Assembly (NCBI GenBank): GCA_949293555.1
Contig: CASFDV010000003.1
Coordinates: forward strand, 7,614-71,613
Source of the DNA: an uncultured Bacillota bacterium
GTDB lineage: Bacteria; Bacillota_I; Bacilli_A; RFN20; CAG-826
Direction of reading: 5' to 3'
DNA length: 64,000 bases
In this document: positions 1 through 64,000 of the stretch, piece by piece
How positions within the stretch are numbered: the first letter of the stretch is position 1
How the letters are laid out: each line of letters starts with the position of its first letter
Translations under genes and position numbers: made by a program
Notes under the pieces: generated by a model
What the model was told of the DNA's origin: nothing
The model's input: the letters and a program-made list of their open reading frames with translations, nothing else
Database searches by the model: none

Positions 1-116
1 TAAAGGATCGTCCACTCGCTCTCGTCGATCCCGAGGTGAGTGGAGTAGCGGTCGTATTCGCCATCGACGATGAGGGTCGCGATCGAGTAGCGCCTGATGT
101 ATTCGCTCAGTTCCAT
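1..116 (-). CDS. Partial CDS (N-terminus only, MELSEYIRRYSIATLIVDGEY...) running off the left edge; hypothetical protein
   Basis: ATG is at 114-116 on the minus strand, preceded by a strong RBS (TAAGGAGGACGTGC ATG). The frame stays open to the window edge. Confidence 0.5.
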   Translation of the reverse strand, partial: MELSEYIRRYSIATLIVDGEYDRYSTHLGIDESEWTIL

Positions 117-129
117 GCACGTCCTCCTT

Positions 130-169
130 AATCCGATTTCGGAATATTTATAAATCCGATTTCGGAATA
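130..169. promoter_or_regulatory. Two copies of the 17-bp element AATCCGATTTCGGAATA, each with a 5-2-5 palindrome TCCGA-TT-TCGGA, 23 bp apart, flanking TATTTATAAA; likely operator/promoter of the leftmost gene
   Basis: The repeats sit at 130-146 and 153-169. Each contains a perfect palindrome, and the A/T-rich spacer resembles a -10 box. Confidence 0.5.
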
Positions 170-252
170 AGTCAAATCGAATATGCGCTCCGTGGACGGG
201 GAAGTAGGAGGAAATCTTGGCAATATCTGTATATTGAAGCGCGTTTTGCAGA

Positions 253-981
253 CTATTCAGCGAGATAGATCGTCACTTTCTCATCGCGCTTCCTTTTCAG
301 ATATGCCTTCAAGAACGGGGAGAGATGGAAGGTCAGCGCCTTCTCTGGGCAAGAGGAAACGCAGGCCCCGCAGCGGATGCAGCGCGTCCCGTCGACCATT
401 CCTTTGTGGACCGCATGGAAATGGCAGGCTTTCTCGCAGGCCATGCAGCCAGTGCACCTTCCTATGGGGGCGACCTTGGCGCCGGCCCTCGCCCTCCACT
501 TCGGAAAGAACCAACGCCCGAACGTGTCCTTTTCCTTGGGGAGGACGAGAGGACCGTCCTTCCGGAACGCCCGGAGGATGGCCTCCGCTTCATTAAGAGG
601 CATCTCGTAGTCGTCATGATGGAGGTAGCTGTGGGGCGCGGGGAGATACATCGCACCAACGAGTGGGAGCGAGAGCTTTCTCGCCGCCTCTTCGATCGCG
701 TTCCCGTGCCAGATGCGCCCGAAGGTCAGGGCGATCGCGACCTTCCTTGCCTCCACGTTTTCAAGGAATCGGAAAGCTTCCTCGGGAAGCCGTTCCCCAT
801 GGACGGGCGCGAGGAAGAGGAGATTTTCGTAAACGGACGGGATCCCCGCCAGCCCGCATTCATAAAGAGGCCATCCGGACTTCTTCGCGAGGTGTTCCGC
901 GGCCTTCTTGGTGTTTCCTGTATACGAAAGATAGACGACCGCGTTCAATCCTCTTCCAGGTACGCCTTCATGATCCGGCAT
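253..981 (-). CDS. Flavodoxin-like domain fused to a 2x[4Fe-4S] ferredoxin domain
   Basis: The N-terminus has the VVYLSYTGNTKKAAEHLA flavodoxin signature. The C-terminus has two CxxCxxCxxxCP cluster motifs (CTGCMACEKAC, CIRCGACVSSCP). Confidence 0.7.
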   Translation of the reverse strand: MPDHEGVPGRGLNAVVYLSYTGNTKKAAEHLAKKSGWPLYECGLAGIPSVYENLLFLAPVHGERLPEEAFRFLENVEARKVAIALTFGRIWHGNAIEEAARKLSLPLVGAMYLPAPHSYLHHDDYEMPLNEAEAILRAFRKDGPLVLPKEKDTFGRWFFPKWRARAGAKVAPIGRCTGCMACEKACHFHAVHKGMVDGTRCIRCGACVSSCPEKALTFHLSPFLKAYLKRKRDEKVTIYLAE

Positions 982-2339
982 TCGGGGACCTCCTCGAGCG
1001 AGAAGCCTAGTTCTTCCTTGATCTCGGCGATCGCCTCCTCACGCGAGAGATTCCTTCCCTGGCTTGCGATCGCCATCTCCAGCGCGCTGAAGGGGATCAT
1101 CGTCGAGCGCATCTCATAGAAGCGGATGAACTGGGTATGCTCCTTGCAGCGCTCGATCCTGCAGGATGTGTGGAGGCCTTTCCTCATGCTTTCGGGCGGG
1201 CGGTAGCCGGCTTCCTTCTCCAGCATCTCCATCACCTTCCGCCAGTCGTAGGAGCCTCCCGCGGCCTCGTCGAGGTCGATCTGGACGAAGGAAGGCACTC
1301 TTCCCGTCCAGGAGGAGCGGCGGATCGCCCTTGTCAAAGGCTTCAGGAGGGAGGGGACCTCGTGGATCGCCTCCACGACGTGGGCGACGAGCTCGTTCCG
1401 ATAGCCGGCCATGTTCTTCAGGGGATTGTCCCCGTAGGCGAGCTGCTTCATGGTGAGGAGGGTGTGGAGCCCTCCGTTCCGGAGAGGGGGACGAAGAGTC
1501 AGGACCCTTCCGAGGTTATATAGCAGGAGGAAGACCTTGCTCTTCCAGATGCGGTAGGCGGACTTCGGCGCCATGTGGTTGAAGTAGAGCCCGAGGATCT
1601 GCGCCGGCTCGTTCCCGGCGAGGAAGTAGGGGACCCCTAGCTCGACGAGCTCCGGGTAGAAGAGGACGTAGGCGAGGGAGGGGCATGCGCAGACGTTCTC
1701 GGAAAGCGACATGAGCCTCCGGTATATCTTCCGGAGGTCCTCGTCCAGCATCTTCCGGGAAAGGAACTCCACTTTCGGGAAGATGCGCTTCGCCTCCTCG
1801 ATGCTCTCCTTCGCGCTCCTGGACATGTAGGGGATCTCCCACGTGAGGGCCAGCACCCGGAGGCCCATCTTCTTGGAGAGGAGGTAGAGGAGGTAGGTGC
1901 TGTCCTTCCCTCCCGTGTAGAAGAGAGCGACGTCGAAGCGGGACTTCTCCGCCTTCGGGATCTCATGGACAAGGGGGACGATGGAGCGGAGTTCCTTCGT
2001 CTCCTCCTTCATCTGGCAGATGGGGCAAAGCCCGCGCTCGTCGAACTCCAGTCCCGGGATCATAAAGTCGTTTGCCGCGCAATCCTTGCAAAAACGGGCT
2101 TCTTCAAGTGATTTCGGGATTTTCGGGTTGTCCTTTTCCTCGACGACGACCGTCCCGAGGAGCCTCTTGCCCAGAATCCGTTTTTCCTTCGCCGTCAGTT
2201 CCTTCGGGAGCGAGAGGAGGAGCTCCCGTTGCCTTTTTCCTAGGGGGATGTAGTTATGGAACAGGCTCCACTTGTTCCGGAGCCCGTAGTAGCGGACCCC
2301 TTTTTCCTCGGTCTTCCATCGGGACTTCAGTACGTGCAT
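945..2339 (-). CDS. PP-loop ATP pyrophosphatase, N-acetyl sugar amidotransferase-like
   Basis: An N-terminal CxxC...CxxC zinc ribbon (CKDCAAND...CPICQ) precedes the SGGKDS PP-loop (FYTGGKDSTYLL). The gene overlaps the downstream flavodoxin gene by 37 nt. Confidence 0.55.
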   Translation of the reverse strand: MHVLKSRWKTEEKGVRYYGLRNKWSLFHNYIPLGKRQRELLLSLPKELTAKEKRILGKRLLGTVVVEEKDNPKIPKSLEEARFCKDCAANDFMIPGLEFDERGLCPICQMKEETKELRSIVPLVHEIPKAEKSRFDVALFYTGGKDSTYLLYLLSKKMGLRVLALTWEIPYMSRSAKESIEEAKRIFPKVEFLSRKMLDEDLRKIYRRLMSLSENVCACPSLAYVLFYPELVELGVPYFLAGNEPAQILGLYFNHMAPKSAYRIWKSKVFLLLYNLGRVLTLRPPLRNGGLHTLLTMKQLAYGDNPLKNMAGYRNELVAHVVEAIHEVPSLLKPLTRAIRRSSWTGRVPSFVQIDLDEAAGGSYDWRKVMEMLEKEAGYRPPESMRKGLHTSCRIERCKEHTQFIRFYEMRSTMIPFSALEMAIASQGRNLSREEAIAEIKEELGFSLEEVPECRIMKAYLEED

Positions 2340-2412
2340 GGCTCATTCTAGCTTTCTCTCTTAAGGAAGTAGGAGAAGAAGCCCGCCAGAAGAATGGGTG
2401 AATTTCTACAAA

Positions 2413-2527
2413 CGCCAAATTACCGAATGAAATCGCGCCAAATAACCGAACAAGAGAACGCCAAATTGCCGAACAAACTAACGCCAAATCGCGGAATGAA
2501 ATTGCGCCAAATCCCCGAATGGACTAA
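2413..2527 (+). repeat. Five imperfect direct repeats (period 22-24 bp) with consensus CGCCAAAT-NN-CCGAA(T/C), directly upstream of an AAA-DUF4143 gene
   Basis: Copies start at 2413, 2436, 2459, 2483 and 2505; this is an iteron-like array. Confidence 0.75.
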
Positions 2528-2560
2528 TATCCCAATGGATTTGAGGGGATAACAAACTTT

Positions 2561-3838
2561 ATGGACGGATACAAAACCAGGATAGCGGACACCATTCTCA
2601 ACGATAAGCTGAAAACTCACGGGGCTGTCCTTATCGAGGGAGCGAAGTGGTGCGGGAAGACAACCACTGCGGAGCAAGCCGCCGGATCTTGCCTGTACAT
2701 GGATGATCCGGATCGAAGCCGGCAATACCTGTCCATGGCCAGTTTCGAACCGAGCAGGCTTTTAGAGGGGAATACTCCCCGCTTGATTGACGAATGGCAG
2801 TTGGCGCCTCGCCTTTGGGACGCTGTTCGCTTCGTGGTTGATCACCGCCGCGGGCTGGGGCAATTCATTCTAACGGGTTCTTCCGTGCCGCCCTCTTTCA
2901 GTGAGATCCATCATACGGGCACAGGCCGTTTTTCATGGATGCGCATGAGGCCGATGTCGCTATGGGAATCGTTGGAGTCGACAGGGGAAGTCAGCCTTCG
3001 TTCTTTGTTTGAAGGCTGTGGGCCTATAAGGGGTTCAAGTGAGCTGGACGGAGAGGGTCTTGCCCATCTGGTTTGCCGCGGCGGATGGCCGCTTAGCGTG
3101 GAGATGGAAGGCGAGTCTGCGCTTGAGCAGGCATTTAGCTATCGCGATGCCCTCGTGCGGTCCGACATCTCGCGATTTGACGGCGTTTCCCGTTCTCCAG
3201 AACGTGCAAGGCGTCTTCTTCGATCCTACGCCAGGAGCCAAGGCACGCAGGCATCCCTCTCCTCCATTGTCGAAGACGCCAGGAAAAGCGAGGGCGAATC
3301 CTTTGACGAAGGTACCGCTCGCTCTTACCTAAACGCTCTTGAGGGCGTTTTCGCCATCGAGGAGATGCCGGCTTGGAATCCGAACCTTCGCTCAAAGGCA
3401 GCGATACGCACGTCCAATACTAGATATTTCGTCGACCCATCCATTGCCGCGGCGTCTCTGGAACTAGGCCCAAGGGATCTTCTTGGCGACCTTCGGACCT
3501 TCGGCTTTCTTTTCGAGACCATGGCCGTCCGCGATCTGAGGGTCTACGCCGATTCCCTGGAAGGAAGCGTCTACCATTTCCGGGACAAAAGCGGATTGGA
3601 GTGCGACGCGGTCATTCATTTGCGAAGCGGGCGATACGGTCTTGTCGAAATCAAGCTGGGCGGCGACCCCTCCTTCGTAGAGGAAGGGGCGAAGAACCTC
3701 AATCTTCTTGCCTCGCGCATCGACACGACGCGCATGAAAGCCCCCTCGTTCCGGATGGTGCTCGTAGGAGTCGGGGCTTACGCCTACCAGCGTCCCGACG
3801 GGGTCTATGTCGTGCCGATCGGGTGCTTGAAGGACTGA
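2561..3838 (+). CDS. AAA-family ATPase with C-terminal DUF4143 domain
   Basis: Walker A motif GAKWCGKTTTA; length and C-terminal region are typical of the AAA_14/DUF4143 family. Confidence 0.7.
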   Translation: MDGYKTRIADTILNDKLKTHGAVLIEGAKWCGKTTTAEQAAGSCLYMDDPDRSRQYLSMASFEPSRLLEGNTPRLIDEWQLAPRLWDAVRFVVDHRRGLGQFILTGSSVPPSFSEIHHTGTGRFSWMRMRPMSLWESLESTGEVSLRSLFEGCGPIRGSSELDGEGLAHLVCRGGWPLSVEMEGESALEQAFSYRDALVRSDISRFDGVSRSPERARRLLRSYARSQGTQASLSSIVEDARKSEGESFDEGTARSYLNALEGVFAIEEMPAWNPNLRSKAAIRTSNTRYFVDPSIAAASLELGPRDLLGDLRTFGFLFETMAVRDLRVYADSLEGSVYHFRDKSGLECDAVIHLRSGRYGLVEIKLGGDPSFVEEGAKNLNLLASRIDTTRMKAPSFRMVLVGVGAYAYQRPDGVYVVPIGCLKD

Positions 3839-3978
3839 ATTCCGACTCGCCCTCGCCTTGCAAGGAATTCGCAGCGCTCTACTTCCCATTAGGCTTACCT
3901 GCTTTTCGAGAGCTTTCATTGCGGCAGGCAAGGAAAAAGGGCCGCCCTCCGGCGGCCCTGCCCCTTCCTTGCCTTTGG

Positions 3979-4959
3979 CTAGAAGGTCTTCTCGTATACC
4001 TTCTGGTCGTCCTCGAAGCGCACCTGGTAGGTGGTGGTCCCGTCGGGGTTCTTCGCAAGGGTGAGCCACCCCTCGATCTCTCGTCCGTTCCTCTTCTCCA
4101 CCTCGAAGGAGGCGCCCATGAGCCCGTCCTCGTCGGCGTAGAGGGTGATCTCGAACTCCTCGCCACCGACCTCCCTCTCGAGCCCGAGGGCGAGCTTCCC
4201 GTTCCGGAGGGTCTCGAACTCGTATTCCATCGACTCGACCTCGCGGCCGTTCTCGACGAGGGTGTACTCGTATTCGTTCTCGTTGTCCTCGAGGGACTGC
4301 TCGATCTCGACGTAGTTCCTGGCGTCCAGGGCGATCCTCAGCTCAAGCTCGGTCTCCCATTCGTCGCGTTCCTTCTCCTCGCTCCGCTCGCCGCGGACGG
4401 CGTACTCCACCCCGTCCCGGATGGCGATGCCCTCGATCCTCGTGGTCTTCTCCCACTCGTCATGCTCCTCCTCGATCTCCCGGACGGTTTCGTTCAGGTA
4501 GAGGGAGTAGGTCTCGCTCGTCCCGTCGATGTCGTTGATGGTGACGACCTGGAGGCTCTCGTAGCCTTCCCGGTCGCTCGGGAGGGTCTCGACGCTTCCG
4601 GGGGAGAAGCTGAGGAGCGATCCGAGGGAGTGGGCGGAGAGGAGGATCTCCTCCGCGAGGAGGTCCTTCTCCGTCGGGACGGCCTGGCTTTCCGAGGCGA
4701 TTTCGTCCCCAGGGGCGAGGTCCGGGGCCTTCAGGACTCCCGTGTGGAGGGATTCCGTCCCTCCGATCCCCCCGAGGAGGTCGAGGGAAAGGACGGCCTG
4801 GGCGAGGTAGCCCTTCTCCTCCTCGAGGACGAGCGTCCCGGCTCCGTCCCCCTGGGAGCCGCCCTGGCTCCCTTTGTCCGTTCCTGGGCTCGCGCATCCT
4901 GCGAGGATCCCGGCGGCGAGGAGCATCCCTGCCCCGAGGATGATGGCGTTCTTCTTCAT
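3979..4959 (-). CDS. Acidic lipoprotein, hypothetical
   Basis: Signal peptide with lipobox (ILAGC). The Glu-rich C-terminal domain is paralogous to the anti-sigma ectodomain at 11857-12879. Confidence 0.65.
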   Translation of the reverse strand: MKKNAIILGAGMLLAAGILAGCASPGTDKGSQGGSQGDGAGTLVLEEEKGYLAQAVLSLDLLGGIGGTESLHTGVLKAPDLAPGDEIASESQAVPTEKDLLAEEILLSAHSLGSLLSFSPGSVETLPSDREGYESLQVVTINDIDGTSETYSLYLNETVREIEEEHDEWEKTTRIEGIAIRDGVEYAVRGERSEEKERDEWETELELRIALDARNYVEIEQSLEDNENEYEYTLVENGREVESMEYEFETLRNGKLALGLEREVGGEEFEITLYADEDGLMGASFEVEKRNGREIEGWLTLAKNPDGTTTYQVRFEDDQKVYEKTF

Positions 4960-5142
4960 ATCGGTTTTTCTCCTTCCGAGGCTTTCTTGCCTCTTACGCC
5001 CACCAAACGGGGAAGGGAGGGGATTTATTACTTCTCTGCAAGAAATTTTCGTACGGGAAGCGATCCATCAAAGGTTGAATTCCCCAGAGCATGAAGAAAG
5101 GCGCCGGCCGGGGCCAGCGCCTTCTTGGGAAGAGGGTTCCGC

Positions 5143-7074
5143 CTAGCGGAGCGAGTAGGCGGCGAAGTAGCCGCCCCTGACCGCCTCGGCCACCTGGCCG
5201 ACCTTGACGCAGTCGCCGATGACCTGGGTGGTCGGGTACTTCTCGCAGATCGCGTCGACGAACTCGTTGTTCGGCTTGGTGCCGAAGGCGGCGATGACGA
5301 GGTCGGCCTCGAGCCTGATCTCGCCATCCTTCCCTTCCGCGACGACGCCGGACTTGGTGACTTCCTTGATGGTCGCGGAGGTGATGGCCTTCACGTGGTT
5401 GTCGCGGAGGCGGAACATGAGGGGGTTACGGTTGTCGAGGATCGCCTCGGGGCAAAGCTCCGGCTTCATCTCGACGATGGTGACCTCCTTCCCTTCCATC
5501 GCGAGCTCGAGGGCCATGTCGCAGCCGGAGATGCCTCCGCCGCAGACAACGACCTTCTTGCCGCGGATCTTCTCGGGATGGACGTGCGCGTCGCACACCT
5601 CGACCGCGTTCTCGATGCCCTTGATCTTGGGAAGGTAGGGCGAGGCGCCGGTCGCGAGGATGATGCGGTCGGCTTCCTTCAGTTCCGGAGAATCAGGGGT
5701 GATCGCCGTGTTCATTTTGAAGACCACGCCGGCCTTCTCGCACTGGAGGACCTCCCAGTCGATGAACTCGCGGAGCCTTTTCTTAAAAGAAGGCGCGGAA
5801 GCGGGGACGAACTGGCCGCCGAGGACGTTTGCCCGGTCGTAGAGGGTGACGTGATGCCCTTCCAGGGCGGCCACGCGCGCCGCCTCGAGCCCGCCGGGGC
5901 CGCCGCCGACGATCGCGACCTTGAGGGGCGTCTCGGCCTTGGTGATGCGGTACTCGCCCTCGGCGACCGCCTCGGCGTTGATCGCGCAGCCGATCTTCCG
6001 GTTCTGGTAGAGGCGCTTCACGCACACCTGGTTGCAGACGAGGCAGGGACGGACGTCCTCCCTCCTTCCTTCGAGAAGCTTGTTGGGTAAATCGGGGTCG
6101 GCGATCAGTGGGCGACCCATCATCACGAAATCGCACTTTCCTTCCTCGAGGGCCTTCTCGCCCGACTCGGGGGTGTGGTTCCCGGAGTTGAGGATGATGA
6201 CGTCGCAGGCCTTCTTGATCTCGTAGGCGTAGTCGACCATGCAGCCGTCGCCCTGATAGATGGAGGGGCAGATCCACTGCTTGTCCTCGTAGCAGCCCAC
6301 GTCGATGTCGAAGGCGTCGACGCCGAGGTCCTTCATGTAGTTGACGATGCGGATGGATTCCTCGAGGGTGCGCCCGCCCTTGAAGTCATGGTCGGCGGCC
6401 ATCCTCATGAGGATCGGGTAGTCGGGCCCGACCGCCGCCCTCATCGCCTGGTAGATTTCCTTGACGATGCGCATCCGGTTCTCGAAGGAGCCGCCGTACT
6501 CGTCGGTGCGCTTGTTCCAGGCCGGGGTCATGAACTGGTCGAGGATGTAGCCGCTATGGGCGTGGATCTCGATGGCGTCGGCCTCGGCGACGACCGCCCT
6601 CGCGGCGGCCCTCCCGAAGGCAGCGACGAGCTCGTGGATCTCCTCGAGGGTGAAGGCGCGGCAAAGCTTGTCGGGGAAGTAGAAGGAAGGGACTTCGCTT
6701 GCGCTCACCATCTGGGCGTCGGAGAAGGGGAAGGCGTTCCGCCCGAGCCCGCAGCCGATCTGGAGGCACGCCTTGGCGCCCTCGGAATGGATGGCCTCGA
6801 TGATGTAGGACCAGCCCTTCATCTGGAGGTCGGTGTCAGCGGTGGTGATGTAGTCGATCCATGGGTCGGTCTTGTTGGTGCAGTACTGGGCCTCGATGAG
6901 CACCATCCCGACGCCGCCCCTCGCCCTTCTCCGGTAGTACTCGATCTGGGCGGAGGAGGGGAAGCCGTCGTGGTTCTCCGAGAATGTCCCCATTGGGGAC
7001 ATGACGATGCGGTTCCTGAGGGAAAGGTTCTTGATCTTCCCGCGGGAGAGCAGCTTTTCGAAGTTCGATGCCAT
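5143..7074 (-). CDS. Old Yellow Enzyme-family NADH:flavin oxidoreductase fused to an FAD/NAD(P)-binding oxidoreductase (2,4-dienoyl-CoA reductase-like)
   Basis: An N-terminal TIM-barrel OYE region precedes a CxxC block and a GGGPGG Rossmann motif. Start is taken at MASNF, which has the RBS AAGGAGGAACACCAAAG ATG; the listed ORF has a 24-aa spurious N-terminal extension. Confidence 0.8.
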   Translation of the reverse strand: MASNFEKLLSRGKIKNLSLRNRIVMSPMGTFSENHDGFPSSAQIEYYRRRARGGVGMVLIEAQYCTNKTDPWIDYITTADTDLQMKGWSYIIEAIHSEGAKACLQIGCGLGRNAFPFSDAQMVSASEVPSFYFPDKLCRAFTLEEIHELVAAFGRAAARAVVAEADAIEIHAHSGYILDQFMTPAWNKRTDEYGGSFENRMRIVKEIYQAMRAAVGPDYPILMRMAADHDFKGGRTLEESIRIVNYMKDLGVDAFDIDVGCYEDKQWICPSIYQGDGCMVDYAYEIKKACDVIILNSGNHTPESGEKALEEGKCDFVMMGRPLIADPDLPNKLLEGRREDVRPCLVCNQVCVKRLYQNRKIGCAINAEAVAEGEYRITKAETPLKVAIVGGGPGGLEAARVAALEGHHVTLYDRANVLGGQFVPASAPSFKKRLREFIDWEVLQCEKAGVVFKMNTAITPDSPELKEADRIILATGASPYLPKIKGIENAVEVCDAHVHPEKIRGKKVVVCGGGISGCDMALELAMEGKEVTIVEMKPELCPEAILDNRNPLMFRLRDNHVKAITSATIKEVTKSGVVAEGKDGEIRLEADLVIAAFGTKPNNEFVDAICEKYPTTQVIGDCVKVGQVAEAVRGGYFAAYSLR

Positions 7075-7207
7075 TCTTTGGTGTTCCTCCTTCTGGTCCT
7101 GAACTTGGCCTTTCAAATGGTAGCGCGGCCAAAATAACGAAATCATGGGGTGATTTTATGAATTTCGAACGAAATACAGGGCATAATGCACAATGAGGAG
7201 GAAACCT

Positions 7208-8755
7208 ATGAATCTCCTGGACATCGCAAGGAAGCTCGAGATCCCCGTCCTTTCCTCGGGGAAGGCGGAGGAGAAGGAGTTCTACGGGGTCGACTACTAT
7301 CGCGCCGGGGAGGAGCACGGGGAGAACATCGTTTACCTATCCCAGGAGAGGGTTGATGAGCAAAGCCTATCCCTTGTCTATGGGGAAGGGGTGGATTCCT
7401 CATCCTCTCCCTCCTCCCTGAGCACGTCCCTTCCTCTCGAGGAATGCTTCCGGAGGTTCCACCGCTACTTCCTGAGGCAGGACAGGAAGCTTCTTCTCGT
7501 GAAGCCTTTCGTGAGCCTCTTCTTGAGCGCGAGCGACCACGACATGAAGAAGATCGCCAGGAAGGCCGCCGAGATCCTCGATAACCCCATCATCATCACG
7601 GACGCCGCCTACAAGGTGCTCGCCATCGACGATGCCGGGGCGGAGGTGGACGACCCCATCTTCGAAGAAGGGCTCAGGACGGGCTACTGCTCCTCCTCCT
7701 CGATCGCCCTCTTCGAGAAGGAGAGAGTCACGGAAAAGGTGCTCACGAGCCAGGAGCCCTTCATCCTCTCGACGGGGCTCGCCCGCAAGGTACACCGGAT
7801 CCTCGGGAAGGTCATGATCCACGGGAAGGTCGTCGCCTATCTCGGCGTGCTGGAGAGCAAGCGCCCCTTCGACCAGGAGTCCCTCGGGAACGCCTCCCTC
7901 CTTTGCCAGATCCTCCGCCACGTGTTCGAAAGCGACTCCTCTCTCCTCGGCGGAACGAACATCATCCACGAGTCCATCATCCAGGAGGTCATGCGCGGGG
8001 AGATCGGGAGCCCCCTCGTCCTTTCCGAGCGCCTCAAGTCGGCGAGGTGGAAGGTGAGGACCCACTTCCGTGTGACCGTCGTCCCGACCTTCAACGAGCA
8101 TCGCTCCATCGACAACATCCCCTACCTCATCGCCCGCATCTCGGAAAAGCTCCGGCTCAAGGTGGTGCGCTACGAGAACAACCTTCTTGTGGTCAATAAT
8201 TACGACGATCCCAAGGAATGGCACCGCCAGGTCGCCTTCATCGAGAAGGAGGCGAGGACCCTGAACCTGAAGGTCGGGATTTCAAATGAGTTCTCATCGC
8301 TCCTGGACCTCAGGCATTACTACGAGGAGGCGCTCAAGGCCGTGAGCATCGCCCTCATGATCCAAGCGAAGGACACTACCTTCTACTTCGCGGCCTTCCT
8401 TCCCTACTACCTCATCTCCTGCGTCGACAAGAAGACCCTCCGGGAATGCCGGAACGTCTACTACGAAAGGCTGAGAAGGCACGACGAGAAGCATCGGACC
8501 GAGTACGTGGACACCCTCTACTACTACATCCTCTTCAACTGCAACGCGAACCGCGCCGCGGAAAGGCTCAGCATCCATAGGAACACGCTCGCCCACCGGC
8601 TGGAGAAGATCGTCGAGATCAGCAACATCAACCTCCAGAACGGCATCATTCTCCAGAACTTCGTCCTGTTCGCCCAGATCCAGCATTACCTAGAGAAGGC
8701 TCAGGATGGGGCAAGGGGAATGGGGGCCGCGGGGGATTCCAAGACGATTCTTTAA
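7208..8755 (+). CDS. PucR/CdaR-family transcriptional regulator
   Basis: C-terminal PucR-type helix-turn-helix (AERLSIHRNTLAHRLEKI). Start is placed at the second ATG, which follows a GAGGAGG RBS. Confidence 0.7.
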   Translation: MNLLDIARKLEIPVLSSGKAEEKEFYGVDYYRAGEEHGENIVYLSQERVDEQSLSLVYGEGVDSSSSPSSLSTSLPLEECFRRFHRYFLRQDRKLLLVKPFVSLFLSASDHDMKKIARKAAEILDNPIIITDAAYKVLAIDDAGAEVDDPIFEEGLRTGYCSSSSIALFEKERVTEKVLTSQEPFILSTGLARKVHRILGKVMIHGKVVAYLGVLESKRPFDQESLGNASLLCQILRHVFESDSSLLGGTNIIHESIIQEVMRGEIGSPLVLSERLKSARWKVRTHFRVTVVPTFNEHRSIDNIPYLIARISEKLRLKVVRYENNLLVVNNYDDPKEWHRQVAFIEKEARTLNLKVGISNEFSSLLDLRHYYEEALKAVSIALMIQAKDTTFYFAAFLPYYLISCVDKKTLRECRNVYYERLRRHDEKHRTEYVDTLYYYILFNCNANRAAERLSIHRNTLAHRLEKIVEISNINLQNGIILQNFVLFAQIQHYLEKAQDGARGMGAAGDSKTIL

Positions 8756-8887
8756 GAAACGCCGTGAGATCTCTATTTTCCAGAATCCTGTTTTTTAAGG
8801 TTTGGCATTAGATTTGCAGAGAAAACTAAGTGGTGGCGTACACTCCCAGAAAAGTGAGCCGTCTTCCTTGTTCGCTATAATAGGTCG

Positions 8888-11809
8888 ATGAATCCTTTCC
8901 GGAACTTCTTCCTAAGGGCGCGCTTCCGTTTCCTTTCCCGCTCTCTTGAAAGGAAGGGGAAGACGGGGGAGGAGGTTCCGGAGAAGTGTCTTGACCGCTT
9001 TTCCTTCCTCCTTTCCACATTTCCGGAGGGGAGTAAGAAACGGGAGGAGGGGGACGCCCTTCTTGAACGAGCCCGAAGGAGGAACGAAGGAATCCGGAAG
9101 GCGAACCGGACGATCGTCTGGTTCCGGGAAAAGGATATTCGCCAACATCCGGAGAACATGGGAGAGGAGGAGGCGAACGGCCTTGAAGAGCTTCTGCTGG
9201 TCCTTGAGAAAGAGGGCTTCTCCAGCGGCAGCGAGCTTTCCGCGTTCCTTCGAACCGCCAAGGAGTCTCTTTCCCGGAGGAGGGAGTACCTGGAGCAAAA
9301 GGGCGTGTATGAGGCGCTCGAAGAAAACCTACGGGATATTTCCCGATGGAAAGGCTATCTCTCCACGCGCATGGGGGAGCCCTTTCGCCTGAAGGCGGCG
9401 AACCTTAGGAAGAAAGCCTCTTCCTTCGGGGCGCCTTGCTTCGCCTTTCCCGGCGGGGAAGAGGTTGAGGAGGCCGTTCGGGAGCATAACCGCCTTTATG
9501 TGGAGGAACGGCTGGGAGACTCTGTCTTCGACAACGTGAATGGTTTCTCTCTTGACCAGGACCAGAGGAAGGCGGCCTTGACAGAGGAAGAGGCGACGCT
9601 GGTCATCGCCGGGGCCGGGGCCGGGAAGACCCTGACCTTATGCGGGAAGTGCCGCTACCTTATCGAGAGGGAAGGGGTCGATCCACGGGACATCCTCCTC
9701 CTTTCTTATTCCCGGAAGTCGGCGGAGGACCTCCAAAGGAAGGCGCAAGGAATCCACCCAGCCCTCCGGGCGACGACTTTCCACGCCCTCGGGCTTTCCC
9801 TCCTTCAGGAGGCGAAAGGGAAGCGCCTGGCAGTGGAGGAGCAGTTTGAGAAGTTTGCCGAGGACTATTTCGGCGGGAAGGACAACCCCGAGCGAGCGAG
9901 GAGGATCCTCGAAATTTATGCCTGCTATTTCCCGCTCGAGGAGTCCGAGGATGGGCAAAGGGAGGAAAAGGCAATCCTCCGCATGAAGGAGAAGCGAGCC
10001 ACGACCCTCCGCTCCGCCTTCCGGAAGGAAGAGGGGAGGAAAACGGTCGCTGGCGAGGCGGTGAAATCCGAGGAAGAGCTCGCCCTCGCGAACTTCTATT
10101 TCCTGAATGGCATCGACTATGAGTACGAAAGACCCTACGAGGCGGACCTTTCCACCCCCGAGCACCGCCAATACTGCCCTGATTTTTACCTGCCGGAGGC
10201 AAAGGCATACCATGAGCACTATGGCCTTGACCGTGAAGGACGGGCCAGGCAATACACCGAGGACGAGGAGAAGCGCTACCTGAGCGGGGTTCTCTGGAAG
10301 GAGGCGGTCCACCGCGCGAATGGGACGAAATGCCTCAAAACGTATTCCTACCAGTTCAAGGACGGGACGATCTTCGACTCCCTCATGGAGCAGCTTTCCT
10401 CCCTCGGGGTGAGGCTAAAGCCCTTGTCCGGAGATGAGCTCAAGGCAGCCCAGGAGAAGGTATGGGACAGCCAGGGGTTCCGTTCCTTCCTCCAGGTCAT
10501 CCTTTCCTTCGTTCGGCTCTATAAGTCCGAATACAAGGACGAAAGCGGGTTTTCCTCTTTCCTTTCCTCCCCGAAGATCAACTATCGCTCGAAGAAGATC
10601 ATCGCCTTGTCCCGCGACTTCTACCTGGCCTACCGCGCCCGCCTCAAGGAGACGGGGAAGATCGACTTCGATGACATGATCCTCGGGGCCGCGGAGGCGC
10701 TTCCTTCCCTGGAAGGCCACTCCTATTCCCATGTGATCGTCGATGAGTTCCAGGACATTTCGTCCAGCCGGATGCGCCTTTTGGAAGCACTTCTCGCGAA
10801 AGGGGGAGGGAAGCTTTTTGCCGTCGGGGACGACTGGCAGTCCATCTATCGGTTCGCGGGATCGGACATCGGGATCTTCCTTGACCTCGGGAAGCGGTTC
10901 CCTAAGGCGGAAACCTGCTTCCTCCGCGCCACGCATAGGTCGCCGCAGGAACTCCAGGAGATCGCCGGGAACTTCGTCATGAAGAACCCGCGGCAGATCC
11001 GGAAGGACATCCATGCGGAAAAATCCTTGGCCGCGCCCGTGAAGATCCTCTATGCGAATGCCGGCAAGGAGGAGGCTCTCAGGGACGCCCTCCGCTTCCT
11101 TTCGGAAACGCTGGATGACCCCGGCGTCCTCCTCCTTGTCCGAAACAACTCCGACATAAAGCGTTACGAAGGGGAGCTCCGCTTCGCGCGAGACGGAAGA
11201 TGCAGCTCCCTGACCTTTCCGAAAATGAGGATGCGGGCCTCCACCGTCCATTCCGCAAAGGGGCTGGAAGAGGACGCCGTCATCCTTCTTTCGGGGGAAG
11301 AGGGCTACGTCGGCTTTCCCAACATGCTGGAGGACGACCCGGTCCTTTCCCTTGTTCTTTCTTCGCCCGAGCGCTTCCCCTATGCGGAGGAGAGAAGGCT
11401 CTTCTATGTCGCCATGACGAGGACCAAGTCCTATTTCCTGGCGGTCGCGGACCCGAGGCGGCCGTCGCGGTTCGTCAAGGAGATCGAGCCTTTTGCCCAA
11501 ATCCTGTCCGGCGAAGAGGATTCAGCCCACAGCACCAAGGTTCTTTGCCCCAAGTGCAAGAGCGGCCGCCTCGTTCTCCGCCAAAAGGACGGTCGCGAGT
11601 TCCTAGGCTGCTCAAATTATCCTTACTGCGATTATCGTACCTCCCGCATCAAGGAAGCATTGGCTGGTCGTCGTTGCCCCGAGTGCGGGGACTTCCTCGT
11701 GGCAAGGCAGGCGCGGAACGGGCAATGGTTCCTTGGCTGCGGCAACTACCCACGCTGCCAGCATACGGAACCCTATCGTCCGCTTAAGAACGGCCAAAAC
11801 CTCGATTAG
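8888..11809 (+). CDS. helD: UvrD-family DNA helicase, helicase IV (HelD)-like, with two C-terminal topoisomerase-type C4 zinc ribbons
   Basis: Walker A motif VIAGAGAGKTLT and UvrD helicase motifs. C-terminal zinc ribbons CPKCKSG...CSNYPYC and CPECGD...CGNYPRC. A TATAAT box lies 7 nt upstream of the ATG. Confidence 0.7.
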   Translation: MNPFRNFFLRARFRFLSRSLERKGKTGEEVPEKCLDRFSFLLSTFPEGSKKREEGDALLERARRRNEGIRKANRTIVWFREKDIRQHPENMGEEEANGLEELLLVLEKEGFSSGSELSAFLRTAKESLSRRREYLEQKGVYEALEENLRDISRWKGYLSTRMGEPFRLKAANLRKKASSFGAPCFAFPGGEEVEEAVREHNRLYVEERLGDSVFDNVNGFSLDQDQRKAALTEEEATLVIAGAGAGKTLTLCGKCRYLIEREGVDPRDILLLSYSRKSAEDLQRKAQGIHPALRATTFHALGLSLLQEAKGKRLAVEEQFEKFAEDYFGGKDNPERARRILEIYACYFPLEESEDGQREEKAILRMKEKRATTLRSAFRKEEGRKTVAGEAVKSEEELALANFYFLNGIDYEYERPYEADLSTPEHRQYCPDFYLPEAKAYHEHYGLDREGRARQYTEDEEKRYLSGVLWKEAVHRANGTKCLKTYSYQFKDGTIFDSLMEQLSSLGVRLKPLSGDELKAAQEKVWDSQGFRSFLQVILSFVRLYKSEYKDESGFSSFLSSPKINYRSKKIIALSRDFYLAYRARLKETGKIDFDDMILGAAEALPSLEGHSYSHVIVDEFQDISSSRMRLLEALLAKGGGKLFAVGDDWQSIYRFAGSDIGIFLDLGKRFPKAETCFLRATHRSPQELQEIAGNFVMKNPRQIRKDIHAEKSLAAPVKILYANAGKEEALRDALRFLSETLDDPGVLLLVRNNSDIKRYEGELRFARDGRCSSLTFPKMRMRASTVHSAKGLEEDAVILLSGEEGYVGFPNMLEDDPVLSLVLSSPERFPYAEERRLFYVAMTRTKSYFLAVADPRRPSRFVKEIEPFAQILSGEEDSAHSTKVLCPKCKSGRLVLRQKDGREFLGCSNYPYCDYRTSRIKEALAGRRCPECGDFLVARQARNGQWFLGCGNYPRCQHTEPYRPLKNGQNLD

Positions 11810-11856
11810 GAAGCAGATATTCCATCAAAGAGCTGGGTTTTGCGAGGCTATTCTGC

Positions 11857-12879
11857 TTAGACGATTTCGATCGTCCCGAGGACAGGCCCTCCGTCCTCCT
11901 CGACGAAGGTGTAGCGGTGCCCTTTCTCAAGCCTTTCCACGAGGCAGCTTGCCTCCTCCTCGTCGGAGGGGGACTCCATCTCGTACTCGGCGAAGAAGCG
12001 GTCCGCCATCGCCTCGCCCCGGTACTCGAAGGAGCAGGAGGTAGTGGTCTCGCCTTCGCGGATCTGGATCTCGCTTTCGCCTTCCATGCCCTCGACCTCG
12101 CGCTCGAACTCGACCTCGCGCCAGGGCTCGGAGGCGCCCTTCTCGTAGTAGGCGTAGCTATATTCGTTCTCGCCCTGCTCGATCTCCTGCTCGGACTCGA
12201 TCCAGGAGCCGTCGGGAAGAAAGAGGATGGTCTCCACTTCCTTCTCCTCGCCCTTCTCCTCGACCCGTCCTTCGAACCGGTAGGATTCCGTCCCGGACTG
12301 GATGGTCCCGGAGAAGCGCTGGAGCTCCTCGCTCACCTTTTCTTCCTCATAGTCGATCACAAGGGACAACTCGCCGTCTTCCACCTGGATGAGGGTGTCC
12401 CCGGCAATCAGGGAGATCGAGAGGCCGTCCGTCCTCTGGAACTCCTCGACCATCTCGATGTAGCCGTCGATCTCGCCGGCAATCCTTCGGAAGTCCTGTT
12501 CCGTGAGCGGCTGCCTCATCAGGAGGGAAGAGCGCTCCTCTTCCTCGGCGAGGGTGACGAGGGAAAGGGCCTGCCTCGCGAAGGCGCCGGCCTCCTTCTC
12601 GTCGAGGGTCGTGAGCACGGGAGGGATGGAGGAGGAACCGTTCACGTCCGGATTTCCTTCTCCCTGCACCGCGAAAGGAAGGGCGATGAGAAGGGCGATC
12701 GCAGCGGCGCCCCCCGCCAGGGCGGGCGCGAGGACCTTCCAGCGGGGCGCCTTCCTCCTTCCTTCCTGGGGGATGGGCTCCACGGAAAGAACCTTCTCCC
12801 TAGTCTCCTCGAAAGCGTCGGGAAGGGGAGCCTTCCTATAGGCTTCGAGGATCTTCTTCTCGATGTCGTTCCTTCTCAT
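11857..12879 (-). CDS. Anti-sigma factor (single transmembrane segment, acidic ectodomain)
   Basis: Overlaps the upstream ECF sigma gene by 4 nt (ATGA). Has a short cytoplasmic N-terminus and a hydrophobic helix (LAPALAGGAAAIALLIALPF). Confidence 0.65.
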   Translation of the reverse strand: MRRNDIEKKILEAYRKAPLPDAFEETREKVLSVEPIPQEGRRKAPRWKVLAPALAGGAAAIALLIALPFAVQGEGNPDVNGSSSIPPVLTTLDEKEAGAFARQALSLVTLAEEEERSSLLMRQPLTEQDFRRIAGEIDGYIEMVEEFQRTDGLSISLIAGDTLIQVEDGELSLVIDYEEEKVSEELQRFSGTIQSGTESYRFEGRVEEKGEEKEVETILFLPDGSWIESEQEIEQGENEYSYAYYEKGASEPWREVEFEREVEGMEGESEIQIREGETTTSCSFEYRGEAMADRFFAEYEMESPSDEEEASCLVERLEKGHRYTFVEEDGGPVLGTIEIV

Positions 12880-13394
12880 TCCTTTCCGGCCTCCTTTCTT
12901 AGCTTCTTCATCGCCCGGTGGTAGGTTACGAGCACCGCGGAGAGGCTCTTGCCCATGACGGACGCGACCTCGCGGAACTTGAGCTCGTCGAGGACGTGGA
13001 GCGTGACGACTTCCCTTTCCAAGGGAGTGAGAGGGGCGAGAAGCCGGTCGATATCGTCCTTCGGCGATTCCTCCTCCCTTCCGTCCAAACCCTCGTCGTA
13101 CTCGACCGTCTCGCGGTCCCTTCTCCTGAGCTCGTCGTAGGCGAGGTTCCGGACGATCGTGGCGAGGAAGGCATAGGGGTTGGTCCCGTCCTTGTAGGAA
13201 TGGATCCGTTCCACGAAGCGGACATAGGCTTCCTGGGTGACGTCTTCCGCCTCCTCATGCGAGGAGAGGAGCCCGTAGGCGATGTAGTGCATCTTTCGGT
13301 GGGTGGCCTCATGGAAAAGCTGGAAGCGGGAGAAGTCCCCGCCTCGCATCTCCTGGATGACCTCGTGGATTGGTTCCTGCATCGCTCCATCCAT
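12876..13394 (-). CDS. ECF-subfamily RNA polymerase sigma-70 factor
   Basis: Sigma-70 region 2 (HYIAYGLLSSHEEAEDVTQEAYVRF) and region 4 HTH (LKFREVASVMGKSLSAVLVTYHRAMKKLR). Confidence 0.85.
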   Translation of the reverse strand: MDGAMQEPIHEVIQEMRGGDFSRFQLFHEATHRKMHYIAYGLLSSHEEAEDVTQEAYVRFVERIHSYKDGTNPYAFLATIVRNLAYDELRRRDRETVEYDEGLDGREEESPKDDIDRLLAPLTPLEREVVTLHVLDELKFREVASVMGKSLSAVLVTYHRAMKKLRKEAGKE

Positions 13395-13462
13395 GCCCCT
13401 CCGCCTACCAAACGGGGAAGGGGCCTCCTTTATTACATCCTTTTTGAAGTTTCTTTTCCTGC

Positions 13463-14206
13463 CTAGGACTTTTTCCTTTGGATCCTCATGGCGATCTTCG
13501 CTAGAAGGGAGGAAGGGAGGAGATGGAGGAAGGGGCGGATCGCCCGTGTCCTCCAGTCGGGGAACAGGTAGAAGCGGCCCTTGAGGAAACGGGGGACCGC
13601 GTAGGAGGCGACCTTCCCCGGGGTCATGCCCTTGAGGGCGAAGCGCACCCCCGCCCGTTCGGAGAAGGATGTGTCAACGGGACCTGGGCAAAGGATCGAG
13701 ATGGTCGCCTTGGACTTGCGCGCCCTGAGTTCTTCGCGGATTGCCTCAGAGAGCCTCACCACATATGCCTTGCTCGCGTAGTAGGAGGCCATGAGGGGTC
13801 CGGGGAGGAAGCCTGCGATCGAGGCGACGTTAAGGATCCTTCCTTCGTCCTTCGCCACCATGTTCCGCAGGAACGCACATGTAAGATGTTGGAGCGCGAT
13901 TACATTGGTTTCTACCAGTTTCTCTGCAGATTCCTCATCATTTTCTAGGAATTCGCCGAAGATTCCGAAGCCCGCGTTGTTGACGAGGATGTCCGCGGAA
14001 GCGAATTCCTCGATAAGGGATTCCCGCTCTTCTTTCCTCGTCAGGTCCATCGTCCGGATCTGAGAAGGCCCTTGAAGGAGGGCAGCCGTCTTCCGGAGCT
14101 CACCCTCGTTCCTTCCGACGAGGACGACCTCATACCCGCTTGAGGAAAGTTCGCGGGCGATTTCCCGCCCGATTCCCGAGGAGGCGCCAGTGACCACTGC
14201 GAGCAT
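13463..14206 (-). CDS. Short-chain dehydrogenase/reductase (SDR)
   Basis: TGASSGIG Rossmann motif, NNAG motif and YxxxK catalytic motif. Confidence 0.85.
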   Translation of the reverse strand: MLAVVTGASSGIGREIARELSSSGYEVVLVGRNEGELRKTAALLQGPSQIRTMDLTRKEERESLIEEFASADILVNNAGFGIFGEFLENDEESAEKLVETNVIALQHLTCAFLRNMVAKDEGRILNVASIAGFLPGPLMASYYASKAYVVRLSEAIREELRARKSKATISILCPGPVDTSFSERAGVRFALKGMTPGKVASYAVPRFLKGRFYLFPDWRTRAIRPFLHLLPSSLLAKIAMRIQRKKS

Positions 14207-14210
14207 GGGG

Positions 14211-14876
14211 CTATTTTACCTGAACGGTGTCAGAAGGCTTTCCGGCGAGTCTCCCTTTCCGGGCCTTCGGTTTTCTATTTGGCTTGTATTCCGAAATCCA
14301 TCCCGCGATGAACAGGACCAGAAGGGCTCCGAAGAGCACGAGCCCGATCGCGGTGGGAACCGTGACGCCCAAGGGGCTCCACAAGTAGGCGAAAGCAGCA
14401 AGGATGAGCGAGGCGCAGTAAAAGACCGCGAAGACCATCATCGGCAGGAAGGAGCAGAACGCATACCCCCACTGCTCGTCCGCGCACTTCTTATCTAAAT
14501 AGAGCGTGATGACGGAGGCGGGGAACCAGCAGGCGACGTAGGCCGTCTCGAAGACAGAGCCGAAATAGAGCCCTCCCGCGGACATGACCGCGTCGAAGGA
14601 GGCCAACGCTCCCGCGGCGAGGTAGAGGAGGAAGCAAAGGCCTATCAAGATGCCCTTCACGACGGAAGCGACCTTCCCCTTCCATTCGTCCAAGACGAAG
14701 AAATGGACGTAGGAGAGAAGGAGCGCAAGGGCGAGCGCTGGGGAGACGAGGGCGATGGTGCTCCCGCCCCGGAATATGGCGGCCATCTGGGTAGGGAGAA
14801 GGGGGATGAGCAAAGGGATCGCCACCCAGGCGAGACGAGGCATTAGCCCTGTGTATTTCATCTTCTGATTATACAA
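14211..14876 (-). CDS. Hypothetical integral membrane protein
   Basis: Multiple hydrophobic helices. Lies 4 nt upstream of the SDR gene and is co-oriented with it. Confidence 0.55.
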   Translation of the reverse strand: MYNQKMKYTGLMPRLAWVAIPLLIPLLPTQMAAIFRGGSTIALVSPALALALLLSYVHFFVLDEWKGKVASVVKGILIGLCFLLYLAAGALASFDAVMSAGGLYFGSVFETAYVACWFPASVITLYLDKKCADEQWGYAFCSFLPMMVFAVFYCASLILAAFAYLWSPLGVTVPTAIGLVLFGALLVLFIAGWISEYKPNRKPKARKGRLAGKPSDTVQVK

Positions 14877-14912
14877 AGGCTTCGCGATCTGGGATGAAAG
14901 GGAGCCGCCCCA

Positions 14913-16289
14913 TCAATAAAGGTCGTCCAGCGCGATGAGAAGGAGGTCTTCTCTTTTCTCAACCTCCTCCGTGAAGCCTGCCTTGGAGGCGAAGCCGTGG
15001 CGGACGACATGGAAAGGAAGCCCCTCCCACTGGGCGATTTCCTCCTCCACGTCCTTGTCCGTAAGCGGGCGGTCCACGAATTTGCACTCGATCGGGAGAT
15101 AGGCGTCCTCGTTCTTCAGCACCACGTCGAACTCGCGGTTGATCTCGCGGCCGCCTTCGCGCGCGTGATAGAAGAGCCTTCCGGCGCGCTCGAACAAAGG
15201 AAGGGCGAGCCCGTTCTCCCGATAGCAGTACTCCTTGACGACCTCCTCGAACTTCCGGGGCAAGTATTTCGTAAGGAAATCCTCGCGCACGAAGTTCTCA
15301 TAGAAGACGCGCGGGGACATTCTTTCGCGGAGTCTCGTGGAGCGGAAGAGGTATGTGTAGTAGAAATCGAGCAAGTTGTCTTTCAGGCAGTAGAGAGGCT
15401 TCCTTTCCAGCCGGTCGCTGACCATGTAGGACTTCTCGATGAGCCCGAGCTCCTCGAGCTTCCTCACGTAGCGCCCGATGTTGTCCTTCCCGGGATCCCC
15501 GAGCCTCTCATTGAGGTCCTTGTACTTCCTCACGCCGGAGGCGATGAGCTCAAGGATCGCATTCGCGTTCGCGTCCTTCGTGATTTCGTTCCGGATGGTG
15601 GCGACGGCCTCCTTCTCGAAAAAGGAATCGGGGCGGATGAACTCTTCGATCAGGTTGTCCTCGAACGGGATGGAGTAGTCAAGGTTCGCCAGGTTGAAGG
15701 CCGTCCCGCCGAAGACGGCGTAGTAGCGGAACCTTTCCTCTAGAGGCAGGGAAGCGGAGAAGGCCCCGGCGTCCTTGTAGTTGAAAGGCTTTAGGAGAAG
15801 GATCTCGTTGAACCTGCCGTACAAAGGGGAATCGCTTTCGACAAGGCGCGACATCGCCTCGATATAGGACCCGCAGAGGATGAGGGCCATCCTGGCCTTG
15901 TCCTTATTGAGCTCGATGGCCTTCTGCAGGGAGGCCTCGACCGCCTCTTCTCCTTCCGACAAGAAGGGGAACTCGTCTACGAAAAGGATGAAGGGGTGAT
16001 CGGCCGAGTAGGCGAGCAGGGTCGAGAAAAGCTCATAGAAGCTACTGGGCCGGAAGGCGGGCGCGTTCATGAACCTCGCCGCCTCCTCCCCGAAATCGGA
16101 AAGGTTCAAGGAAGGGATCGTCCTCCTGGCGATAAGCTCCAGGCAGGGCTTGCCTCTATTCTGAACGGCCTTCCTCACCAGTTCGGTCTTCCCGATCCTC
16201 CGCCTCCCATAGACCATGATGGCCTGGAAGTTCAATAAGGCAAGGCGCCGCTCGATGCGTCTCAGCTCGTTTTCTCTGCCGTAGAACAT
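14913..16289 (-). CDS. ATP-binding protein of the AAA/DUF234 (archaeal-ATPase-like) family
   Basis: Walker A motif YGRRRIGKT and Walker B motif ILFVDEF. Confidence 0.7.
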   Translation of the reverse strand: MFYGRENELRRIERRLALLNFQAIMVYGRRRIGKTELVRKAVQNRGKPCLELIARRTIPSLNLSDFGEEAARFMNAPAFRPSSFYELFSTLLAYSADHPFILFVDEFPFLSEGEEAVEASLQKAIELNKDKARMALILCGSYIEAMSRLVESDSPLYGRFNEILLLKPFNYKDAGAFSASLPLEERFRYYAVFGGTAFNLANLDYSIPFEDNLIEEFIRPDSFFEKEAVATIRNEITKDANANAILELIASGVRKYKDLNERLGDPGKDNIGRYVRKLEELGLIEKSYMVSDRLERKPLYCLKDNLLDFYYTYLFRSTRLRERMSPRVFYENFVREDFLTKYLPRKFEEVVKEYCYRENGLALPLFERAGRLFYHAREGGREINREFDVVLKNEDAYLPIECKFVDRPLTDKDVEEEIAQWEGLPFHVVRHGFASKAGFTEEVEKREDLLLIALDDLY

Positions 16290-16484
16290 CTTCTCTTCCC
16301 CTATGCGGATACTAGCATACTTTCAAGTAGGCTACTTTGAAATAGGCTGATTCCACAAATAATTCTTTGATCCCGCCAGAAAAGGGATCTCTTGGGTGCA
16401 ATCAATCGTTTTCCCTGCAAACCACGCGGATTCGCGCGGTTGTTGTTGGTCAATCTCTGTGCATTGCCCAACCCCTTCGCAAAC

Positions 16485-16516
16485 AAAAAAGTCTGCCTTC
16501 AATGGGATGGCAGACA
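16485..16516 (-). terminator. Rho-independent terminator after tRNA-Phe
   Basis: Minus-strand hairpin GTCTGCCATCCCATTGAAGGCAGAC followed by TTTTTTT. Confidence 0.75.
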
Positions 16517-16525
16517 GGATTCGCG

Positions 16526-16603
16526 TGGTGGCCCAAGGCGGAATCGAACCGCCGACACAGGGATTTTCAGTCCCTTGCTCTACCGACTGAGCTATCGGGC
16601 CGC
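16526..16603 (-). tRNA. tRNA-Phe (GAA)
   Basis: The reverse complement is GCGGCCCGATAGCTCAGTCGGTAGAGCAAGGGACTGAAAATCCC...GGTTCGATTCCGCCTTGGGCCACCA, a cloverleaf with anticodon GAA. Confidence 0.92.
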
Positions 16604-16605
16604 GC

Positions 16606-16682
16606 TGGCGGACCATACGGGATTCGAACCCGTGATCTCCTCCGTGACAGGGAGGCATGTTAGGCCGCTACACCAATGGTCC
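16606..16682 (-). tRNA. tRNA-Asp (GTC)
   Basis: The reverse complement is GGACCATTGGTGTAGCGGCCTAACATGCCTCCCTGTCACGGAGG...GGGTTCGAATCCCGTATGGTCCGCCA, with anticodon GTC. Confidence 0.9.
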
Positions 16683-16700
16683 AACTTGCAGCGCTCGCGC

Positions 16701-16729
16701 ATTATCGGGCTTCCTCCTTTCCTACGCAA
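16701..16729 (-). promoter_or_regulatory. Sigma-70-type promoter for the tRNA-Asp/tRNA-Phe operon
   Basis: On the minus strand: TTGCGT (-35), a 17-nt spacer, GATAAT (-10), about 20 nt upstream of the tRNA-Asp 5' end. Confidence 0.55.
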
Positions 16730-16810
16730 CTGATTTCGCTCGAGAACCCATCCTTTCGCTTGCCGAACATCGTCCATGTCCTCCTTGGCCAAGGCTGATG
16801 CGTTTCTCAG

Positions 16811-16839
16811 TTGACGTTTGCTCACACTGTGAGTTAATT
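16811..16839 (+). promoter_or_regulatory. marR promoter with overlapping palindromic operator CTCACA-C-TGTGAG
   Basis: TTGACG (-35), an 18-nt spacer, TAATTG (-10). The palindrome at 16821-16833 lies in the spacer. Confidence 0.5.
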
Positions 16840-16864
16840 GCCGGCGTCCCTCGGAGGAGGGCCT

Positions 16865-17302
16865 ATGGACAAGGAAAAGTACGACATCGCCTATGAACGG
16901 ATCCGCCAGATCCTCCTGAACCTTTCCTCGATGCCGCGCGAAGGGCGCCCCATGGAGCACGGCAAGGGCACCTTCCTCATCCTCCTGGCTCTCGCCGATG
17001 CCGGAGGCTCCCTCCTCTCAGGGGACATCGCGCGCCGGATCAAGGTGGGCACAGGGAGGGTGGCGACCGCTCTAAACGTCCTCGAGGCCAAGGGCTACGT
17101 CCTCCGCTCCGTTCCCGAGGAGGATCGGCGGAAGGTGCTGGTTACCTTGACTGAGGAGGGACGCTCGTTCGTCGACGGCCTTCGTTCCGCCTTCCATTCC
17201 TCCCTCGACGACGTCGTCCAGGCCATCGGGGAGGAACGCTTCTTCTCCTTCCTCGATACCTATGTCGAGATTTCCGCCGTGCTTTCAAGGAGAAAGGGCT
17301 AG
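16865..17302 (+). CDS. MarR-family transcriptional regulator
   Basis: Winged-helix region LSGDIARRIKVGTGRVATALNVLEAKGYV. The ATG at 16865 follows a GGAGGAGGG RBS. Directly abuts the ABC exporter gene. Confidence 0.8.
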   Translation: MDKEKYDIAYERIRQILLNLSSMPREGRPMEHGKGTFLILLALADAGGSLLSGDIARRIKVGTGRVATALNVLEAKGYVLRSVPEEDRRKVLVTLTEEGRSFVDGLRSAFHSSLDDVVQAIGEERFFSFLDTYVEISAVLSRRKG

Positions 17303-19258
17303 ATGTTCCGCCTATACAAGCGCCTTCGCCCCTTGGACTGGGGGATCGTGGCCATCATCGTGGGGCTCACCATCCTCCAGGTGTGGTGCACCATGCTTCT
17401 CGTCGACTACACGAGCGAGATGATCAGCGCCATCCAGCTTTTGAACTGCCATAACTCCGCCTCGGAGTTCCTTCTCATGGCGGAAAGCGCCTTCGGGGAG
17501 GAGGGGGCCCCCTTCGTGGAGACGCTCCGCGCGCTTCTTGCCCCTCACACGACCGCCACGGGGGCGATCGACTGGGGCGGCCTCCTCGTGGACCCCTCCT
17601 ACCAAGGGCTCCTTGCTTCTTTCCCGGCGGGGCTCCAGGACGTCTTCCATTCCCTTGAGTCGGCTTCCCCGGGAGACATCTGGGTCAACGCGGGCATGAT
17701 GGTGCTCGTCGCCCTTGGGACGGCTTCCTGCCAGATCCTCATCGAGGTGCTCGCCAGCCGCGTCACCGCGAACCTTGCCTCCCGCGTCAGGGACGAGTTC
17801 CACCACAAGGTCGATTCCTTCGGCCTCGGGGAAATCCGCCGCTTCTCAACCGCCTCCTTGATCACCAGGGCGACCAACGACGTCCAGCAGGTCTCGATGT
17901 GCACGCTCCTTCTCCTCAGGATGGTGTTCGCCGCCCCAGTGACCGCGATCTGGGCGATCTGCAAGATCCAGTCCGTCGCCGGGGAGCTGACGCTGGCGAC
18001 CGCCCTCGCCGTGCTCGTCCTCGTGGCCGCCCTCGTTTCCCTCATGCTCCTCGTCCTTTCGGAGTTCAAGAGGATGCAGAAGAGGATCGACCTCCTGAAC
18101 TCCCTCACCGAGGAGAACCTTTCGGGCATCCGCGTGGTCCGCGCCTATGAGGCGGAAGGCTACCAGGAAGGGAAGTTCCGGAAGGCGAACGCCGAGCTGA
18201 CGAGGAGCCAGCTTTTCACAGGAAGGGTCCTCGCCCTCCTTTCGCCCGCGATGATGATCGTCATGAACGGGCTGACCCTCGCCATCTACTGGATCGGCGC
18301 CTATCTCATAAACCGGGGCGGGACCACCCTCGACTACGCCTCCATGAGCGCCTTCAGCTCCCTTGCCACCCAGATCGTCATGTCCTTCATGATGCTCCTG
18401 ATGATGTTCGTTCTCTGGCCGCGCGCCTCGGTGAGCGCCCGCCGCATCAACGAGGTCCTGGGGACGACGCCTGCCATCGAGGATCCGGAAGCGGAGGAAG
18501 CCCTGGCGGAAGAGGGAACCGTCGAGTTCCGCGACGTTAGCTTCCGCTACCCCGATAGCGAGGCTGACGTCATCGAGCACGTGAGCTTCCGCGCCAGGAA
18601 GGGGGACACCGTCGCCTTCATCGGCTCGACCGGCTCGGGGAAGAGCACCCTCGTGAACCTCGTCCCGCGGCTATACGACGTTTCCGACGGCGAGGTCCTC
18701 GTGGACGGGGTCGACGTGAGGAAGATAAGGCAGGACACCCTCCGGAAGAAGGTCGCGCTCGTCCCGCAGGCCGGGGTCCTCTTCACCGGGACCGTCCGTT
18801 CGAACGTCGGGCTTGGCGCGCCCTCCCTCAGCGAGGAGAAATGCCGCGAGGCCCTCCGGCTCAGCGAGGCGCTTTCCTTCGTCGAGGAGATGGAAGGGGG
18901 ACTGGACGCCCCGATCGCCCAGGGAGGCACGAACGTCTCCGGCGGGCAGAGGCAGAGGCTATGCATCGCCCGGGCGCTCGCGGTCGATCCCGAGATCCTC
19001 GTCTTCGACGATTCCTTCAGCGCCCTCGACTTCAAGACGGACCGCTCCGTCAGGGAGAACCTCGCCCGGGAGGCGAAGGGAATCACCAAGCTCATCGTCG
19101 CCCAGAGGATCGGCACCATCATGGACGCCGACCTCATCCTCGTCCTTCAGGAAGGCAAGGTCGTCGGGGAGGGAAAGCACGAGGAACTCCTGCAGAACTG
19201 CCCTGTTTATCGCGATATCGCCCTCAGCCAGATGTCGAAGGAGGAGCTTGGCCTATGA
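17303..19258 (+). CDS. ABC exporter, fused permease/ATPase subunit (heterodimeric multidrug-type)
   Basis: Six transmembrane helices plus a nucleotide-binding domain: GSTGSGKST, LSGGQRQRLCIARAL, LVFDDSFSALD. Confidence 0.9.
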   Translation: MFRLYKRLRPLDWGIVAIIVGLTILQVWCTMLLVDYTSEMISAIQLLNCHNSASEFLLMAESAFGEEGAPFVETLRALLAPHTTATGAIDWGGLLVDPSYQGLLASFPAGLQDVFHSLESASPGDIWVNAGMMVLVALGTASCQILIEVLASRVTANLASRVRDEFHHKVDSFGLGEIRRFSTASLITRATNDVQQVSMCTLLLLRMVFAAPVTAIWAICKIQSVAGELTLATALAVLVLVAALVSLMLLVLSEFKRMQKRIDLLNSLTEENLSGIRVVRAYEAEGYQEGKFRKANAELTRSQLFTGRVLALLSPAMMIVMNGLTLAIYWIGAYLINRGGTTLDYASMSAFSSLATQIVMSFMMLLMMFVLWPRASVSARRINEVLGTTPAIEDPEAEEALAEEGTVEFRDVSFRYPDSEADVIEHVSFRARKGDTVAFIGSTGSGKSTLVNLVPRLYDVSDGEVLVDGVDVRKIRQDTLRKKVALVPQAGVLFTGTVRSNVGLGAPSLSEEKCREALRLSEALSFVEEMEGGLDAPIAQGGTNVSGGQRQRLCIARALAVDPEILVFDDSFSALDFKTDRSVRENLAREAKGITKLIVAQRIGTIMDADLILVLQEGKVVGEGKHEELLQNCPVYRDIALSQMSKEELGL

Positions 19259-21039
19259 GAAGGGACGCGCTCGACAAGAAGGCTTTCCAGAGTTTGTTCA
19301 GGTCCTTGGGGAAGAAGGGGATCCTCCCTGTCCTCATCTCTTCCCTCCTCCTCATCCTTTCCGTCGTCCTCCAGATCCTCGCGCCGACCTACCTCAAGGA
19401 GTTCACCGACCAGATCGCGGACGGCTACCTGGCCCACGCGATCGACATGGATGCCCTCCTCAGGACCGGGATCACCCTCATCTCCTTCTATGTCGCGGTC
19501 GCGGTTTCGGGCTACCTGGCGAACTTCATCCTCACGACCGTCACCCAGCGCTACGCAGAGCGGCTGCGGAACGAGATCGCCCGGAAGATCAACCGCGTGC
19601 CGCTTAGCTACTTCGACGGCCACCAGCACGGGGACGTCCTCTCGACCCTCACCAACGACGTCGACCAGATCGGGAGCTCCCTCCAGCAGGCGGTGGGCAT
19701 GGTCGTCCAGTCCCTCTTCATGCTCGTAGGCGTCCTCGTCGCGATGTTCAGCGTCTCCTGGCAGATGGCCCTTTCCGCGATGGCCTCCCTCCCCCTCATG
19801 GCAGTCTTCGTCCTGATCGTCCTGAAGATGGCGATGCCTCGCTTCAAGAGGAGGCAGGACGGGATCGCCGCGGTGAACGCGCTCGTCGAGGAGATATACA
19901 AGGGCCACCTCATCATCAAGGCGTTCCGCGCCTCCTCGAAGACCGGGGAGGCCTTCCGGAAGAGGAACGAGGAGCTTCGCGAGGCCATGTTCCAGGCCCA
20001 GTGCCTCGGCGGCCTCTTCCAGCCCTTCATGAGCTTCATGAGCTACTTCGCCTACGCGGCCGTGTTCCTCGTCGGCGGCCTTCTCATGAACGAAGGGGCG
20101 GGCATCACCTTCGGGACGATCGCCGCCTTCCTCGTCTACGTCTCCCTCTTCCAGTCGCCCCTCAGCCAGCTCGCCCAGGCGATGAACACCCTCCAGATGG
20201 CCGGCGCAAGCGCCTCCCGCGTCTTCTCCTTCCTCGGGGAGGAGGAAATGCCGGACGAATCCGGGAAGAAGCCCGTCTTCCTGCCGGCGGGAGGGGAACG
20301 GCCCCTCAAGGGCGAGGTCGTCTTCGAGAACGTCTCCTTCTCCTACGACGGGGAGCGCGAGATCATCCACGGCTTCAGCGCGAAGGTGGAGCCAGGCATG
20401 AAGGTCGCGATCGTCGGCCCCACGGGCGCGGGGAAGACGACGATGGTGAACCTCCTGATGCGCTTCTACGAGATCGAGGGAGGCAGGATCCTCATCGACG
20501 GGACGCCGCTTTCCTCCTTGTCCAGGGACGAGGTCCACCGCCTCTTCGGGATGGTGCTCCAGGACTCATGGGTGTTCCGCGGCTCGATCCGCGAGAACCT
20601 CGTCTACAACACCCCGGACGTCGGGGAGGAGAGGATCCAGGAGGCCCTCCGGGACTGCTCGCTCTGCCACTACGTGCAGACCCTTCCGGGCGGGCTTTCC
20701 CACGTAGTCGAGGATCCCGGCGAGATCGCCGGAGGGCAAAGGCAGCTCCTCACTATTGCGAGGGCCGAGATCAAGGATGCGCCGCTCCTCATCCTCGATG
20801 AGGCGACGAGCAACGTCGACACGAGGACCGAGGAAAAGATCCAGGAGGCGATGGACCGCCTCATGGAGGGGCGCACCTCCTTCGTCATCGCCCATCGCCT
20901 ATCCACGATCAAGAACGCCGACCTCATCCTCGTCATGAAGGACGGGGACATCGTCGAGCAAGGGACCCACGACTCCCTCATGGAGCAGGGCGGGTTCTAC
21001 AAGGGCCTCTACGAGGCGCAGTTCAGCCTGGGGGACTAG
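19255..21039 (+). CDS. ABC exporter, second fused permease/ATPase subunit
   Basis: ATGA start/stop overlap with the upstream subunit. Walker A motif GPTGAGKTT; ABC signature is degenerate (IAGGQRQLLTIARA); D-loop LILDEATSNVD. Confidence 0.9.
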   Translation: MRRDALDKKAFQSLFRSLGKKGILPVLISSLLLILSVVLQILAPTYLKEFTDQIADGYLAHAIDMDALLRTGITLISFYVAVAVSGYLANFILTTVTQRYAERLRNEIARKINRVPLSYFDGHQHGDVLSTLTNDVDQIGSSLQQAVGMVVQSLFMLVGVLVAMFSVSWQMALSAMASLPLMAVFVLIVLKMAMPRFKRRQDGIAAVNALVEEIYKGHLIIKAFRASSKTGEAFRKRNEELREAMFQAQCLGGLFQPFMSFMSYFAYAAVFLVGGLLMNEGAGITFGTIAAFLVYVSLFQSPLSQLAQAMNTLQMAGASASRVFSFLGEEEMPDESGKKPVFLPAGGERPLKGEVVFENVSFSYDGEREIIHGFSAKVEPGMKVAIVGPTGAGKTTMVNLLMRFYEIEGGRILIDGTPLSSLSRDEVHRLFGMVLQDSWVFRGSIRENLVYNTPDVGEERIQEALRDCSLCHYVQTLPGGLSHVVEDPGEIAGGQRQLLTIARAEIKDAPLLILDEATSNVDTRTEEKIQEAMDRLMEGRTSFVIAHRLSTIKNADLILVMKDGDIVEQGTHDSLMEQGGFYKGLYEAQFSLGD

Positions 21040-21893
21040 AGGCTAGGGACGCTCCCGTCCTCGCCGAAGTAGAAGATGACGCGCCTCGTGCTGTCCTCGA
21101 ACTCCTCCTCGAGGTCCAGCGGATGGACGCCTTCTCCCGGATCTTTCCCGGCTTCCTCGGGGGACCAGCCGTCCCCTCCATGGAGGATGACGTTCCCTTT
21201 CCAGTCTTCGGGCGCGAATATGTCGAGGGACTTCCCTCCGATCGCGCGCTGGCCGTCCTTATGGACGATCGTGCCCGCGCCCCCTGATATCTCGAGGGTG
21301 GAGCGTTCCTCCATGTGGATGTAGATAGGCACTTCCTCGCCTTCCCGCGATCCTAGTAGGGGATAGCCTTGCTGGAACCGGTATTCCTCCGAGTGGGCGA
21401 TGGTCACGTGCCCCTTGATGGCGAGATGGAGCGGCGTTTCGTTCGTGTTGAGGAACTGCTCCTCGCTCGTGCGGACGTCGATGTCCTCAAGCGTCAGGAA
21501 GAAGTCCCTGTAGGTGGGGAGGGCGATGGAGAAGTCGGCCTCCTCCCCTCCTCCGACGATCCGGAGGGACTTGAGGGCATAGGGAAGGTAGATGTCGACG
21601 TGCTCGGCCCCGTATCGTGGCATGTAGTGGACCGTCATGGCCTCCTTCTCGGTTTCTTGAAGGAGCTCCTTGAGGTCCTCGGGTTCCCTCACGGGGTTCT
21701 CCATGCTCCCGAGGTCCTCGGGAAGTCCTTCCTCCTCGCCCTTGGGGAGAAGATGGATCGCCGTCTCCGTACCGAGGTAGGCGAAGCCCCCTAGGGAAGC
21801 GAGGCACCCGATGGTCGCGAACGCGGAAGCTAGCTTATGCATCGCCTGGATTTTACCCCAAACCGAGTGGAAATCGGGCATTGCAGGGAGCAT
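21036..21893 (-). CDS. Hypothetical lipoprotein
   Basis: Probable signal peptide and lipobox (MHKLASAFATIGC). Start codon is uncertain: MLPAM or MHKLAS. Confidence 0.5.
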   Translation of the reverse strand: MLPAMPDFHSVWGKIQAMHKLASAFATIGCLASLGGFAYLGTETAIHLLPKGEEEGLPEDLGSMENPVREPEDLKELLQETEKEAMTVHYMPRYGAEHVDIYLPYALKSLRIVGGGEEADFSIALPTYRDFFLTLEDIDVRTSEEQFLNTNETPLHLAIKGHVTIAHSEEYRFQQGYPLLGSREGEEVPIYIHMEERSTLEISGGAGTIVHKDGQRAIGGKSLDIFAPEDWKGNVILHGGDGWSPEEAGKDPGEGVHPLDLEEEFEDSTRRVIFYFGEDGSVPSL

Positions 21894-22056
21894 ATCCTCC
21901 TACTCATCCCGGTTCGCTTAGCGAAGATTTCGCATTAACCTTGCATTACCTAGACCAAAGGGCTGGTTTCTGAGCGAATTGCCGAATAGTTGAGCATCTT
22001 CACGTTCCTTTCGCACCCTCCCCACGCGCGGGAGCCGTGGTTAAAATGTCTTCCGT

Positions 22057-23505
22057 ATGGAAAAGATCGAGTCCGGGGCGCGTCCTGCCCTCCGCCTGAA
22101 CTACAAGCGGACTTTCCTCATCGGCTTCGCCTTCTTCGGGATCCTGCTCCTTTGGCAGGTGTACGACTCCTGGTGCCCCACGATCCTCACCGAGCTCTTC
22201 GCCCGGAACATATTCGGCGTGGAAGGGGGCGCCGCCCTCTCGGAGGAGCTTTCCCTCGAGGTGCAGTACCTCGTAGGCATCATGATGGCGATCGATAACC
22301 TCGCCGCGCTCATCCTCCTTCCGATCTTCGGCTCCCTGAGCGACAAGACGAAGTCTCCCATCGGCAAGAGGATGCCCTACATCCTCGCCGGAACGCTGGT
22401 CGCCGCGCTCGCCTTCCCCTTCATCCCGCTTCTCTTCCACTACCTCCCCGACCAGATCGGCGGGCTCGTCGGCGTCATCCTCATCATGCTCGTCGTCATC
22501 GTCGCGATGATGACCTACCGGAGCCCGGCGGTCTCCCTCATGCCCGACCTCACGCCGAAGCCCCTCCGGAGCAAGGCGAACGGAATCATCAACATCATGG
22601 GCTACCTCGGCGGGGCCTGCGCCACCTTCATGGGGATGGGCTTCGTCCTGAGCGACTACGTCCGCGACCCGGAAAGCTGGTGCTACCAGAACATCTGGGC
22701 GATCGAGCTCCCCTTCCTCATCGCCTCCCTCCTCATGGTGGTGTCCGCCTTCGTCCTCTTCTTCAAGGTGAAGGAGAACAAGCTGGCCGAGGAGCTCCGT
22801 CCCGAGCTCGAGGAAGGGGAGAGGCTTTCCATGACCGCGGAGAAGGTCGACGACGACAAGCCGATGGCGAAGGCGAACAAGGTCATGCTCGGCCTCATCC
22901 TCGGGGCCGAGGTCTGCTGGTTCATGGCGGATAACGCGGTCAACACCTTCTTCTCCCTCTTCGTCCAGTACTACCTGAACTGCTCGACCTCCTCGAGCTC
23001 CCTCCTCACCATCCTCGGCGGCGTCTTCAGCGTCCTCGGCTTCTGGTTCGGGGGAGTGATCGCCGACAGGATCGGAAGGAAGTGGACGATCTCGATCGGC
23101 CTCGGCCTTTATATCGTCGGGGCGATCCTCATGTGCTTCGCCTGGCCGACGGAAGGGGCGGATGGCGCCTACGTCCTCCCGTGGATCCTCTACCTCGTCT
23201 TCCCGATCAAAGGCTTCGGGATCGCCCTCGTCAACACCTGCAGCTTCCCGATGGTCGTCGAGCTCTGCTCCTCGAAGAAGGTCGGGAAGTTCACCAGCTA
23301 CTACTACGCCGCCTCGATGGGGGCCCAGTCCGTCACCTCGATCGCCCTGGGCGGGCTCCTCTACCTGACGAAGAGCTACAGCACCCTTCCCATCTACGCG
23401 ACCTGCTTCATGGCGGCCGCCTTCCTGATCTTCCTCTTCGTGAGGAACATCAAGGCCAAGGTGGTCCGCACCAAGAGGGGACTTGAGGCCCTCGATCAGG
23501 ACTAG
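22057..23505 (+). CDS. MFS-superfamily transporter
   Basis: About 12 predicted transmembrane helices with the MFS organisation. First gene of a lipid-related operon. Confidence 0.8.
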   Translation: MEKIESGARPALRLNYKRTFLIGFAFFGILLLWQVYDSWCPTILTELFARNIFGVEGGAALSEELSLEVQYLVGIMMAIDNLAALILLPIFGSLSDKTKSPIGKRMPYILAGTLVAALAFPFIPLLFHYLPDQIGGLVGVILIMLVVIVAMMTYRSPAVSLMPDLTPKPLRSKANGIINIMGYLGGACATFMGMGFVLSDYVRDPESWCYQNIWAIELPFLIASLLMVVSAFVLFFKVKENKLAEELRPELEEGERLSMTAEKVDDDKPMAKANKVMLGLILGAEVCWFMADNAVNTFFSLFVQYYLNCSTSSSSLLTILGGVFSVLGFWFGGVIADRIGRKWTISIGLGLYIVGAILMCFAWPTEGADGAYVLPWILYLVFPIKGFGIALVNTCSFPMVVELCSSKKVGKFTSYYYAASMGAQSVTSIALGGLLYLTKSYSTLPIYATCFMAAAFLIFLFVRNIKAKVVRTKRGLEALDQD

Positions 23506-23513
23506 GAGGGGAT

Positions 23514-24518
23514 ATGCCAGCGATCATCACCCATTACGCCTTCGCCCTCGGGGCGATGGAGAGGAAGGACCGCGCTCCTGAGGAGAAGGAAGCCCTCCTC
23601 GTCGGCGCCCAGGGGCCCGACCCCTTCTTCTTTTTCGGCCAGCGCCCCTGGCTCCGCCGCCATAGCAGGGAGGAGGTCACCTCCTTCGGGCACGAACTCC
23701 ACCACGTCGACCCCACCGACTGCTACTTCCTCATGATGGACGAGGCGCGGAAGGAGGGGGACGAGAAGGCGAGGAGGATCCTCTTCTCCTACCTCGAGGG
23801 GCTCTTGCTCCACTACTCGCTCGACCGGAACTGCCACCCCTACGTCTGGAGCCGCTGCGGCTACGGGCGGACTCCGGAGGAGAAGAAGGAGTGGGGGGCG
23901 AGCCATACGTGGCTGGAGACCCTCATCGACCGCGTCTATGGCGGGGAGAAGGGCGTCTTCACCATCCACGCGGACAAGTACCTCGCGCTCGACTATCGCT
24001 CCGCCTCTCTCATCGGCGCCCTTTGGGCGAAGGCGAACGACGCCACGCTAAGGAAGGAATCCTTCGATGAGAACTCCTTCCTCCTTTCCCTCGTCGACTA
24101 CCGGGCCATCATGCGCCTGACGAACGTCCCCCACGGCTGGAGCCGCTTCCTCACGCGTCTGATGGGGAAGAAGTCCGTCCCCTTCCGCATGAACCTTCCG
24201 ATCCGCCTCAAGCCAGAGGAGGAGGCTCTCGACGTCATGAACGAGAGGCACGCCATGTGGCGCGACCCCGTCATGGGCCATCACCGGAGCGAGTCGCTCC
24301 ACGAGCTCATGGGGAAGGCGGAGGAGGACTACAAGGTCGCCCTCGGGATCCTCAAGGACGCCTTCGAGGGGAAGGAAGGCGCCAAGGAAGCGCTCCGGCG
24401 CTTTTCTCACGGCCTCGACCACGACGGCTACCGCCCGAGCGAGAAGCTCCTCTACATGAGCCCGATCTGGCCCGGCTCCCGGGAGAGGGCCCCCAAGGAC
24501 GAGAGAAAGGCGGGATGA
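23514..24518 (+). CDS. Zinc-dependent phospholipase C-like family protein
   Basis: The N-terminal ITHYAFALGA/His-rich pattern is typical of the Zn_dep_PLPC family. ATGA overlap with the cardiolipin synthase gene. Confidence 0.5.
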   Translation: MPAIITHYAFALGAMERKDRAPEEKEALLVGAQGPDPFFFFGQRPWLRRHSREEVTSFGHELHHVDPTDCYFLMMDEARKEGDEKARRILFSYLEGLLLHYSLDRNCHPYVWSRCGYGRTPEEKKEWGASHTWLETLIDRVYGGEKGVFTIHADKYLALDYRSASLIGALWAKANDATLRKESFDENSFLLSLVDYRAIMRLTNVPHGWSRFLTRLMGKKSVPFRMNLPIRLKPEEEALDVMNERHAMWRDPVMGHHRSESLHELMGKAEEDYKVALGILKDAFEGKEGAKEALRRFSHGLDHDGYRPSEKLLYMSPIWPGSRERAPKDERKAG

Positions 24519-26077
24519 AGCTTTTCCGGAGCGGGTTCTGGGCGAAGGCGGTCACCTGCCTTACGATCCTCGTCGAGCTGGCGCTCCTGATCGCTTTCTC
24601 CTACCTCTTTTCCGCCGGAATCCTCGAAAGCGAGTACGCGGCCATCTTCGTCCTCGTCCTTTTGCTCCTCAACCTCATGGCGATCGTCATCGCGGTGAAC
24701 GCGGGCGGGGAGACGGACTACAAGGTGAGCTGGCTCGCCTTCCTGGGCGCGATTCCCGTGTTCGGCCTCCTTTTCTACGTCCTTTTCGCCCACAAGTTCA
24801 CGAGCCCCTCGCAGAAGGCGTACATGAAGCGCTACGACGAGGCCCTCCTGAAGCGCGAGACGGAGCCTTCCACCCTCAAGGCGTTGGATGCCCTCAACCC
24901 CTCCGGAGGGAGGATCGCCCGCTATATAGAGCGTTCCTCGCACGGGGCGCTCTACCGGAACAGCGCCGTGACCTACTTCCCCCTGGGGGACGAGGCCTTC
25001 CCCGCGATGCTGGAGGAGCTAAGGAAGGCAAGGCACTATATCTTCCTCGAGTACTTCATCATCCATCCCGGGATCTTCTGGGACGAGATCCTGAAGATCC
25101 TGAAGGAAAAGGCGAAGGCGGGCCTGGATATCCGCCTCATGTACGACGACGTCGGCTCCTTGGCCACCATTCCGAGTGGATATCGGCAGGAACTCCGCAA
25201 AATGGGTATCAAATGCGAGGTATTCATGCCGATCCGCCCGTTTCTGGACATCCGGATGAACAACCGCGACCACCGCAAGATCCTCGTGATCGACGGGCAT
25301 ACCGCCTTCTCGGGAGGCATCAACCTCGCCGACGAGTACATCAACGCGGTCCCGCGCTTCGGGCATTGGAAGGACAACGCGGTCATGGTGAAGGGGAAGG
25401 CCGTCGAGGGCTTCACCCTCCTCTTCCTCGCCAACTGGGCGGCCTCCTTCGATCCCAAGGGCAAGATCGACTACGACTACTACCGGCCCGAGACCTTCAT
25501 CGACGAGGCCGGGGGCTTCCCTTCCTCGGAAGGCTTCCTTTCGCCCTACGGGGACGTGCCTTACGACGACTGGTCCACCGGGGCCGGGGTATATAGCGCC
25601 ATCATCACGGGAAGCCGCCGCTACCTTTATGTCTCGACCCCCTACCTCATCCTGGACTCCAGGCTCAGGGACGAGCTATGCCAGGCCGCCCTCTCGGGCG
25701 TGGACGTACGCATCCTTACCCCCCATATCCCCGACAAGAAGACGGTGTTCCAGTTGACGAGGGCGAACTACGGCCCCCTCCTCAAGGCGGGCGTGCGCGT
25801 CTTCGAGTACACCCCGGGGTTCGTCCACCAGAAGATGTTCGTCTCCGACGACTCCCTCGCCACATGCGGAACGATCAACCTCGACTACCGCTCGCTTTAC
25901 CTCCACCTCGAGAACGGCCTCTTCATCGCGGAAAGCCCCGTCATCATGAAGATGAGGGACGACTTCCTCGAGAGCCTTTCCCGTTCTGAGGAATGGACCT
26001 ACGAGACGTGGAAGAAAAGGAGGAGGGGGAAGCGCGCCTTCTGGGCGATACTCCGCGTCTTCGCCCCGTTGCTCTAG
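24515..26077 (+). CDS. cls: Cardiolipin synthase (PLD superfamily)
   Basis: N-terminal transmembrane helices and two HKD motifs (HRKILVIDG...GGINL and HQKMFVSDD...GTINL). Start is the internal ATG overlapping the upstream stop codon. Confidence 0.85.
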   Translation: MKLFRSGFWAKAVTCLTILVELALLIAFSYLFSAGILESEYAAIFVLVLLLLNLMAIVIAVNAGGETDYKVSWLAFLGAIPVFGLLFYVLFAHKFTSPSQKAYMKRYDEALLKRETEPSTLKALDALNPSGGRIARYIERSSHGALYRNSAVTYFPLGDEAFPAMLEELRKARHYIFLEYFIIHPGIFWDEILKILKEKAKAGLDIRLMYDDVGSLATIPSGYRQELRKMGIKCEVFMPIRPFLDIRMNNRDHRKILVIDGHTAFSGGINLADEYINAVPRFGHWKDNAVMVKGKAVEGFTLLFLANWAASFDPKGKIDYDYYRPETFIDEAGGFPSSEGFLSPYGDVPYDDWSTGAGVYSAIITGSRRYLYVSTPYLILDSRLRDELCQAALSGVDVRILTPHIPDKKTVFQLTRANYGPLLKAGVRVFEYTPGFVHQKMFVSDDSLATCGTINLDYRSLYLHLENGLFIAESPVIMKMRDDFLESLSRSEEWTYETWKKRRRGKRAFWAILRVFAPLL

Positions 26078-27057
26078 TGAAGGTCGGGTGCTGGACGAGG
26101 GGAGGGGCCTCCTATCTGCTCCTCCGGAACAAGGACGGCTTCCGGATTGTCCTTTGCGACGTCGGGGCTTCCGTCCGCGACATGTCCTGGAAGGGAAGGC
26201 CGCTCGTCGTCTCTCCCAGGGAGGAAGCGACTTTCCTTTCTTCCTCCTGCCAGTACGGGAAGTCCATCGGGAGGATCGCCGGGAGGATCCCCGGCGCCAC
26301 CCTCCCCTTCCTCGGGGAAACCCTTTCCCTGGAAGAAAGCTGGCCGGGCTGCACGATGCACGGCGGCCCCCATGGCTTCTCGATGCGGAGGTTCCGCATG
26401 GAGACGAGCCACTTCCGGGAGGGGGTCCGCGTCACCTTCTCCCTCCTTTCCCCGGACGGGGAAGGGGGCTTCCCCGGGGAACTGCACGCCATCTTCCACT
26501 ACTTCGTCCCCGAGAGGGGGGCCTGGTTCCGCTACGAAAGCGCGGCCCTTTCGAACAAGGCGACCCCCTACTCGCCCACCCTGCACCTATATTTCAACCT
26601 CGGGGGAGAGGGGGATGTCCTTTCCCACTCTCTCCTCCTTCCGGCGGATTCCATCGTGGAGACGGACGAGCGTCTCTTCCCCATCGGGAAGAAGAACATC
26701 GAAGAGGGCGGGCCCTTCGACTTCCATGAGGAGCGTCCGATCGGGGAGAGGATCGACGATCCCTTGCTCCAGGGGACGGGCGGGTACGACCACACCCTCT
26801 ATCTTGAGAGAGGGAAGCCCGTCCTTTTAAGGAACAAAGGGCTCTCGCTCAGGATCGAGACGGATTTCCCGGCGGTCCAGCTTTACACGGACAATCGCGG
26901 GAGCGGGCTTCCCCTCACCAACGGAAGGAACGAGGGGGATCGCGCCGGCGTCGCGATCGAACCCTTCTACCCCTTGGTGGACATCCGGGCGATGGGCCTT
27001 CTCCCGATGCGCCAGAGAAAGAACGTCACCACTTACTTCTTCGAGGAAAATCCCTAG
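26077..27057 (+). CDS. Aldose 1-epimerase (galactose mutarotase) family protein
   Basis: N-terminal pattern (V)KVGCWTRGGASYLLLRNKDGFRIVLCDVGASV is typical of the family. A GTG start overlapping the cls stop codon is likely; the alternative ATG at 25993 would overlap cls by 85 nt. Confidence 0.6.
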   Translation: MKVGCWTRGGASYLLLRNKDGFRIVLCDVGASVRDMSWKGRPLVVSPREEATFLSSSCQYGKSIGRIAGRIPGATLPFLGETLSLEESWPGCTMHGGPHGFSMRRFRMETSHFREGVRVTFSLLSPDGEGGFPGELHAIFHYFVPERGAWFRYESAALSNKATPYSPTLHLYFNLGGEGDVLSHSLLLPADSIVETDERLFPIGKKNIEEGGPFDFHEERPIGERIDDPLLQGTGGYDHTLYLERGKPVLLRNKGLSLRIETDFPAVQLYTDNRGSGLPLTNGRNEGDRAGVAIEPFYPLVDIRAMGLLPMRQRKNVTTYFFEENP

Positions 27058-27151
27058 AAATCCCATTCCCTTTTTCTGAATTCGCTAGATTTCCTTGCTT
27101 GAGGGAATGGCCTCGCCATTCTCCGGGAGCGCGAAAGCGCCCGTCCCATGC

Positions 27152-27157
27152 TATAAT
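27152..27157 (+). promoter_or_regulatory. Extended -10 promoter (tgcTATAAT) upstream of malQ
   Basis: TGnTATAAT lies 25 nt upstream of the GAGGA RBS and the ATG at 27182. Confidence 0.45.
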
Positions 27158-27181
27158 CCGAGGGAAAAGCGAGGATAACGA

Positions 27182-28663
27182 ATGGAAAGAGTCACGGGAA
27201 TCCTGTCTCCCGTCGCCAGCCTCCCTTCGCGGCACGGCATCGGCGACTTCGGGAAGGAGAGCTATCGTTTCGCGGAACTTTCCGCCAAGGCCGGGTTCCG
27301 GCTCTGGCAGGTTCTGCCCCTCAACCCCCTCGGGTACGGGCATTCTCCCTACCAGCCCTTCTCAAGCTACGCGATCGACGAGCTCTACTGCGACCTCGAT
27401 GCGCTCAAGGAAGAAGGCCTCATCAAGGGGGACATCCCGGACTTCGCGAAGGATAGCGCCAAGATTCTCTACGAGGAGATCCGCGACTTCAAGCTTCCCT
27501 ACCTCCACGAGGCCTTCGCCTCCTTCATGAAGAAGAGGGGCGCGGCGAAGAAGCTCGAGGACTTCCGGAAGGAAGAGGAATGGGCGACCGCCTGGGGCCT
27601 CTTCATGATGAACAAGAGGAAGGAGTTCCTCCGGAGCTGGACCACCTGGGAGAAGCGCCGCCAGAGGATGAACGAGGGGAAAGTCGTCCTCACCCCTGAG
27701 GAGAAGGACGACTTCGACTTCGAGATCTGGCTCCAGATGACCCTCTACTCCCAGTGGAGGAAGCTCCTCGAGCACTGCCACGCCCTCGGGCTCAGGATCG
27801 TCGGGGACGTTCCTTTCTACGTCGGCCATGACTCGAGCGACGTCTGGGCGAACCTCGAGTACTTCCTGATCGACCCCAAGACCAAGGAGCCGACCTTCAT
27901 CGCCGGCGTCCCCCCCGACTACTTCTCCGCGACAGGCCAGCGCTGGGGGAACCCGATGTACAACTGGGACTACCTCGAGATGAAGGACTTCAGCTTCCTC
28001 ACGAAGCGCCTCATCGGGAACGCGAAGCTATACGACATCGTCCGCCTCGACCACTTCCGCGCCTTCGACACCTACTGGAAGATCCCCGCGAGCTGCCCGA
28101 CCGCCATCGAAGGCGTCTGGAACGAGGCCCCGGGCTACAAGTTCTTCGACACGCTCCTCAAGGAAGCCCCCGGCATCGAGATCATCGCCGAGGACCTCGG
28201 GGACCTCAGGAAGGAGGTCCTCGTCCTTCGCGACCATTACGATTTCCCCGGCATGAACGTCGTGCAGTTCACCTTCCATGACGCCGAGATCGCCAAGACC
28301 GACGATCGCGACCGCGAGAACATGGTCGCCTACCTCGGCACCCACGACAACCAGACCATCCGCGCCTATTACGAGGAGCTTCCCGAAGGGGAGAGGAAGG
28401 CCTGGGACGAGGCGCTTTCCTCGCTTGGCATCCCGGAAGGGGACATCACCGAGAGGGCAATCCGTTACGAGCTCTCGCTCAAGGCGAAGTACGCGATCTT
28501 CGCCGTCCAGGACCTCCTCGGGCTCGGGGACGAGGCCAGGCTCAACAAGCCCGGCATCGTCGACGACGTGAACTGGACCTGGAGGATGAAGGACTACGAG
28601 GAGCTTGAGGAAAGGCTTCCCCATCTCACCGACCTCATGAAAGAGTACGGGAGGCTCCAATGA
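27182..28663 (+). CDS. malQ: 4-alpha-glucanotransferase (amylomaltase, GH77)
   Basis: N-terminal GIGDFG pattern and length typical of the family. Confidence 0.85.
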   Translation: MERVTGILSPVASLPSRHGIGDFGKESYRFAELSAKAGFRLWQVLPLNPLGYGHSPYQPFSSYAIDELYCDLDALKEEGLIKGDIPDFAKDSAKILYEEIRDFKLPYLHEAFASFMKKRGAAKKLEDFRKEEEWATAWGLFMMNKRKEFLRSWTTWEKRRQRMNEGKVVLTPEEKDDFDFEIWLQMTLYSQWRKLLEHCHALGLRIVGDVPFYVGHDSSDVWANLEYFLIDPKTKEPTFIAGVPPDYFSATGQRWGNPMYNWDYLEMKDFSFLTKRLIGNAKLYDIVRLDHFRAFDTYWKIPASCPTAIEGVWNEAPGYKFFDTLLKEAPGIEIIAEDLGDLRKEVLVLRDHYDFPGMNVVQFTFHDAEIAKTDDRDRENMVAYLGTHDNQTIRAYYEELPEGERKAWDEALSSLGIPEGDITERAIRYELSLKAKYAIFAVQDLLGLGDEARLNKPGIVDDVNWTWRMKDYEELEERLPHLTDLMKEYGRLQ

Positions 28664-29958
28664 AGGCCGCCCTCGTCTCGCTTGGCTGCGCGAAGAACCT
28701 CGTCGACAGCGAGATCGTCCTGTCCGTCCTGGAAAGGGGCGGGATTTCGCTGACCTCCGACCTCAAGGAGGCCGACCTCGTCATCCTCAACACCTGCGCC
28801 TTCATCAAGCCGGCTAGGGAAGAGGCCGCCCGCGAGATCAAGGGCATCCGCAAGAAGACGAAGGCGAGGATCGCCGTCATGGGCTGCTTCCCCGAGAAGG
28901 ACCTCGAGGAATGCAGGTCCATGCTCCCGGAGGCCGACCTCCTCATCCCGATCCACGACTACCCCCGCTTCGGGAAAATCCTCGGGGACTTCCTCGGGAT
29001 TTCCGAGCTCCCTGCGATGGAGCCGACCAAGCGCGTCCTCTCCACTCCTCCCTGGAGCGCATGGCTCCGGATCAGCGAGGGGTGCGACAACCACTGCGCC
29101 TTCTGCGCGATCCCGAAGATCCGCGGGCCGTTCCGCTCGCGCCCCTACGAAGAAATCCTCGCGGAAGCGCGCTCCCTTAAGGAGCAAGGCGTCCTTGAGC
29201 TTTCCGTCGTAAGCCAGGACACTTGCCGCTACGGAAAGGACCTTGGAGAGGGGGCGAAGACCCTCGTCGACCTCCTCAGGGAACTGGACGGGATGGGTTT
29301 CTACTCCATCCGCCTCTTTTACCTTTACCCCGCGGAGGTCACCGACGAGCTCCTTGACCTCATCGCCGGGAGCAAGAGCATCGCCCACTACCTCGACCTC
29401 CCCATCCAGTGCGCCTCCGACCCCCTTCTCAGGAGGATGAACCGGAGGGACACCGTCGAAGGCATGAGGGATCTCTTCCGCCGCATCCAGGAGAAGATCC
29501 CGGACGCGGTCTACCGCACGACCCTCATCACCGGCTTCCCCGGGGAGACGGAGGAGGACCACCGGAGCACCCTCGAGTTCATGAAGGAGATCCGCTTCCA
29601 CCACCTCGGCTGCTTCCGCTTCAGCCCCGAGGAGGGGACTCCCGCCTACAAGATGGATGGGGAAGTGCCCGAGGACGTCGTCCGCGCCAGGGAACGGGAC
29701 ATCATGGGGCTCCAGCTCCAGATCGCCGCCGAGAGGTGCCGCGAGATGGTGGACAAGGACCTCGAAGGCATCGTCACCGGCTACGACGCCCACCGCCACC
29801 AGTACACGTTCCGCTCCTACTGGAACGCCCCCGACGAGATCGACGCGAACATCTACTTCTCCTCGCCCATCACCGTCCCCTCCGGCTCCATCCGGAAGCT
29901 CAAGGTGACGAACGGCTTCGTCCGCGACCTCGCCGGGCAGCTCCTGCCCGAGGAGTAG
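28660..29958 (+). CDS. rimO: Ribosomal protein S12 methylthiotransferase (radical SAM, MTTase + TRAM domains)
   Basis: N-terminus SLGCAKNLVDSE, radical-SAM motif CDNHCAFCAIP, C-terminal TRAM region. ATGA overlap with malQ. Confidence 0.8.
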   Translation: MKAALVSLGCAKNLVDSEIVLSVLERGGISLTSDLKEADLVILNTCAFIKPAREEAAREIKGIRKKTKARIAVMGCFPEKDLEECRSMLPEADLLIPIHDYPRFGKILGDFLGISELPAMEPTKRVLSTPPWSAWLRISEGCDNHCAFCAIPKIRGPFRSRPYEEILAEARSLKEQGVLELSVVSQDTCRYGKDLGEGAKTLVDLLRELDGMGFYSIRLFYLYPAEVTDELLDLIAGSKSIAHYLDLPIQCASDPLLRRMNRRDTVEGMRDLFRRIQEKIPDAVYRTTLITGFPGETEEDHRSTLEFMKEIRFHHLGCFRFSPEEGTPAYKMDGEVPEDVVRARERDIMGLQLQIAAERCREMVDKDLEGIVTGYDAHRHQYTFRSYWNAPDEIDANIYFSSPITVPSGSIRKLKVTNGFVRDLAGQLLPEE

Positions 29959-29977
29959 CCTTCCGCGACGGGAAAGA

Positions 29978-29998
29978 GAGGCCTTCGGGCCTCTTTTT
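29978..29998 (+). terminator. Rho-independent terminator after rimO
   Basis: GAGGCC-TTCG-GGCCTC followed by TTTTT. Confidence 0.8.
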
Positions 29999-30100
29999 CG
30001 ATATGTCTAATCAGGAATTGCTGGCTTATTCCCTAATCCAGAATCTCCCAGCGGCCACCGTTCGGAGGCCCCGACCTCCGGATCCTCCTTGAGGAGCGGA

Positions 30101-31375
30101 TCATCCTTTCGATCGTGCATAGCGAGGTCCCGGCGGCGTCCGCCATCTCCTGCCTGGACATCCTTGGGTTCTCCTCGATGAGGCGGAGGAGGGCCTCCTC
30201 GAGGATGTCGCTCCTGATGGCGGGGGAGGAAGCGCAGCGGCAGGGCCTTCCTCCAGGATCGGGTTTTTAGTGGCATCGCCTTCGACAGCCTCTTCGTAGT
30301 TAAGGTTGGGGAGCGTGACGAAGAAGTAGCGGTCGATCACCTGAAACTCTGGCTTCCTCGGATCGTTCTCGTATGCCTCCCTTATGCGGAGCAGCCCGGT
30401 CCCGTAGTTCTCGATCAGGCCAAGCTTGTCGAATATCCTGACGAGCCCGGGGTTCCGGAATGTCTGGAGGCCGTTCAGCGCGGCCTCCAAGGTCGAGTGG
30501 AAGACGTTCCCGGGATTGATGATTCGGGCATAGCCGGGGTGGAGCTCGATCTTTATGCTCGAGGGGAGGGAGTAGTCCGCGTGGCAGATGGCGTTCAGGA
30601 CGGCCTCCCTCATGCTTGCGCCCGGGAAGGACTTCGTCTCGACCCTTTCGGCCTGTCCTTGAAGGATCCTCGCGGAGGTGTCGTTGAACATCTCGACGTA
30701 TTCGAGAAGGCTTCTCGCGATGTGGACGAGGGAGCCCCTGAACTCCTTCTTCACCTTGAAGTCCATCCCCTCGGTATAGACGGCGAACTTGACGACGACA
30801 GGGCTTTCCTCGCTGAGGAGGAGTCCGAGATTCGTGAACTTTCCGTGCGCGTCCTGGATACCGAGCGCCATGAACTTGTCGGGTCCGAAGGGCAGGCCTT
30901 GCTCCTCCGCGTTCTCATGCATATGGCGGAAGGTGAGGTCCTGCCTTTCGGAGACGCCCTTCTCGAAGCTATAGTCTCTCGAATCCATCGCCGGATGGAG
31001 GATTTCCTCCTGGTCAACCTGGCGGACGCTCCTTCCGAGGCGAACGAAGGTCCCGCCCGGCCTTGGGCCCTTGGAGGCGAGGTAGTAGGGCTTCTGATCC
31101 CCCTCCTCGATCCGAATCTCAAGGACGCCGTCCTCGTTATAGGCAAGTTGCACCTTGCTCCGGCAGCTTGGGGCAATAGCGTCTCCGATCAAATTCCCAA
31201 CCAGCCCGTCGTAACGATCCCTTAGTTCGGGAGGGACGCTCACTGGCCTTCCCTGGTCGTCGACCCCGATATAGATCACTCCGCCCCGGGCGTTCAGGAA
31301 AGCGACGATCTCCTTGTCGAGATGGTCCACCATCTCGCGCTTCAGCTTTACCTTGTCGCTTTCCTCGTATCTCAT
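30101..31375 (-). CDS. AlbA_2 / HATPase_c_4 (Schlafen-like, 'RecG-related') putative transcriptional regulator, frameshifted at the C-terminus
   Basis: N-terminal VAFLNARGGVIYIGVDDQG (AlbA_2) and a central ATPase-like region. The C-terminal HTH (ILEEALLRLIEENPRMSRQEMADAAGTSLCTIERMI...RWEILD) is in another frame running to 30033. The frame switch is at a 5-C run on the coding strand (G5 on + at 30222-30226). Confidence 0.65.
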   Translation of the reverse strand: MRYEESDKVKLKREMVDHLDKEIVAFLNARGGVIYIGVDDQGRPVSVPPELRDRYDGLVGNLIGDAIAPSCRSKVQLAYNEDGVLEIRIEEGDQKPYYLASKGPRPGGTFVRLGRSVRQVDQEEILHPAMDSRDYSFEKGVSERQDLTFRHMHENAEEQGLPFGPDKFMALGIQDAHGKFTNLGLLLSEESPVVVKFAVYTEGMDFKVKKEFRGSLVHIARSLLEYVEMFNDTSARILQGQAERVETKSFPGASMREAVLNAICHADYSLPSSIKIELHPGYARIINPGNVFHSTLEAALNGLQTFRNPGLVRIFDKLGLIENYGTGLLRIREAYENDPRKPEFQVIDRYFFVTLPNLNYEEAVEGDATKNPILEEGPAAALPPPPSGATSSRRPSSASSRRTQGCPGRRWRTPPGPRYARSKG

Positions 31376-31681
31376 AGCCGTGGTCCCCTTGCGACTTTCT
31401 TGTTAACAGCACTGAATAAGGCTGAGAGGGAGAGTGTCCAAAGGGATTTAGGTCAAAGCCTCCTTTCTCGATCCTGTCGGTTTGCGGCAAAAAGACAGGA
31501 ATCACATGGGTTGCCATGATCGCTTCTCGTCCATGGACCTTCAGCACTTGCCCAGGCAGGAACAACCGGCTTTAAGTCTGTTTGAAAGAGGGATTCCGAA
31601 TTTACGACCTGCTTCTGTATGGTTTTCTGCTATTGCTTAAGGAAAAGGCGGCCCGAAGGCCGCCTGGGGAATCGCCAGGGA

Positions 31682-34354
31682 CTAGAGGTATTCCGTATAC
31701 GTCTCGTCCTGGACGAAGGGGATGTAGACGGTAGGCGTCCCGTCCTCCGCATCGACCGTCCCGATCACCGCGCCGAACACCATCCCGTAGCTCGCCTCGT
31801 CCGCGATCCCGTAGGAGAGGCAGACTCCGATCTCCCCGTCCGCGGGGTCGTACTCGAAGGCGAGGCGGTACTCTTCCGCGGCGATCCCCGTGTCCGTGAC
31901 GTTCGTCTCGTACACCATCGCGCGGATCCCGCCGTCCACGTATTCGTAATAGAACCAGTAGACGTCCTCATGGGTCTCCTCCGGGTTTTCCTCGTCCGCG
32001 GATTCGATGTAAGTGTCGACGATATAGCCCTTGAGGGGGCTCTCGTAGCTATCCTCGCCTCCCTCGTAGGGCTCGTCTGTGAAGACGATGTGGGTATCGG
32101 GGTAGCCCACCGGGTCCATCGTGACCGTCCATGAGGTGCCGACGGGGGTCATGTCCTGGGGGAGTATCGTGAAGGTGAAGACCACCGCGTTCCCCTCGCC
32201 CGCGGGGGGATCGTACCAGTCGCTCGTGCAGGCGACCCGGACCTCGGTGGGCTCATCGACGGAACCGGCCCTGAGGGTCAGCCTACCGCCTTCGGTGGAG
32301 ACGACCTCGAGGAGGGAGGGGTTCTCGCTTTCGGCCTCGAAAACGCAGGGCGCGTTGTCCGGGACCTGGTTCACCACGTAGCTTTCCGTGGTGTTCTCAT
32401 AGATTCTCGCCCTGTCGATGTCCTCGACCATGTCGCTCAAGGTCCAGTCGAGGGCGAGGGCGTGGAACTTTGTCGTCGCCCAGACGCGGATCGGCAGGGC
32501 GTAGGTCGCCCCGGGATCCTTCGTCGCGCGCCCGATGGTGACCTCGACGCCCGTCTCGTCGGTGAGGCCGAGGGCGGTCATCTCGGTGTAGTCGTCGGTG
32601 TCGCTCTTGCCGATCTTGCTTTCGTCCTCCGAGGCGATGGGGCCGTACTGCCAGAGGTCGAGCGCGGTCCTCGGGAGGTAGCTTGCCTCGACGTTCTCGA
32701 TCTCCTCTTCCTCGAAGTAGGAGGCGAGGCGGATCTTGTCGCCGTAGTGGACGGCGGAAGTCTCCCCGTCGTCCGCGACGCCGGAGTCAGGGTTATAGAA
32801 GCGGATCTCCTCGAACTCCTCGATGAAATAGGGGGAGAGGTCGAAGGGGGCTTCCCCTTCGAGGGGGTCGCCGTACCGCCATTCGCCTTCCATCCTCTTC
32901 CCGACTTTCCCGGACTGGCCCGCGAGAGGAGCGTGGCCCACGAAGTCCCACTCCGTCTCGGAGTAGACGGTCTCGAGATAGTCGAGGCTCTTGACCGCGC
33001 CTCCCTCGGTGAAGCCGATCTCCATGTGGAAGACATGGCCCTCGTGCATCTCCTGGGTGTAGGTACCGCCCTCGGAGCTATATTCGACGTAGGTGTCGAC
33101 TGTGGTGAGGAAGCCCTCTTCCTGGGGCTCGCTTTCGATCCGGACGCTGTAGGAGCTCGTCTCCTCCATCTGGAAGCCGCTCCGGTAGGCGTCCATGATC
33201 TCGCCCTCCAGGAGCTTCATCGCGTAGGGGAAGGTCTCGAGGGACTTCCTCGCGAGGCGATGCGAGATCTCGAAGGTCCCGAGGTCCTCCGACTCCTCAA
33301 GGGAATCCTCGACGACGTCATAGGTCGCCGAGTAGGCGTTCTCCCTCTCCCTCGTGAGGTCGTTGTTCCCGAGGGCGTGCGTGTACTCGTCGACCACCGT
33401 GAGGGTCCCCGCCTCCTCGTCGAGGCGCTTGTAGACATGGTAGTCCCGCCCCTGGAGGAGGTCCTCCGCGACGAAGAGGAAGGAGCCGTCCTCGTAGCGG
33501 TTCATCTCGAGTTCCTGGGCGAGACCTTCCCCAGGGATCGTCAGGGAGAGGGCCATGCCCTGGACGTCCGCCGGATGGATCGCCGTCTCCGAGCGGATCG
33601 AGAGGCCTGTGTTGAAGAGGGAGCTGAGGGAAGCCTCGCTATTGGGGAGCTGGTCCACCTTCACCCTTTGCACGTAGCAGGGGAACAAGGGTGAGCTCGG
33701 GTCGTAGAAGAAGTCGTAGGTCGACCCGGAGGCGATGTTCAGGTTCTCCTCCGCCCCGAAGTTGAAGGAGATGTCGGCGAAGCTCCTGCTCTCGTCCAGC
33801 GAATAGGCGGAAAGCTTGGAAAGCGCGCCCCCTTCCCCTTCGACGTTATAGGAAAAGTTCGCCCGCGCCTGGGGGACGTCGACCTTGACGTTCCTCGCCG
33901 CGTAGACGCCGTTCTCCTCGAGGGCGAGGACGGCGGCGATGTCGCCGGAGAGGGTGACCCTCCCCTCGACCTCGACCTGGACGGTCACCCTGACGGACCG
34001 TCCGGGCATCCGGAAGGAGAAGGTCTTGTTCCCGTCCGTCGAGACGAGATCCTCGTCGTTCGCCTTTGCCCCGGTCACCTTGAAGCCAGGGTCCGTGGAA
34101 AGGATCGTGAGGGTGATGGTTTCCCCTTCCTCGGCCTCCTCCTTGTCTAGCTCCGCCTCGACGCCCGCGGGGAGGGTTAGGGTGATGATGTACGTCTTCT
34201 CCTCCTGGCGGGAAGAAGAGGAGCCCGACTCCACGGGAAGGGACTGGCTCTCGCCCGCGCTTTCGGAGAGGGAGGAGGAAGGGAGGACGTCGTCCCCGCC
34301 GCAGGCGGCGAGGGCAAGGGCGAGGGCAGGGAGGATGAGGAGGCTCTTCTTCAT
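31682..34354 (-). CDS. Large acidic surface lipoprotein (~890 aa)
   Basis: True start MKKSLLILPALALALAACGG (lipobox) with RBS AAAGGAAAG. The listed ORF has about 190 aa of spurious N-terminal extension. Confidence 0.7.
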   Translation of the reverse strand: MKKSLLILPALALALAACGGDDVLPSSSLSESAGESQSLPVESGSSSSRQEEKTYIITLTLPAGVEAELDKEEAEEGETITLTILSTDPGFKVTGAKANDEDLVSTDGNKTFSFRMPGRSVRVTVQVEVEGRVTLSGDIAAVLALEENGVYAARNVKVDVPQARANFSYNVEGEGGALSKLSAYSLDESRSFADISFNFGAEENLNIASGSTYDFFYDPSSPLFPCYVQRVKVDQLPNSEASLSSLFNTGLSIRSETAIHPADVQGMALSLTIPGEGLAQELEMNRYEDGSFLFVAEDLLQGRDYHVYKRLDEEAGTLTVVDEYTHALGNNDLTRERENAYSATYDVVEDSLEESEDLGTFEISHRLARKSLETFPYAMKLLEGEIMDAYRSGFQMEETSSYSVRIESEPQEEGFLTTVDTYVEYSSEGGTYTQEMHEGHVFHMEIGFTEGGAVKSLDYLETVYSETEWDFVGHAPLAGQSGKVGKRMEGEWRYGDPLEGEAPFDLSPYFIEEFEEIRFYNPDSGVADDGETSAVHYGDKIRLASYFEEEEIENVEASYLPRTALDLWQYGPIASEDESKIGKSDTDDYTEMTALGLTDETGVEVTIGRATKDPGATYALPIRVWATTKFHALALDWTLSDMVEDIDRARIYENTTESYVVNQVPDNAPCVFEAESENPSLLEVVSTEGGRLTLRAGSVDEPTEVRVACTSDWYDPPAGEGNAVVFTFTILPQDMTPVGTSWTVTMDPVGYPDTHIVFTDEPYEGGEDSYESPLKGYIVDTYIESADEENPEETHEDVYWFYYEYVDGGIRAMVYETNVTDTGIAAEEYRLAFEYDPADGEIGVCLSYGIADEASYGMVFGAVIGTVDAEDGTPTVYIPFVQDETYTEYL

Positions 34355-34368
34355 ATCGCTTTCCTTTC

Positions 34369-35169
34369 TTAGTCCATGCTCGGCAGGAGGAAGCAGAGGA
34401 TCGTCTCCTCGCCCCCCGCCACGTACCAGAGGTTGATGAAGTCGCCGGTCCTCGAGATCGAGAAGGAACTGAGGGTCGTCCTCGCGGTCTCGGAAGGCTC
34501 GTAGGAGATGGAGTAGAAGTGCGTCTTCGTCGCGCTTTCGTAGTAGGAATATTCGTAGGTGAAGTCGTAGCGCTGCCCCGCCCCCATCTCGTCGGACATG
34601 AGGAGGAGGCCCCGCTTCTCCTCCGGGTCGACGAAGGTCATCTCGTAGGTCCCGTAGGGGTAGCCGGGGGGCTCGTTCCACGAGGTCACGGAGAAGAGGT
34701 AGTCGTCCATCTCCTCGAGGGGGATCTCCTTCCTGATCTTCACGACCTTCTGGCAGTAGGAGAACCCGTCGTCCCCGTAGATGGTGAGGAGGACGTTCCC
34801 CGCGCCTTTCGCGCGGAGGAGGAAGGTGAAGTCTCCCGCAGGGTCGACGATGGCCTCCAGGAGCGAGGGGTCGCTCGTCTCCACGACGAGGGAGGACACC
34901 CTCTTGTCGTCCGGGGCGAAGGAGCACTCGTACTCGTCCCCGACCGTCATCGCGTAGCCCATCTCGAGCTGGAGGAGGTAGCCGCCATAGGCGCCTTCGC
35001 AGTATTCCTCCGCCTCGATCGGGGGATAGCTCTCCTCCCAGACGGGGAGCTTCGTCTCCGAAGAGGAGGAACTATCCTCGACGGAGGGGGAGGAGCTCCC
35101 TTCGGGAGGGGTCCCCGAGCAGGAGGGCAGCAGGAGGAGAAGCGGCAGGGCGAAGGCGGTCTTTCGCAT
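34369..35169 (-). CDS. Surface lipoprotein, hypothetical
   Basis: Lipobox in MRKTAFALPLLLLLPSCSG. Confidence 0.65.
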   Translation of the reverse strand: MRKTAFALPLLLLLPSCSGTPPEGSSSPSVEDSSSSSETKLPVWEESYPPIEAEEYCEGAYGGYLLQLEMGYAMTVGDEYECSFAPDDKRVSSLVVETSDPSLLEAIVDPAGDFTFLLRAKGAGNVLLTIYGDDGFSYCQKVVKIRKEIPLEEMDDYLFSVTSWNEPPGYPYGTYEMTFVDPEEKRGLLLMSDEMGAGQRYDFTYEYSYYESATKTHFYSISYEPSETARTTLSSFSISRTGDFINLWYVAGGEETILCFLLPSMD

Positions 35170-35345
35170 GGGGCACGTCCTTTCCTATTGAGGCGTCACC
35201 ACGCTTTTATATGCATCCGCGCGATTTTCTCAAGGAAAAACTTGAGCCAGAAAACTTTCCCTTGCTGCGTTCGATTTCCTGTTGAAAGTTATCGCGAAGC
35301 GGTTACATTCGATGCGACGAAAAGGAGAAGGAGAAAGGAGTTCCA

Positions 35346-37739
35346 ATGAAGAAGAGACTGCTGCTTCCCTTGCTCGCGGCGGGCGCCCTGGTCGGGATCG
35401 CCGCCGCGGGGAACGTTCCTGGCCGCACGCTGGCTGGGCCGGGGACAACCCACCACGCCTTGGAGGAGGGAGAGGAGGCGATCGTCCTCTCGCTCCCGCC
35501 CGAGGTCACCGCCGAGGCGCCGGAGGGCGCTGCTCCCGGCGAGATCGTCCACGTGGACATCTCCTATGAGGAGGGGGACATCCTCGTCCACGCCCTCCTC
35601 GTGAACGGGAACCCCGCCGCCGAGGACCCGGACGGGGGCTACTACTTCCCGATGCCGGGGGAGGGGGCGACCATCACCCTCGCCTACGACTACGTCGGGA
35701 AATACGAGGTGAACGACATCTCCGCCGAGGGGATCGCCCTGACCGGTCTTCCCGAGGGGCTCGTCCGCGAAGGAGATGCGATCACCTTCAGCGTCCACAC
35801 CCTCCCGGGCACGCCCGTCTCCTTCACGGGGGTCGTGACCATCGAGGATGCGGAAGGGAACGAGGTCCCCTACACGAAGAACGGGAACGAGTACTCCTTC
35901 GAGATGCCCGATTCCGACGTCACCATCCTCTGCGGGACCGAGACGCGCCTCTTCCGCGTGAACGAGGAGAAGTACGCGGCCGACGACACTTCCTACGACC
36001 TCATCCTCAACTACGGCGTCCTCGGCGAGGAAGGCTCGGTCGAGGATATCACCTACAAGGGGGCCGCCCTCGCCGGATCGACGATCCGCGTGACGATGAA
36101 GGAGGCGACGCGCTACCGGCCCACGGGCGTCGAGATCAAGGAGTCCGGGGCGACCTACATGCTCGAGGAAGGCTCCCTTGTCCTCGACATCCCGCTTCCG
36201 AACCACGACATGACCCTCGTCCCGCTGGCTGAGCTGAAGTACCTTCCCTTCGCGTTCGAATGCCCCGAGGGCGTGACCGCGACGGCCTACACGAAGGACG
36301 AGACGGGCGCCTATCAGGTGATGGAGACGCTCGAGGCCGTCCCTGAGGACATCGTCTACCTCAAGGCCGAGACCACGAGCCCCGACGTGAAGGTCACCGG
36401 CTGGGGCGGAACCTACCTTGCCTCGTGGGGCTCGGGCACGATCCCGAGCGCCCGCTTCGAGGAGGTGGGGGACGGCTACTGGTCCTATGAGATGGACGAC
36501 GAGGAAGAGATCGTCCTCGTCCCGGCCACCATCGAGAGGATGGAGGTGACGCTCCCCGCCTCGGAGGACGTCGAGATCGCCCTCTACGCGAAGGACGCGG
36601 AAGGGGAATACGTCTCCCAGACGGGCTTCTTCCCGGGCGACACCGTCTACGCGAAGGCGACGCTCCTCAACGAGGAGGCCCGCGTCGAGTCCCTCACCCT
36701 CCTCTGGGAGGAAGGCTGGAGCGACGGAGAGGTCCTGATGACCCTCAACGAGGAGGGCTACTACGAAGGGACGATCGACAAAGCCGCGACGGGCGGCTAT
36801 GCGATCGAGGCGGAGATTATCGCCCCGATCGACGTCGCCCTCACCAACAGCCAGAGCCTGACGGGCACCCTCTACGGCAAGGACGAGGGAGGCGCATACG
36901 TGGAGAAGAGCTCCTTCCTCCCGGGCCAGACGGTCTACGTCCGGGTCGCCGGGGAGAGTGAGGACATCAAGGTCCGCGACGTCCTCCTGGGCTGGTACGA
37001 GGAAGGGTACTACTCCTCCGAGGCGGCGAGCGAGTCCATGACCCTGAACGCCGAGGGCTACTACGAGGGGACGATCCCCGCGGACGCTCTCGCCCCCTTC
37101 AGCGTCACCATCCTCGAGGAGAACCCGACCGCCTATGCGGACTACCCCTTCGTCGGGAGCTACCTTGTTGCGGAAGGGTACGCCACCTACAACGACCTTT
37201 ACGACGAGCCGCCCAGCGGGACCTCGGCAGAGCTTCCCGCCTCGGGGATCGCCTCCCTCGGTGGGACGGAGTCCGTCATCTCCTCGATCGAGGGGAATCC
37301 CGAGGACAAGGAGGGGATCATCCACTTCACGAACGGGAAGATCCTCGCCTACGGGCCGAACCTGGTCCTCTCCTCCTGGAGAAACTTCGATACCCTCGCC
37401 AAGAACGACGTCTGGTGGGGGCTCAAGACCGCGGAGGACGGGGCCACCTACAGCGCCTCGCTCCTCAACGTCTCCGGCTACACCGGCCTCTTCCAAGGCT
37501 ACCGGACGGATAGCGACGGGACTAGGACGGTCATCGCGACAGGCTTCTACCGCTACGAGTCCTCCATCTCCTATGAGCTTCACCTTTCCGGGGTCGAGTG
37601 CAAGGACGGGGAGGGGAACCCCGTCGAGCTCCCCAAGTCTTCGGACGAGGAGGCGGAGATCCACGTCTACGTGGACGGGATCAAGATCGGCGTCATGACC
37701 CATGGGGCCTCTGAGAACGTCTGGACTCCCGCGGAGTAA
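35346..37739 (+). CDS. Large secreted repeat protein (797 aa) with repeated EGYYEGTI modules
   Basis: Signal peptide MKKRLLLPLLAAGALVGIAAAG (no cysteine). Internal paralogous repeats. Shares the FVGSY/FLGSY module with the next gene. Confidence 0.7.
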   Translation: MKKRLLLPLLAAGALVGIAAAGNVPGRTLAGPGTTHHALEEGEEAIVLSLPPEVTAEAPEGAAPGEIVHVDISYEEGDILVHALLVNGNPAAEDPDGGYYFPMPGEGATITLAYDYVGKYEVNDISAEGIALTGLPEGLVREGDAITFSVHTLPGTPVSFTGVVTIEDAEGNEVPYTKNGNEYSFEMPDSDVTILCGTETRLFRVNEEKYAADDTSYDLILNYGVLGEEGSVEDITYKGAALAGSTIRVTMKEATRYRPTGVEIKESGATYMLEEGSLVLDIPLPNHDMTLVPLAELKYLPFAFECPEGVTATAYTKDETGAYQVMETLEAVPEDIVYLKAETTSPDVKVTGWGGTYLASWGSGTIPSARFEEVGDGYWSYEMDDEEEIVLVPATIERMEVTLPASEDVEIALYAKDAEGEYVSQTGFFPGDTVYAKATLLNEEARVESLTLLWEEGWSDGEVLMTLNEEGYYEGTIDKAATGGYAIEAEIIAPIDVALTNSQSLTGTLYGKDEGGAYVEKSSFLPGQTVYVRVAGESEDIKVRDVLLGWYEEGYYSSEAASESMTLNAEGYYEGTIPADALAPFSVTILEENPTAYADYPFVGSYLVAEGYATYNDLYDEPPSGTSAELPASGIASLGGTESVISSIEGNPEDKEGIIHFTNGKILAYGPNLVLSSWRNFDTLAKNDVWWGLKTAEDGATYSASLLNVSGYTGLFQGYRTDSDGTRTVIATGFYRYESSISYELHLSGVECKDGEGNPVELPKSSDEEAEIHVYVDGIKIGVMTHGASENVWTPAE

Positions 37740-37757
37740 AGAAAGGAAACCCTAACG

Positions 37758-40214
37758 ATGAAACTCAAGAATGCATATGCCCTCATCCTCGCCGCCGGGG
37801 CGCTCGTCCTTTCTGGCTGCGGGAATGGGGAGACATCCTCCTCCTCTTCCTCGGAGGAGGGATCCTCATCTCTCACGGGAGGCTCCTCAAGCGGCAGCTC
37901 CTCCTCATCCCATGAGGGAGGCACTTCGAGCGGGAGTTCCTCCAGCTCGTCGTCCAGCTCCTCCAGCTCCTCCAGCTCCTCCAGTTCCTCTTCTAGCTCC
38001 TCGAGCTCCTCTTCCAGTTCCTCTTCCAGCTCCTCCAGCTCTTCCTCTAGTTCCTCCTCCAGCGAGCCCGTGGTGACCTACCCGATCAGCGTGGAGGCGC
38101 CCGATGGCGTGACCGTTACGGTGGACGAGAGGGCCGAGGAAGGCGCGCTCGTCAAGGTCGTCGTGGACGCCGGGGAGCTCATCGTCGACTCCGTGACCGC
38201 CAACGGCTATGCGTGCGGCCTCCTCGAGGCAGGGACCTACTACTTCGAGATGCCCGCGGAGGCCGTCACGATCGTCGTGACCGCCCATGAGGCGGACGTC
38301 CCCGGGACCCTCTACACCCTCGAGGCCGCGGGTGCGATCACCCTCCAGGGGGCCAAGTCCTCCTACGAGGAAGGGGAGGAAGTCTCCTTCACCGTCCTCG
38401 TCGATCCGGGGATGGTGTTCAACGGGCTGACGATCGCAAGCGACTCCTTCTTCAACCCGACCGTGGTCGAATACGAGACCGAGGCGGGCGCGGACGGGAC
38501 CACCGTCTACACCTTCGAGATGCCCGCCTTCGACGTCGTCGTCACGGGCGATACCTCCTACGGGCTCTACGAGCTCATATGGGACGACCCCAACATCTCC
38601 GGCGTCTACGCGAAGGCCCCGGGCGAGGAGTACGCCTCCTCGGTGAACTACGATGTCGTAGCCTATAAGTCCGAGGTCGAGGTCCGCCTCAAGGACACCG
38701 ACACCCACCTCGCGAAGGGGATCCGCATCGTTGAGACCGGGGAGGAGATCCTCGCCGCCGAGGGCGAGATGAGCGTCACCTTCTCGATGCCCCACAGGAA
38801 CATCACCATCGAGTCCGTCGTCGATCCCTACTACCGCACGATCGTCGGGGAAGCCTCCGCGCACCTGACCCCGGACATCTACCGTCTCCTTGAGGACGGG
38901 ACCTACGTCCTCGACGACGAGTTCCTCGCCGGGGAGACCGCCTACGTCAAAATCAGCGGCGTGAGCGAGGACTACCAGGTTCTCTCGCTCGTGGCCGGAT
39001 ACGAGGGCGCTTCCGGGGAAGAGACCGAGGACCTCCTCGCCGCCGGGGCGAACGAGGACGGCTACTACGCCTACGAGATCACCAACGAGAGCGACTCCTT
39101 CTTCGTCCGCGTCGCGGAGAAGGACATGACCGCCTTCGTGGACGCCCCCTTCCTCGGTAGCTACCAGGGCGTCAACGTCTATAACAACACCTATGCGAAC
39201 AACACCGCGTGGTACGGCGAGGCGCTCGCGCCCACCATCGACGCCTCCGGCTACTTCTCCTACCGGGGCGGGGAGGCCAGGATCCTCGGTTACGAGGAGG
39301 AGACCGGCACCCTGACCGTCGAGTACGAAGGGAACGAGGGAATCGCCCTCTACGGCGACAACATCATCTTCTCCAGCTGGGGCCTCAGCTCCCTGACCGG
39401 GAACGACAACGTCTACATGGTGAGGATGGAGGAAGGGGACGACCCTTCGCTCTACACCGTCGAATACAAGCACTTCGGCACGAACCAGGTCGTCCAGGCC
39501 AAGCGGGACGGCGAGGTGTACGCGACCGCCTGGAACGACATGGCGAGCGGCGTGGTCCACTTCGGGGTCGACTTCGTCCTCAACGAGGGCGCGGCCTCGA
39601 TCCTCGACACGAGCGAGACGGGCGGCTACCTCATCCAGAAGGATGGGGAGACCCTCCTCGAGATCGGCATCAAGGACGGCGCCTTCGTGACGCTGGACGG
39701 CTACCAGGGCACCTACACCCTTGTAGGAGGAACGGACACCCTCGTCCTCGACGGGACCGGGGCGGCCACCTACCTCGGCGAGGAAGGGCTGACCTACCAG
39801 ATCGTCGACGAGACCCACGTCACCCTGAAGAAGGGCGGCGAGACCTGGGACATCGAGCTCGGCGAGGGAACCTACACGGTGCTGGCGCACCATGAGCCCG
39901 CCAACGAGTTCATCGGCTGGACCTACGTCGGCGAGTGCGACTACAACGACATCACCCTTGAGTTCGTGGACGAGACGAAGTGCTACTTCACCCTTGGGAG
40001 CTGGAACGACTACATCGGGGGCGACGCCGCCCAGGATAACGTCGAGAACCAGACCTACGTGATCGACAGGGATGCCAACACCATCACCGTCACTACTTGG
40101 GGTTATGGGACTCAGTACGAAATCGTCCTCACCATCGGGGATGGCACCCTGACCTTCGTGGAGGACCTGAGCTGGACCTACCCGACGGAGGGCACCGTCC
40201 TGACCCGCCAGTAG
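37758..40214 (+). CDS. Large surface lipoprotein (818 aa) with a ~50-residue poly-Ser linker
   Basis: Lipobox in ALVLSGCGNG. The poly-Ser tract is encoded by an (AGC/TCC)n array at about 37915-38065. Confidence 0.75.
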   Translation: MKLKNAYALILAAGALVLSGCGNGETSSSSSSEEGSSSLTGGSSSGSSSSSHEGGTSSGSSSSSSSSSSSSSSSSSSSSSSSSSSSSSSSSSSSSSSSSSSSEPVVTYPISVEAPDGVTVTVDERAEEGALVKVVVDAGELIVDSVTANGYACGLLEAGTYYFEMPAEAVTIVVTAHEADVPGTLYTLEAAGAITLQGAKSSYEEGEEVSFTVLVDPGMVFNGLTIASDSFFNPTVVEYETEAGADGTTVYTFEMPAFDVVVTGDTSYGLYELIWDDPNISGVYAKAPGEEYASSVNYDVVAYKSEVEVRLKDTDTHLAKGIRIVETGEEILAAEGEMSVTFSMPHRNITIESVVDPYYRTIVGEASAHLTPDIYRLLEDGTYVLDDEFLAGETAYVKISGVSEDYQVLSLVAGYEGASGEETEDLLAAGANEDGYYAYEITNESDSFFVRVAEKDMTAFVDAPFLGSYQGVNVYNNTYANNTAWYGEALAPTIDASGYFSYRGGEARILGYEEETGTLTVEYEGNEGIALYGDNIIFSSWGLSSLTGNDNVYMVRMEEGDDPSLYTVEYKHFGTNQVVQAKRDGEVYATAWNDMASGVVHFGVDFVLNEGAASILDTSETGGYLIQKDGETLLEIGIKDGAFVTLDGYQGTYTLVGGTDTLVLDGTGAATYLGEEGLTYQIVDETHVTLKKGGETWDIELGEGTYTVLAHHEPANEFIGWTYVGECDYNDITLEFVDETKCYFTLGSWNDYIGGDAAQDNVENQTYVIDRDANTITVTTWGYGTQYEIVLTIGDGTLTFVEDLSWTYPTEGTVLTRQ
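37915..38065 (+). repeat. Low-complexity trinucleotide array (AGC TCC TCC variants) encoding poly-Ser
   Basis: Direct reading of the sequence. Confidence 0.8.
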
Positions 40215-40328
40215 GCCGGCCTCATCGACATCCCCAAGGCGCCCTTCCCTCCGGAGGGGCGCCTTTCTTCTTGGCGGTCGAATATCAAAAAACCAGCGGC
40301 GTTTCCGCGCTGGTCGAGCAGGTTTTGC

Positions 40329-41228
40329 CTAGATTCCGAGATTTAGGACGAACTGATGGAGGTCCTCCATGTCGATGGAGGCAAGGAACTTCATCCCGGG
40401 GACTTCCTTCCCTTCCTTCAGCCATCCGCGGGCCTGCCCGTCGACCGTCCCTTCCTCGACCTCGTGCCGCACCGGGAGGAAGTCCAGCTTCTCTTCCTTG
40501 AGGAGCATGTAGAGGGCGAGCGCGTCGTGGGGGGTGATCGGCCAGTTCGTGCTCTTCTGGAAGCGGCGGACTGCCTCCCTCCGGAAGTCCCCGAGCGGGT
40601 CGCTCCCTGTCCTTGCGAGAAGTTCCTCTTCCGCGGGGGAGAGGGTGCTTTTCTCAGTGAGCTCGAGTCCGACCGCGCGGATGTCGAGCCCGGAGTAGAG
40701 GATTGTCTTGAACGCCTCGACGTCGCACTCGAGGTTCCACTCGGGACGATGTTCCCGGTATTCCCCTCCCATGAGGAAGACGCGTGAGTTCTTGAGGACC
40801 CCTTCCTTGTCCTCGAGGATGGTCCTGGCGATGTTCGTGAGGGGGCCGATTGCGAGCAGGACGAGAGGGGCCTTCCTCGCCTCTTCGAGGATCCTCCGGG
40901 GGACGAGATGGGGGTCCTTGGCCTCTTCGCCGTGGATCCCGGGATCGGGCGTCTTCTCGTCGAGGTCCCATTGGGAGAAGGTCTCGTGGGGCCGGACGGG
41001 GGTGAGCCCCCGGATGGGGACGGGGGAGCCGGCGAGGACGGGGATCTCCTCCCTTCCCGCGGCGCGGAGCATCCTCGTGGCGAACTCCGCGCGGAGAGGG
41101 GTGTTCTTGAACACGGTGGACATCCCCACGAGGTCAAGGGATGGGTTCCGGAGGATTTCCTCCAGGACGAGGGTGTCGTCGATGTCGTCCCCGATGTCGG
41201 TGTCGAGCCAAATCCTTGTCTTTTCCAT
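40329..41228 (-). CDS. Inosine-uridine-preferring nucleoside hydrolase family protein
   Basis: N-terminal DTDxGxDDxxAL-type signature (IWLDTDIGDDIDDTLVL). Confidence 0.8.
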   Translation of the reverse strand: MEKTRIWLDTDIGDDIDDTLVLEEILRNPSLDLVGMSTVFKNTPLRAEFATRMLRAAGREEIPVLAGSPVPIRGLTPVRPHETFSQWDLDEKTPDPGIHGEEAKDPHLVPRRILEEARKAPLVLLAIGPLTNIARTILEDKEGVLKNSRVFLMGGEYREHRPEWNLECDVEAFKTILYSGLDIRAVGLELTEKSTLSPAEEELLARTGSDPLGDFRREAVRRFQKSTNWPITPHDALALYMLLKEEKLDFLPVRHEVEEGTVDGQARGWLKEGKEVPGMKFLASIDMEDLHQFVLNLGI

Positions 41229-41387
41229 ATAAGGGCTTCCTTTGCTGGGGCTATTCTCCGGCAGGGGGAGAGAGGTGGCAATGGCGTTCCTTCCCCAGGA
41301 GAGTGGCTCCCCAACGGGAAAGGAAACGACTGGAAGCGCCGGTTTTTTCGGAACGCCAAGAGGAACGGCGATTGCTATTTTGTCTAG

Positions 41388-42044
41388 GTGGCATATTGGG
41401 ATATAGAAAGAGGAGGGCGTCAGGTGAAATTCGCCTTGAGATTTGCCATTCCCTTGCTTTCGGTCATCGGGATTTGCGCCCCGCTTTCCTTGTCCTCCTG
41501 TTCTTCAGCCGACTCGGAACCGAGGCGCCTTTCCTATGGCGGGCATGAGGCGGGACTTGTGCAGGAGGAGGAAGGCGAGACGGTCGGGGAATGGGAAGGC
41601 ATCCTTGTCATCGAGCCTTTCGCGACTCCGCCTGAGGCCGGTGTCCTCGAATACTGGCAAGGCAAGGACGATCCGGAGCGAGTCCTCGCCCCTGTCTACG
41701 AGGATGCGATCCGGAACAGGGGGCCGGCGCTTCCATGCGACGGGGTTCCCGTGGCGACGGACTTCGGCAAGGCGACCCTCTTCCTCGTCGTGGAAGGGGC
41801 CTTGGAGCAGGTCCGTATCTATGCGAATCCCTGCGGGAACGATGCTTACGCCCTGTCCTGGGCGTTTGAAAGGAATAGCGAGGAAAACCCCGCTGAAGAC
41901 GATGTCTTCTGGTTCTCCTGCCACGGCCTCCTGAGTTTCCCTGGCCCTGGCTGGCGGGGATTCTACCGGCTTCTGTTCCGGCGCGATGATGGGACTTGGG
42001 CAAGGGCGATCCCTTATGAGTCCGCCTTCCTCTCGGAAGAGTGA
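41388..42044 (+). CDS. Hypothetical lipoprotein
   Basis: Lipobox in PLSLSSCSS. Confidence 0.55.
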   Translation: MAYWDIERGGRQVKFALRFAIPLLSVIGICAPLSLSSCSSADSEPRRLSYGGHEAGLVQEEEGETVGEWEGILVIEPFATPPEAGVLEYWQGKDDPERVLAPVYEDAIRNRGPALPCDGVPVATDFGKATLFLVVEGALEQVRIYANPCGNDAYALSWAFERNSEENPAEDDVFWFSCHGLLSFPGPGWRGFYRLLFRRDDGTWARAIPYESAFLSEE

Positions 42045-42279
42045 TCGCTTCTTTTCGCATCATCGCAAGGGCTGGGTTCCGGATATTCAAGTTTTCCGGC
42101 CTTTCCGCTTCCTCCGGCATTGGTTGCTCCACGGCTTCGGAGGTATGTTCTTCTCGCGAACGAAGAGGCAAGCAGGCCTCATCCTGATGCGGATTGCCTC
42201 CATTGCCGCAAAAGGACGCCTTTCTCACTTGCATGGAGGGGGTTCTTCCACTAACATACGCACGCTGCACAAGCAGCAT

Positions 42280-42353
42280 GCCCCGCTAGTTAAATGGCAT
42301 AACAGATCCATGGTAAGGATCAATCCGTAGTTCGATTCTGCGGCGGGGCACCA
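42280..42353 (+). tRNA. tRNA-Thr (GGT)
   Basis: GCCCCGCTAGTTAAATGGCATAACAGATCCATGGTAAGGATCAATCCGTAGTTCGATTCTGCGGCGGGGCACCA. Acceptor stem GCCCCGC/GCGGGGC, anticodon loop AUGGUAA, T-loop TTCGATT. Confidence 0.85.
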
Positions 42354-42376
42354 CAAGATCGGGCATGTCTGACGCG

Positions 42377-42412
42377 CCCTGGGCTGAGGCCTAGGCGCCC
42401 AGGCATTTTTTT
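42377..42412 (+). terminator. Rho-independent terminator after tRNA-Thr
   Basis: CCTGGGC...GCCCAGG stem followed by a T7 run. Confidence 0.7.
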
Positions 42413-42626
42413 CGTAGGGAGAGTGCGAGGCCGCGAGGCCGACGCCAGTTTCTCGCGTTTGTCCATTGAGATATTCGAAACTTCTGTAGAAGGCTACATA
42501 AGATTCGGAATTCTCTATATCATTCGCAGATTCTGGTTACTCCCTGAAAACCCGTAATTTGCAGAGGTTTTTGAAGAATGAGCACGGATTGCGCCCGCTT
42601 TCCGCGGGTCTTGTTCGTGAGGACAT

Positions 42627-43940
42627 CTACCTTTCTCTCAGCCAGTCCTTGATGAAGAAGGCGCAGAAATGGGGGAGCGTCAGGACTTTGCCGCAGTAGG
42701 AGATGTTCTTCCTGGTGATCTTGATTCCTTCGGATATGTCCCCGTATTTCGGGTTGGCGATCGCTTCCCGGAGGCTATAGGCGTTGCCGTCCTTGCTCTT
42801 GACTTCCACCGGGACGATCCCGTCCTTGGTCCTGAGGACGAAATCCAGCTCCAAGGTGGAATCGGGCCTCTTGTAGTAGTAGAGGTCCAGCCCGCTTTTG
42901 CTCAGGCATTCCGCCACGGAATTCTCGAAGACGGCCCCTTTGTACACCCCGAAGTTCTTCCTGACCCGGAAGTCCTCCCCGCTTTCCGGGTCCAGGAGGG
43001 AGAGGAGGAGGCCTGTGTCGAAGAAATAGACCTTGAAGGCGTTTGGCACGGTGTTGCCTCGCAAGGGGATCTCGGGAAAGTTCAAGAGCCGGGAGGGGGT
43101 GACGAGCCCAGCGTCGCGAAGCCATTCGATGCATCCGAAGTAGTCGGCGAACCTTCCTCCCTTCCGGACGTGGGAGAAGACGAATTTCTTGTTCTCCTTG
43201 CCAAGCTCCGGGGCGATCGAGTCCATCACGCCGATGATTCGCTCTTGGTCCAGGCCGCCAGCGTATTTCCTGACGTCCGAGCGATAGCCGCCGATGAGTC
43301 CGTTTTGGAGTTCCGGGATGCCTTGGAAGTTTCTCCGAGCCAGATAGGACGATATGACGGCAGGCATTCCGCCAACGACCATGTAGTCGAAGAACAGGCT
43401 TTCGTATGCATCAAGCTCGTTCTCGGAGAAAGGGGACATCGCTTTCACGTGCTGGCGCATGTCCTCTGCCGTTTCCTCGCCATGGCCGCACGCCCAGAGA
43501 AACTCCTCGAAATCGAGGGAGGTCATCTTCCGGATCGTCTGGTAGCCGACGCTGATGCTTTCTATCCTGGAGAGCTGAACCCCGAGGAGAGAGCCGCTGC
43601 ATATGACGTCGTACCTTCCGTCCAGCTTGAAAAACTTGAGCGAGGATGTGATTTCGGGACAAGCTTGTATTTCATCGAAAAAGATGAGCGTCTTGCCCGG
43701 GACGAAGTTGAACGCGGGATTGACGAGGGACATGTTCCTGACGATTTTGTCCGGAGAATAGCCGTCGCCTACGATCCGGGAGAAAAGAGGATTCTCCGCG
43801 AAGTTGACGTAGGCGAGGCTTTCGTAGTTTTCCTTGGCGAACTTAAGGATGCTTTCCGTCTTTCCGACTTGCCTTGCCCCGGTGACGATCAAGGGCAGCT
43901 TGTCGGGGGCGGACTTCCATTCGAGGAGGTACATGTCCAC
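42627..43940 (-). CDS. AAA-family ATPase with DUF4143 domain (second copy in window)
   Basis: Walker A motif TGARQVGKTE and Walker B motif LIFFDEIQ. Lower GC than the core genes. Confidence 0.7.
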   Translation of the reverse strand: MDMYLLEWKSAPDKLPLIVTGARQVGKTESILKFAKENYESLAYVNFAENPLFSRIVGDGYSPDKIVRNMSLVNPAFNFVPGKTLIFFDEIQACPEITSSLKFFKLDGRYDVICSGSLLGVQLSRIESISVGYQTIRKMTSLDFEEFLWACGHGEETAEDMRQHVKAMSPFSENELDAYESLFFDYMVVGGMPAVISSYLARRNFQGIPELQNGLIGGYRSDVRKYAGGLDQERIIGVMDSIAPELGKENKKFVFSHVRKGGRFADYFGCIEWLRDAGLVTPSRLLNFPEIPLRGNTVPNAFKVYFFDTGLLLSLLDPESGEDFRVRKNFGVYKGAVFENSVAECLSKSGLDLYYYKRPDSTLELDFVLRTKDGIVPVEVKSKDGNAYSLREAIANPKYGDISEGIKITRKNISYCGKVLTLPHFCAFFIKDWLRER

Positions 43941-44801
43941 ATTTTTCTGAGATATATATTTCCGGCCTTCCGCTTGATTAATCAGTACACGTACTAAGAT
44001 TGTCGATGACGGATATCAACAGAAACAAGGGCCATGTCTATGTTGAAAACTACAGAAACAAGGGCCTTGTTTGTGAGAAGGCGCTCGGAATCTCGTACGG
44101 ACGAACCTCGTAGGAAATAGGAACCCAAGCAGCCTCGCAGCATCCGGCTCTCTCCATCAGCGCGCTGCCTTCCGTCTCCCCGTAGCCCCTTTGGCCAGCT
44201 CGCTAAATTTCCTTGCAGGGCTCCTTCTGGCTTTCTTGGAAGCAAATCCGGCAAGGTCCCTGCTCTGTCTTACAGTCCTCTGTCTGCGGAGGCCGTTCCG
44301 TCGTTGCACAAGGCTCCGTGCACTCCAAGGCAATCTTGCGTTCCCCACAATAGAGTGTCGCATGAACCCTGCGTTTCCCGCAATAAAACGTGTGCCAGCG
44401 CCGCTGACGTATGGGAAGCAGATCCGGTTCTCGACGGAGGAACCCTGGAGAAGAGGGACGTCCCGGTGTCGCTCCCCTGCCACAAGGCGCCCGGGAGGCC
44501 GAGGGTGAGGTGCTGGAGGGGGTCTAGTTGAACATTGCGAAGCGAGACAATTGGGATCCTGACGTCCTACTAGGCACGTCTGGACGAGAATCAGCTCGCT
44601 CTCGGAAGCTATGTAGCCTTCTGCGGAACTTCCGGCGCAAAGCTCCTCAGTCCAAGGAGACGTCAGGGGCGCTATCTTTTTTTCATGCGCTTCCTCTTAT
44701 TTCACTTGGGAGGAGAGTGGCAATTGCCACCTATCTCTCAAATCCCATTAAAGGAATCGCGTATATATCAGAATTTCTAGGATCGTTCTTGAAGGCCTTC
44801 C

Positions 44802-45350
44802 CTATCGGAAAAGAAGGCTGAGGGAACCGACGATGATCTCGCGGAGGGAAAGCCCGATCTCAGTGCCCGTCCTCCTCATCGCCTCCCTCTGCACGTCGAT
44901 CGGATAGGCGATCGGGTAGTAGCCGTACATCATGGTGATGAAGGAGGCGGCGAGGATGTCCGCGTCCCTCTCCCTCCCGCATTCCCTTGCCAGGCTCCTG
45001 AAGGCGGTCTGGAACCGCTTCAGCTCGCCTTTGAGGACGACGAGGTTCTCCAGGGAGGAGGAGCGCTCGATGTCCTCGAGGCCGCAGGACATGATCTTGA
45101 GGATGATGACGTTCTCCTCCAGGAGGCTCGCGATGGAGGAGATGATCCCCTCCTTGGTGGAAAGCCCCTTTCCCACGAGCCTTTCCAGCCCGTCGTCCAG
45201 CTCCACGAAGTGGTTGTAGAGGGAATCGAGGAGGATCTCCTCCTTGCTCCTGTAGTAGGAGTAGATCGCCGTCCTCGAGATGCGGGTCATCGCCGAGACG
45301 TCCTTGAGGTAGATGGACCGCAGCTCCTTCTTCAGGTAGAGCGCGTCCAT
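44802..45350 (-). CDS. TetR/AcrR-family transcriptional regulator
   Basis: N-terminal HTH in VSAMTRISRTAIYSYYRSKEEIL. Start at MDALY; the listed ORF has 55 aa of spurious extension. Confidence 0.7.
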   Translation of the reverse strand: MDALYLKKELRSIYLKDVSAMTRISRTAIYSYYRSKEEILLDSLYNHFVELDDGLERLVGKGLSTKEGIISSIASLLEENVIILKIMSCGLEDIERSSSLENLVVLKGELKRFQTAFRSLARECGRERDADILAASFITMMYGYYPIAYPIDVQREAMRRTGTEIGLSLREIIVGSLSLLFR

Positions 45351-45356
45351 CGCGCA

Positions 45357-45596
45357 AGGTCCGGGGGAGGGCAGATCCTCCTTTGCACCGACGGGGAAGG
45401 CTGGTGCCAGGAATGGGGGAAGGAGGCGCGGAAGCTCCATCCCGGCGACGTCGTCCTCATCGCCCCCGGCGCCAAGCACTGGCACGGGGCGAGCAAGGAC
45501 GAATGGTTCGCCCACCTCGCGATCGAGGTGCCGGGGGAAGAATGCTCGACCGAGTTACTCGATCCCGTCTCGGACGAGGAGTACGGGAGGCTCTAG
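45357..45596 (+). pseudogene. Cupin-domain gene remnant (C-terminal ~80 aa only, no start codon)
   Basis: The frame encodes GWCQEWGKEARKLHPGDVVLIAPGAKHWHGA..., a cupin_2 core. No ATG is present, and the N-terminal part would lie under the TetR gene. Confidence 0.45.
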
Positions 45597-45642
45597 CGGG
45601 CCTCCCTTTTCGCAGGGAGCCCGGGGAATGTAGACTGGCCCC

Positions 45643-46629
45643 ATGTCCCAGCACGTGATCGTCCGCGAATACGACCCCCGCTACCCAGCCCTATATCGGA
45701 AGGAGGCGGAGCTTATCTCCTCGATCCTCGGGAAGAACCTCGTCGCCATCCATCACATCGGTTCCACCGCGGTGCCCGGGCTCAAGAGCAAGCCCGTCAT
45801 CGACATCATGGCGGCCGTCCGTTCGCTCGAGGACGTCGACGGGAAGAAGGATGAGCTCACGGCGATCGGGTACGAGTGCATGGGGGAGTTCGGAATCAAA
45901 GGGAGGAGGTATCTCCGGAAGGGCGGGGATGAGAGGACCCACCAGATCCACGTCTTCCAGGAAGGGGACAGGGCGAACCTCATGCGCCACCTCGCGACGA
46001 GGGACTATCTCATCGCCCATGAGGACGTCCGGGAGGAGTACGGGAGGATCAAGGAAGAACTTGCCCTCCGCTTCCCCTATGACATCGAGGGGTACTGCGA
46101 CGGGAAGGAGGCATTCGTCCGGAAGCTCGAGGGGAAGGCCCTCCGGGAATACGTCCGGGAAGGAAAGGACATCGGGATCCTCCTGCGTCCTTTCCAAAGG
46201 GGATGGGCGGAGGGCCTCGCCCATATATTCATCCGCGCGATTGATGCGACTTGCGCGAAGGATTATTCGAAGCTCCAGCTCGAGGCATGGGCTTCCGCGG
46301 CAGATCAGGATGGTTGGGCGGATAGGTTCGAGTCCTCGCTCACACTGGTCGCCTTCCTCGGGGAAGAGGCAATCGGGTTCGGGAACATCGAGGAGGGCGG
46401 GCATCTCGACATGCTCTACGTCCATCCGGACTATCAGGGGATGGGCGTCGCCTCGAGGATATGCGACATGCTTGAGTCCCGTGCGGAAGGGGAGATCCGC
46501 GTGGAGTCCTCGCTCACCGCGAAGGGGTTCTTCCTCGGAAGGGGCTATGAGGTCCTCGAGGAGGAGACCGTTTTTCGGAACGGAGCGCCCTTGAGGCGCT
46601 TACTTATGAGGATGAGGAAGGGGGCTTAG
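45643..46629 (+). CDS. GrpB (UPF0157) domain fused to a GNAT N-acetyltransferase
   Basis: The N-terminal ~175 aa are GrpB-like (HHIGSTAVPGLKSKPVIDIM). The C-terminus is a GNAT fold (MLYVHPDYQGMGVASRI). Confidence 0.65.
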   Translation: MSQHVIVREYDPRYPALYRKEAELISSILGKNLVAIHHIGSTAVPGLKSKPVIDIMAAVRSLEDVDGKKDELTAIGYECMGEFGIKGRRYLRKGGDERTHQIHVFQEGDRANLMRHLATRDYLIAHEDVREEYGRIKEELALRFPYDIEGYCDGKEAFVRKLEGKALREYVREGKDIGILLRPFQRGWAEGLAHIFIRAIDATCAKDYSKLQLEAWASAADQDGWADRFESSLTLVAFLGEEAIGFGNIEEGGHLDMLYVHPDYQGMGVASRICDMLESRAEGEIRVESSLTAKGFFLGRGYEVLEEETVFRNGAPLRRLLMRMRKGA

Positions 46630-46776
46630 GGCAATAATCGCCGTTTCTTGGCGATAACTTCGCAGAACTGCCTTCAATCCCCGGATATCGTCGTTACAAG
46701 AGGAATCCCGCGGTTTTGCTAGGCAACCCTTCTTTTGGGGCATGCTTTATGCATCTTGTTGGATAGGGAGAATCCT

Positions 46777-47829
46777 ATGGAACGGGAGCGACCTTCTTTC
46801 TACAATTGCCCTATGGAAGAAAGGCTTCCCACCTACATCGCCCAGTGGACGATGGTCCTCCGGGGCATGCAGGTGGACAACACCTACAAGTGCGCTTGGG
46901 CCCGTGCAATCCTTTCCTGCCTCGGGAAGGGACGCTTCATGCAACTTCCCCCTGACGGGAAGGCGATGCTCCATTTCTCCGACATCGCCAAGGAGATGGT
47001 GAGGCTCTACTGGAACCAGACCTGCTTCTTCCACCTCCGTCAGGCGCCGGAGAAGAGAGGCCAGAGGGGTGCGCTGATCGTCTCCTACGTCGAGGACCTC
47101 ATCGAAAGCTACTATGCGCTCCTCGGGACCAGGAGGCCCTCCTGGTGGAGCGAGGCGGAGCCTCTCCTCAAGGAGGAGAAGGGGCTCCTCGAGAAGACGT
47201 TCCGCGAAGTCGGGAATGTCCTCCCCCAGAACGTCGCCCATCGCTTCCTGAACCTCAAGGGGAGGAGGGACCCCCTGCCCCTATACGAGTACCGGAGGCC
47301 CGAGAAGGCTATCTATTTCGCCTCCTGGCAGGTCGGGCTCCTCATCTCCTTCCGCGAGCTCCTCGAGGATGAGGTCGACCTCCGCTGGGCGGAGATCCTC
47401 GAGAGGTTCAACGGATCGCCGAGGATTGCGAGGAAGGTCGTCGCAGCCTCGAACGAGGAGCTGAGGAGAGGAAGCCTCAAGGAGTTCAAGGACGTCATCC
47501 AGGACGCCTACCGCCGGGTGAGGATCCCTGATTTCTACGAGGAAGGGTCCTATGTCCCTCTCGACGACTTCTCCCTCGACCACGTAATCCCGTGGAGCTA
47601 CCTTTACTCCGACGACATCTGGAACCTCGTCCCGACGAGGAAGGGGAATAACTCCGCGAAGGGGGACTCCCTCCCGGGAAAGGAGGACATCGTCCGCCTC
47701 AAGAGGAGGAACCAGGACCTCCTTCCCCGCCTCAGGGGGATGAAGGGGATGGAAAAGCACGTGGGCGCCCTCCTTTTCGCTGAGGAGAACCATCTCGTCG
47801 ACCTCTACTACGGGGGATGCCTCCTGTGA
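46777..47829 (+). CDS. HNH-endonuclease-domain protein (351 aa) with an uncharacterised N-terminal region
   Basis: C-terminal HNH motif DHVIPWSYLYSDDIWNLVPTRKGNNSAKGD. Start at MERERP, which has a GGGAG RBS. Confidence 0.55.
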   Translation: MERERPSFYNCPMEERLPTYIAQWTMVLRGMQVDNTYKCAWARAILSCLGKGRFMQLPPDGKAMLHFSDIAKEMVRLYWNQTCFFHLRQAPEKRGQRGALIVSYVEDLIESYYALLGTRRPSWWSEAEPLLKEEKGLLEKTFREVGNVLPQNVAHRFLNLKGRRDPLPLYEYRRPEKAIYFASWQVGLLISFRELLEDEVDLRWAEILERFNGSPRIARKVVAASNEELRRGSLKEFKDVIQDAYRRVRIPDFYEEGSYVPLDDFSLDHVIPWSYLYSDDIWNLVPTRKGNNSAKGDSLPGKEDIVRLKRRNQDLLPRLRGMKGMEKHVGALLFAEENHLVDLYYGGCLL

Positions 47830-48383
47830 GCGGCTTCTACGAGGAGAACGCGGAGTTCTACGTCCAGGGCACCTTCCATCTCGACATGGAGGGGACGAGG
47901 AGGAAGTTCCTTTCCTACGTCCCCGAGGGAGGGAGGATCCTCGACCTCGGGTTCGGGTCGGGAAGGGACATGCTCGCCTTTAGGGACGCTGGCTACCAGG
48001 TGGTGGGGATCGACCCCTGCCTTCCTTTCGTCCGGAGAGCAAGGTCCCTGGGGATGGAGGCGCTCGCCCTAAGGGCGGAGGACATGCCCTTCGTAAACGA
48101 GTTCGACGGAATCTGGGCCTCTGCCTCCCTCCTCCATTCGGAGGATCTCCCGAAGGCCCTGGGGAAGTGCCATAAGGCCCTTAGGGAAGGAGGGGTCCTC
48201 TACTGCTCCTTCAAGAAGGGAAGCTTCCGGGGGATGAGGGACGGGAGGTTCTACGCCGACATGGAGCCCTCCACCTTGGAGCAATCCCTGAAGATAGCGG
48301 GTTTCTTCCCTCTTTCGGTATGGACAAGCGAGGATTCCCTTAGGCCGGGCCTCTTCTGGACGAACGGGATGGCCCGTAAATAG
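47817..48383 (+). CDS. Small class I SAM-dependent methyltransferase
   Basis: Motif I ILDLGFGSGRD. No DPPY/NPPF DNA-methyltransferase motif. Overlaps the HNH gene by 13 nt. Confidence 0.65.
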   Translation: MPPVSGFYEENAEFYVQGTFHLDMEGTRRKFLSYVPEGGRILDLGFGSGRDMLAFRDAGYQVVGIDPCLPFVRRARSLGMEALALRAEDMPFVNEFDGIWASASLLHSEDLPKALGKCHKALREGGVLYCSFKKGSFRGMRDGRFYADMEPSTLEQSLKIAGFFPLSVWTSEDSLRPGLFWTNGMARK

Positions 48384-48439
48384 ACATTCGTTATACATTA
48401 AAAAAATTCCGATGAAATCGTCGTTTTTTGCACGTCATC

Positions 48440-48465
48440 TTGAAAAATCAAGGGGGGGGTATTCT
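48440..48465 (+). promoter_or_regulatory. Candidate promoter with a G8 homopolymer in the spacer (TTGAAA-N14 including G8-TATTCT), upstream of the defence operon
   Basis: G8 lies at 48452-48459 between -35-like and -10-like hexamers. The spacer is currently 14 nt, which is sub-optimal. Confidence 0.3.
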
Positions 48466-48505
48466 TCCTTTGTTTTTTGGAGGTTTCGGGAGAGTGGGAG
48501 GCAAG

Positions 48506-50692
48506 ATGGCGGAGACGAATCTTCGAGACGTGCTCGGTCTTGGCCATGACTATTCGAATACGCCAGACACCCCTATCGCGGATTACGTTTTGAATCCGTG
48601 CCTCAGGGAGGCTAAGTCCTTCGACGCCCTATTCGGCTTTTTCTCAAGCGAGTCCTTGATTGCGATCTCTCCCGGGCTGGAGACCTTCTTTTTCCATGGA
48701 GGGAAGATCCGCCTAGCGATATGCGCTTTCGTCAAGAAAGAGGACGTAGCGGCTATCCAAGAAGCCTACGAGGACAAGGAAAGATTCCAGGCGTCTTTTT
48801 CCGAAGCCGAGAAGCGTCTGCTGAAGGAACTCAGGAAGGCCGCCGAAGAGAACCCTGACTCCGTTTCCTTGCTCCGCGAGATGATTGCGGCGAATCGGTT
48901 GGAAATCATAGCCGTCGGACCCTATATGTCGTCGGGCCTGATGCACCAGAAGATCGGAGTATTCGAAGATTCGCATGGGAATTGCGTATCTTTCAGCGGA
49001 AGCTCGAATCTTACCGGAAGCGCGATCACGAGTATCAAAGGGGTGTGGAACTATGAGGACCTCAAGGTGTTCCGGTCCTGGGAAGTTGGAGAAGACAAGT
49101 ACTGCTTTTCCGATAGGAAGAAAGTCCAGGCCGCGTTTTCGGGTGAGGATCAATGGCTCGAACGAAGGGAGCTTAGTGCGATTGTCAGGGAATGCATTGA
49201 TTCCATCCCTGCCGTCTCGCTAAAGCGAAGCTCAGCAAGCGTTCCTTCGTCTGGGCAATCTTCAAGCGTTAAAGAGGATATAGGGGTTGGCTATCTATAC
49301 GACTATCAGAGAAGTGCCGTCGACAGGTGGTTTGAGATGGGTTGCCGTGGCTTCTTCATGATGGCGACTGGCACAGGGAAGACGAGGACGGCACTGGCCG
49401 CGGTCAAGGAATATTGGGAGAAGGGGAGGAACGCCATTGTTGTGGTCGCCGTCCCTCTTCTGGCCCTGGCCGACCAATGGGAAAGGGAGATTGAGCATTG
49501 GCTAGGCGTTCGGCCGATCATGTGCAATTCAAAGAACCCCCAGTGGCGAGAGGAGGTGCAAAGCGCCTTGTCCGGAAGGAGGTTCCGCAACAAGGACGCA
49601 AGGACGGTCCTCTTGGTCACGTACCACTCTAAGAAAAAACTTGAAGCCCAGCTTCGAAACTACCCTAGCGAGAAGTGCCTTCTTCTTGCCGATGAGGCTC
49701 ACCACATCGATCCCGATTGGCTTGAGCAGGCGAAATTCTTCGGCCCTTGCATAGGCTTGAGCGCCACCCCCGGGACGGGAATGCCCGGGGACGAGCTTGG
49801 TCCGCGGATCATCAGGGACTTCGGAGGACTCGCTATCTCCTTGTCGCTTGAGGAAGCTCTCGAGAAGGGCGTGCTTGTTCCATATGACTACTACCCGCTC
49901 TTCTGCCATCCCAACGACAAGGAAGAGGAGAAGTTCCGTCACTACACGCAGCTTATCGCCGCGGCCCTTCAGAGTTCCGATCCGAAGAAGAAGGAAGATT
50001 GCTCTAGGCTTATTCGCCTTCGTTCCCAGGTCGTTGCCAATTGCAGTGACAAGATTTCGCGCCTTGGCGAGTTTATTCAATCTGTAGCGAAAGAAGATCT
50101 CGACCATCTGCTTGTCTATTGCGGAGCGGGGGACATCTATGGCGGAAACATTGCCGAGGAAGAACGCTTCATCTCCTTCGTTCATAAGAAGCTGAAGGAA
50201 ACGTTGCCATGGCTGATCGTCTCCCCGTTCACCAGCCGCGAGGATAAGGTCGAGCGGACTTTGATTTTGAGAGGATTTCAGGAAGGGACGATCAACGCCA
50301 TAACTGCGATTCGCTGCCTAGACGAGGGAATCGACCTTCCCTCTATCCGTGCCGCCCTTATTCTCGCAAGCGGTTCGACTCTTCGGGAGTTCATCCAGCG
50401 GAGGGGCCGAATCCTTCGTCTTTCGAAAGAGACGGGCAAGGATCATGCCTCAATCTATGACGTGGTTTGCCTCCCCCAAGGTGCGGACTGTCAGGCCCTG
50501 GCCCGTTACGAGCTTAGGCGTTTCTATGAGTTCGCTAGGAGCGCTAGAAATTGGGAGATGGGCCTTAAGGATCGTTTGGAACATTACTTGGTTCATTACG
50601 GTCTTGGGACTATTGAGGAAGCCTTCTTTGGCAAGGAGGACGATTTCGTGATGGAGAAGATACAGATGGAAGGAGACGAAGCGGATGCCTAG
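48506..50692 (+). CDS. PLD-family (HKD) nuclease domain fused to an SF2 DEAH-box helicase
   Basis: N-terminal HKD motif LMHQKIGVFED...SGSSNLTGSA. Helicase motifs MMATGTGKT (I), LLADEAHH (II) and QRRGRILR (VI). RBS GGGAGG before the MAETNL start. Confidence 0.75.
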   Translation: MAETNLRDVLGLGHDYSNTPDTPIADYVLNPCLREAKSFDALFGFFSSESLIAISPGLETFFFHGGKIRLAICAFVKKEDVAAIQEAYEDKERFQASFSEAEKRLLKELRKAAEENPDSVSLLREMIAANRLEIIAVGPYMSSGLMHQKIGVFEDSHGNCVSFSGSSNLTGSAITSIKGVWNYEDLKVFRSWEVGEDKYCFSDRKKVQAAFSGEDQWLERRELSAIVRECIDSIPAVSLKRSSASVPSSGQSSSVKEDIGVGYLYDYQRSAVDRWFEMGCRGFFMMATGTGKTRTALAAVKEYWEKGRNAIVVVAVPLLALADQWEREIEHWLGVRPIMCNSKNPQWREEVQSALSGRRFRNKDARTVLLVTYHSKKKLEAQLRNYPSEKCLLLADEAHHIDPDWLEQAKFFGPCIGLSATPGTGMPGDELGPRIIRDFGGLAISLSLEEALEKGVLVPYDYYPLFCHPNDKEEEKFRHYTQLIAAALQSSDPKKKEDCSRLIRLRSQVVANCSDKISRLGEFIQSVAKEDLDHLLVYCGAGDIYGGNIAEEERFISFVHKKLKETLPWLIVSPFTSREDKVERTLILRGFQEGTINAITAIRCLDEGIDLPSIRAALILASGSTLREFIQRRGRILRLSKETGKDHASIYDVVCLPQGADCQALARYELRRFYEFARSARNWEMGLKDRLEHYLVHYGLGTIEEAFFGKEDDFVMEKIQMEGDEADA

Positions 50693-50894
50693 GCGTGAGG
50701 ATAAAAACGAAGTCAGCCAGGCCGCTGCAGCCCAATTGCGCGAGGGCGCTTTGTCGGAGGCGAAAGATATTCTTGCCTCTCCGCAGGTCAACCTCAGCAT
50801 GAAGAAAGCAGCAGCCCAGAAGCTTTATCAGACGGCTCTCAAGCTTGCAGAAGTCGAGCTCGCAAAAGAGGAGGACTCTGTGGATGCTGATTGA
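50685..50894 (+). CDS. Small (69 aa) predicted helical protein, translationally coupled between the helicase and ATPase genes
   Basis: AAGGAG RBS. Its ATG overlaps the upstream TAG stop, and its own stop overlaps the ATPase start. Confidence 0.45.
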   Translation: MPRREDKNEVSQAAAAQLREGALSEAKDILASPQVNLSMKKAAAQKLYQTALKLAEVELAKEEDSVDAD

Positions 50895-52959
50895 GAAGGT
50901 CTGGGCGGAGAATTTTAGAAACTTCCGTAAGTTTGGAAGGCGCGACCGCCCAATTCGTTTTAATACTGACGGCAAAGTCAACTTGATTTACGGGAAATCC
51001 GGCTTTGGGAAAAGCACTATCCTTCAGCTTCTCCAATGGATTCTCTATGGAAGATGCGAGTTTTCTGAAGACGATCTGGTCAACAGCGGGGTTAGGAAGG
51101 ACGCCGATATTGGGTCCGATGTCACTCTGTACGGGTCTTTGACCATCTTGGTGGATGGGATTCGTTATTACATTCAACGTCGTTGGCTATTCTTGAAGCA
51201 GCCCGGTGGCGGTTTGCGCAGGAAGAAGAAAAAGGATAAGAACGACCAAGAACACCCTGAAGAGTATTTCACTATTGAGAAAGAGAACCCCGATGGGAGC
51301 GCCACGCCGATTCAAGGCGAGAAAGGGGATGAGGGGCGGGAGTTTATCGATCGAATCATGCCCCAGGGGCTTGCTGGCTACTTCTTCTTTGACGGCGAAC
51401 AGTTCATAGATCGGTTTGAAGACAGCAAAAACTCAAATGGGAAGAGACTGAAGGAAGCGATCGCGACCTTGTTTCAAACGGATGTTTATAACGTTGCGAA
51501 AGAACTTCTTTCAGGATCTGCGTGGTCGGTTTCGGGCATGTTGGATAAAGGGCTAAGCGAAGCGAGATATTCCGGCTTCAAAGGCCTGGAAGAGGCTCGC
51601 GAGGCTGAGGAGCAAGCAAAAAACTCTTTTCACAGGGCGGAACAGATGTGCGAATTGCGGAGGCAGGAAGCAAAATCCGAACAGAAAGAGATGCTTGTCC
51701 TTTCCGAAACGCTTAAGGACATCCCTAACCAGGAAGATTTGAAGAGGCGGATTAACGATTTAGAGAAGGAACAGGAGTCGTTGCGGAGGCAGTATGACGA
51801 CCTTCTTCTTAAGATTGCCGCTTCTGCTAGGTCCCATTTCATGTCCTTTGCCGTTGCCAAGAATGTCGTTGATGCCGTAAGGATGAAACCGGATGAGATT
51901 GGCGACCAGGAAGTGCCGGCCTCGTTGACCAAAGAACTTATTGAATGCCTAGAGGAAAAGGAAGAATGCATTTGCGGCCACCGTATTGGGAAACTGGAGA
52001 GAGAGCAGTTGGAACGATGGCTTACAGCGCTCCCTCCAGCATCCTATCGACCGACATACGATTCTTATCTCGAGCGGAAAGACTCAGCAGTGGAGCATGA
52101 ATTGGAGCGGGGATTCCGCGACTTGCACAGCCTCGTGGAGGAACTGGTCGCCAAAGAAGAACGAATTAGAGTCTTGGCCAACAAGCTCAAGGAGGCCTGG
52201 GAGCGGCAGCGGGCGGGTTTTGATGCCGATGCCGAAAGCAAATGGAAAAGGCTAAGGGCGCTTCAGGAGAAAGTTAAAAAGACCAACGATTCTATTGGTG
52301 AGTTATCTGCGGAGGCCGATCGAAAGAAACACATCTGGGAAGCGGCAAGGAAACGTTTTGATGAGGCCTTAAGGCAGGCGAACATCGCCCGAAAGGAGCG
52401 CTATGCCCTTTCGTTGTCCAACGAGGTCGCCGAGCTTTTTGAAGCACTCGCCAAGCAACGTACCTTAAATGTCCGAACGGATCTCCAGCAAGCGATCGAA
52501 GAGTACCTCAACAAAATCCTTGTAGGAGCCGTAAAGACCGCTGAGCTAAGCGAGGATTTCAAGCTTACGATCCGCGAGGGGGATATCACTTACAAGTCGA
52601 GAGGCCAGGCCGCAGTCGCCTGCTATAGCTATGTCCTTGGCATCCTCGCGGTTCTTAAGCGTTTCCGGGATCGCCATGAGGATGACATCCTTGACCTCTC
52701 CGACGAATACCCACTTGTCATCGACGCCCCTTTCAGCGAGACCGACAGGGAGCAGACCCTGCATGCCCTTTCCTATTTCCGTGAGATTCCTAAGCAGATT
52801 GTCCTTATGTCCAACCGCGACCTGAACGACATGGTCGAAGAAGTGGACGCGGGGACCATCTATGTCATTAAAGGCGTAGGGGTGGACGCCTTCATCGAGG
52901 AATGCTCTTACGAGGATGTGGATCGCTACTTTGCCGAGGGTGGCGAGAAGGAGGACTAG
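50884..52959 (+). CDS. SMC/RecF-like AAA ATPase (AAA_23-type N-terminal Walker A with coiled-coil middle), DndD paralogue-like
   Basis: VNLIYGKSGFGKSTILQLLQWILYG P-loop, a long coiled-coil, and C-terminal Walker B/D-loop (LVIDAPFSETD). RBS AGAGGAGGA. Confidence 0.7.
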   Translation: MLIEKVWAENFRNFRKFGRRDRPIRFNTDGKVNLIYGKSGFGKSTILQLLQWILYGRCEFSEDDLVNSGVRKDADIGSDVTLYGSLTILVDGIRYYIQRRWLFLKQPGGGLRRKKKKDKNDQEHPEEYFTIEKENPDGSATPIQGEKGDEGREFIDRIMPQGLAGYFFFDGEQFIDRFEDSKNSNGKRLKEAIATLFQTDVYNVAKELLSGSAWSVSGMLDKGLSEARYSGFKGLEEAREAEEQAKNSFHRAEQMCELRRQEAKSEQKEMLVLSETLKDIPNQEDLKRRINDLEKEQESLRRQYDDLLLKIAASARSHFMSFAVAKNVVDAVRMKPDEIGDQEVPASLTKELIECLEEKEECICGHRIGKLEREQLERWLTALPPASYRPTYDSYLERKDSAVEHELERGFRDLHSLVEELVAKEERIRVLANKLKEAWERQRAGFDADAESKWKRLRALQEKVKKTNDSIGELSAEADRKKHIWEAARKRFDEALRQANIARKERYALSLSNEVAELFEALAKQRTLNVRTDLQQAIEEYLNKILVGAVKTAELSEDFKLTIREGDITYKSRGQAAVACYSYVLGILAVLKRFRDRHEDDILDLSDEYPLVIDAPFSETDREQTLHALSYFREIPKQIVLMSNRDLNDMVEEVDAGTIYVIKGVGVDAFIEECSYEDVDRYFAEGGEKED

Positions 52960-53484
52960 ATGAACAACAGCCAGCCAATTTCAAGTTCCATCGTCCTTTA
53001 TGGCGCACCTTGGCATGAGGCCAGGGCAAAGTTTTGCCAAAACAAAGGGAACGGCATCCTCTTCGAGACTGCCGCCGAGCTGTTCATCTTTTGCTCGGCG
53101 ATAGGGGTGCGAATCGGCTCTCCGACCGAACAATTTCCACCGGATGAGGAAAACCCGCAAGGCGTCGAGGTTCCTTATACGGTCCTTGAGCGGCCAAAGA
53201 ACAAGGATTTTCTTAGCGACCTCTACGCGACTGTTTTGTTTAACCGGTGGATTGAACCAAAAAAGACAGACATTCAGCGTCTGGAGGTGATTTTCGAGAA
53301 GGGTGCTCCCTCTGACCGCCACAAGATCCTTGAGCCCTATGCGCGGACAGGGGTCCTCCACCTTCTCGAATACACGAAGGACTTTGTGAAGGAATGGCCC
53401 CTCATTGAACGAGTGTGGTCGGATCTTGCGGAACTCTACGAAGAACCGCGCATCCTTGGAGGGGAAGATTCTTCAGAGGAATGA
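52960..53484 (+). CDS. Hypothetical 174-aa protein of the defence operon
   Basis: ATG lies immediately after the ATPase stop codon. Its stop overlaps the dndC start (ATGA). No recognisable motif; weak resemblance to DndE only. Confidence 0.5.
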   Translation: MNNSQPISSSIVLYGAPWHEARAKFCQNKGNGILFETAAELFIFCSAIGVRIGSPTEQFPPDEENPQGVEVPYTVLERPKNKDFLSDLYATVLFNRWIEPKKTDIQRLEVIFEKGAPSDRHKILEPYARTGVLHLLEYTKDFVKEWPLIERVWSDLAELYEEPRILGGEDSSEE

Positions 53485-54860
53485 CGATGACAGAGGATGG
53501 TCGCCTTTCCGTCTTTTCGTCCGTCCTCGAGGACATGGAGAGGGTGTACCTCCACGACCAGAGGCCCTGGATGATCGGCTATAGCGGGGGCAAGGACTCC
53601 TCTCTTTTGACGATGCTCGCCTTCGAGATGCTCCAGAAGATCCCGGAAGGCAAGCGTTGGAAACCGATATACGTGGTTTCCAGCGATACTCGCCTTGAGA
53701 ACCCGGTCGTCTCCCTCTACATGCATGCGTCCAACCGGAAGATCGGACGTTACGCCCATGAAAACAATCTCCCGGTCATCTCGGAAATCATCTATCCCAA
53801 GGACGAAGAGACGTTCTGGACCCTCGTGATCGGGAAAGGCTATCCGACCCCGGAGCCTCCGGGGTTCCGCTGGTGCACCGAGCGTTTGAAAATCAATCCG
53901 ATGAACCGTTTCGTCGACGGGATCATCCAGGAGCATGGCGAAGTCGTCATCCTCCTGGGAGTCCGCAAGGGCGAGTCCGGGACGAGGAAGAGGAGCATCG
54001 AGTCCCGCGAGATCGAGGGGCGGCTTCTCCAGCATCACGAGACTCTCCCCAAGGCGTGGGTATTCAATCCTCTCACGGAGGTCCCTAACGACCTTGTCTG
54101 GCCCTATCTCCTGAAAGGGGATGGAATCGCCCCTTGGGGGACCGACCTTAAGAAGCTTTACGCGATGTATCGCGGGGCCGACCTTTCCGAGGAGCAGTCC
54201 GTGATCGGGCAGGTCGACATCTCGAACATGCCGGTCACGGGGAACAGCCGCTTCGGGTGCTGGTGCTGCACCATCGTGAAGGAGGACAAGTCCCTCGCGA
54301 ACTTCATCGCGAAGGGCGCGAACGAACTCGCTCCTCTGAGGGATTTCCGGAACTGGCTCGTCTCGATCCGGCAGGACCCCGCCTACCGGGAGAAGCATCG
54401 GGCGAACGGGAAGGTCTACAGGAAATCGGACGGGGAAGTCGGGCTTGGCCCTTTCACCCTGGACGCGAGGGAGGAGATCCTGCGGAGGCTTCTCGCCCTT
54501 CAAAAGAGGACCGGCTTCTCGCTCATATCGGAAGGAGAGCTCCGCCTCATCGATCGCGCCTGGGAGGACGAGGGGGATTTGTCGCGCCGGCGCCTTGTGG
54601 ACGCCTACCGTGACGTCATGGGGAAGAAGCTTCCATGGGACGAGGAGAAGCGCGCCCTGATGGACGAGGATTTCCTCAGGGAGCTTGAGGATTTGTGCGA
54701 TAGGAACGGCCTTCCGTTCGAGGCCATCGGGAAGGTCCTCATGGCGGTCGAGAAGGGGAGGGTCGGGAAGACCAGGGATGCCCTCCGCAAGTCTGCGAAG
54801 AGAATTCTTTCCCAAGAGTATCTCCATCAGGACGCGCTGAGGGAGGGGGAGGAAGCATGA
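53481..54860 (+). CDS. dndC: DNA phosphorothioation protein DndC (PAPS-reductase-like PP-loop ATP pyrophosphatase)
   Basis: PP-loop motif MIGYSGGKDSS, conserved NSRFGCWCCT cysteine motif, about 460 aa. Directly followed by dndD and dndE. Confidence 0.8.
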   Translation: MTMTEDGRLSVFSSVLEDMERVYLHDQRPWMIGYSGGKDSSLLTMLAFEMLQKIPEGKRWKPIYVVSSDTRLENPVVSLYMHASNRKIGRYAHENNLPVISEIIYPKDEETFWTLVIGKGYPTPEPPGFRWCTERLKINPMNRFVDGIIQEHGEVVILLGVRKGESGTRKRSIESREIEGRLLQHHETLPKAWVFNPLTEVPNDLVWPYLLKGDGIAPWGTDLKKLYAMYRGADLSEEQSVIGQVDISNMPVTGNSRFGCWCCTIVKEDKSLANFIAKGANELAPLRDFRNWLVSIRQDPAYREKHRANGKVYRKSDGEVGLGPFTLDAREEILRRLLALQKRTGFSLISEGELRLIDRAWEDEGDLSRRRLVDAYRDVMGKKLPWDEEKRALMDEDFLRELEDLCDRNGLPFEAIGKVLMAVEKGRVGKTRDALRKSAKRILSQEYLHQDALREGEEA

Positions 54861-56953
54861 AGATTCTCGCCGCGGAAATCGAAAACTTCGGCCCCTACGT
54901 CGGGCGCACCCGCTTCGACCTTTCTCCCGAAGGGACCATCCGCAGGATTGTGCTTATGGGAGGGAAGAACGGAGCGGGCAAGACGACTTTCTTCGAGTCG
55001 CTCCGGCTTGCGCTTTACGGTCCGAAGGCGTTCGGCCTTGCCGTCAGGAACGCCAAGTACGGTAAGAAAGTCGCCTCCCTCGTCAACAAGCGCGTGCTCC
55101 GGGAAGGGAAGGCGCGGGCCTCGGTCGCCGTTTCCCTTCGCCTTGAGGACGGGAACCATGAGAACGGATCCTATCGGCTCGATCGTTCCTGGGAAATCGA
55201 GGGCAAGGACGTCAGGGAAACCCTCAAGGTGTCCTTCAAGCCGGATAACGGGGACGAGAGGCTCCTTGGCAGGGAAGAGGAACAGGACTTCGAGATGACG
55301 CTTGAGTCCCTCTTGCCCTTGTCGCTTTTCCCGTTCTATTTCTTCGACGGGGAGAAACTCACGGACTTCTTTCTGGACGGCAAGGGCTTCCGCGAGACCT
55401 TGATCGCGATGACCGGGCTGGAGAGCCTCGACATGCTCGTCTCGATCCTTGGCGACCTCGCGAAGAAGGAGGGGAGGGCGAAGGACGCCGGGAGGCGGTT
55501 CGAAAAGGCGGAGAAAACCTATCTTTCCCTTAAGTCGAAATGGGATGCCCTCCGCGAGGAACGGGATGCCCTGAAAGAGGAAATCGAGAAAAAGGAAGAG
55601 GATTTCCAGGAATTTCAGAAGGAATTCCTTAGAAAAGGAGGCCTTTCCGTGAAGGCAAGGCGCGCCCTTGAGAAAGAAATAGAGCATGAGACGGAAGAAA
55701 GGGAGAGGAAGCGCGTGGAGCTCAAGGCCTTTGCGAACACGCATCTCCCTCTCCTCATCATGGAACGACAGGTGCGGAAGGCGCTTGAGGGGGCCGATTC
55801 CTCCCGTTCCGCCTTCCTTGTCCGGGAGATCAAGAAGGCCGCGGAGGAGCGAGGGGTCCTCCCTCTTATTTCCGAGCAGCTCGGTCCCGAAGGACTCGAC
55901 GGGCTCCTTAGGTCCATCTTCGGGGAGGAGGCGCTCAAGGGGGAAGGCGCAGGCTTCTACCGCCCCTCGCCGGAAGAACTTTCTCGCATTCATGAGCAAT
56001 TGGCGGAGGCTAGGTCCGCCGACCTTGGCTATTTCAAGGCGATCGAGGAAGACATCTATGGCTCCATGTCGATGCAGCGGGGGATACGGGAAAGGCTCAA
56101 AGGAGTTTCCGAGGAAGGAGAGAGGGCGCTTGAGAAAGAGCGGAAGGAACTGGAGAAGTTCCGCTTCTCTGTCCTGAGGAAGATCAGGGAGAAAGAAGAT
56201 TCCCTGGAGGCGCTCCTTCCCGATTTCCTTAAGGCGGAGGCGGAATATCGCTCGGCTTCCAAGGAGAGGGACGACCGGCTGAGGGAAGAGTCCGCGCACA
56301 GCCTTGCCGCGAAGGCGCACCTTGTCCTCGCGGAGTTCGAACGCCATCTTTTCGCGAAGCAGGTGGATCGGCTGAAGGACTCCTTCCTCTCCATCTTCTC
56401 TTCGATCATCAACAAGGACGGCCTTGTCGACGGGCTTGAAGTCGATTCCATGCTCCGCGTCTACCCCGTTCTTTCCGAACAGGTATCCCTGGGGGAGATG
56501 GCGCGCCTCCGCGAGGAGCTGGGAGAAGCCGAGTTCGAAGAACGATACGGGGAGGCTGCCCTTTCCATGACCTATCTTGAGATGGATGAAGAACAGGTCC
56601 GGATGCCACTCAAGGTAAGCGGGATGTCCGCCGGGGAGAGGCAGGTGTATCTATTCGCTCTCTACGGGGCCCTTGCCACGATCGCCGACCACCGGATGCC
56701 CTTCCTCATCGATTTCCCGTTCGGCCGGGTCGATACCGTCCACCGCATGGGCATGGTGGACCATTTCTTCCTTTCCCTTCCCGGGCAGGTCGTCATCCTT
56801 TCGACGGACGAGGAGGTGCAAGGGGCGCTTCTGGAGGAGATGGACCCCTTCATCGCGAGGTCCTACACGATCGAGAGCAAGGGGGACGGGACTAGCCGCG
56901 TTCTCGAAGGCGTCTACTTCGGGAAGGAGGTTCCTTATGGGAAACAGGCTTAG
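54857..56953 (+). CDS. dndD: DNA sulfur modification protein DndD (SMC-like ATPase)
   Basis: Characteristic N-terminus MKILAAEIENFGPY...IVLMGGKNGAGKTTFFESLRLALYGP, long coiled-coil, C-terminal ABC signature/Walker B (GMSAGERQ, PFLIDFPF). ATGA overlap with dndC. Confidence 0.85.
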   Translation: MKILAAEIENFGPYVGRTRFDLSPEGTIRRIVLMGGKNGAGKTTFFESLRLALYGPKAFGLAVRNAKYGKKVASLVNKRVLREGKARASVAVSLRLEDGNHENGSYRLDRSWEIEGKDVRETLKVSFKPDNGDERLLGREEEQDFEMTLESLLPLSLFPFYFFDGEKLTDFFLDGKGFRETLIAMTGLESLDMLVSILGDLAKKEGRAKDAGRRFEKAEKTYLSLKSKWDALREERDALKEEIEKKEEDFQEFQKEFLRKGGLSVKARRALEKEIEHETEERERKRVELKAFANTHLPLLIMERQVRKALEGADSSRSAFLVREIKKAAEERGVLPLISEQLGPEGLDGLLRSIFGEEALKGEGAGFYRPSPEELSRIHEQLAEARSADLGYFKAIEEDIYGSMSMQRGIRERLKGVSEEGERALEKERKELEKFRFSVLRKIREKEDSLEALLPDFLKAEAEYRSASKERDDRLREESAHSLAAKAHLVLAEFERHLFAKQVDRLKDSFLSIFSSIINKDGLVDGLEVDSMLRVYPVLSEQVSLGEMARLREELGEAEFEERYGEAALSMTYLEMDEEQVRMPLKVSGMSAGERQVYLFALYGALATIADHRMPFLIDFPFGRVDTVHRMGMVDHFFLSLPGQVVILSTDEEVQGALLEEMDPFIARSYTIESKGDGTSRVLEGVYFGKEVPYGKQA

Positions 56954-57314
56954 GACGTCCCTTCATACGAAGAAGGTGTTCGACGAGGTGAGGAACATCA
57001 GCCGCCTCCAGCCGTTCGCTCTTTCGAAGATCGCCCTCGCCTTGTCCATTCGCATGGAAACCCCCTTGTCGGAGGAAGACTTCAAGACAGATAACGAGGG
57101 GCTTGAGCTGGCAAGGGAAACCGTATGCGGACCGTATGATTCCCTCTTTTCCATGGTCGTGTGCGAGGACGCTGGGAAGGCGATCGCGGACTCGGAAATC
57201 TTCTCCACCTATTTCAAGGCCCATATCGACCGGGGCGCGAAGGAACTGGAGAAGGAGTTCCGTTACGACAAGAGGCTTTTCCGTCGCCTCATCGGCCTGA
57301 AGGATTCGATCTAG
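56937..57314 (+). CDS. dndE: DNA sulfur modification protein DndE
   Basis: 125 aa, immediately downstream of dndD with a 17-nt overlap. RBS GGAAGGAGG. Sequence pattern ISRLQPFALSKIALALSI...FKAHIDRG is typical of DndE. Confidence 0.7.
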   Translation: MGNRLRTSLHTKKVFDEVRNISRLQPFALSKIALALSIRMETPLSEEDFKTDNEGLELARETVCGPYDSLFSMVVCEDAGKAIADSEIFSTYFKAHIDRGAKELEKEFRYDKRLFRRLIGLKDSI

Positions 57315-57381
57315 CACTGCTTTGATATCGCCTTTTCAATACAAGGCAAATCAACGTATCTACGGTTTTTTATAACTAAAC

Positions 57382-57420
57382 TCCAGAAAATCCGGAATGC
57401 AATTCCAGAAAATCCGGAAT
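57382..57420 (+). repeat. Two direct copies of TCCAGAAAATCCGGAAT (22-bp period) flanking a GGAATGCAATTCC palindrome
   Basis: Copies at 57382-57398 and 57404-57420, immediately after the dnd operon and before a truncated gene. Confidence 0.7.
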
Positions 57421-57432
57421 TCAGTCCTTTTC

Positions 57433-57948
57433 CTAGAGGAAGAGGAACGCCTCGGCCTGGAGGGCGAGTAGCCCTATGAGGAGGGCGGGCACCGCGACCA
57501 TGAGGCCTTCCCTCGTGAAGCGAAGGAAGGTGAGAGGGGCCCCTTCCTCCCTTACCTTCTGGAGGAACATGAGCCCAGCAAGGGCCTCGAAGGGGGTGAG
57601 ATAGGCGGCGAGGTTCGAGGAAAGGATGACCGCGTAGGGGGCAAGGGCCTCGTAAGGGGCGGACAGGAACACTTCCTCGAAGAGGACGGACATGGGGATG
57701 TTGTTCATGAGGTTCGCCAGGAGCATCGACCCGAGCCCGTGGCTCCAGATCGAATAGCCCTCCTGGTTCAGGTTCCCCGCGAGGAGGGAGGTGATCCCCT
57801 GCTCGTCCAGGGCAAGGACGACGACGAACATTCCGAGGAGGAGGGGGAGGAGGGAATAGGGAAGCCTCCCGCTGGAGAAGGGCCTGACGCTCCCCTCGAT
57901 CGACCTCGGCTTCCTGGAGGTGGGGTCCACCACCTTCTTCTGGATCAT
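57433..57948 (-). pseudogene. C-terminal fragment (171 aa) of an ArsB/NhaD-family permease; N-terminal part missing and replaced by lgt on the opposite strand
   Basis: Only the C-terminal hydrophobic segments are present. The ORF start overlaps the lgt start region. Confidence 0.4.
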
Positions 57949-58651
57949 CGGGATCCTGATGACGGTGCCCTTCTACTCCTACTTCGCCCCTAAGGTGGGT
58001 ATATCTAGACCCTTGGGGATCCTCGTCGGGCTCCTCATCGTCATCCTCGAGGCCTTCGGGGCGAAGATCCTTTTCTTCATCGAAAACCCCTCCTCCCTCG
58101 GGGACGGGGTGAGCTGGCTCGGGGGCTTCTCCCTCTTCGGGGTGTTCCTCTTCTCTCCTCTCTTCCTCGTCCTCGTCGCCCTTTTCCTCAAGAGGGACGT
58201 CCTCTCCTTCCTCGACTACTACGCGCCCGGGATCCTCATCGAGCTCGCCTTCTACCGGGTGGGGTGCACCCTCGCCGGGTGCTGCCGGGGGATCTACGTG
58301 GGCTGGGGGATCTCGGACGGGAGGACGGACGGGCTCTTCCCCGTCCAGCCCGTCGAGATCGCCCTCGACCTCCCTCTCTTCGCCTTCCTCCTGTTCCTGA
58401 TCCTCCGGAAGGACGCCTTCTCGAGGAAAGGGCTTCTCCTCGGCGCCACGTTCCTCGGCTACGGGGCGATCCGCTTCGCCCTGGAGTTCGTCCGGGAAAG
58501 GACGAACATCCTCTGGGAGCTCTCCCTTTCCCACGTCTGGGCCTTGATCACGATCCTCGCGGGCGCCCTTTTCCTCCTCCTTTCCCTTTGGAAAGGGAAG
58601 AAGGCCGGGAAAGAAGGGGGCAAGCCCTCCCTTTCCGACGTAAATCGTTAA
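57920..58651 (+). CDS. lgt: Prolipoprotein diacylglyceryl transferase
   Basis: Polytopic membrane protein carrying the Lgt signature GYGAIRFALEFVRE. Confidence 0.8.
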   Translation: MGSTTFFWIIGILMTVPFYSYFAPKVGISRPLGILVGLLIVILEAFGAKILFFIENPSSLGDGVSWLGGFSLFGVFLFSPLFLVLVALFLKRDVLSFLDYYAPGILIELAFYRVGCTLAGCCRGIYVGWGISDGRTDGLFPVQPVEIALDLPLFAFLLFLILRKDAFSRKGLLLGATFLGYGAIRFALEFVRERTNILWELSLSHVWALITILAGALFLLLSLWKGKKAGKEGGKPSLSDVNR

Positions 58652-58774
58652 TCTTTCTCCGGAAACCCCCTTTCTGCAGGGATTTCCCGCGCCCATCCGC
58701 GAATTCCTTGCAAAGCGTTCCTTCCCTCCTTTACGATGAAGTCGCCCCAAGGGGCCATCAAGGAGGTGCCTACC

Positions 58775-60793
58775 ATGAAGAAAAGGCATATCGCCCTCGC
58801 CCTCGCCCTCGCGCCGATGCTGGCGCTCGTCTCCTGCGACACCACCTCTTCCTCCTCCGATCCCATAGGAAGCGGTTCGGAAGGGACCTCCCAGTCCAAC
58901 GGGGAAGGAGAGACCCCCGTCGGAGGGGGAGAAGGATTCCACGTCGAGGAAGGGATCCCCGACAAGAAGGGGGACATCACCGAGGAGGCCTTCCTCGCCT
59001 TCACGGCGGAAGTCGCTTCCGCCATCACGGGGGAGGAAATCCCCGACCCCTCCCTCGAGGACATGCCCGAGAGCTTCCTCCCGACCCTCTCCAAGGGCGG
59101 CTGGACGGACGCGCTCCTCGAGGACATCGCCCCCGTCCTCACCTCGGAAGGCGCCGTCTCCCTCATCCAGTCCGTCATGATGGCTTCAAGCGGCATGCCC
59201 ATGGATCCCACGATGATCCCCGGGATGGTGGGCCAGGCCTACGACGTCCTGGGCGAGCTCCTGCCCATCGTCGACGAGGACCAGTTTGCCGCTATCCTCG
59301 TCGCGGGCTTCTCCACCTGGACCGTCTCCGCGGGCACGAGCGCCCCCCTCTTTGCCTTCGGGCTGAACTACGAGAACCAGGAGGAGGTCCTCGAGGTCGC
59401 CAAGGAAGACCCGGCGGCCCTCGCCTTCTTCGAGGGAGTGATCGAGCGCTCCGACTACGGGGTCGATCCTTCCGTCTACGAAGGCTGGAACGAGGAGACG
59501 GAGGAGCTCCTCTGGATGGCCGGGAGGACCGTCTACGGAGTCCTCTCCGCGATCATCGAGAACTTCGAGAAGACGGAGCTCGCCTCTCTCGTCGATAGCA
59601 TCCTCGCCCTCACCGCAACCACGTCCGGGGCCGCTCCTTCCGCGGAGGACGTCCTGGCTCTCCTCCACGGGGCGGGGAAGATCCTCCTGAACTGCCTCCC
59701 CGACGGGGAGTCCCTCTCCCTTCTCTTCGGGAAGGTCGCCGCGCTTCCGAGCATGAGCAGGGGATGCTTCGAGAACGAGGTTCTCGTCCACGGCTACTGG
59801 GGCGGGAACGTCTGGAACGAGGACCCCCTGACGGGGCTTCCCCCTCTGGGAGGGGACTTCCGGACCCTCCTCACCCTCCTCGGGACGATGCTCGAGAACG
59901 CCGAGCTCGAGCACGCGGAGGCGATCCTCGCCTTCGCCGAGGCGAGTACCTCCACCGACCCCGCGGCGATGGAGGCGATGACCGGCGCGATGGTCTCCCT
60001 CTCGAAGCTCTACGCCGAGGCCCTCGGCCTCATGGGGGACAAGGCGGACGAGGTCGCTCCTGCCATCGAGTCCGTCCTCTCCTTCGCCCTCGGGCAGGAT
60101 TCCTACGAGACCCAGAGCTCCTCGAGCGGGGATTCCTATGAGTTCCAGATCACCAAGACCACGAACGCGCTCGACAAGGAGGCCCTCGCCTCGCTCCTTG
60201 ATGCCATCGAGCTCATGGCGGACCTCGACATGGAGAACCCCGACCCCGACCTGATGTTGGAGATCTCCGCGGCGATGGAAGCCGCCTCCGCCCTCGCCAC
60301 GAGCGAGAGCGAGACCTACCTCCTCGCCTACGAGGAAAGCGGTCCTGTCGGGGAGAGCTACCCCGCCCCGACGGTCAGCAAGGTCAGTGAGGCGGGCGAG
60401 ACCCCGGTCGAGCACGTCCTCTCCGGGATCGACACGTCCGCCCCGGGGCAGGGGCTCGCGACCATCACGTTCGAGGACATCGAGTTCCTGTTCCGCTACG
60501 AGGTCAGCGACATCGACCGGAAGGTCTCCTACCTCGAGCTCCGGCATGAGAACGGCTACTTCTCGAGCGACGTGTCCAAGACGCTGGCCCTCTCCCCGGA
60601 CATGGGCTCCATCCAGGAGATCTCCTACCGCACGACGGACGGGGTCTCCGTCGCCGTCCCCGTCGAGGACCTGATCGGCTTCGACCTTTCCGTCCCCGAA
60701 GGGATCTTCATCCTGCCTCTAAGCGAGGAGGGGGCTTCCCAGCCGAGCGAGTACCGCGCGGTGCCCTACGTCGTCCTCAGCGAGGAAGCGTAA
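58775..60793 (+). CDS. Acidic surface lipoprotein (672 aa), hypothetical
   Basis: RBS AAGGAGG. Lipobox in MKKRHIALALALAPMLALVSCDT. Confidence 0.7.
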   Translation: MKKRHIALALALAPMLALVSCDTTSSSSDPIGSGSEGTSQSNGEGETPVGGGEGFHVEEGIPDKKGDITEEAFLAFTAEVASAITGEEIPDPSLEDMPESFLPTLSKGGWTDALLEDIAPVLTSEGAVSLIQSVMMASSGMPMDPTMIPGMVGQAYDVLGELLPIVDEDQFAAILVAGFSTWTVSAGTSAPLFAFGLNYENQEEVLEVAKEDPAALAFFEGVIERSDYGVDPSVYEGWNEETEELLWMAGRTVYGVLSAIIENFEKTELASLVDSILALTATTSGAAPSAEDVLALLHGAGKILLNCLPDGESLSLLFGKVAALPSMSRGCFENEVLVHGYWGGNVWNEDPLTGLPPLGGDFRTLLTLLGTMLENAELEHAEAILAFAEASTSTDPAAMEAMTGAMVSLSKLYAEALGLMGDKADEVAPAIESVLSFALGQDSYETQSSSSGDSYEFQITKTTNALDKEALASLLDAIELMADLDMENPDPDLMLEISAAMEAASALATSESETYLLAYEESGPVGESYPAPTVSKVSEAGETPVEHVLSGIDTSAPGQGLATITFEDIEFLFRYEVSDIDRKVSYLELRHENGYFSSDVSKTLALSPDMGSIQEISYRTTDGVSVAVPVEDLIGFDLSVPEGIFILPLSEEGASQPSEYRAVPYVVLSEEA

Positions 60794-60816
60794 GGAAAAG
60801 GGAGCCTTGCTCCCAG

Positions 60817-60843
60817 GGGCCCGGGAGACCGGGCCCTTTCCTT
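60817..60843. terminator. Bidirectional hairpin terminator between convergent genes
   Basis: GGGCCCGG-GAGA-CCGGGCCC followed by TTTCCTTT. Confidence 0.6.
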
Positions 60844-60850
60844 TCCCTTC

Positions 60851-62092
60851 CTACGCCTTCCCTCGGGAAGCCCGAAGGAGGAGCGAGAGATAGAAGAGCC
60901 CCTTCTCCTCCCCGAGCCCCTCGTATCGTTCGAGGGCCCTCCCGGCGAGAGAAAGCGCGTCCTCCTTCTCCTCCTCGCCCGCCCCTTCCTTGAGGATCGC
61001 CGCCGAGGCCAGGACGAGGGCCGCCCCGAGGGCCTCCTGGTCCAGGGGCCCTCTTTCCTCCCAGGAGGCGAGGACGTCCTTCAGGGAGCCTCCTTCCGGA
61101 GGGAGGGCTCCCTTCCTTGCAAGGAGGGAGAGCGCCTTCCTGAGGTCCCTTTCTCCCGGGGCCTCGTCCTTCCCGTAGGAAAGGAAGAGCCAGCCGTCCT
61201 TCTCGACGTAGGGGAAGGGGCCTTCCTCCCGTTTCGGCCTGACGGCGACCCCGATGAAGTTGGCGGTGTCGGGCCGGAAATAGTCCGCCCGGGGCAAGTC
61301 CAGGAGTCCGAGCTCCTTCTCCATCCTCGCCTTCAGAATCTGGCCGTAGCGCTTCTTGACCTTCCTGACGCCCTTCTGGAGGTCCTCGTCCAGGTCTTCC
61401 TCGTCCCTCACCTTCCTTAGGTTCCGGAGGTCGCGGACCCGGATCCATTCCTCGCCAGAGAAAAGCCGTTCGAAATCGGGGGGCGCCAGATAGCAGGAGA
61501 CAGCGTGCACCTCCATCCCCTTCCCGCCCTTGCCGATCCGGAAGCCCATGGGAATGAAGGGGAACTGCCCGATCTTCGCCCTCTGGGCCAGGAGGACGCC
61601 CATTGTCTCGGAAGCCTCGTTGAGCATGGCGAGCGTTTCCTGCTCCTTCGGGTCCTCGCCTTCCTCCTCTTCCGGGTCCTCGATCGCCTCATAGATCCCC
61701 TGGAGCGCGCGCTTCCGGACGTATACGCTCTGGTCGCACCATAGGGCCTCGATCGCCTTTTCCTTCTCCTTCCTGAGAAGGCCCGGGGCCCTGGCGATCC
61801 TATAGGAAATTTCCGCCGCCTCCGCCTGCCCGTAGCTCCGCTTCCCGAGATAGATGCCGCCGCCGGGGACGTCCCTGATGTCGCAGCCGATCCCCCGTAG
61901 ATAGTCCCTCGCGTCGTAGAAGGTGTGGCGGTGGATTTCCCCTTGCGCGCCCATCTCCTTCAGCTTCCTTGCGAAGAAGTCGTCGAAGGAAAGCGGGTGA
62001 TCCCTGTCCGAGTATTCCCGGAGCACCCTGAGGACCGGGATCGCGATGGTGCTCTTGGTCGTGGGCGAGCCTTGCCCTTTCTTGCTGCTCAT
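60851..62092 (-). CDS. Hypothetical protein, possible DNA-binding regulator
   Basis: Long ORF with coding-like composition. No firm motif identified. Confidence 0.45.
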   Translation of the reverse strand: MSSKKGQGSPTTKSTIAIPVLRVLREYSDRDHPLSFDDFFARKLKEMGAQGEIHRHTFYDARDYLRGIGCDIRDVPGGGIYLGKRSYGQAEAAEISYRIARAPGLLRKEKEKAIEALWCDQSVYVRKRALQGIYEAIEDPEEEEGEDPKEQETLAMLNEASETMGVLLAQRAKIGQFPFIPMGFRIGKGGKGMEVHAVSCYLAPPDFERLFSGEEWIRVRDLRNLRKVRDEEDLDEDLQKGVRKVKKRYGQILKARMEKELGLLDLPRADYFRPDTANFIGVAVRPKREEGPFPYVEKDGWLFLSYGKDEAPGERDLRKALSLLARKGALPPEGGSLKDVLASWEERGPLDQEALGAALVLASAAILKEGAGEEEKEDALSLAGRALERYEGLGEEKGLFYLSLLLRASRGKA

Positions 62093-62217
62093 GAGGGTAT
62101 GGTATCCGCGCCGTCCCCTTTGCGGAAGGGGAGGGGACAGGCGTTCGGGATTCCTAGGGCCAGGGACGGCTTCCCTTTCCTTACCATCTTTCCCTTTCTC
62201 CGTCTATAATCCGGCCC

Positions 62218-62832
62218 ATGAGGAAGAGGCCTCTCCGTTCCCTTTTCTCCCACCCGGGGCTTGCCCTGGGAGGGACGTTCCTCGCCCTTCTTGGGGCGAC
62301 GGGAATCGCCTTCTCCTCCTGGAGCACTCTCCATGGGGCGAGGCTTGATGGAATCCGGGCGGAGTTCGCCTCCGTCCTGGACGTCAGGGAATACGTGTAT
62401 GTCCCGGACGAGGAAGGCTATGGCTATTCCTGCACCCCTTATTCGAACGTCGGCTTCCTCGGCGAGGACGACAGGATCGTCTACGACGGGTCCTTCTCCT
62501 TCGCCTTCCAGGTGAGGACGGAGGACGGGGCGCTCCTATCGGTGTACCCCGACGGGATCCCTGTCTCGCTAACCCTTGAGCATTCCTCTGATTTCTCCGC
62601 GGCCTTCCCGAACGCGATCGCGGGCATTTCCGTCGAAGGCGCCACTGGGCTTTCGGTCGAGGGCGGCCGCTGCAGCTTCCTGGTGACTCCCCCTTCCTCG
62701 GGGAACGCCAAGGTGACGCTTTCGATGCCCTTGGTAGCGGCGGACGCCTATCGCTCCCCTTCTTCCTTCGTCACGGCGGCGAACTCCCTTGAAAGCGTCT
62801 CCGTCACCCTTTCGATCGGAGGGGCCTCATGA
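62218..62832 (+). CDS. Hypothetical secreted/membrane-anchored protein
   Basis: N-terminal hydrophobic segment LALGGTFLALLGATGIAF. Confidence 0.45.
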   Translation: MRKRPLRSLFSHPGLALGGTFLALLGATGIAFSSWSTLHGARLDGIRAEFASVLDVREYVYVPDEEGYGYSCTPYSNVGFLGEDDRIVYDGSFSFAFQVRTEDGALLSVYPDGIPVSLTLEHSSDFSAAFPNAIAGISVEGATGLSVEGGRCSFLVTPPSSGNAKVTLSMPLVAADAYRSPSSFVTAANSLESVSVTLSIGGAS

Positions 62833-64000
62833 GGAAGTCCCGCTTCCTTCCCTTCCTCCTTGGGGCGCTTGGCCTCGCTTTCCTCATCCCCACCGCCTCC
62901 TCCCTCTATCTCGTGAACCAGGCCTCGATGCGCTACGACTTCGACATCGTAAAGGGGAACGAGAGGGCGGTCGCCGTCATCGGCTCCGAGCCCGGCGTCT
63001 ACTACGCGAGCGTCGAGGGGGCGCTGAGGTCCGCGACTAGCAAGGTAAGCGATGCCGGAGAGAATCAGACCGTCTACGTCCTCCCCGGGATCAGCAATGA
63101 CTCGAATCCGATCGTCATAGATGAGGATTGCATAGTTTCCTCGGGGGTGATCCTCTCCTTGCCCTACGCCCAGAGCGGGGATACGTTCACCACCGGCTTC
63201 GAGCATTCCGAGGCCAAGGACATCTACGGGAGCGGAACGAATTTCGCGGACAGCACCCAGTCGAATGCTCAGACGAACCGGAAGACCCTCGTCCTCCTCG
63301 AGGAGGGAGTGAACCTGACGATCGAATCCGGGGGACGTGTGATCGTCGGAGGGGCGCTGGGCACTGGTTCCGGAGGCTCCAACACCTTGGGCATGACCTC
63401 CGGGAGCTACGCGGAGATCGCGATGAAGGCAGGCTCTTCGATCGACTGCCTCGGGGCATTCGACGTCCGGGGATACGTGAAGCCCTGGGATGAAGCCGAC
63501 GATGATGACGCGAACGGATGCCGCATCACGGTTGGCACTCCCTCCAGCAGCGGAGCTTCCCTTTCGCTTCCCTTGGTGTTCTATGGGTTCGAGGGCGGTT
63601 CGAAAGTCCTGGCGGGCGATGGCAGCGCGGGCAACCCTTTCTCATGGGATGGCTCCGCCCTGAATGGCGTCTTCCCCTTCGAGATCTTCGATTTGCCGAA
63701 CGTATCCGTCCCTTATACCGTCTATGAGGGAAATTCCGTCAACTGCACTTACGCTTTCCAAATGAGTTTCCAAGGCACGACTTATACGCTGGGCGGTCCC
63801 TTGAACCTTCTTGGCGAAGATAATGCGATCATGACCCTTGTCTCCCAAGGGTCGAGCATGACTTTTGACTACGAGCCGGCGGCTATCTATGAAATTAGCA
63901 GAATCGAGGATGGTGTTGTGACAACCATTCGTCGCGGGCTCTCCATCAACGATGCGTGGTGCTTGAAAAATGGCTGCGGGTGGCCCGCTGGCGTTTCTAT
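62828..64000 (+). CDS. Partial CDS (runs off the right edge): secreted Gly/Ser-rich hypothetical protein
   Basis: ATGA overlap with the upstream gene. Signal peptide MRKSRFLPFLLGALGLAFLIPTASS. The frame is open to the window end. Confidence 0.5.

What the first reader, a model, noticed from the sequence alone, without database searches (positions are those of the whole stretch)
48384..48505. G8 homopolymer inside the putative promoter of the defence operon — possible phase-variable expression
A run of eight G (48452-48459) sits between a TTGAAA hexamer and a TATTCT hexamer, giving a 14-nt spacer. Gain or loss of G residues would change spacer length towards or away from the 17-nt optimum. This is the classic slipped-strand mechanism for ON/OFF switching of restriction or defence loci. 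The interval is also markedly AT-rich compared with the flanking genes.
Basis: inference. Interest (0 to 1): 0.55.

Follow-up and report, generated by a model that had tools for sequence, protein, structure and literature searches.

The report
Conserved poly-G promoter of Pbe-Dnd operon
A run of eight G's sits between two promoter-like hexamers in front of a seven-gene DNA-phosphorothioation defence operon; every known relative of the operon keeps it as an unbroken run of 8, 9 or 10 G's, so it is a real length-sensitive control element, but rapid ON/OFF switching is not shown.

Summary
G8 lies at 48452-48459, between TTGAAA (48440-45) and TATTCT (48460-65), with a 14-nt spacer, in a 40%-GC gap of a 60%-GC window.

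The operon downstream is pbeABCD-dndCDE, a phosphorothioate-based defence system.

The main new result is comparative. PbeA's subfamily has only five protein clusters, down to 41% identity, and one host locus is 35% GC. All 23 related loci fetched carry the same block, C-TTGAAA-AWTCAA-G(8-10)-TATYCT, just upstream of pbeA, while the rest of the intergenic DNA has diverged. The G run is never interrupted. It is the only G/C run of 7 or more in every locus.

Run length differs between lineages (8, 9 or 10; spacer 14, 15 or 16). It differs once between loci that are 98.6% identical. It never differs within a sublineage across independent samples.

pbeA is under strong purifying selection in G8 and G9 lineages, so these are not dead OFF states.

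Best reading, about 50%: this is the operon's own promoter, with a selectively maintained poly-G spacer whose length sets expression. That is a porA-type slippage knob. High-frequency phase variation remains untested.

Problems for this reading: no allele reaches 17 nt, and one lineage has a 20-nt spacing.

Verdict: a new member of a known kind, of moderate interest.

The parts
48410..48429 (+). Weak terminator-like hairpin plus T6 after the upstream methyltransferase gene (CGATGAAATCGTCG TTTTTT)
   Evidence: If it works, it insulates the pbe operon from read-through, so the operon needs its own promoter. It is not clearly conserved in L002.
48434..48467 (+). Conserved non-coding block GTCATC-TTGAAA-AATCAA-G8-TATTCT-TC
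   Evidence: Alignment of 9 distinct upstream sequences and the flank table. The invariant columns are the G run, TAT-CT and A..T in the spacer. The flanks are otherwise diverged. The window and L009 (41% PbeA identity) differ at only 2 positions of the 32-nt core, 48434-48465 (the two bases after TATTCT also differ).
48440..48445 (+). -35-like hexamer TTGAAA (5/6 match to TTGACA)
   Evidence: It is identical in four of the five lineages. The AT-rich-host lineage L006 has TTGTCA, displaced 5 nt upstream.
48439..48452 (+). Palindrome CTTGA-AAAA-TCAAG overlapping the -35 hexamer and the first G
   Evidence: Read. In L009 and L016 it is CTTGAA-AA-TTCAAG. It is imperfect in L002 and absent in L006, so a role as an operator is only a possibility.
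48452..48459 (+). Uninterrupted G8 tract (G9 or G10 in relatives)
   Evidence: It is the only G/C run of 7 or more in every related locus, including a locus of 35% GC.
48460..48465 (+). -10-like hexamer TATTCT (T-12, A-11 and T-7 present); TATCCT in some relatives
   Evidence: The only variable position is -9, and conservation ends at -7.
48496..48501 (+). Shine-Dalgarno GGGAGG, 4 nt before the pbeA ATG
48506..50692 (+). pbeA (728 aa; an HKD-like motif plus an SF2 helicase)
   Evidence: PADLOC PbeA, E 1e-157. Pfam ResIII and Helicase_C. The invariant H147-x-K149...D155...G165-S166-x-N168 fits an HKD motif.
50685..50894 (+). pbeB-position small gene (69 aa)
   Evidence: Called in L001 and L003. 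No HMM hit. The small, rapidly evolving protein of these systems is described in PMC10853773.
50884..52959 (+). pbeC (691 aa ABC-type ATPase)
   Evidence: PADLOC PbeC, E 8e-54.
52960..53484 (+). pbeD-position gene (174 aa)
   Evidence: Assigned by synteny only. No HMM hit.
53481..54860 (+). dndC (459 aa)
   Evidence: PADLOC DndC, E 5e-123. The start is taken from the gene call in L001.
54857..56953 (+). dndD (698 aa)
   Evidence: PADLOC DndD, E 7e-99.
56937..57314 (+). dndE (125 aa), the last gene of the operon
   Evidence: PADLOC DndE, E 2e-8, on residues 91-194 of the ORF. The methionine at ORF codon 89 is taken as the start.

Best explanation
The block 48439-48465 is the pbeABCD-dndCDE operon's own sigma-70-type core promoter: -35 TTGAAA, -10 TATTCT, and a spacer made mostly of an uninterrupted G tract that directly abuts the -10 hexamer. 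The tract has been kept pure by selection in every lineage of this cassette.

Slipped-strand gain or loss of a G changes the -35/-10 spacing by one base pair. The alleles seen are G8 = 14 nt, G9 = 15 nt and G10 = 16 nt. Tract length therefore sets how strongly the whole defence and modification operon is transcribed.

The window's G8 allele is predicted to be the weakest state, and G10 to be close to canonical strength. The comparative data fit a heritable, slowly changing tuning knob, with each lineage holding one length. They do not show a fast population-level ON/OFF switch, although a minority of switched cells within populations is not excluded.

Shown: the anatomy, the conservation, the length polymorphism and the purifying selection on the genes. 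Inferred: that the hexamers are used by RNA polymerase, and that tract length changes expression.
For: 1. Five PbeA lineages (100, 81, 68, 47 and 41% identity), found without reference to the DNA motif, all carry Gn-TATYCT 32-49 nt upstream of the pbeA ATG. Four of them carry C-TTGAAA-AWTC.. directly upstream of the run.
2. Conservation begins at the -35 hexamer and ends exactly at the last base of the -10 hexamer. The only variable hexamer position is -9, the least constrained position of -10 elements.
3. The run is never interrupted. It is the only G/C run of 7 or more in each locus, even in a locus of 35% GC. Distant pbeA genes on plasmids have no such tract.
4. Length varies (8, 9, 10) with no compensating change in the rest of the spacer. 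L009 (G8) and L013 (G9) are 98.6% identical.
5. The lengths are reproducible across assemblers and studies within each sublineage, so they are not sequencing noise.
6. In the G10 lineage the consensus scanner calls TTGAAA-16-TATTCT as the only sigma-70-like site in 750 nt, where 0.1 is expected.
7. The host uses canonical spacing elsewhere: TTGCAT-17-TAACAT lies before tRNA-Thr.
8. The cassette keeps the block where its upstream neighbours differ (a transposase in L016, other genes in L024, HNH plus methyltransferase elsewhere). The block therefore belongs to the operon.
9. A poly-G tract in the -10/-35 spacer whose length sets transcript level is established for N. meningitidis porA (review PMC3899988).
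Against: - No observed allele has the 17-nt optimum. Most assemblies are G8 or G9 (14-15 nt), which for a canonical sigma-70 promoter should be nearly inactive.
- Yet pbeA shows dN/dS of 0.02-0.05 in the G8 and G9 pairs with enough substitutions to judge. The operon must therefore be expressed in these lineages.
- In the AT-rich-host lineage (L006, L007, L008, L021) the -35-like TTGTCA lies 20 nt from TATCCT. Four assemblies all have G9, which does not fit one common spacing rule.
- The six bases between the -35 hexamer and the run (AWTCAA / ATTTCA) are also conserved, which a passive spacer does not require.
- Length never differs among assemblies of the same sublineage.
- No transcription start site, expression data or read-level data are available.
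Confidence: 0.5

Rival explanations
1. The block is a fixed cis-regulatory site, either an operator for a repressor or activator, or a structural promoter element. In this reading the G run is read for its sequence or its DNA geometry. A wobble of one or two bases is tolerated and carries no regulatory meaning, so there is no switch and no tuning.
For: - The run stays within a narrow range (8-10) and keeps perfect purity across very deep divergence.
- The adjacent spacer bases AWTCAA are conserved as well.
- A palindrome, CTTGA-N4-TCAAG or CTTGAA-N2-TTCAAG, overlaps the -35 hexamer.
- Length is stable within sublineages.
- The genes are under purifying selection at every tract length.
- The non-canonical spacings of 14-15 and 20 nt suggest that a helper factor is needed.
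Against: - A protein that reads both flanks would be put out of register by changes of 1-2 bp, yet G8, G9 and G10 all persist.
- The palindrome is imperfect in L002 and absent in L006.
- No regulator gene is recognisable in the cassette. There is no DndB, and the 69-aa and 174-aa proteins have no HMM hits.
- No second copy of the motif occurs in the window.
Confidence: 0.25
2. The true -10 element is the A-rich hexamer just upstream of the run: AAAAAT in the window and TACAAT in L006. Transcription would then start inside the G run. RNA polymerase would slip on the G's (reiterative transcription, as at B. subtilis pyrG or E. coli codBA/upp), which would couple the output of the operon to nucleotide pools.
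For: - In all lineages a -10-like hexamer ends 3-4 nt before the run. In L006 it is TACAAT, a 5/6 match. When sequences are aligned on the G run, these hexamers line up.
- This reading would explain why the run must be pure while its length is loosely constrained.
- It would also explain why L006 keeps the run despite its displaced TTGTCA.
Against: - No -35-like hexamer lies 16-18 nt upstream of these hexamers in any lineage, and that DNA is not conserved.
- AAAAAT lacks T-12.
- The model leaves the exact conservation of TATYCT unexplained.
- The comparison with pyrG, codBA and upp rests on general knowledge and was not tested here.
Confidence: 0.1
3. The G run is one arm of an RNA hairpin in a transcribed leader (G8 / UAUU / CUUCCUUU followed by U6). 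The hairpin would act as an intrinsic terminator or attenuator, or it would mask the ribosome-binding site.
For: - The terminator scan lists this hairpin at 48449-48472 with a T-rich tail.
- The window's fold gives -17.9 kcal/mol with a z-score of -2.05.
Against: - The CU-rich arm and the U tract are not conserved in L002, L005 or L006.
- Folds of the relatives are no better than shuffled sequence (z from -1.6 to +0.65), and each has a different pairing.
- Rfam gives no match at E<=1.
- The stem is mostly G-U pairs.
Confidence: 0.04
4. The tract is a chance or neutral homopolymer, or the length differences are assembly artefacts.
For: - Base composition alone predicts 3-6 runs of G8 or longer in 64 kb.
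- Homopolymer lengths are error-prone in some sequencing technologies.
Against: - The run is unbroken in all five lineages while the flanks diverge. It includes a G9 in a locus of 35% GC.
- Lengths are identical across independent assemblies, assemblers and studies within each sublineage.
- G/C runs of 6 or more are otherwise strongly depleted.
Confidence: 0.01

Closest known systems
Neisseria meningitidis porA promoter (a poly-G tract in the -10/-35 spacer)
   Same: A homopolymeric G tract forms the promoter spacer, and gain or loss of one G changes the spacing. In porA this changes the transcript level (review PMC3899988).
   Different: - Here the host is an uncultured Firmicute (as titled in the record of the relative L002), not a host-adapted pathogen.
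- The cargo is a phosphorothioate defence operon, not a surface antigen.
- The observed spacers are 14-16 nt, below the optimum.
- Variation is seen between lineages, not among clonal isolates.
- The effect on expression is untested.
Other promoter simple-sequence-repeat switches (H. influenzae hifA/hifB TA repeats; N. meningitidis nadA TAAA repeats)
   Same: A change in repeat number alters the spacing of promoter or operator elements (PMC3899988).
   Different: Those use di- or tetranucleotide repeats, have proven population-level switching, and in some cases involve regulator-binding sites.
Phase-variable restriction-modification and defence genes (phasevarion mod genes; the G tract in pglX of the Streptomyces coelicolor Pgl/BREX-like system)
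   Same: A defence or modification system placed under control of a slippage-prone tract. The comparison is from my own knowledge and was not tested here.
   Different: In those systems the tract lies inside the coding sequence and acts by frameshift. Here it is in the promoter and would control restriction and modification genes together.
DndB-mediated repression of dndBCDE
   Same: It is the known mode of transcriptional control of phosphorothioate modification operons. DndB binds the promoter, and relief of repression raises transcription about 15-fold (as quoted in PMC6459918).
   Different: There is no dndB in this cassette. As in the archaeal dndCDEA-pbeABCD clusters, control must be of another kind.
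PbeABCD-DndCDE(A) phosphorothioate defence (Xiong et al. 2019; re-annotated by Aravind's group in 2024)
   Same: The gene content and order match: pbeA, a small gene, pbeC, a small gene, then dndC, dndD and dndE.
   Different: - This is a small bacterial subfamily of PbeA with only five 90% clusters.
- No dndA lies in the operon.
- All members carry the poly-G block, which distant members lack.

Membership tests
Simple-sequence contingency promoter (homopolymer in the -35/-10 spacer, porA type) | An uninterrupted homopolymer long enough to slip (about 7-8 nt or more) | tested here: met
   G8 in the window, G9 or G10 in relatives, never interrupted. The length threshold is from general knowledge.
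Simple-sequence contingency promoter (homopolymer in the -35/-10 spacer, porA type) | The tract lies between functional -35 and -10 hexamers | tested here: inconclusive
   The hexamers TTGAAA and TATYCT flank the tract, and their boundaries coincide with the limits of conservation. At G10 the scanner calls the site. No transcription start site is available, and the L006 lineage has a 20-nt spacing.
Simple-sequence contingency promoter (homopolymer in the -35/-10 spacer, porA type) | Tract length varies among closely related strains | tested here: inconclusive
   Lengths of 8, 9 and 10 occur between lineages, and 8 versus 9 occurs in one pair at 98.6% identity. Six other pairs at 97-99.9% identity show no variation, and identical sequences from different samples all agree.
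Simple-sequence contingency promoter (homopolymer in the -35/-10 spacer, porA type) | Tract-length heterogeneity within a population (reversible, high-frequency) | not testable with these tools
   Only consensus assemblies are available, with no reads.
Simple-sequence contingency promoter (homopolymer in the -35/-10 spacer, porA type) | Tract length changes expression of the downstream genes | not testable with these tools
   This needs reporter fusions or transcript data. One indirect result: the genes are under purifying selection in G8 and G9 lineages, so these lengths are not permanently silent.
PbeABCD-DndCDE phosphorothioate defence system | PbeA: an HKD nuclease motif fused to an SF2 helicase | tested here: met
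   PADLOC PbeA, E 1e-157. ResIII and Helicase_C. The invariant pattern HxK...D...GSxN.
PbeABCD-DndCDE phosphorothioate defence system | PbeC: an ABC-type ATPase next to small PbeB and PbeD genes | tested here: met
   PbeC, E 8e-54. The 69-aa and 174-aa genes sit in the expected positions in all lineages. However, the two small proteins have no HMM hit, so their identity rests on synteny alone.
PbeABCD-DndCDE phosphorothioate defence system | Modification genes dndC, dndD and dndE (and dndA/iscS) | tested here: met
   DndC 5e-123, DndD 7e-99 and DndE 2e-8. No dndA lies in the operon, and a cysteine desulfurase elsewhere in the genome was not looked for.
Intrinsic terminator or attenuator leader | A stable stem-loop plus U tract, conserved in relatives | tested here: not met
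   It is present only in the window lineage. There is no conserved fold in the five other lineages folded. No Rfam family matches.
Reiterative-transcription control (pyrG / codBA type) | A homopolymer at the transcription start, with a promoter placed to start inside it | tested here: inconclusive
   A -10-like hexamer ends 3-4 nt before the run in all lineages, but none has a -35 partner. The transcription start site is unknown.

The most novel reading that the evidence does not exclude
The poly-G block would be a portable control module that travels with this pbe-dnd cassette between hosts of very different base composition. It would work not as a passive spacer but as a sensor. One version has transcription starting in the G run, with slippage that depends on the GTP pool. 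The other has a G-tract-specific DNA structure or binding factor. Either would tie expression of a phosphorothioate defence system to the cell's nucleotide or infection state. This would explain the tract's purity, the conserved flanks, the non-canonical spacings of 14-16 and 20 nt, and the stable lineage-specific lengths.
Probability: 0.1. Interest if true: 0.75.

Novelty: new member of a known kind. Interest (0 to 1): 0.5.

Why it matters
Control of phosphorothioate defence systems is known mainly through the DndB repressor. Pbe-linked cassettes lack DndB, and how they are regulated is unknown.

A slippage-prone promoter tract that governs the restriction genes (pbe) and the modification genes (dnd) together would give these bacteria a heritable and reversible way to raise, lower or silence a costly DNA-modifying immune system. 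Such a switch would be safe, because Pbe was reported to be non-toxic without phosphorothioate modification (PMC6459918).

It would also extend contingency-type regulation to uncultured environmental Firmicutes and to phosphorothioate-based immunity. Finally, the 32-nt block is a simple marker for finding this cassette.

Tried and rejected
- **JGI metagenome pattern scan.** The scan for CTTGAAAAWTCNNGGGGG-N(0-9)-TATYCT gave 3 hits. The only one checked, L010, lies inside a minus-strand ORF and has no pbe homologue. None of the three has an uninterrupted G run of 8 or more, so all were treated as chance matches.
- **Viral-contig scans.** Two scans found nothing.
- **Wider protein search.** A profile search found no further subfamily members beyond the five clusters.
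- **Rfam.** No match.
- **RNA hairpin or attenuator.** Not conserved.
- **Sigma-B/F-type reading** (GTTTAA-N12-15-GGGTAT, from general knowledge). GGGTAT is present in all lineages. CTTGAA lies 12-14 nt upstream in four lineages, but it matches the -35 consensus at only 4 of 6 positions, and nothing comparable exists in L006. Left as unsupported.
- **Sigma-54, ECF (TGAAAC-N16-CGTA) and CodY-box readings.** Inspection of the sequence shows too many mismatches or wrong spacing.
- **N-terminal extension of pbeA through the tract.** The frame is open from the TTG at 48428 when the run is G8. One gene caller used such a start in L009, giving 736 aa instead of 713. This was rejected because the same DNA is called at the ATG elsewhere (L022 is identical to L009), the G9 and G10 alleles are out of frame, and all homologues align from the ATG with a Shine-Dalgarno sequence.
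- **Distant pbeA genes on plasmids.** No G tract upstream, so the feature is specific to this subfamily.
- **Second copy of the block in the window.** None.

Full report
**What is in the sequence.**
- Eight G's lie at 48452-48459.
- TTGAAA lies at 48440-48445 and TATTCT at 48460-48465, so the spacer is 14 nt.
- The element sits in the 122-nt gap between a SAM-methyltransferase ORF, which ends at 48383, and an ATG at 48506 preceded by GGGAGG.
- The gap is 40% GC (36% without the run), against 60% for the window.
- G8 is the longest homopolymer in the 64 kb.
- Base composition alone would allow a few such runs: 3-6 are expected. But G/C runs are sharply depleted beyond five bases in this window (153, 11, 1 and 1 runs of length 5, 6, 7 and 8).
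- The consensus promoter scanner does not list the site, because it only accepts spacers of 16-18 nt.

**What the tract sits in front of.** The downstream genes form a compact, overlapping operon:

| Gene | Coordinates | Evidence |
|---|---|---|
| pbeA | 48506-50692 | PADLOC, E 1e-157 |
| 69-aa gene | 50685-50894 | position only |
| pbeC | 50884-52959 | E 8e-54 |
| 174-aa gene | 52960-53484 | position only |
| dndC | 53481-54860 | E 5e-123 |
| dndD | 54857-56953 | E 7e-99 |
| dndE | 56937-57314 | E 2e-8 |

This is the PbeABCD-DndCDE phosphorothioate-based defence system (Xiong et al. 2019, PMC6459918; re-annotated in PMC10853773). The label 'defence operon' is therefore right. There is no dndB repressor gene.

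**Comparative evidence, the main result.**
- A search of about 5.8 billion proteins with PbeA, followed by a profile search, shows a small subfamily of five 90%-identity clusters. Their identity to the window protein is 100, 81, 68, 47 and 41%. Everything else is at 34% or below.
- I fetched 23 contigs that encode these proteins or other members of their clusters.
- Every one carries an uninterrupted G run followed directly by TATYCT, 32-49 nt upstream of the pbeA ATG.

The block in each lineage is:

| Lineage (PbeA identity) | Sequence |
|---|---|
| Window | GTCATC-TTGAAA-AATCAA-G8-TATTCT |
| L009 (41%) | GTCATC-TTGAAA-ATTCAA-G8-TATCCT |
| L002 (81%) | GCCGGC-TTGAAA-AATCCT-G9-TATTCT |
| L005 (68%, contig starts inside the block) | ATTCAA-G9-TATTCT |
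| L006 (47%, a 35%-GC locus) | CAC-TTGTCA-ATACAATTTCA-G9-TATCCT |

- Outside this block the intergenic DNA cannot be aligned between lineages.
- Conservation begins one base before TTG and ends exactly at the last T of TATYCT. The single variable position in that hexamer is the fourth base (-9). This is the pattern expected of a -35/-10 pair.
- In every locus the run is the only G/C run of 7 or more, including the AT-rich locus, where a G9 is wildly improbable by composition.
- pbeA homologues on plasmids at about 30% identity have ordinary upstream regions with no such tract.
- The block stays with pbeA when the upstream neighbours change: HNH plus methyltransferase in most lineages, a transposase in L016, and other genes in L024.
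- Chance and neutral drift are therefore excluded. This is a selected cis-element of the cassette.

**Does the tract vary in length?** Yes between lineages, but not detectably within them.

| Sublineage | Loci and relationships | Tract |
|---|---|---|
| W | window = L001; L015 at 99.7% nt identity, from another study | G8 |
| 2 | L002 = L003 = L004; L019 at 99.0%; L020 at 99.5% | G9 |
| 3 | L005 | G9 |
| 4 | L006 = L008; L007 and L021 at 99.9% | G9 |
| 5a1 | L009 = L022 = L023 | G8 |
| 5a2 | L013 = L014, 98.6% to 5a1 | G9 |
| 5b | L016 = L017 = L018; L024 at 97.2% | G10 |

- Lengths are reproducible across assemblers (submitted scaffolds versus Logan) and across studies, so they are real alleles rather than homopolymer errors.
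- Only one of seven pairs at 97% identity or above differs. That is roughly one change per 0.1 synonymous substitutions per site.
- This is far slower than the clone-to-clone variability of classical contingency loci. The range is also narrow (8-10) across very deep divergence.
- The pattern indicates that length is under selection in each lineage. It argues against unbiased rapid switching.
- Consensus assemblies cannot reveal minority sub-populations.

**Are the short-spacer alleles silent?** For pbeA, L009 (G8) versus L013 (G9) has 24 synonymous and 2 non-synonymous differences, giving dN/dS of 0.02. Within the G9 lineage 2, dN/dS is 0.05. All seven genes are intact in the window. The operon is therefore expressed and useful in G8 and G9 lineages. 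Either these alleles drive low but sufficient transcription, possibly with a helper factor, or cells pass through longer alleles often enough for selection to act.

**Mechanism and difficulties.** The best-supported model is a porA-type promoter. A poly-G tract abuts the -10 hexamer and makes up most of the spacer. Slipped-strand gain or loss of a G shifts the spacing (14, 15 or 16 nt observed) and thereby the promoter strength. For N. meningitidis porA the effect of one G on transcript level is documented (PMC3899988).

Points in favour:
- In the G10 lineage the scanner calls TTGAAA-16-TATTCT as the only sigma-70-like site in 750 nt, where 0.1 is expected.
- The host uses canonical 17-nt spacing before tRNA-Thr, TTGCAT-17-TAACAT.
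- One promoter controls both pbe and dnd, so turning both down together should be harmless. PbeABCD was reported to be non-toxic and inactive without phosphorothioate modification (PMC6459918).

Points against:
- No allele reaches 17 nt.
- The L006 lineage has a 20-nt spacing that no single rule reconciles with 14-16.
- The spacer bases next to the run are conserved too.

These points keep two rivals alive.
- **A factor-binding or structural element.** The run would be read as such. A palindrome, CTTGA-N4-TCAAG, overlaps the -35 hexamer in some lineages.
- **A start site inside the run with reiterative transcription.** A -10-like hexamer, AAAAAT or TACAAT, ends 3-4 nt before the run in all lineages, but it has no -35 partner.

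An RNA hairpin or attenuator (G8 pairing with CUUCCUUU, followed by U6) is specific to the window lineage. It is not conserved and has no Rfam match.

**Comparison with known systems, and novelty.**
- In mechanism the closest known case is the porA poly-G promoter spacer. Other promoter repeat switches (hifA/B, nadA) are related.
- In biology the closest cases are phase-variable restriction-modification or BREX-like genes, where the tract lies inside the coding sequence.
- Full-text searches for phase variation or homopolymeric tracts together with phosphorothioate systems found no report of such control for Dnd, Pbe or Ssp systems.
- I therefore rate it a new member of a known kind. The anatomy and the between-lineage polymorphism meet the family's sequence-level criteria. 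Within-population switching and the effect on expression, which define phase variation, could not be tested.

**Verdict.**
- Interest is 0.5. The universal retention of a pure G8-10 tract across hosts of 35-60% GC is striking, and it makes the regulation of phosphorothioate defence directly testable, but the underlying principle is familiar.

Noticed in passing
window 46735-48383; also L002/L003, L006, L013, L019, L021, L022: An HNH_4-domain protein and a small SAM-dependent methyltransferase lie immediately upstream of pbeA in most lineages. Their order is swapped in the L006 lineage. They are absent in L016 (a transposase instead) and L024. They may be an accessory module of this cassette. 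The methyltransferase weakly matches the PADLOC model mad2 (E 2e-14).
   Followed up: partly
window 42280-42353 and 42378-42412: tRNA-Thr has a canonical TTGCAT-17-TAACAT promoter and a strong terminator hairpin followed by T7. The DNA from here to about 57.4 kb has lower GC (about 0.48-0.60, against 0.60-0.71 beyond 58 kb). The pbe-dnd cassette may therefore sit in an island next to the tRNA. No integrase was seen.
   Followed up: partly
L009 920-926 versus L013 (same position); window 48400-48406: About 50 nt upstream of the G run, L009 has an A6 tract and L013 has A5. This second tract lies within a tandem AAAAAACTTACT x2 repeat. So a second homopolymer in the same regulatory region is also polymorphic in length. 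The window has an A7 and two T6 runs in its 122-nt gap.
   Followed up: no
L009 957-1026; cluster members P0005, P0134, P0136, P0142 (736 aa), 8 members of 713 aa, and 3 members of 648 aa: Gene callers disagree on the pbeA start. With G8 the frame stays open from a TTG inside TTGAAA, which gives a spurious 23-aa extension. Identical DNA (L022 = L009) is called at the ATG. L024, called at 648 aa, has an intact 713-codon ORF. Annotated protein lengths in this family are therefore not reliable.
   Followed up: yes
L013 871-1500; L009 396-956: Cluster-5 loci have about 560-630 nt of apparently non-coding DNA upstream of the block. This DNA is about 85% conserved between sublineages 5a and 5b and holds only ORFs of 84 aa or less. 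Its function is unknown.
   Followed up: partly
L005 position 1: The 3.4-kb MEGAHIT contig of the 68%-identity lineage begins 6 nt before the G9 run. A contig break at this spot could reflect a branch in the assembly graph at the tract, but it is a single case.
   Followed up: no
window 42627-43940 (- strand): An AAA_14 / DUF4143 ATPase gene lies between the tRNA-Thr and the defence region. Several large ORFs nearby (for example 57311-58942 on the - strand and 58736-60793 on the + strand) have no Pfam hit.
   Followed up: no
L026 (Ruegeria plasmid NZ_CP045388.1) 1-1048: In a distant pbeA locus, a large gene annotated as 'sigma factor-like helix-turn-helix DNA-binding protein' directly precedes and abuts pbeA. 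This hints that other Pbe subfamilies carry dedicated transcription factors.
   Followed up: no
samples ERZ17292900-904 and ERZ162680xx-682xx / ERR106104xx-106xx: Four of the five diverged cassette lineages occur together within each of two sample series. Several variants of this rare cassette therefore coexist in the same habitat.
   Followed up: no

What the first reader, a model, noticed from the sequence alone, without database searches (positions are those of the whole stretch)
48506..57314. Seven-gene co-directional operon: PLD-nuclease/helicase fusion, SMC-like ATPase and two small proteins, followed by dndC, dndD and dndE — candidate new phosphorothioate-linked defence system
dndC, dndD and dndE homologues are unambiguous from their motifs (SGGKDS PP-loop and GCWCC; ENFGPY...GGKNGAGKTT; DndE-like 125 aa). 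They are the last three genes of a single unit in which every junction overlaps or abuts (ATGA or 11-17-nt overlaps). Three things are unusual. (1) There is no dndB regulator, no dndA or iscS cysteine desulfurase, and no dndFGH or sspE restriction gene in the window. (2) Upstream in the same transcript lie a PLD(HKD)-nuclease N-terminally fused to a DEAH helicase, a second SMC-like ATPase, a 69-aa protein and a 174-aa protein. None of these corresponds to the domain architecture of DndF, DndG, DndH or SspE; the pbeABCD and sspFGH modules could not be compared from memory. (3) The modification genes and the putative effector genes are co-transcribed, not divergent. The nuclease-helicase plus ATPase module is a plausible phosphorothioate-sensing restriction or effector partner. 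The 174-aa protein may functionally replace DndB.
Basis: partly seen in the sequence, partly recalled or inferred. Interest (0 to 1): 0.9.

Follow-up and report, generated by a model that had tools for sequence, protein, structure and literature searches.

The report
Known PbeABCD–DndCDE phosphorothioate defence operon
The seven genes are real and form one tight operon, but it is a compact bacterial copy of the phosphorothioate DNA-marking system DndCDE joined to its already described partner PbeABCD, not a new defence system.

Summary
Seven co-directional genes at 48506-57314 overlap or abut at every junction, and the last three are dndC, dndD and dndE. Gene 1 matches the PADLOC PbeA model over its full length (E 1e-157). 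Gene 3 matches PbeC (E 8e-54) and carries the family's CxC motif. The 69-aa and 174-aa genes sit in the PbeB and PbeD positions, a layout kept in about 60 related loci. A profile of the 174-aa protein finds almost only PbeD-position genes. So this is pbeABCD-dndCDE: Pbe was shown to be antiviral in archaea in 2019 and was re-annotated in 2024 as an HKD nuclease-helicase, a small protein, a CxC ABC ATPase and a DndE-like protein. Absence of dndB is normal for this type, and absence of dndA is common. The pbe-before-dnd order also occurs elsewhere. The 174-aa protein is PbeD, not a DndB substitute. Two points go beyond the finding. First, the Pbe half diverges faster than the Dnd half, and a sister strain has deleted pbeABCD, dndC and half of dndD. 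Second, an upstream gene pair encodes an HNH nuclease whose N-terminal fold best matches phosphorothioate-binding (SBD) domains, plus a small methyltransferase. That pair is a separate module that mostly occurs without dnd genes.

The parts
48506..50692 (+). pbeA: an N-terminal HKD (PLD-family) nuclease domain fused to an SF2 DEAH helicase, 728 aa
   Evidence: PADLOC PbeA PDLC02707, E 1.1e-157, covering 7-666 of 672 profile positions. TIGR04095 'DNA phosphorothioation system restriction enzyme', 1.5e-94, on residues 264-686, below its 600-bit cutoff. Pfam ResIII and Helicase_C. In a 28-sequence alignment the family-invariant residues are all present: H147, K149, D155, S166, N168, Walker A G289-T293, D396-E397-H399, S419-A420-T421, Q631-R632...R635...R638.
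50685..50894 (+). pbeB: a small, fast-evolving A/E/K-rich protein, 69 aa
   Evidence: It has no family hit. It lies between pbeA and pbeC, where 63 related loci carry an ORF that is mostly 45-91 aa. The archetype PbeB is 66 aa and is essential. It is 67% identical in L001 and 31% in L003, with only a weak shared L-S-x-K patch.
50884..52959 (+). pbeC: a CxC-type (Zn-hook) ABC ATPase, paralogous to DndD, 691 aa
   Evidence: PADLOC PbeC, 7.9e-54, covering 7-634 of 651 positions, versus DndD models at no better than 3e-14. Pfam AAA_23. It has Walker A GKSGFGKST and a C-I-C motif in 'EEKEECICGHRIG' at mid-protein. A mid-protein CxC motif is present in most related PbeC proteins.
52960..53484 (+). 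pbeD: a 174-aa partner of PbeC, reported in the literature as a DndE cognate
   Evidence: It has no direct Pfam, NCBIfam, PADLOC or PDB hit. A profile of its eight relatives finds, among 6,895 ORFs of related loci, 42 hits. Of these, 37 are the ORF immediately after pbeC and the other 5 lie just beyond an inserted gene. Three of the 71 PbeD-position proteins scanned hit the PADLOC PbeD model. The profile-profile comparison with DndE is weak but specific. The low-confidence AF2 model shows two strand-helix-helix units.
53481..54860 (+). dndC: PP-loop ATP pyrophosphatase / sulfurtransferase, 459 aa
   Evidence: TIGR03183, 375 bits, above the 290.4 cutoff. PADLOC DndC, 4e-123. Pfam PAPS_reduct. 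SGGKDS and GCWCC motifs are present. Its start overlaps the pbeD stop (ATGA).
54857..56953 (+). dndD: ABC/SMC-like ATPase of the modification complex, 698 aa
   Evidence: TIGR03185, 318 bits, above the 245.85 cutoff. PADLOC DndD, 7e-99. Walker A GKNGAGKTT is present.
56937..57314 (+). dndE: DNA-binding partner of DndD, 125 aa
   Evidence: PF08870 DndE, 64 bits, above the 25-bit cutoff. TIGR03184, 42.6 bits, below its 71.85 cutoff.
48384..48505 (+). AT-rich intergenic region upstream of pbeA, the likely operon boundary and promoter region
   Evidence: It is 122 nt and AT-rich. It contains terminator-like hairpins with T-runs at 48410-48423 and 48449-48472, and a GGGAGG ribosome-binding site before the ATG. 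These are consensus matches only. No sigma-70-like promoter was called on the + strand.
46813..47829 (+). Neighbouring gene, not part of Pbe/Dnd: a 338-aa nuclease with an N-terminal SBD-like winged-helix domain and a C-terminal HNH domain
47817..48383 (+). Neighbouring gene: a small class-I SAM methyltransferase (188 aa) that overlaps the HNH gene by 13 nt
   Evidence: Pfam Methyltransf_11/25/23. The nearest solved relatives are uncharacterised small-molecule-type methyltransferases. A homologous gene lies directly next to the HNH homologue in 24 of the 85 loci counted, which include L088 and L093; in L091 the pair overlaps by more than the adjacency cut-off used and was not counted.

Best explanation
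This is a bacterial DndCDE-PbeABCD phosphorothioate (PT) restriction-modification-like defence system packed into one translationally coupled operon, pbeA-pbeB-pbeC-pbeD-dndC-dndD-dndE.

How it most likely works (inferred from the families and from published work on homologues):
- DndC, DndD and DndE take sulfur from a housekeeping cysteine desulfurase encoded elsewhere in the genome. They replace a non-bridging phosphate oxygen with sulfur at a short sequence motif in host DNA.
- The CxC-type ABC ATPase PbeC, with its DndE-like partner PbeD, scans DNA.
- The HKD-nuclease/SF2-helicase PbeA translocates on DNA that lacks the host PT mark, and it blocks replication of that DNA, probably by cutting it.
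- The small PbeB is an essential accessory or regulator.

Shown here: the identity, order, integrity and conservation of the seven genes, and the presence of all catalytic motifs.
Taken from the literature on the Haloterrigena system: the antiviral effect, its PT dependence and the need for all four pbe genes.
Not tested: PT in this organism's DNA, the PT motif, and the actual biochemical action of PbeA.
For: Family assignments: PbeA 1e-157 and PbeC 8e-54, both full length; DndC, DndD and DndE above curated cutoffs. Catalytic and structural motifs are intact, including the HKD, helicase, Walker A and CxC motifs. The A (~700 aa) - B (45-91) - C (~650-700, CxC) - D (115-230) layout recurs in about 60 related loci from many phyla. 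The gene 4 profile recovers PbeD-position ORFs almost exclusively. The PbeD family aligns with the DndE family at P 7e-4 over 112 colinear columns, against P 0.64 and 0.46 for two controls. The same seven-gene operon is conserved in L001 (PbeA 81% identical) and in L003 (47% identical, different flanks). Literature: dndCDEA-pbeABCD reduces plating of virus SNJ1 about 10^4-fold, needs PT and all four pbe genes, has PbeB of 66 aa and PbeD of 152 aa, and lacks DndB (PMC6459918). PbeA is an HKD nuclease plus SF2 helicase, PbeB a small disordered protein, PbeC a CxC ABC ATPase and PbeD a DndE cognate (PMC10853773).
Against: Genes 2 and 4 have no direct hit to any library model. Their assignment rests on position, size and my own profile search. 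The PbeD-DndE relationship is below normal significance here: hhalign probability is 26%, no PbeD-position protein hits Pfam DndE even at E<=1, and the AF2 model of gene 4 has pLDDT 47. No dndA or iscS lies in the 64-kb window, so the sulfur donor is assumed. The window's PbeA clade is only about 30-34% identical to the other PbeA proteins found. The mode of action of Pbe is disputed in the literature: one paper saw no DNA cleavage and another predicts HKD cleavage or suicide. About 58% of pbeAC pairs occur without dndCD, so PT dependence is not universal for the family.
Confidence: 0.88

Rival explanations
1. One reading: the first four genes are a previously undescribed PT-sensing effector module, which would make this a new defence system.
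For: Genes 2 and 4 match no library model. PbeA scores below the TIGR04095 cutoff. The clade is distant (30-34% identity) from other PbeA proteins.
Against: There are full-length, very strong PADLOC PbeA and PbeC matches. Gene order, sizes and the CxC motif are identical to the described system. Gene 4 is homologous to PbeD-position proteins.
Confidence: 0.03
2. The Pbe (CxC-ABC) module is a self-contained counter-invader or abortive-infection system that does not read PT. In this reading dndCDE is simply fused next to it ('mix and match'), and PbeA cuts DNA, possibly self DNA, when PbeB is removed by a phage trigger.
For: The 2024 reappraisal argues this for the family. About 58% of pbeAC pairs lack nearby dndCD. 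Many of my surveyed loci have pbe without dnd. The Pbe and Dnd halves evolve at very different rates (67-82% versus 96-97% identity between the window and L001), and the literature reports poor co-evolution (rho 0.107). The HKD catalytic residues are intact.
Against: In this clade pbeD and dndC overlap (ATGA), and the seven genes stay together across 47%-identity divergence and a change of genomic context. The only experimental test of a linked system found strict PT dependence.
Confidence: 0.12
3. The real unit is nine genes: the upstream SBD-like HNH nuclease and the small methyltransferase are functional parts of the PT system, for example as its PT-reading nuclease.
For: The pair lies directly upstream of pbe-dnd in the window, in L001 and in L003, where both the flanks and the pair's internal order differ. 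The N-terminal fold is closest to PT-binding SBD domains. wHTH(SBD)-HNH nucleases are known to sit in dnd loci.
Against: An AT-rich gap with terminator-like hairpins separates the pair from pbeA. A sister strain keeps both genes intact while pbeABCD, dndC and the 5' half of dndD are deleted. L001 keeps pbe-dnd but has an in-frame stop before the HNH domain. None of 80 metagenomic loci with relatives has DndC, DndD or DndE nearby, while about a quarter have the methyltransferase. The SBD sulfur pocket was not verified.
Confidence: 0.1
4. The modification half is inactive or decaying because dndA and dndB are absent, so the operon is a remnant.
For: No cysteine desulfurase or DndB was found in the window. 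A sister strain shows that the locus can decay. Truncated DndD variants exist in the population.
Against: All seven ORFs are full length with intact motifs. DndC, DndD and DndE are 96-97% conserved against L001, more than the flanking DNA at 93-94%. From general knowledge of the E. coli B7A system, housekeeping IscS can replace DndA. Most linked loci surveyed also lack an adjacent dndA.
Confidence: 0.07

Closest known systems
DndCDEA-PbeABCD of Haloterrigena jeotgali A29 (Xiong et al. 2019, Nat Commun 10:1688, PMC6459918)
   Same: It has the same four-gene pbe cassette in the same order: a ~700-aa PLD/helicase, a ~66-aa protein, a ~650-aa AAA_23 ATPase and a ~150-aa protein. The cassette is linked to dndC, dndD and dndE, and there is no dndB and no dndFGH.
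   Different: The window's system is bacterial. pbe lies upstream of dnd, not downstream. All seven genes are translationally coupled in one unit. No dndA is adjacent. Its PbeA is only about 30-34% identical to the PbeA proteins outside its own small clade that were found here; identity to the archetype itself was not measured.
CxC ABC ATPase-DndE-anchored systems (the 2024 reappraisal of Dnd systems, NAR 52:1005, PMC10853773)
   Same: The components match: an HKD endoDNase fused to an SF2 helicase, a small disordered protein, an ABC ATPase with a CxC Zn-hook, and a divergent DndE cognate. The paper also describes such systems placed in tandem with a canonical DndD-DndE system.
   Different: This example has no cytosine methylase or MTaX1 gene. 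The DndE-likeness of PbeD could be reproduced here only weakly.
DndBCDE-DndFGH and SspABCD-SspE/SspFGH PT defence systems
   Same: They use the same logic: a PT modification module paired with a module that excludes unmodified DNA. DndC, DndD and DndE are homologous.
   Different: No DndB, DndF, DndG, DndH or Ssp protein is present. SspD matches only weakly, through the shared PAPS-reductase fold. The effector proteins are unrelated.
SBD-HNH type IV PT-dependent restriction enzymes (ScoMcrA, SprMcrA; Hga has an SBD with a PD-(D/E)XK domain). This comparison applies to the neighbouring HNH gene only.
   Same: It has a C-terminal HNH nuclease and an N-terminal winged-helix domain whose best structural matches are SBDs bound to PT-DNA.
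   Different: No sequence similarity to the known SBDs is detectable. There is no SRA domain. It is paired with a small SAM methyltransferase. The sulfur-pocket residues were not verified.

Membership tests
Dnd PT modification module (DndCDE) | DndC: a PP-loop ATPase that matches TIGR03183 above its cutoff, with SGGKDS and the Cys cluster | tested here: met
   375 bits against a 290.4 cutoff. YSGGKDSS and FGCWCC are present.
Dnd PT modification module (DndCDE) | DndD: an ABC/SMC-like ATPase that matches TIGR03185 above its cutoff | tested here: met
   318 bits against a 245.85 cutoff. Walker A GKNGAGKTT is present.
Dnd PT modification module (DndCDE) | DndE: matches PF08870 or TIGR03184 | tested here: met
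   PF08870 scores 64 bits against a 25-bit cutoff. TIGR03184 scores 42.6 bits, below its 71.85 cutoff.
Dnd PT modification module (DndCDE) | A cysteine desulfurase (DndA or IscS) is available as sulfur donor | tested here: not met
   None was found in the 64-kb window. The rest of the genome cannot be seen. This gene is not required to be adjacent, and most surveyed loci also lack it nearby.
Dnd PT modification module (DndCDE) | PT dinucleotides are present in genomic DNA | not testable with these tools
   This needs LC-MS/MS or iodine cleavage.
PbeABCD / CxC-ABC system | PbeA: an HKD nuclease domain fused to an SF2 helicase | tested here: met
   PADLOC PbeA, 1e-157, full length. The invariant HKD and helicase motifs are present.
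PbeABCD / CxC-ABC system | PbeB: a small (~50-90 aa), fast-evolving ORF between pbeA and pbeC | tested here: met
   The ORF is 69 aa and overlaps both neighbours. The same position is occupied in 63 loci. This is positional evidence only.
PbeABCD / CxC-ABC system | [quoted passage not shown] | tested here: met
   PADLOC PbeC, 8e-54. A C-I-C motif lies at mid-protein, as in most relatives.
PbeABCD / CxC-ABC system | PbeD: a ~115-230 aa protein directly after pbeC, homologous to other PbeD proteins | tested here: met
   The profile search finds PbeD-position ORFs almost exclusively. The window protein itself does not hit the PADLOC PbeD model, but 3 of the 71 PbeD-position proteins scanned do.
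PbeABCD / CxC-ABC system | PbeD has a DndE-like (double ribbon-helix-helix) fold | tested here: inconclusive
   hhalign gives probability 26% and P 7e-4, with clean controls. There is no Pfam DndE hit. The AF2 model has pLDDT 47 and a strand-helix-helix x2 pattern.
PbeABCD / CxC-ABC system | PT-dependent block of virus replication | not testable with these tools
   This is known only for the H. jeotgali system.
DndFGH / SspE / SspFGH restriction modules | DndF, DndG, DndH, SspE or SspFGH proteins are present | tested here: not met
   No PADLOC, NCBIfam or Pfam hit was found in the operon, its neighbours or the other large ORFs that were scanned.
SBD-HNH PT-dependent type IV restriction enzymes (neighbouring gene 46813-47829) | A C-terminal HNH nuclease domain | tested here: met
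   HNH_4, 8.9e-8. The DHVIPWS...N...N motif is invariant in the family.
SBD-HNH PT-dependent type IV restriction enzymes (neighbouring gene 46813-47829) | An N-terminal sulfur-binding domain fold | tested here: inconclusive
   [not shown]
SBD-HNH PT-dependent type IV restriction enzymes (neighbouring gene 46813-47829) | A hydrophobic sulfur pocket (a central Pro plus methylene or methyl groups, as described) | not tested
   No residue-level superposition was available. The invariant residues Y25-K26 and P109 are candidates by inference only.

The most novel reading that the evidence does not exclude
The HNH protein upstream, with its SBD-like N-terminal fold and its recurrent small SAM-methyltransferase partner, could be a previously unrecognised and very divergent two-gene module that senses PT or another backbone or base modification. 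In this clade it would travel with pbe-dnd. The island would then both exclude unmarked DNA (through Pbe) and attack DNA carrying a foreign mark (through HNH), with the methyltransferase playing an unknown role.
Probability: 0.12. Interest if true: 0.6.

Novelty: new member of a known kind. Interest (0 to 1): 0.22.

Why it matters
For the finding itself, the result is mainly a correction: the operon should be annotated as PbeABCD-DndCDE, not flagged as a new system. It has some practical value. It is a compact seven-gene bacterial version with no DndA or DndB, every gene is translationally coupled, and natural variants exist (a sister strain with a deletion, and alleles in which the Pbe half has diverged while the Dnd half is nearly unchanged). 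That makes it a convenient candidate for reconstituting Pbe, whose mode of action is still disputed: a replication block without cleavage, or cleavage by the HKD nuclease. The neighbouring HNH-methyltransferase pair is the only element here that might hold something new.

Tried and rejected
- Direct library searches for the 69-aa and 174-aa proteins (Pfam, NCBIfam, PADLOC, PDB sequences) found nothing.
- A word-indexed search for relatives of the 174-aa protein found 3. An exhaustive HMMER search of 1.84 billion representatives found only 7.
- AF2 on the 174-aa protein with a 3-sequence alignment gave an unusable model (pLDDT 47).
- A profile of 71 PbeD-position proteins found no solved relative in the PDB, and none of the 71 hits Pfam DndE.
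- I looked for a repeat of the tRNA-Thr 3' end that would mark an integrated element. None was found.
- The source organism could not be named. The genome scan did not return the source, and no source name is attached to any protein cluster.
- The idea that the HNH-methyltransferase pair belongs to the system was rejected as the main reading, for the reasons given under the rival explanations.
- DndB replacement by gene 4 was rejected, because gene 4 is PbeD.
Full report
**1. Observation**

The + strand between 48506 and 57314 carries seven ORFs of 728, 69, 691, 174, 459, 698 and 125 aa. Successive junctions are -8, -11, 0, -4, -4 and -17 nt, and most starts are preceded by purine-rich Shine-Dalgarno-like sequence. 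The same gene calls are on record for identical contigs in public assemblies. GC content is 0.49-0.56 in the first half of the operon and 0.62-0.67 in most flanking sequence.

**2. Identity of the last three genes**

- Gene 5 is DndC: TIGR03183 at 375 bits (cutoff 290) and PADLOC DndC at 4e-123.
- Gene 6 is DndD: TIGR03185 at 318 bits (cutoff 246).
- Gene 7 is DndE: PF08870 at 64 bits (cutoff 25); it falls below the stricter TIGR03184 cutoff.

**3. Identity of the first four genes**

Gene 1 matches the PADLOC PbeA model over its whole length (E 1.1e-157, positions 7-666 of 672). It also matches NCBI's 'DNA phosphorothioation system restriction enzyme' helicase model TIGR04095 (1.5e-94, below its cutoff). 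Gene 3 matches PbeC over its whole length (7.9e-54), far better than it matches DndD models (3e-14).

The paper that defined Pbe (PMC6459918) describes a four-gene cassette next to dndCDEA in Haloterrigena jeotgali: PbeA with PLD and helicase motifs, PbeB of 66 aa, PbeC with an AAA_23 domain, and PbeD of 152 aa. All four were needed for a roughly 10^4-fold, PT-dependent reduction in plating of virus SNJ1. DndB and DndFGH were absent. Viral DNA was not visibly degraded. The authors found pbeAC in 235 bacterial genomes next to dndCD.

A 2024 reappraisal (PMC10853773) re-annotated the parts: PbeA is an HKD endoDNase plus SF2 helicase, PbeB is a rapidly evolving small disordered protein, PbeC is a 'CxC' Zn-hook ABC ATPase (a sister clade of DndD), and PbeD is a DndE cognate. 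That paper notes that such systems often sit in tandem with canonical Dnd genes.

The window fits this description point by point:
- A 28-sequence PbeA alignment shows that the invariant residues are all present in the window protein: H147, K149, D155, S166, N168, the Walker A, DEAH and SAT motifs, and motif VI.
- PbeC carries C-I-C in 'EEKEECICGHRIG' at mid-protein.

**4. Survey of related loci**

I used the PbeA alignment to fetch 80 loci from species-representative genomes, and added two orthologous loci. About 60 of them have the same layout: A of about 700 aa, a 45-91-aa ORF, an ABC ATPase of 650-700 aa that usually has a CxC motif near residue 340, and then a 115-230-aa ORF.

Gene 4 has very few detectable relatives: 3 by word search and 7 among 1.84 billion representatives. 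A profile built from them, searched against all 6,895 ORFs of the loci, returned 42 hits. Of these, 37 are the ORF directly after pbeC. The other five lie just beyond an extra gene inserted there. Three of the 71 PbeD-position proteins scanned hit the PADLOC PbeD model. Gene 4 is therefore PbeD, and gene 2 is PbeB by position and size, with a weak shared L-S-x-K patch.

I could reproduce the published claim that PbeD is DndE-like only weakly:
- No PbeD-position protein hits Pfam DndE, even at E<=1.
- The profile finds no solved relative in the PDB.
- The AF2 model from three sequences is poor (pLDDT 47), although it shows two strand-helix-helix units.
- hhalign of a 62-sequence PbeD alignment against a DndE alignment gives probability 26%, P 7e-4 and 112 colinear columns covering nearly all of DndE. 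A reversed DndE control gives P 0.64, and a PbeB control gives P 0.46.

I treat this as suggestive, not shown.

**5. Are the 'unusual' points unusual?**

- No dndB. This is a stated property of the archetype.
- No dndA. By a motif test, only 4 of 23 loci where pbeA and dndC are linked have a desulfurase-like gene next to them. Housekeeping desulfurases are accepted substitutes (general knowledge; discussed).
- Co-directional order. pbe followed by dnd on the same strand occurs in L006 (Lachnospiraceae), L009 and L035 (actinomycetes), and L025, L055, L069 and L076 (cyanobacteria). dnd followed by pbe occurs in L042, L059 and L085. Convergent arrangements occur in about ten loci.

What is particular to the window's small clade (window, L001, L003) is the direct coupling of pbeD to dndC with nothing in between. 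In the nearest outside relative, L006, a DGQHR (DndB-like) gene sits there. This is a compact arrangement of a known system, not a new kind.

**6. Mechanism**

The best-supported model comes from the cited papers and from established knowledge of Dnd. DndC, DndD and DndE, with a housekeeping cysteine desulfurase, place PT at a short motif in host DNA. PbeC and PbeD scan DNA. PbeA translocates on unmarked DNA, and blocks or cuts it. PbeB is an essential small partner or regulator.

Here I show only that all parts are intact and conserved. Whether PbeA cleaves DNA is open. Xiong et al. saw no degradation, while the 2024 analysis argues from the conserved HKD site that cleavage, or even suicide, is likely. 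The window protein keeps that site.

**7. Population context**

The locus lies in a variable stretch that begins after a tRNA-Thr gene (42280-42353). I found no repeat of the tRNA end.

Against L001 (same flanks, 93-94% DNA identity) the protein identities are: HNH 82.5, methyltransferase 81.9, PbeA 81.5, PbeB 66.7, PbeC 78.1, PbeD 92.0, DndC 96.5, DndD 96.8 and DndE 96.0%. The exclusion half therefore changes much faster than the marking half. This agrees with the poor DndCD-PbeAC co-evolution reported in the literature.

In a sister strain (L091, downstream flank 97.7% identical), pbeABCD, dndC and the first 361 codons of dndD are replaced by unrelated sequence. A dndD 3' fragment and dndE are left behind. 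Truncated DndD variants are also on record.

**8. The two genes upstream**

These genes lie outside the finding's coordinates. A 338-aa HNH protein (46813-47829) and an overlapping 188-aa class-I SAM methyltransferase (47817-48383) precede pbeA. A 122-nt AT-rich gap with terminator-like hairpins lies between them and pbeA.

The pair accompanies pbe-dnd in L001 and in L003, where the flanks differ and the order of the two genes is swapped.

Sequence searches, including a profile search, see only the Cas9-type HNH domain, as does Foldseek. The SBD sulfur pocket is a central proline plus methylene and methyl groups (PMC10602919). I could not check it residue by residue. The invariant residues Y25-K26 and P109 are candidates by inference only.

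Several results argue against this pair being part of the Pbe-Dnd machine:
- L091 keeps both genes intact without dndC.
- L001 keeps pbe-dnd but has an in-frame stop before the HNH domain.
- L088 has the pair in a defence island that has no dnd genes.
- None of 80 metagenomic loci with relatives has DndC, DndD or DndE nearby, while about a quarter have the methyltransferase directly adjacent.

I read the pair as an independent module, possibly a modification-dependent one, that shares the island.

**9. Rest of the window**

No DndFGH, Ssp, DndB or desulfurase gene was found among the large ORFs that were scanned.

**10. Verdict**

The sequence feature is real and intact. It is a divergent, compact bacterial member of the DndCDE-PbeABCD (CxC-ABC) family. 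Interest is low to moderate. The only lead with some novelty is the SBD-like HNH plus methyltransferase pair next door.

Noticed in passing
[not shown]
   Followed up: partly
L091:6560-9700 compared with window 48394-57324: A sister strain (downstream flank 97.7% identical) has lost pbeABCD, dndC and the first 361 codons of dndD. Unrelated sequence with a radical-SAM-like ORF takes their place. It keeps the dndD 3' fragment, dndE, and intact HNH and methyltransferase genes.
   Followed up: yes
L001:8303-9319: In the relative that keeps an intact pbe-dnd operon, the HNH gene has an in-frame stop codon (…AYR*VRIPDF…) just before the HNH catalytic domain. Across four genomes, two have lost one or the other module and two keep both. 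This is too few to infer antagonism.
   Followed up: partly
window 46813-57314 compared with L001: Divergence is uneven within one syntenic island. HNH, the methyltransferase, PbeA, PbeB and PbeC are 67-82% identical, PbeD is 92%, and DndC, DndD and DndE are 96-97%. Flanking DNA is 93-94% identical. PbeA is least conserved in residues 1-250, with about 42% identity in the block 201-250.
   Followed up: partly
L046, L047, L051, L054-L058, L060, L063, L065, L067-L069, L071, L075, L076 (mostly cyanobacteria): In these loci the match to PbeA starts only at query residue ~264, so they match only the helicase part (the same part that TIGR04095 models). Four of these loci carry a Uma2-family nuclease gene inserted between pbeC and pbeD. 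This looks like a swap of the nuclease component.
   Followed up: partly
window 57433-57948 (-): The ArsB/CitMHS-type permease gene downstream of dndE is only 171 aa here, against 436 aa in L001. It appears truncated at the edge of the island.
   Followed up: no
window 42280-45600: A tRNA-Thr gene is followed by a lower-GC stretch (0.55) with an AAA_14/DUF4143 ATPase gene (42627-43940, -). Sister genomes carry different content here, including an IS (rve) transposase in L091. It looks like a variable hotspot. No tRNA-derived direct repeat was found.
   Followed up: partly
window 8888-11809 (+), 14913-16289 (-), 30101-31375 (-): Other possible defence-related genes lie far from the operon. One is a 973-aa UvrD-type helicase with two topoisomerase-type zinc ribbons (GajB-like helicase core, 2.6e-39). 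One is an ATPase_2/DUF234 protein that hits PADLOC candidate PDC-S27 (2e-31). One is a Schlafen AlbA_2 / HATPase_c_4 protein.
   Followed up: no
window 24257-26077 (+): A two-HKD PLD-family protein (PLDc_2, PLDc, PLDc_N). It looks like a cardiolipin-synthase-type enzyme and is unrelated to PbeA's single HKD domain.
   Followed up: no

Follow-up and report, generated by a model that had tools for sequence, protein, structure and literature searches.

An open reading frame at positions 48506 to 50692 of the window (the whole 64,000-nucleotide stretch of DNA that was analyzed) raises the question of what is done by a protein that joins a PLD-family HKD nuclease to an SF2 helicase, and of how unusual such a fusion is. 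An earlier note on this DNA had read both domains in one polypeptide and considered the combination unusual. The open reading frame is a single frame of 728 amino acids (stop codon, 50690 to 50692), its ATG at 48506 is preceded by a Shine-Dalgarno-like stretch (GGGAGAGTGGGAGG), and it lies on the forward strand, as do its domains and the neighboring genes described below. Every motif string quoted in the earlier note is present: LMHQKIGVFED (residues 145 to 155; 48938 to 48970), SGSSNLTGSA (residues 164 to 173; 48995 to 49024), the Walker A sequence ATGTGKT (residues 287 to 293; 49364 to 49384), DEAH (residues 396 to 399; 49691 to 49702), and QRRGR (residues 631 to 635; 50396 to 50410). Pfam, a profile of the N-terminal region, and Foldseek agreed that an HKD phosphodiesterase domain precedes a complete SF2 helicase in the same chain. 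The AF2 model of the full-length protein had a pLDDT of 85.8.

Two PADLOC models for PbeA matched the protein, PDLC02707 with an E value of 1.1e-157 over residues 12 to 684 of the 728 and PDLC02704 with an E value of 5.3e-145. The NCBIfam model TIGR04095 (dnd_restrict_1, "DNA phosphorothioation system restriction enzyme") matched the helicase part only (residues 264 to 686; E = 1.5e-94), with a score of 317.6 bits against an equivalog cutoff of 600, which makes the protein a relative outside the NCBI threshold. Identity to matches in species-representative genomes was approximately 26 to 34%, the best match reaching 34%. The PbeA architecture was described in 2019 as PLD, ResIII, and Helicase_C domains (PMC6459918), and an account from 2024 of systems centered on a CxC ABC ATPase gave it as a fusion of an HKD endoDNase with an SF2 helicase (PMC10853773). 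The same domain order is found in the solved structure of SauUSI (7CLG) and in the families modeled by NCBIfam NF042964 and PADLOC "PLD_Helicase." The fusion is thus a published one, matched from end to end, rather than an unusual one. We conclude that the product of 48506 to 50692 is a further member of PbeA, a family already known to provide the effector in PbeABCD/DndCDE, a DNA-phosphorothioate system directed against viruses.

Classical helicase-nuclease restriction subunits had been said to carry the two domains in the opposite order. This is correct for Res in the Type III enzymes but not for Type I HsdR (EcoR124I) or Type ISP enzymes (LlaBIII), in which the nuclease lies N-terminal to the motor. 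DISARM DrmC and Zorya components, which had been suggested for comparison, proved not to be the closest relatives: no DrmC or Zor model was found among the 24 PADLOC hits with E values of ≤0.01, and the neighbors of the gene are Pbe and Dnd genes, unlike the operon partners in DISARM and Zorya.

The nuclease domain spans approximately residues 12 to 235 (48539 to 49210), as delimited by profile and Foldseek matches, and has a single HKD half-site and a helical insert at residues 78 to 128. Its catalytic motif (48944 to 49057) was identified from conservation among homologues and alignment to PLD nucleases and reads H147-x-K149-(x)5-D155, G165-S166-x-N168, and N182-x-E184. The HKD site that the earlier note had described is therefore real, but its spacing is HxK(x)5D rather than HxK(x)4D, with one extra residue between the lysine and the aspartate. 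Apart from this extra residue, the PLD-superfamily signature HxK(x)4D(x)6G(S/T)xN and its downstream acidic residue are present, in the form of H147-Q-K149-(x)5-D155, G165-S166-S-N168, and N182-Y-E184. H147, K149, S166, N168, N182, and E184 were invariant in 105 full-length PbeA homologues, and D155 was kept in 101 of them. Such invariance argues for retained activity. When all six frames of the window were searched with a regular expression for the extended HKD motif, two matches were obtained, compared with none in 30 shuffles; the other match lies in an ordinary two-HKD, cardiolipin synthase-like open reading frame at 24257 to 26077. The HKD motif match in PbeA is not due to chance.

More sensitive comparisons supported the PLD assignment. 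With the isolated N-terminal region, Pfam PLDc_2 gave an E value of 2.5e-4 and 21.3 bits, under the gathering score of 27, and PLDc_2 was absent from the Pfam list for the full-length protein at E values of ≤0.01; many full-length PbeA homologues carry the precomputed annotation PF13091. A single-sequence phmmer search of the PDB with residues 1 to 265 returned only noise (tubulin and USF2), so that an alignment profile was needed. The profile of the N-terminal region matched four solved PLD nucleases, Zucchini (4ggj; 3e-5), NucT (6ehi; 1.2e-4), SauUSI (7clg; 1.4e-3), and Nuc, with the motifs in register, and the HxK, GSxN, and NxE residues aligned with those of Zucchini, NucT, and SauUSI. An AF2 model of residues 1 to 255 (pLDDT, 85.1) was matched by Foldseek to SauUSI (6.6e-8), NucT (2.5e-6; TM score on the target, 0.65), and BfiI (2.6e-5), in line with the suggestion that the region be compared with Nuc/BfiI-type nucleases. 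The top of the Foldseek list consisted exclusively of PLD-superfamily folds, with E values of ≤3.3e-5 for SauUSI, NucT, BfiI, and PLD. The N-terminal domain is thus predicted, on the basis of this model, to have the PLD alpha/beta fold, and the PLD identity stands, since the region does align to PLD proteins by both profile and fold.

Residues 1 to 260 contain only one HxK, as expected from the single half-site in the earlier note. To judge from Nuc, BfiI, and above all SauUSI (PMC7913695), a single half-site implies that PbeA would dimerize to form one catalytic center. The possibility that the N-terminal domain is a pseudo-dimer with a degenerate second PLD half was considered and rejected, because the model consists of one 8-stranded sheet plus the helical insert; the alignment to single-half nucleases, with TM scores on the target of 0.65 for NucT and 0.63 for BJ-TSA-9, also speaks against it.

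A serine-rich linker at residues 238 to 260 (49217 to 49285) connects the nuclease to the motor and is predicted to be disordered, with a pLDDT of <50 in both AF2 models; an equivalent linker, also unstructured, occupies residues 192 to 220 of SauUSI (PMC7913695). The SF2 helicase/translocase core follows at residues 264 to 690 (49295 to 50575), with a Q motif, ATGTGKT, DEAH, SAT, and QRRGR recognized from Pfam and profile matches. Pfam matched ResIII (9.7e-20), Helicase_C (2e-8), and also DEAD, and a profile search of the PDB matched archaeal XPB/Rad25 (5.9e-58). The SF2 motif residues were invariant in the homologue alignment; judged by its motifs, the XPB/ResIII-like ATPase core is intact. 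The C terminus was modeled as short helices only (663 to 708) and a disordered acidic tail, and neither Pfam nor the AF2 model revealed a C-terminal target recognition domain (SRA or DUF3427).

PbeA is the first gene of a tightly packed array, pbeA-pbeB-pbeC-pbeD-dndC-dndD-dndE (48506 to 57314), in which starts and stops overlap or abut. The ATG of pbeB (50685 to 50894; 69 amino acids) overlaps the pbeA stop. PbeB was recognized by position, having no curated model and no match in PADLOC or Pfam; genes of 65 to 69 amino acids were called at the same position in three related loci (L001, L002, and L003), and PbeB of the founding system has 66 amino acids (PMC6459918). The start of pbeC (50884 to 52959; 691 amino acids) overlaps the pbeB stop, and its product is a CxC-type ABC/SMC-like ATPase (PADLOC PbeC, E = 8.5e-54; Pfam AAA_23) with a C-I-C motif at residues 362 to 364 in the coiled-coil region; a CxC Zn-hook has been described for PbeC (PMC10853773). 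Directly after the pbeC stop begins pbeD (52960 to 53484; 174 amino acids), which likewise has no curated model and no Pfam or PADLOC match and was identified by its position and by a custom HMM built from position-equivalent open reading frames of 19 distant loci (E = 7e-8). Although PbeD has been called a DndE cognate (PMC10853773), BLASTP of PbeD against DndE of the window detected no similarity (E = 0.25).

The Dnd genes follow directly. An ATGA overlap with the pbeD stop leads into dndC (53481 to 54860), which encodes a PAPS reductase-like sulfurtransferase (TIGR03183, 6e-112, above the cutoff; PADLOC DndC, 4.8e-123). It is followed by dndD (54857 to 56953), coding for an ABC/SMC-like ATPase (TIGR03185, 1.1e-94, scoring 318 bits where the cutoff is 245.85) in which no CxC motif was found, and by dndE (56937 to 57314; 125 amino acids; Pfam DndE, 9e-17, above the gathering score; PADLOC DndE, 5e-9). 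No dndA or cysteine desulfurase gene was found in the operon or, by a crude active-site motif search, in the window, and phosphorothioation in the source organism is therefore assumed. A scan for promoters and terminators yielded promoter-like sites at or under the shuffle expectation. Gene order is identical in L001, L003, and L006. Of 85 loci, at least 49 have PbeC after PbeA, and DndC was found within 10 kb in only 34. The best explanation for the open reading frame, and in our judgment a highly probable one, is that it is pbeA and encodes the motor-nuclease subunit in a PbeABCD module arranged head to tail with dndCDE in one operon.

Two further genes lie upstream of pbeA. The first (46813 to 47829) encodes an HNH_4 endonuclease, called in databases as 338 amino acids (Pfam HNH_4, 8.9e-8), with no Pfam match in its N-terminal 270 residues. 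The second (47817 to 48383) overlaps the HNH stop and encodes a small class I SAM methyltransferase of 188 amino acids (Methyltransf_11, 5.8e-15; PADLOC mad2, 2e-14). A hairpin with a T-run (48410 to 48429) separates the methyltransferase gene from pbeA. The HNH gene adjoins pbeA in L001 to L005, and the methyltransferase gene is conserved in these loci and in L042. Directly upstream of pbeA, with the gene order swapped, the pair was observed in relatives with PbeA identities as low as 47%. The pair was considered as a component of the system itself, but this view was not adopted, because outside the close clade the HNH family occurs in unrelated defense island contexts; the HNH gene of L001, an 81%-identical relative, is moreover broken by a TAG codon. 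The HNH gene is probably a separate unit from the Pbe-Dnd system.

GC3 was much lower in the pbeABCD cassette than in dndCDE. Between the window and L001, PbeB is 67% identical and DndCDE are 96 to 97% identical. It is conceivable, though we consider it doubtful, that the Pbe-Dnd operon in this clade has acquired the HNH-methyltransferase pair as a fixed accessory; the pair could then be an extra module with an effector or regulatory role in phosphorothioate defense. Separately, and with the same doubt, the low-GC3, faster-diverging pbeABCD cassette may be exchanged en bloc, with dndCDE as the stable core.

The closest known counterpart of the locus is the founding DndCDEA-PbeABCD system of Haloterrigena jeotgali A29 (DVR14_03960; Xiong et al. 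2019, PMC6459918), which has the same PLD, ResIII, and Helicase_C PbeA, followed by a PbeB of ∼66 to 69 amino acids, a CxC-type ATPase PbeC, and a PbeD of ∼150 to 175 amino acids, physically linked to dndCDE. The founding system is haloarchaeal, whereas the genome of the window tentatively appears to be bacterial, judging by neighboring genes of bacterial type. The window also differs in its co-directional, translationally coupled pbeABCD-dndCDE array, in having no dndA in the cluster, and in the HNH and methyltransferase genes upstream.

In structure, the best match of the whole PbeA model was SauUSI (Foldseek, E = 1e-22, 757 columns), an ATP-dependent Type IV enzyme of Staphylococcus aureus with the same order of single-HKD PLD domain, linker, and SF2 motor (PDB 7CLG). 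SauUSI dimerizes via its PLD domains, which pre-forms one active site, and couples cleavage to translocation (PMC7913695). However, SauUSI is equipped with a coupler and, at its C terminus, an SRA-type domain for recognition; it works by itself, and the DNA it cuts is modified (5mC/5hmC). PbeA, by contrast, is devoid of a recognition domain, depends on PbeBCD, and would presumably leave modified (phosphorothioate) DNA intact; identity is ∼13 to 15%. Nuc (1BYR), NucT (6EHI), Zucchini/MitoPLD (4GGJ), and the BfiI nuclease domain (2C1L) share with PbeA the fold, one HKD half-site per chain, and aligned catalytic H, K, S/N, and E residues, but lack a motor domain. The PbeA nuclease domain is larger (∼225 amino acids compared to ∼155 in stand-alone PLD nucleases) because of the helical insert, and has the HxK(x)5D spacing. 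CglI/NgoAVII (PLD R subunit and SF2 H subunit) and DISARM DrmC also combine a PLD nuclease with an SF2 ATPase in defense (PMC7913695, PMC6459918); unlike in PbeA, nuclease and motor are on separate polypeptides. NF042964 ("phospholipase D-like domain-containing anti-phage protein") matched residues 24 to 357, spanning both PLD and helicase parts (E = 4.5e-12). Proteins of NF042964 and PLD_Helicase have the PLD-then-helicase order of PbeA but are ∼900 amino acids long with extra C-terminal regions, and with a PbeA score of 45 bits against a cutoff of 1100 they represent at most a sister family.

Taken together, PbeA is most likely a dimeric, ATP-driven translocating nuclease directed against DNA without the host phosphorothioate mark, while sensing or regulation would fall to PbeB, PbeC, and PbeD. 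Host DNA would be marked with phosphorothioates by DndCDE together with a cysteine desulfurase encoded elsewhere. PbeA would pair through its PLD domains into a homodimer in which two HKD half-sites compose one metal-independent catalytic center, on the model of Nuc, BfiI, and SauUSI. ATP hydrolysis by the SF2 motors would drive translocation on double-stranded DNA, and the nuclease would nick or cut DNA lacking the mark. Since PbeA has no recognition domain, loading and the distinction of self from non-self would depend on the PbeC-PbeD pair, acting as ATPase and DNA-binding components, and the small PbeB may be a regulator. In the founding system, phosphorothioate-dependent antiviral activity needs all four pbe genes (PMC6459918), and cleavage of DNA by the HKD nuclease has been predicted (PMC10853773). 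A literature search did not find biochemistry of any PbeA.

The founding study saw no cleavage in vivo and proposed inhibition of replication (PMC6459918). The motor might accordingly stall or remodel the replication of unmodified viral DNA, with the HKD domain serving as a clamp for DNA or phosphate. Southern blots in which SNJ1 viral DNA was undegraded while its replication was inhibited, and the low-level resistance kept by pbeBCD without pbeA (PMC6459918), are in accordance with such blocking. However, nicking or limited cutting could escape a Southern blot, as has been argued (PMC10853773), invariant H, K, S, N, N, and E residues in 105 homologues from many phyla are hard to explain without catalysis, and SauUSI, the closest solved relative, is a bona fide ATP-dependent endonuclease (PMC7913695). 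We therefore regard blocking without cleavage as rather unlikely, though more plausible than the other alternatives. One of these, offered in PMC10853773, is abortive infection: PbeA, freed once infection is sensed, would cut host and viral DNA alike, and the phosphorothioate mark would serve assembly or regulation rather than self-protection. The many genomes in which CxC-centered systems occur without Dnd genes, as reflected in a nearby DndC being found in only 34 of 85 loci, and the rapid evolution of PbeB, the proposed trigger or regulator, would fit such a suicide effector. In the founding system, however, phosphorothioate-modified virus escaped restriction and deletion of dndCDEA caused no growth defect (PMC6459918), which fits self/non-self marking better than suicide, and the translational coupling of pbeABCD and dndCDE in one operon points the same way. 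Abortive infection thus seems improbable.

The remaining two alternatives concern the identity of the protein. Both the whole protein and the N-terminal domain have SauUSI as their top structural match, and PADLOC mREase_IV models matched weakly (7.7e-6), as if PbeA were a stand-alone, modification-dependent Type IV enzyme that merely sits beside dnd genes. This is very unlikely, given that PbeA stops at residue 728 after only a short stretch of helices plus an acidic tail, no SRA or DUF3427 being detected, that the mREase_IV models trail the PbeA HMMs by ∼150 orders of magnitude, and that pbeA is translationally coupled to pbeB and pbeC. To the idea that the HxK arose by chance in an N-terminal region other than PLD, for which the empty single-sequence PDB search and the subthreshold PLDc_2 score could be cited, we give practically no credence: it is refuted by the profile matches to four solved PLD nucleases and the Foldseek matches to PLD structures, together with the invariant motif and PF13091 on the homologues.

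The finding is a modest addition to what is known. An unannotated gene of metagenomic type is now securely assigned to PbeA, and the pbeABCD-dndCDE operon has been documented, complete and with translational coupling, in what appears to be a bacterium. Whether Pbe systems cut DNA is a question that predates this finding, and the argument that they do runs contrary to the original report of no cleavage; the invariance of the HKD residues in 105 diverse homologues, together with the nature of SauUSI as a translocating endonuclease, strengthens that published argument.

The frame at 48506-50692 (+) begins downstream of a Shine-Dalgarno-like, purine-rich stretch with an ATG at 48506 and continues for 728 codons to its end at 50692, so that the coordinates in the earlier note were correct. 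All of the motif strings quoted in that note were located in the product: LMHQKIGVFED (residues 145 to 155) and SGSSNLTGSA (residues 164 to 173) in the N-terminal part and ATGTGKT (residues 287 to 293), DEAH (residues 396 to 399), and QRRGR (residues 631 to 635) in the helicase part. PADLOC PbeA models matched end to end (PDLC02707; E = 1.1e-157; residues 12 to 684), and NCBIfam TIGR04095, "DNA phosphorothioation system restriction enzyme," matched the helicase part (E = 1.5e-94; 317.6 bits, below the equivalog cutoff of 600). On these sequence matches, the gene is pbeA, the first gene of a tightly packed operon. When the whole window was translated in six frames, an extended HKD regular expression had two matches; it had none in 30 shuffles. 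The second match was in a cardiolipin-synthase-like open reading frame with two HKD motifs and a PLDc_N domain at 24257-26077 (+) (PLDc_2, E = 4.5e-35), the product of which looks ordinary in kind and provides an internal contrast to the single-HKD PbeA.

The N-terminal region of PbeA aligned to PLD-family proteins in profile searches, as the earlier note had proposed. Pfam PLDc_2 matched residues 103 to 192 (E = 2.5e-4; 21.3 bits, below the gathering score of 27), and a single-sequence search of the PDB with the N-terminal region yielded no match. A profile built from 22 PbeA N-terminal domains and searched against the PDB aligned the HxK, GSxN, and NxE residues in register with those of solved PLD nucleases, with matches to Zucchini/MitoPLD (4GGJ; E = 3e-5), NucT (6EHI; E = 1.2e-4), SauUSI (7CLG; E = 1.4e-3), and, weakly, Nuc (1BYR). 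PbeA homologues were collected (n = 601), and 105 full-length sequences among them were aligned; all 105 had H147, K149, S166, N168, N182, and E184, and D155 was kept in 101. Almost all significant Foldseek matches in the PDB to an AlphaFold2 model of residues 1 to 255 (mean pLDDT, 85.1) were PLD-superfamily structures, including the SauUSI nuclease domain (6.6e-8), NucT (2.5e-6), BfiI (2.6e-5), bacterial and human PLDs, phosphatidylserine synthase, and Tdp1. The predicted structure is a single half-site, as had been claimed, with one eight-stranded sheet and a helical insert at residues 78 to 128. HxK occurs once in residues 1 to 260, and exactly one HxK was also found in 86 of the 105 aligned homologues.

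In the full-length model (pLDDT, 85.8), a Ser-rich disordered linker (residues 238 to 260) is followed by two RecA-like lobes. Every SF2 motif of this motor is invariant across the full-length alignment, its closest profile match is archaeal XPB/Rad25 (E = 5.9e-58), and Pfam recognized ResIII, DEAD, and Helicase_C. At the C-terminal end are a few helices and a disordered, acidic tail, and no target-recognition domain was detected in PbeA. Elsewhere in the window, 8888-11809 (+) encodes a 973-aa helicase IV/UvrD-like protein (NCBIfam NF008276; E = 2.6e-84) with a C-terminal stretch resembling topoisomerase I zinc-ribbon/SWI regions (NF004966; E = 4.6e-11).

The ATG of pbeB (50685-50894; 69 aa) overlaps the pbeA stop. 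It is followed by pbeC (50884-52959; PADLOC PbeC, E = 8.5e-54; C-I-C motif at residues 362 to 364) and pbeD (52960-53484; 174 aa), which was recognized with an HMM from the equivalent open reading frames of 19 distant loci (E = 7e-8). The modification genes are dndC (53481-54860; TIGR03183 above cutoff), dndD (54857-56953; TIGR03185 above cutoff; without CxC), and dndE (56937-57314; Pfam and PADLOC DndE). The same pbeABCD-dndCDE order was found in loci with PbeA identities of 81% (L001), 47% (L003), and 34% (L006, a Lachnospiraceae metagenome-assembled genome [MAG]), and by tblastn, which is insensitive, at least 49 of 85 loci have a PbeC homologue after PbeA. Neither the cluster nor the region after dndE contains dndA or another cysteine desulfurase, and thus a housekeeping cysteine desulfurase is assumed to serve. 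Long open reading frames at 57311-58942 (-) and 58736-60793 (+) had no Pfam or NCBIfam match. When the region after dndE (57314-58567) was compared with that of L001 (18791-21207), a Na/sulfate-symporter-family gene was found after dndE in L001, within a stretch of ca. 1.9 kb whose counterpart in the window is only ca. 0.7 kb; the difference is an indel.

In addition to many bacterial phyla, PbeA homologues were found in archaea, among them Methanobrevibacter, Methanocellaceae, and Woesearchaeota. Cyanobacterial matches (L045, L047, L050, L052 to L055, L057, L061, L063 to L065, L067, L071, and L072) start at residue 264 and cover only the helicase, which fits the TIGR04095 model with its 451 positions; these genomes either lack the HKD domain or encode it separately.

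Directly upstream of pbeA are overlapping genes for an HNH_4 endonuclease (46813-47829) and a small class I SAM methyltransferase (Methyltransf_11; 47817-48383; PADLOC mad2-like, E = 2e-14), separated from pbeA by a hairpin and T-run at 48410-48429. The pair is also upstream of pbeA in L001 to L005, relatives down to 47% PbeA identity (L001, 8225-9870; L003, 8162-9789), with its order swapped in the 47% clade. A similar methyltransferase precedes pbeA in an Eremiobacterota MAG. The L001 HNH gene has an in-frame TAG at an Arg codon position (9005-9007), just before the HNH motif, and was called as two genes (234 and 103 aa), which suggests that HNH is dispensable there, or the TAG may be an assembly error. 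The HNH_4 family (ca. 305 to 340 aa) was found in varied, unrelated defense islands (L086, L087, and L088/L089), often adjoining the gene for a small enzyme, which is NUDIX in Vallitalea and HIT in a Bacillota MAG; the Vallitalea homologue also adjoins a 972-aa PLDc_2-helicase-DUF3427 protein of the SauUSI type. Because of the TAG and this scattered distribution, the pair was treated as a neighbor of the Pbe-Dnd system rather than a component.

GC3 was 0.57 to 0.65 in pbeABCD (48506-53484), compared to 0.76 to 0.81 in dndCDE (53481-57314) and 0.82 to 0.84 in upstream genes. Identity between the window and L001 was 81% for PbeA, 67% for PbeB, and 78% for PbeC versus 96 to 97% for DndC, DndD, and DndE. 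These comparisons suggest that the restriction cassette evolves or exchanges faster than the modification genes.

DndCDEA-PbeABCD provides phosphorothioate-dependent protection against a haloarchaeal virus, for which all four pbe genes are required, and the viral DNA was reported not to be degraded (Xiong et al. 2019; PMC6459918). According to a 2024 reappraisal, PbeB is a small protein that evolves rapidly, PbeC is an ABC ATPase of the CxC type, and PbeD is cognate to DndE; it also argued that the mechanism must include cleavage (PMC10853773). In the most likely mechanism, a PbeA dimer would join two HKD half-sites into one center, with SF2 motors that translocate along double-stranded DNA and a nuclease that nicks or cuts DNA lacking the phosphorothioate mark installed by DndCDE. 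Since PbeA has no recognition domain, loading and discrimination would come from PbeC-PbeD, and PbeB would act as a regulator. It is possible that PbeA is instead a suicide effector (PMC10853773). The main alternative to cleavage, a non-cleaving block of replication by the Pbe system, was proposed from Southern-blot data, but the HKD residues do not vary across phyla, which speaks against their role being purely structural. No PbeA biochemistry was found in the literature searched.

The opposite order that the earlier note attributed to classical restriction subunits applies to Type III Res but not to Type I HsdR or Type ISP enzymes, in which the nuclease is N-terminal. The PLD profile and predicted fold and the SF2 core confirm that the fusion is real. 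However, it is not unusual or novel, because the architecture has been published and the same order solved: PbeA was defined as PLD (pfam13091) plus ResIII plus Helicase_C (Xiong et al. 2019; PMC6459918) and later described as "the HKD endoDNase fused to a SF2 helicase module" (PMC10853773), and the solved structure of SauUSI, the top structural match for both PbeA models, has the same PLD-linker-SF2 order. SauUSI dimerizes via its PLD domains, preforming one catalytic site, and ATP hydrolysis drives translocation (PMC7913695). The PbeA of the window adds to an already described family in which neither the architecture nor the order is new.
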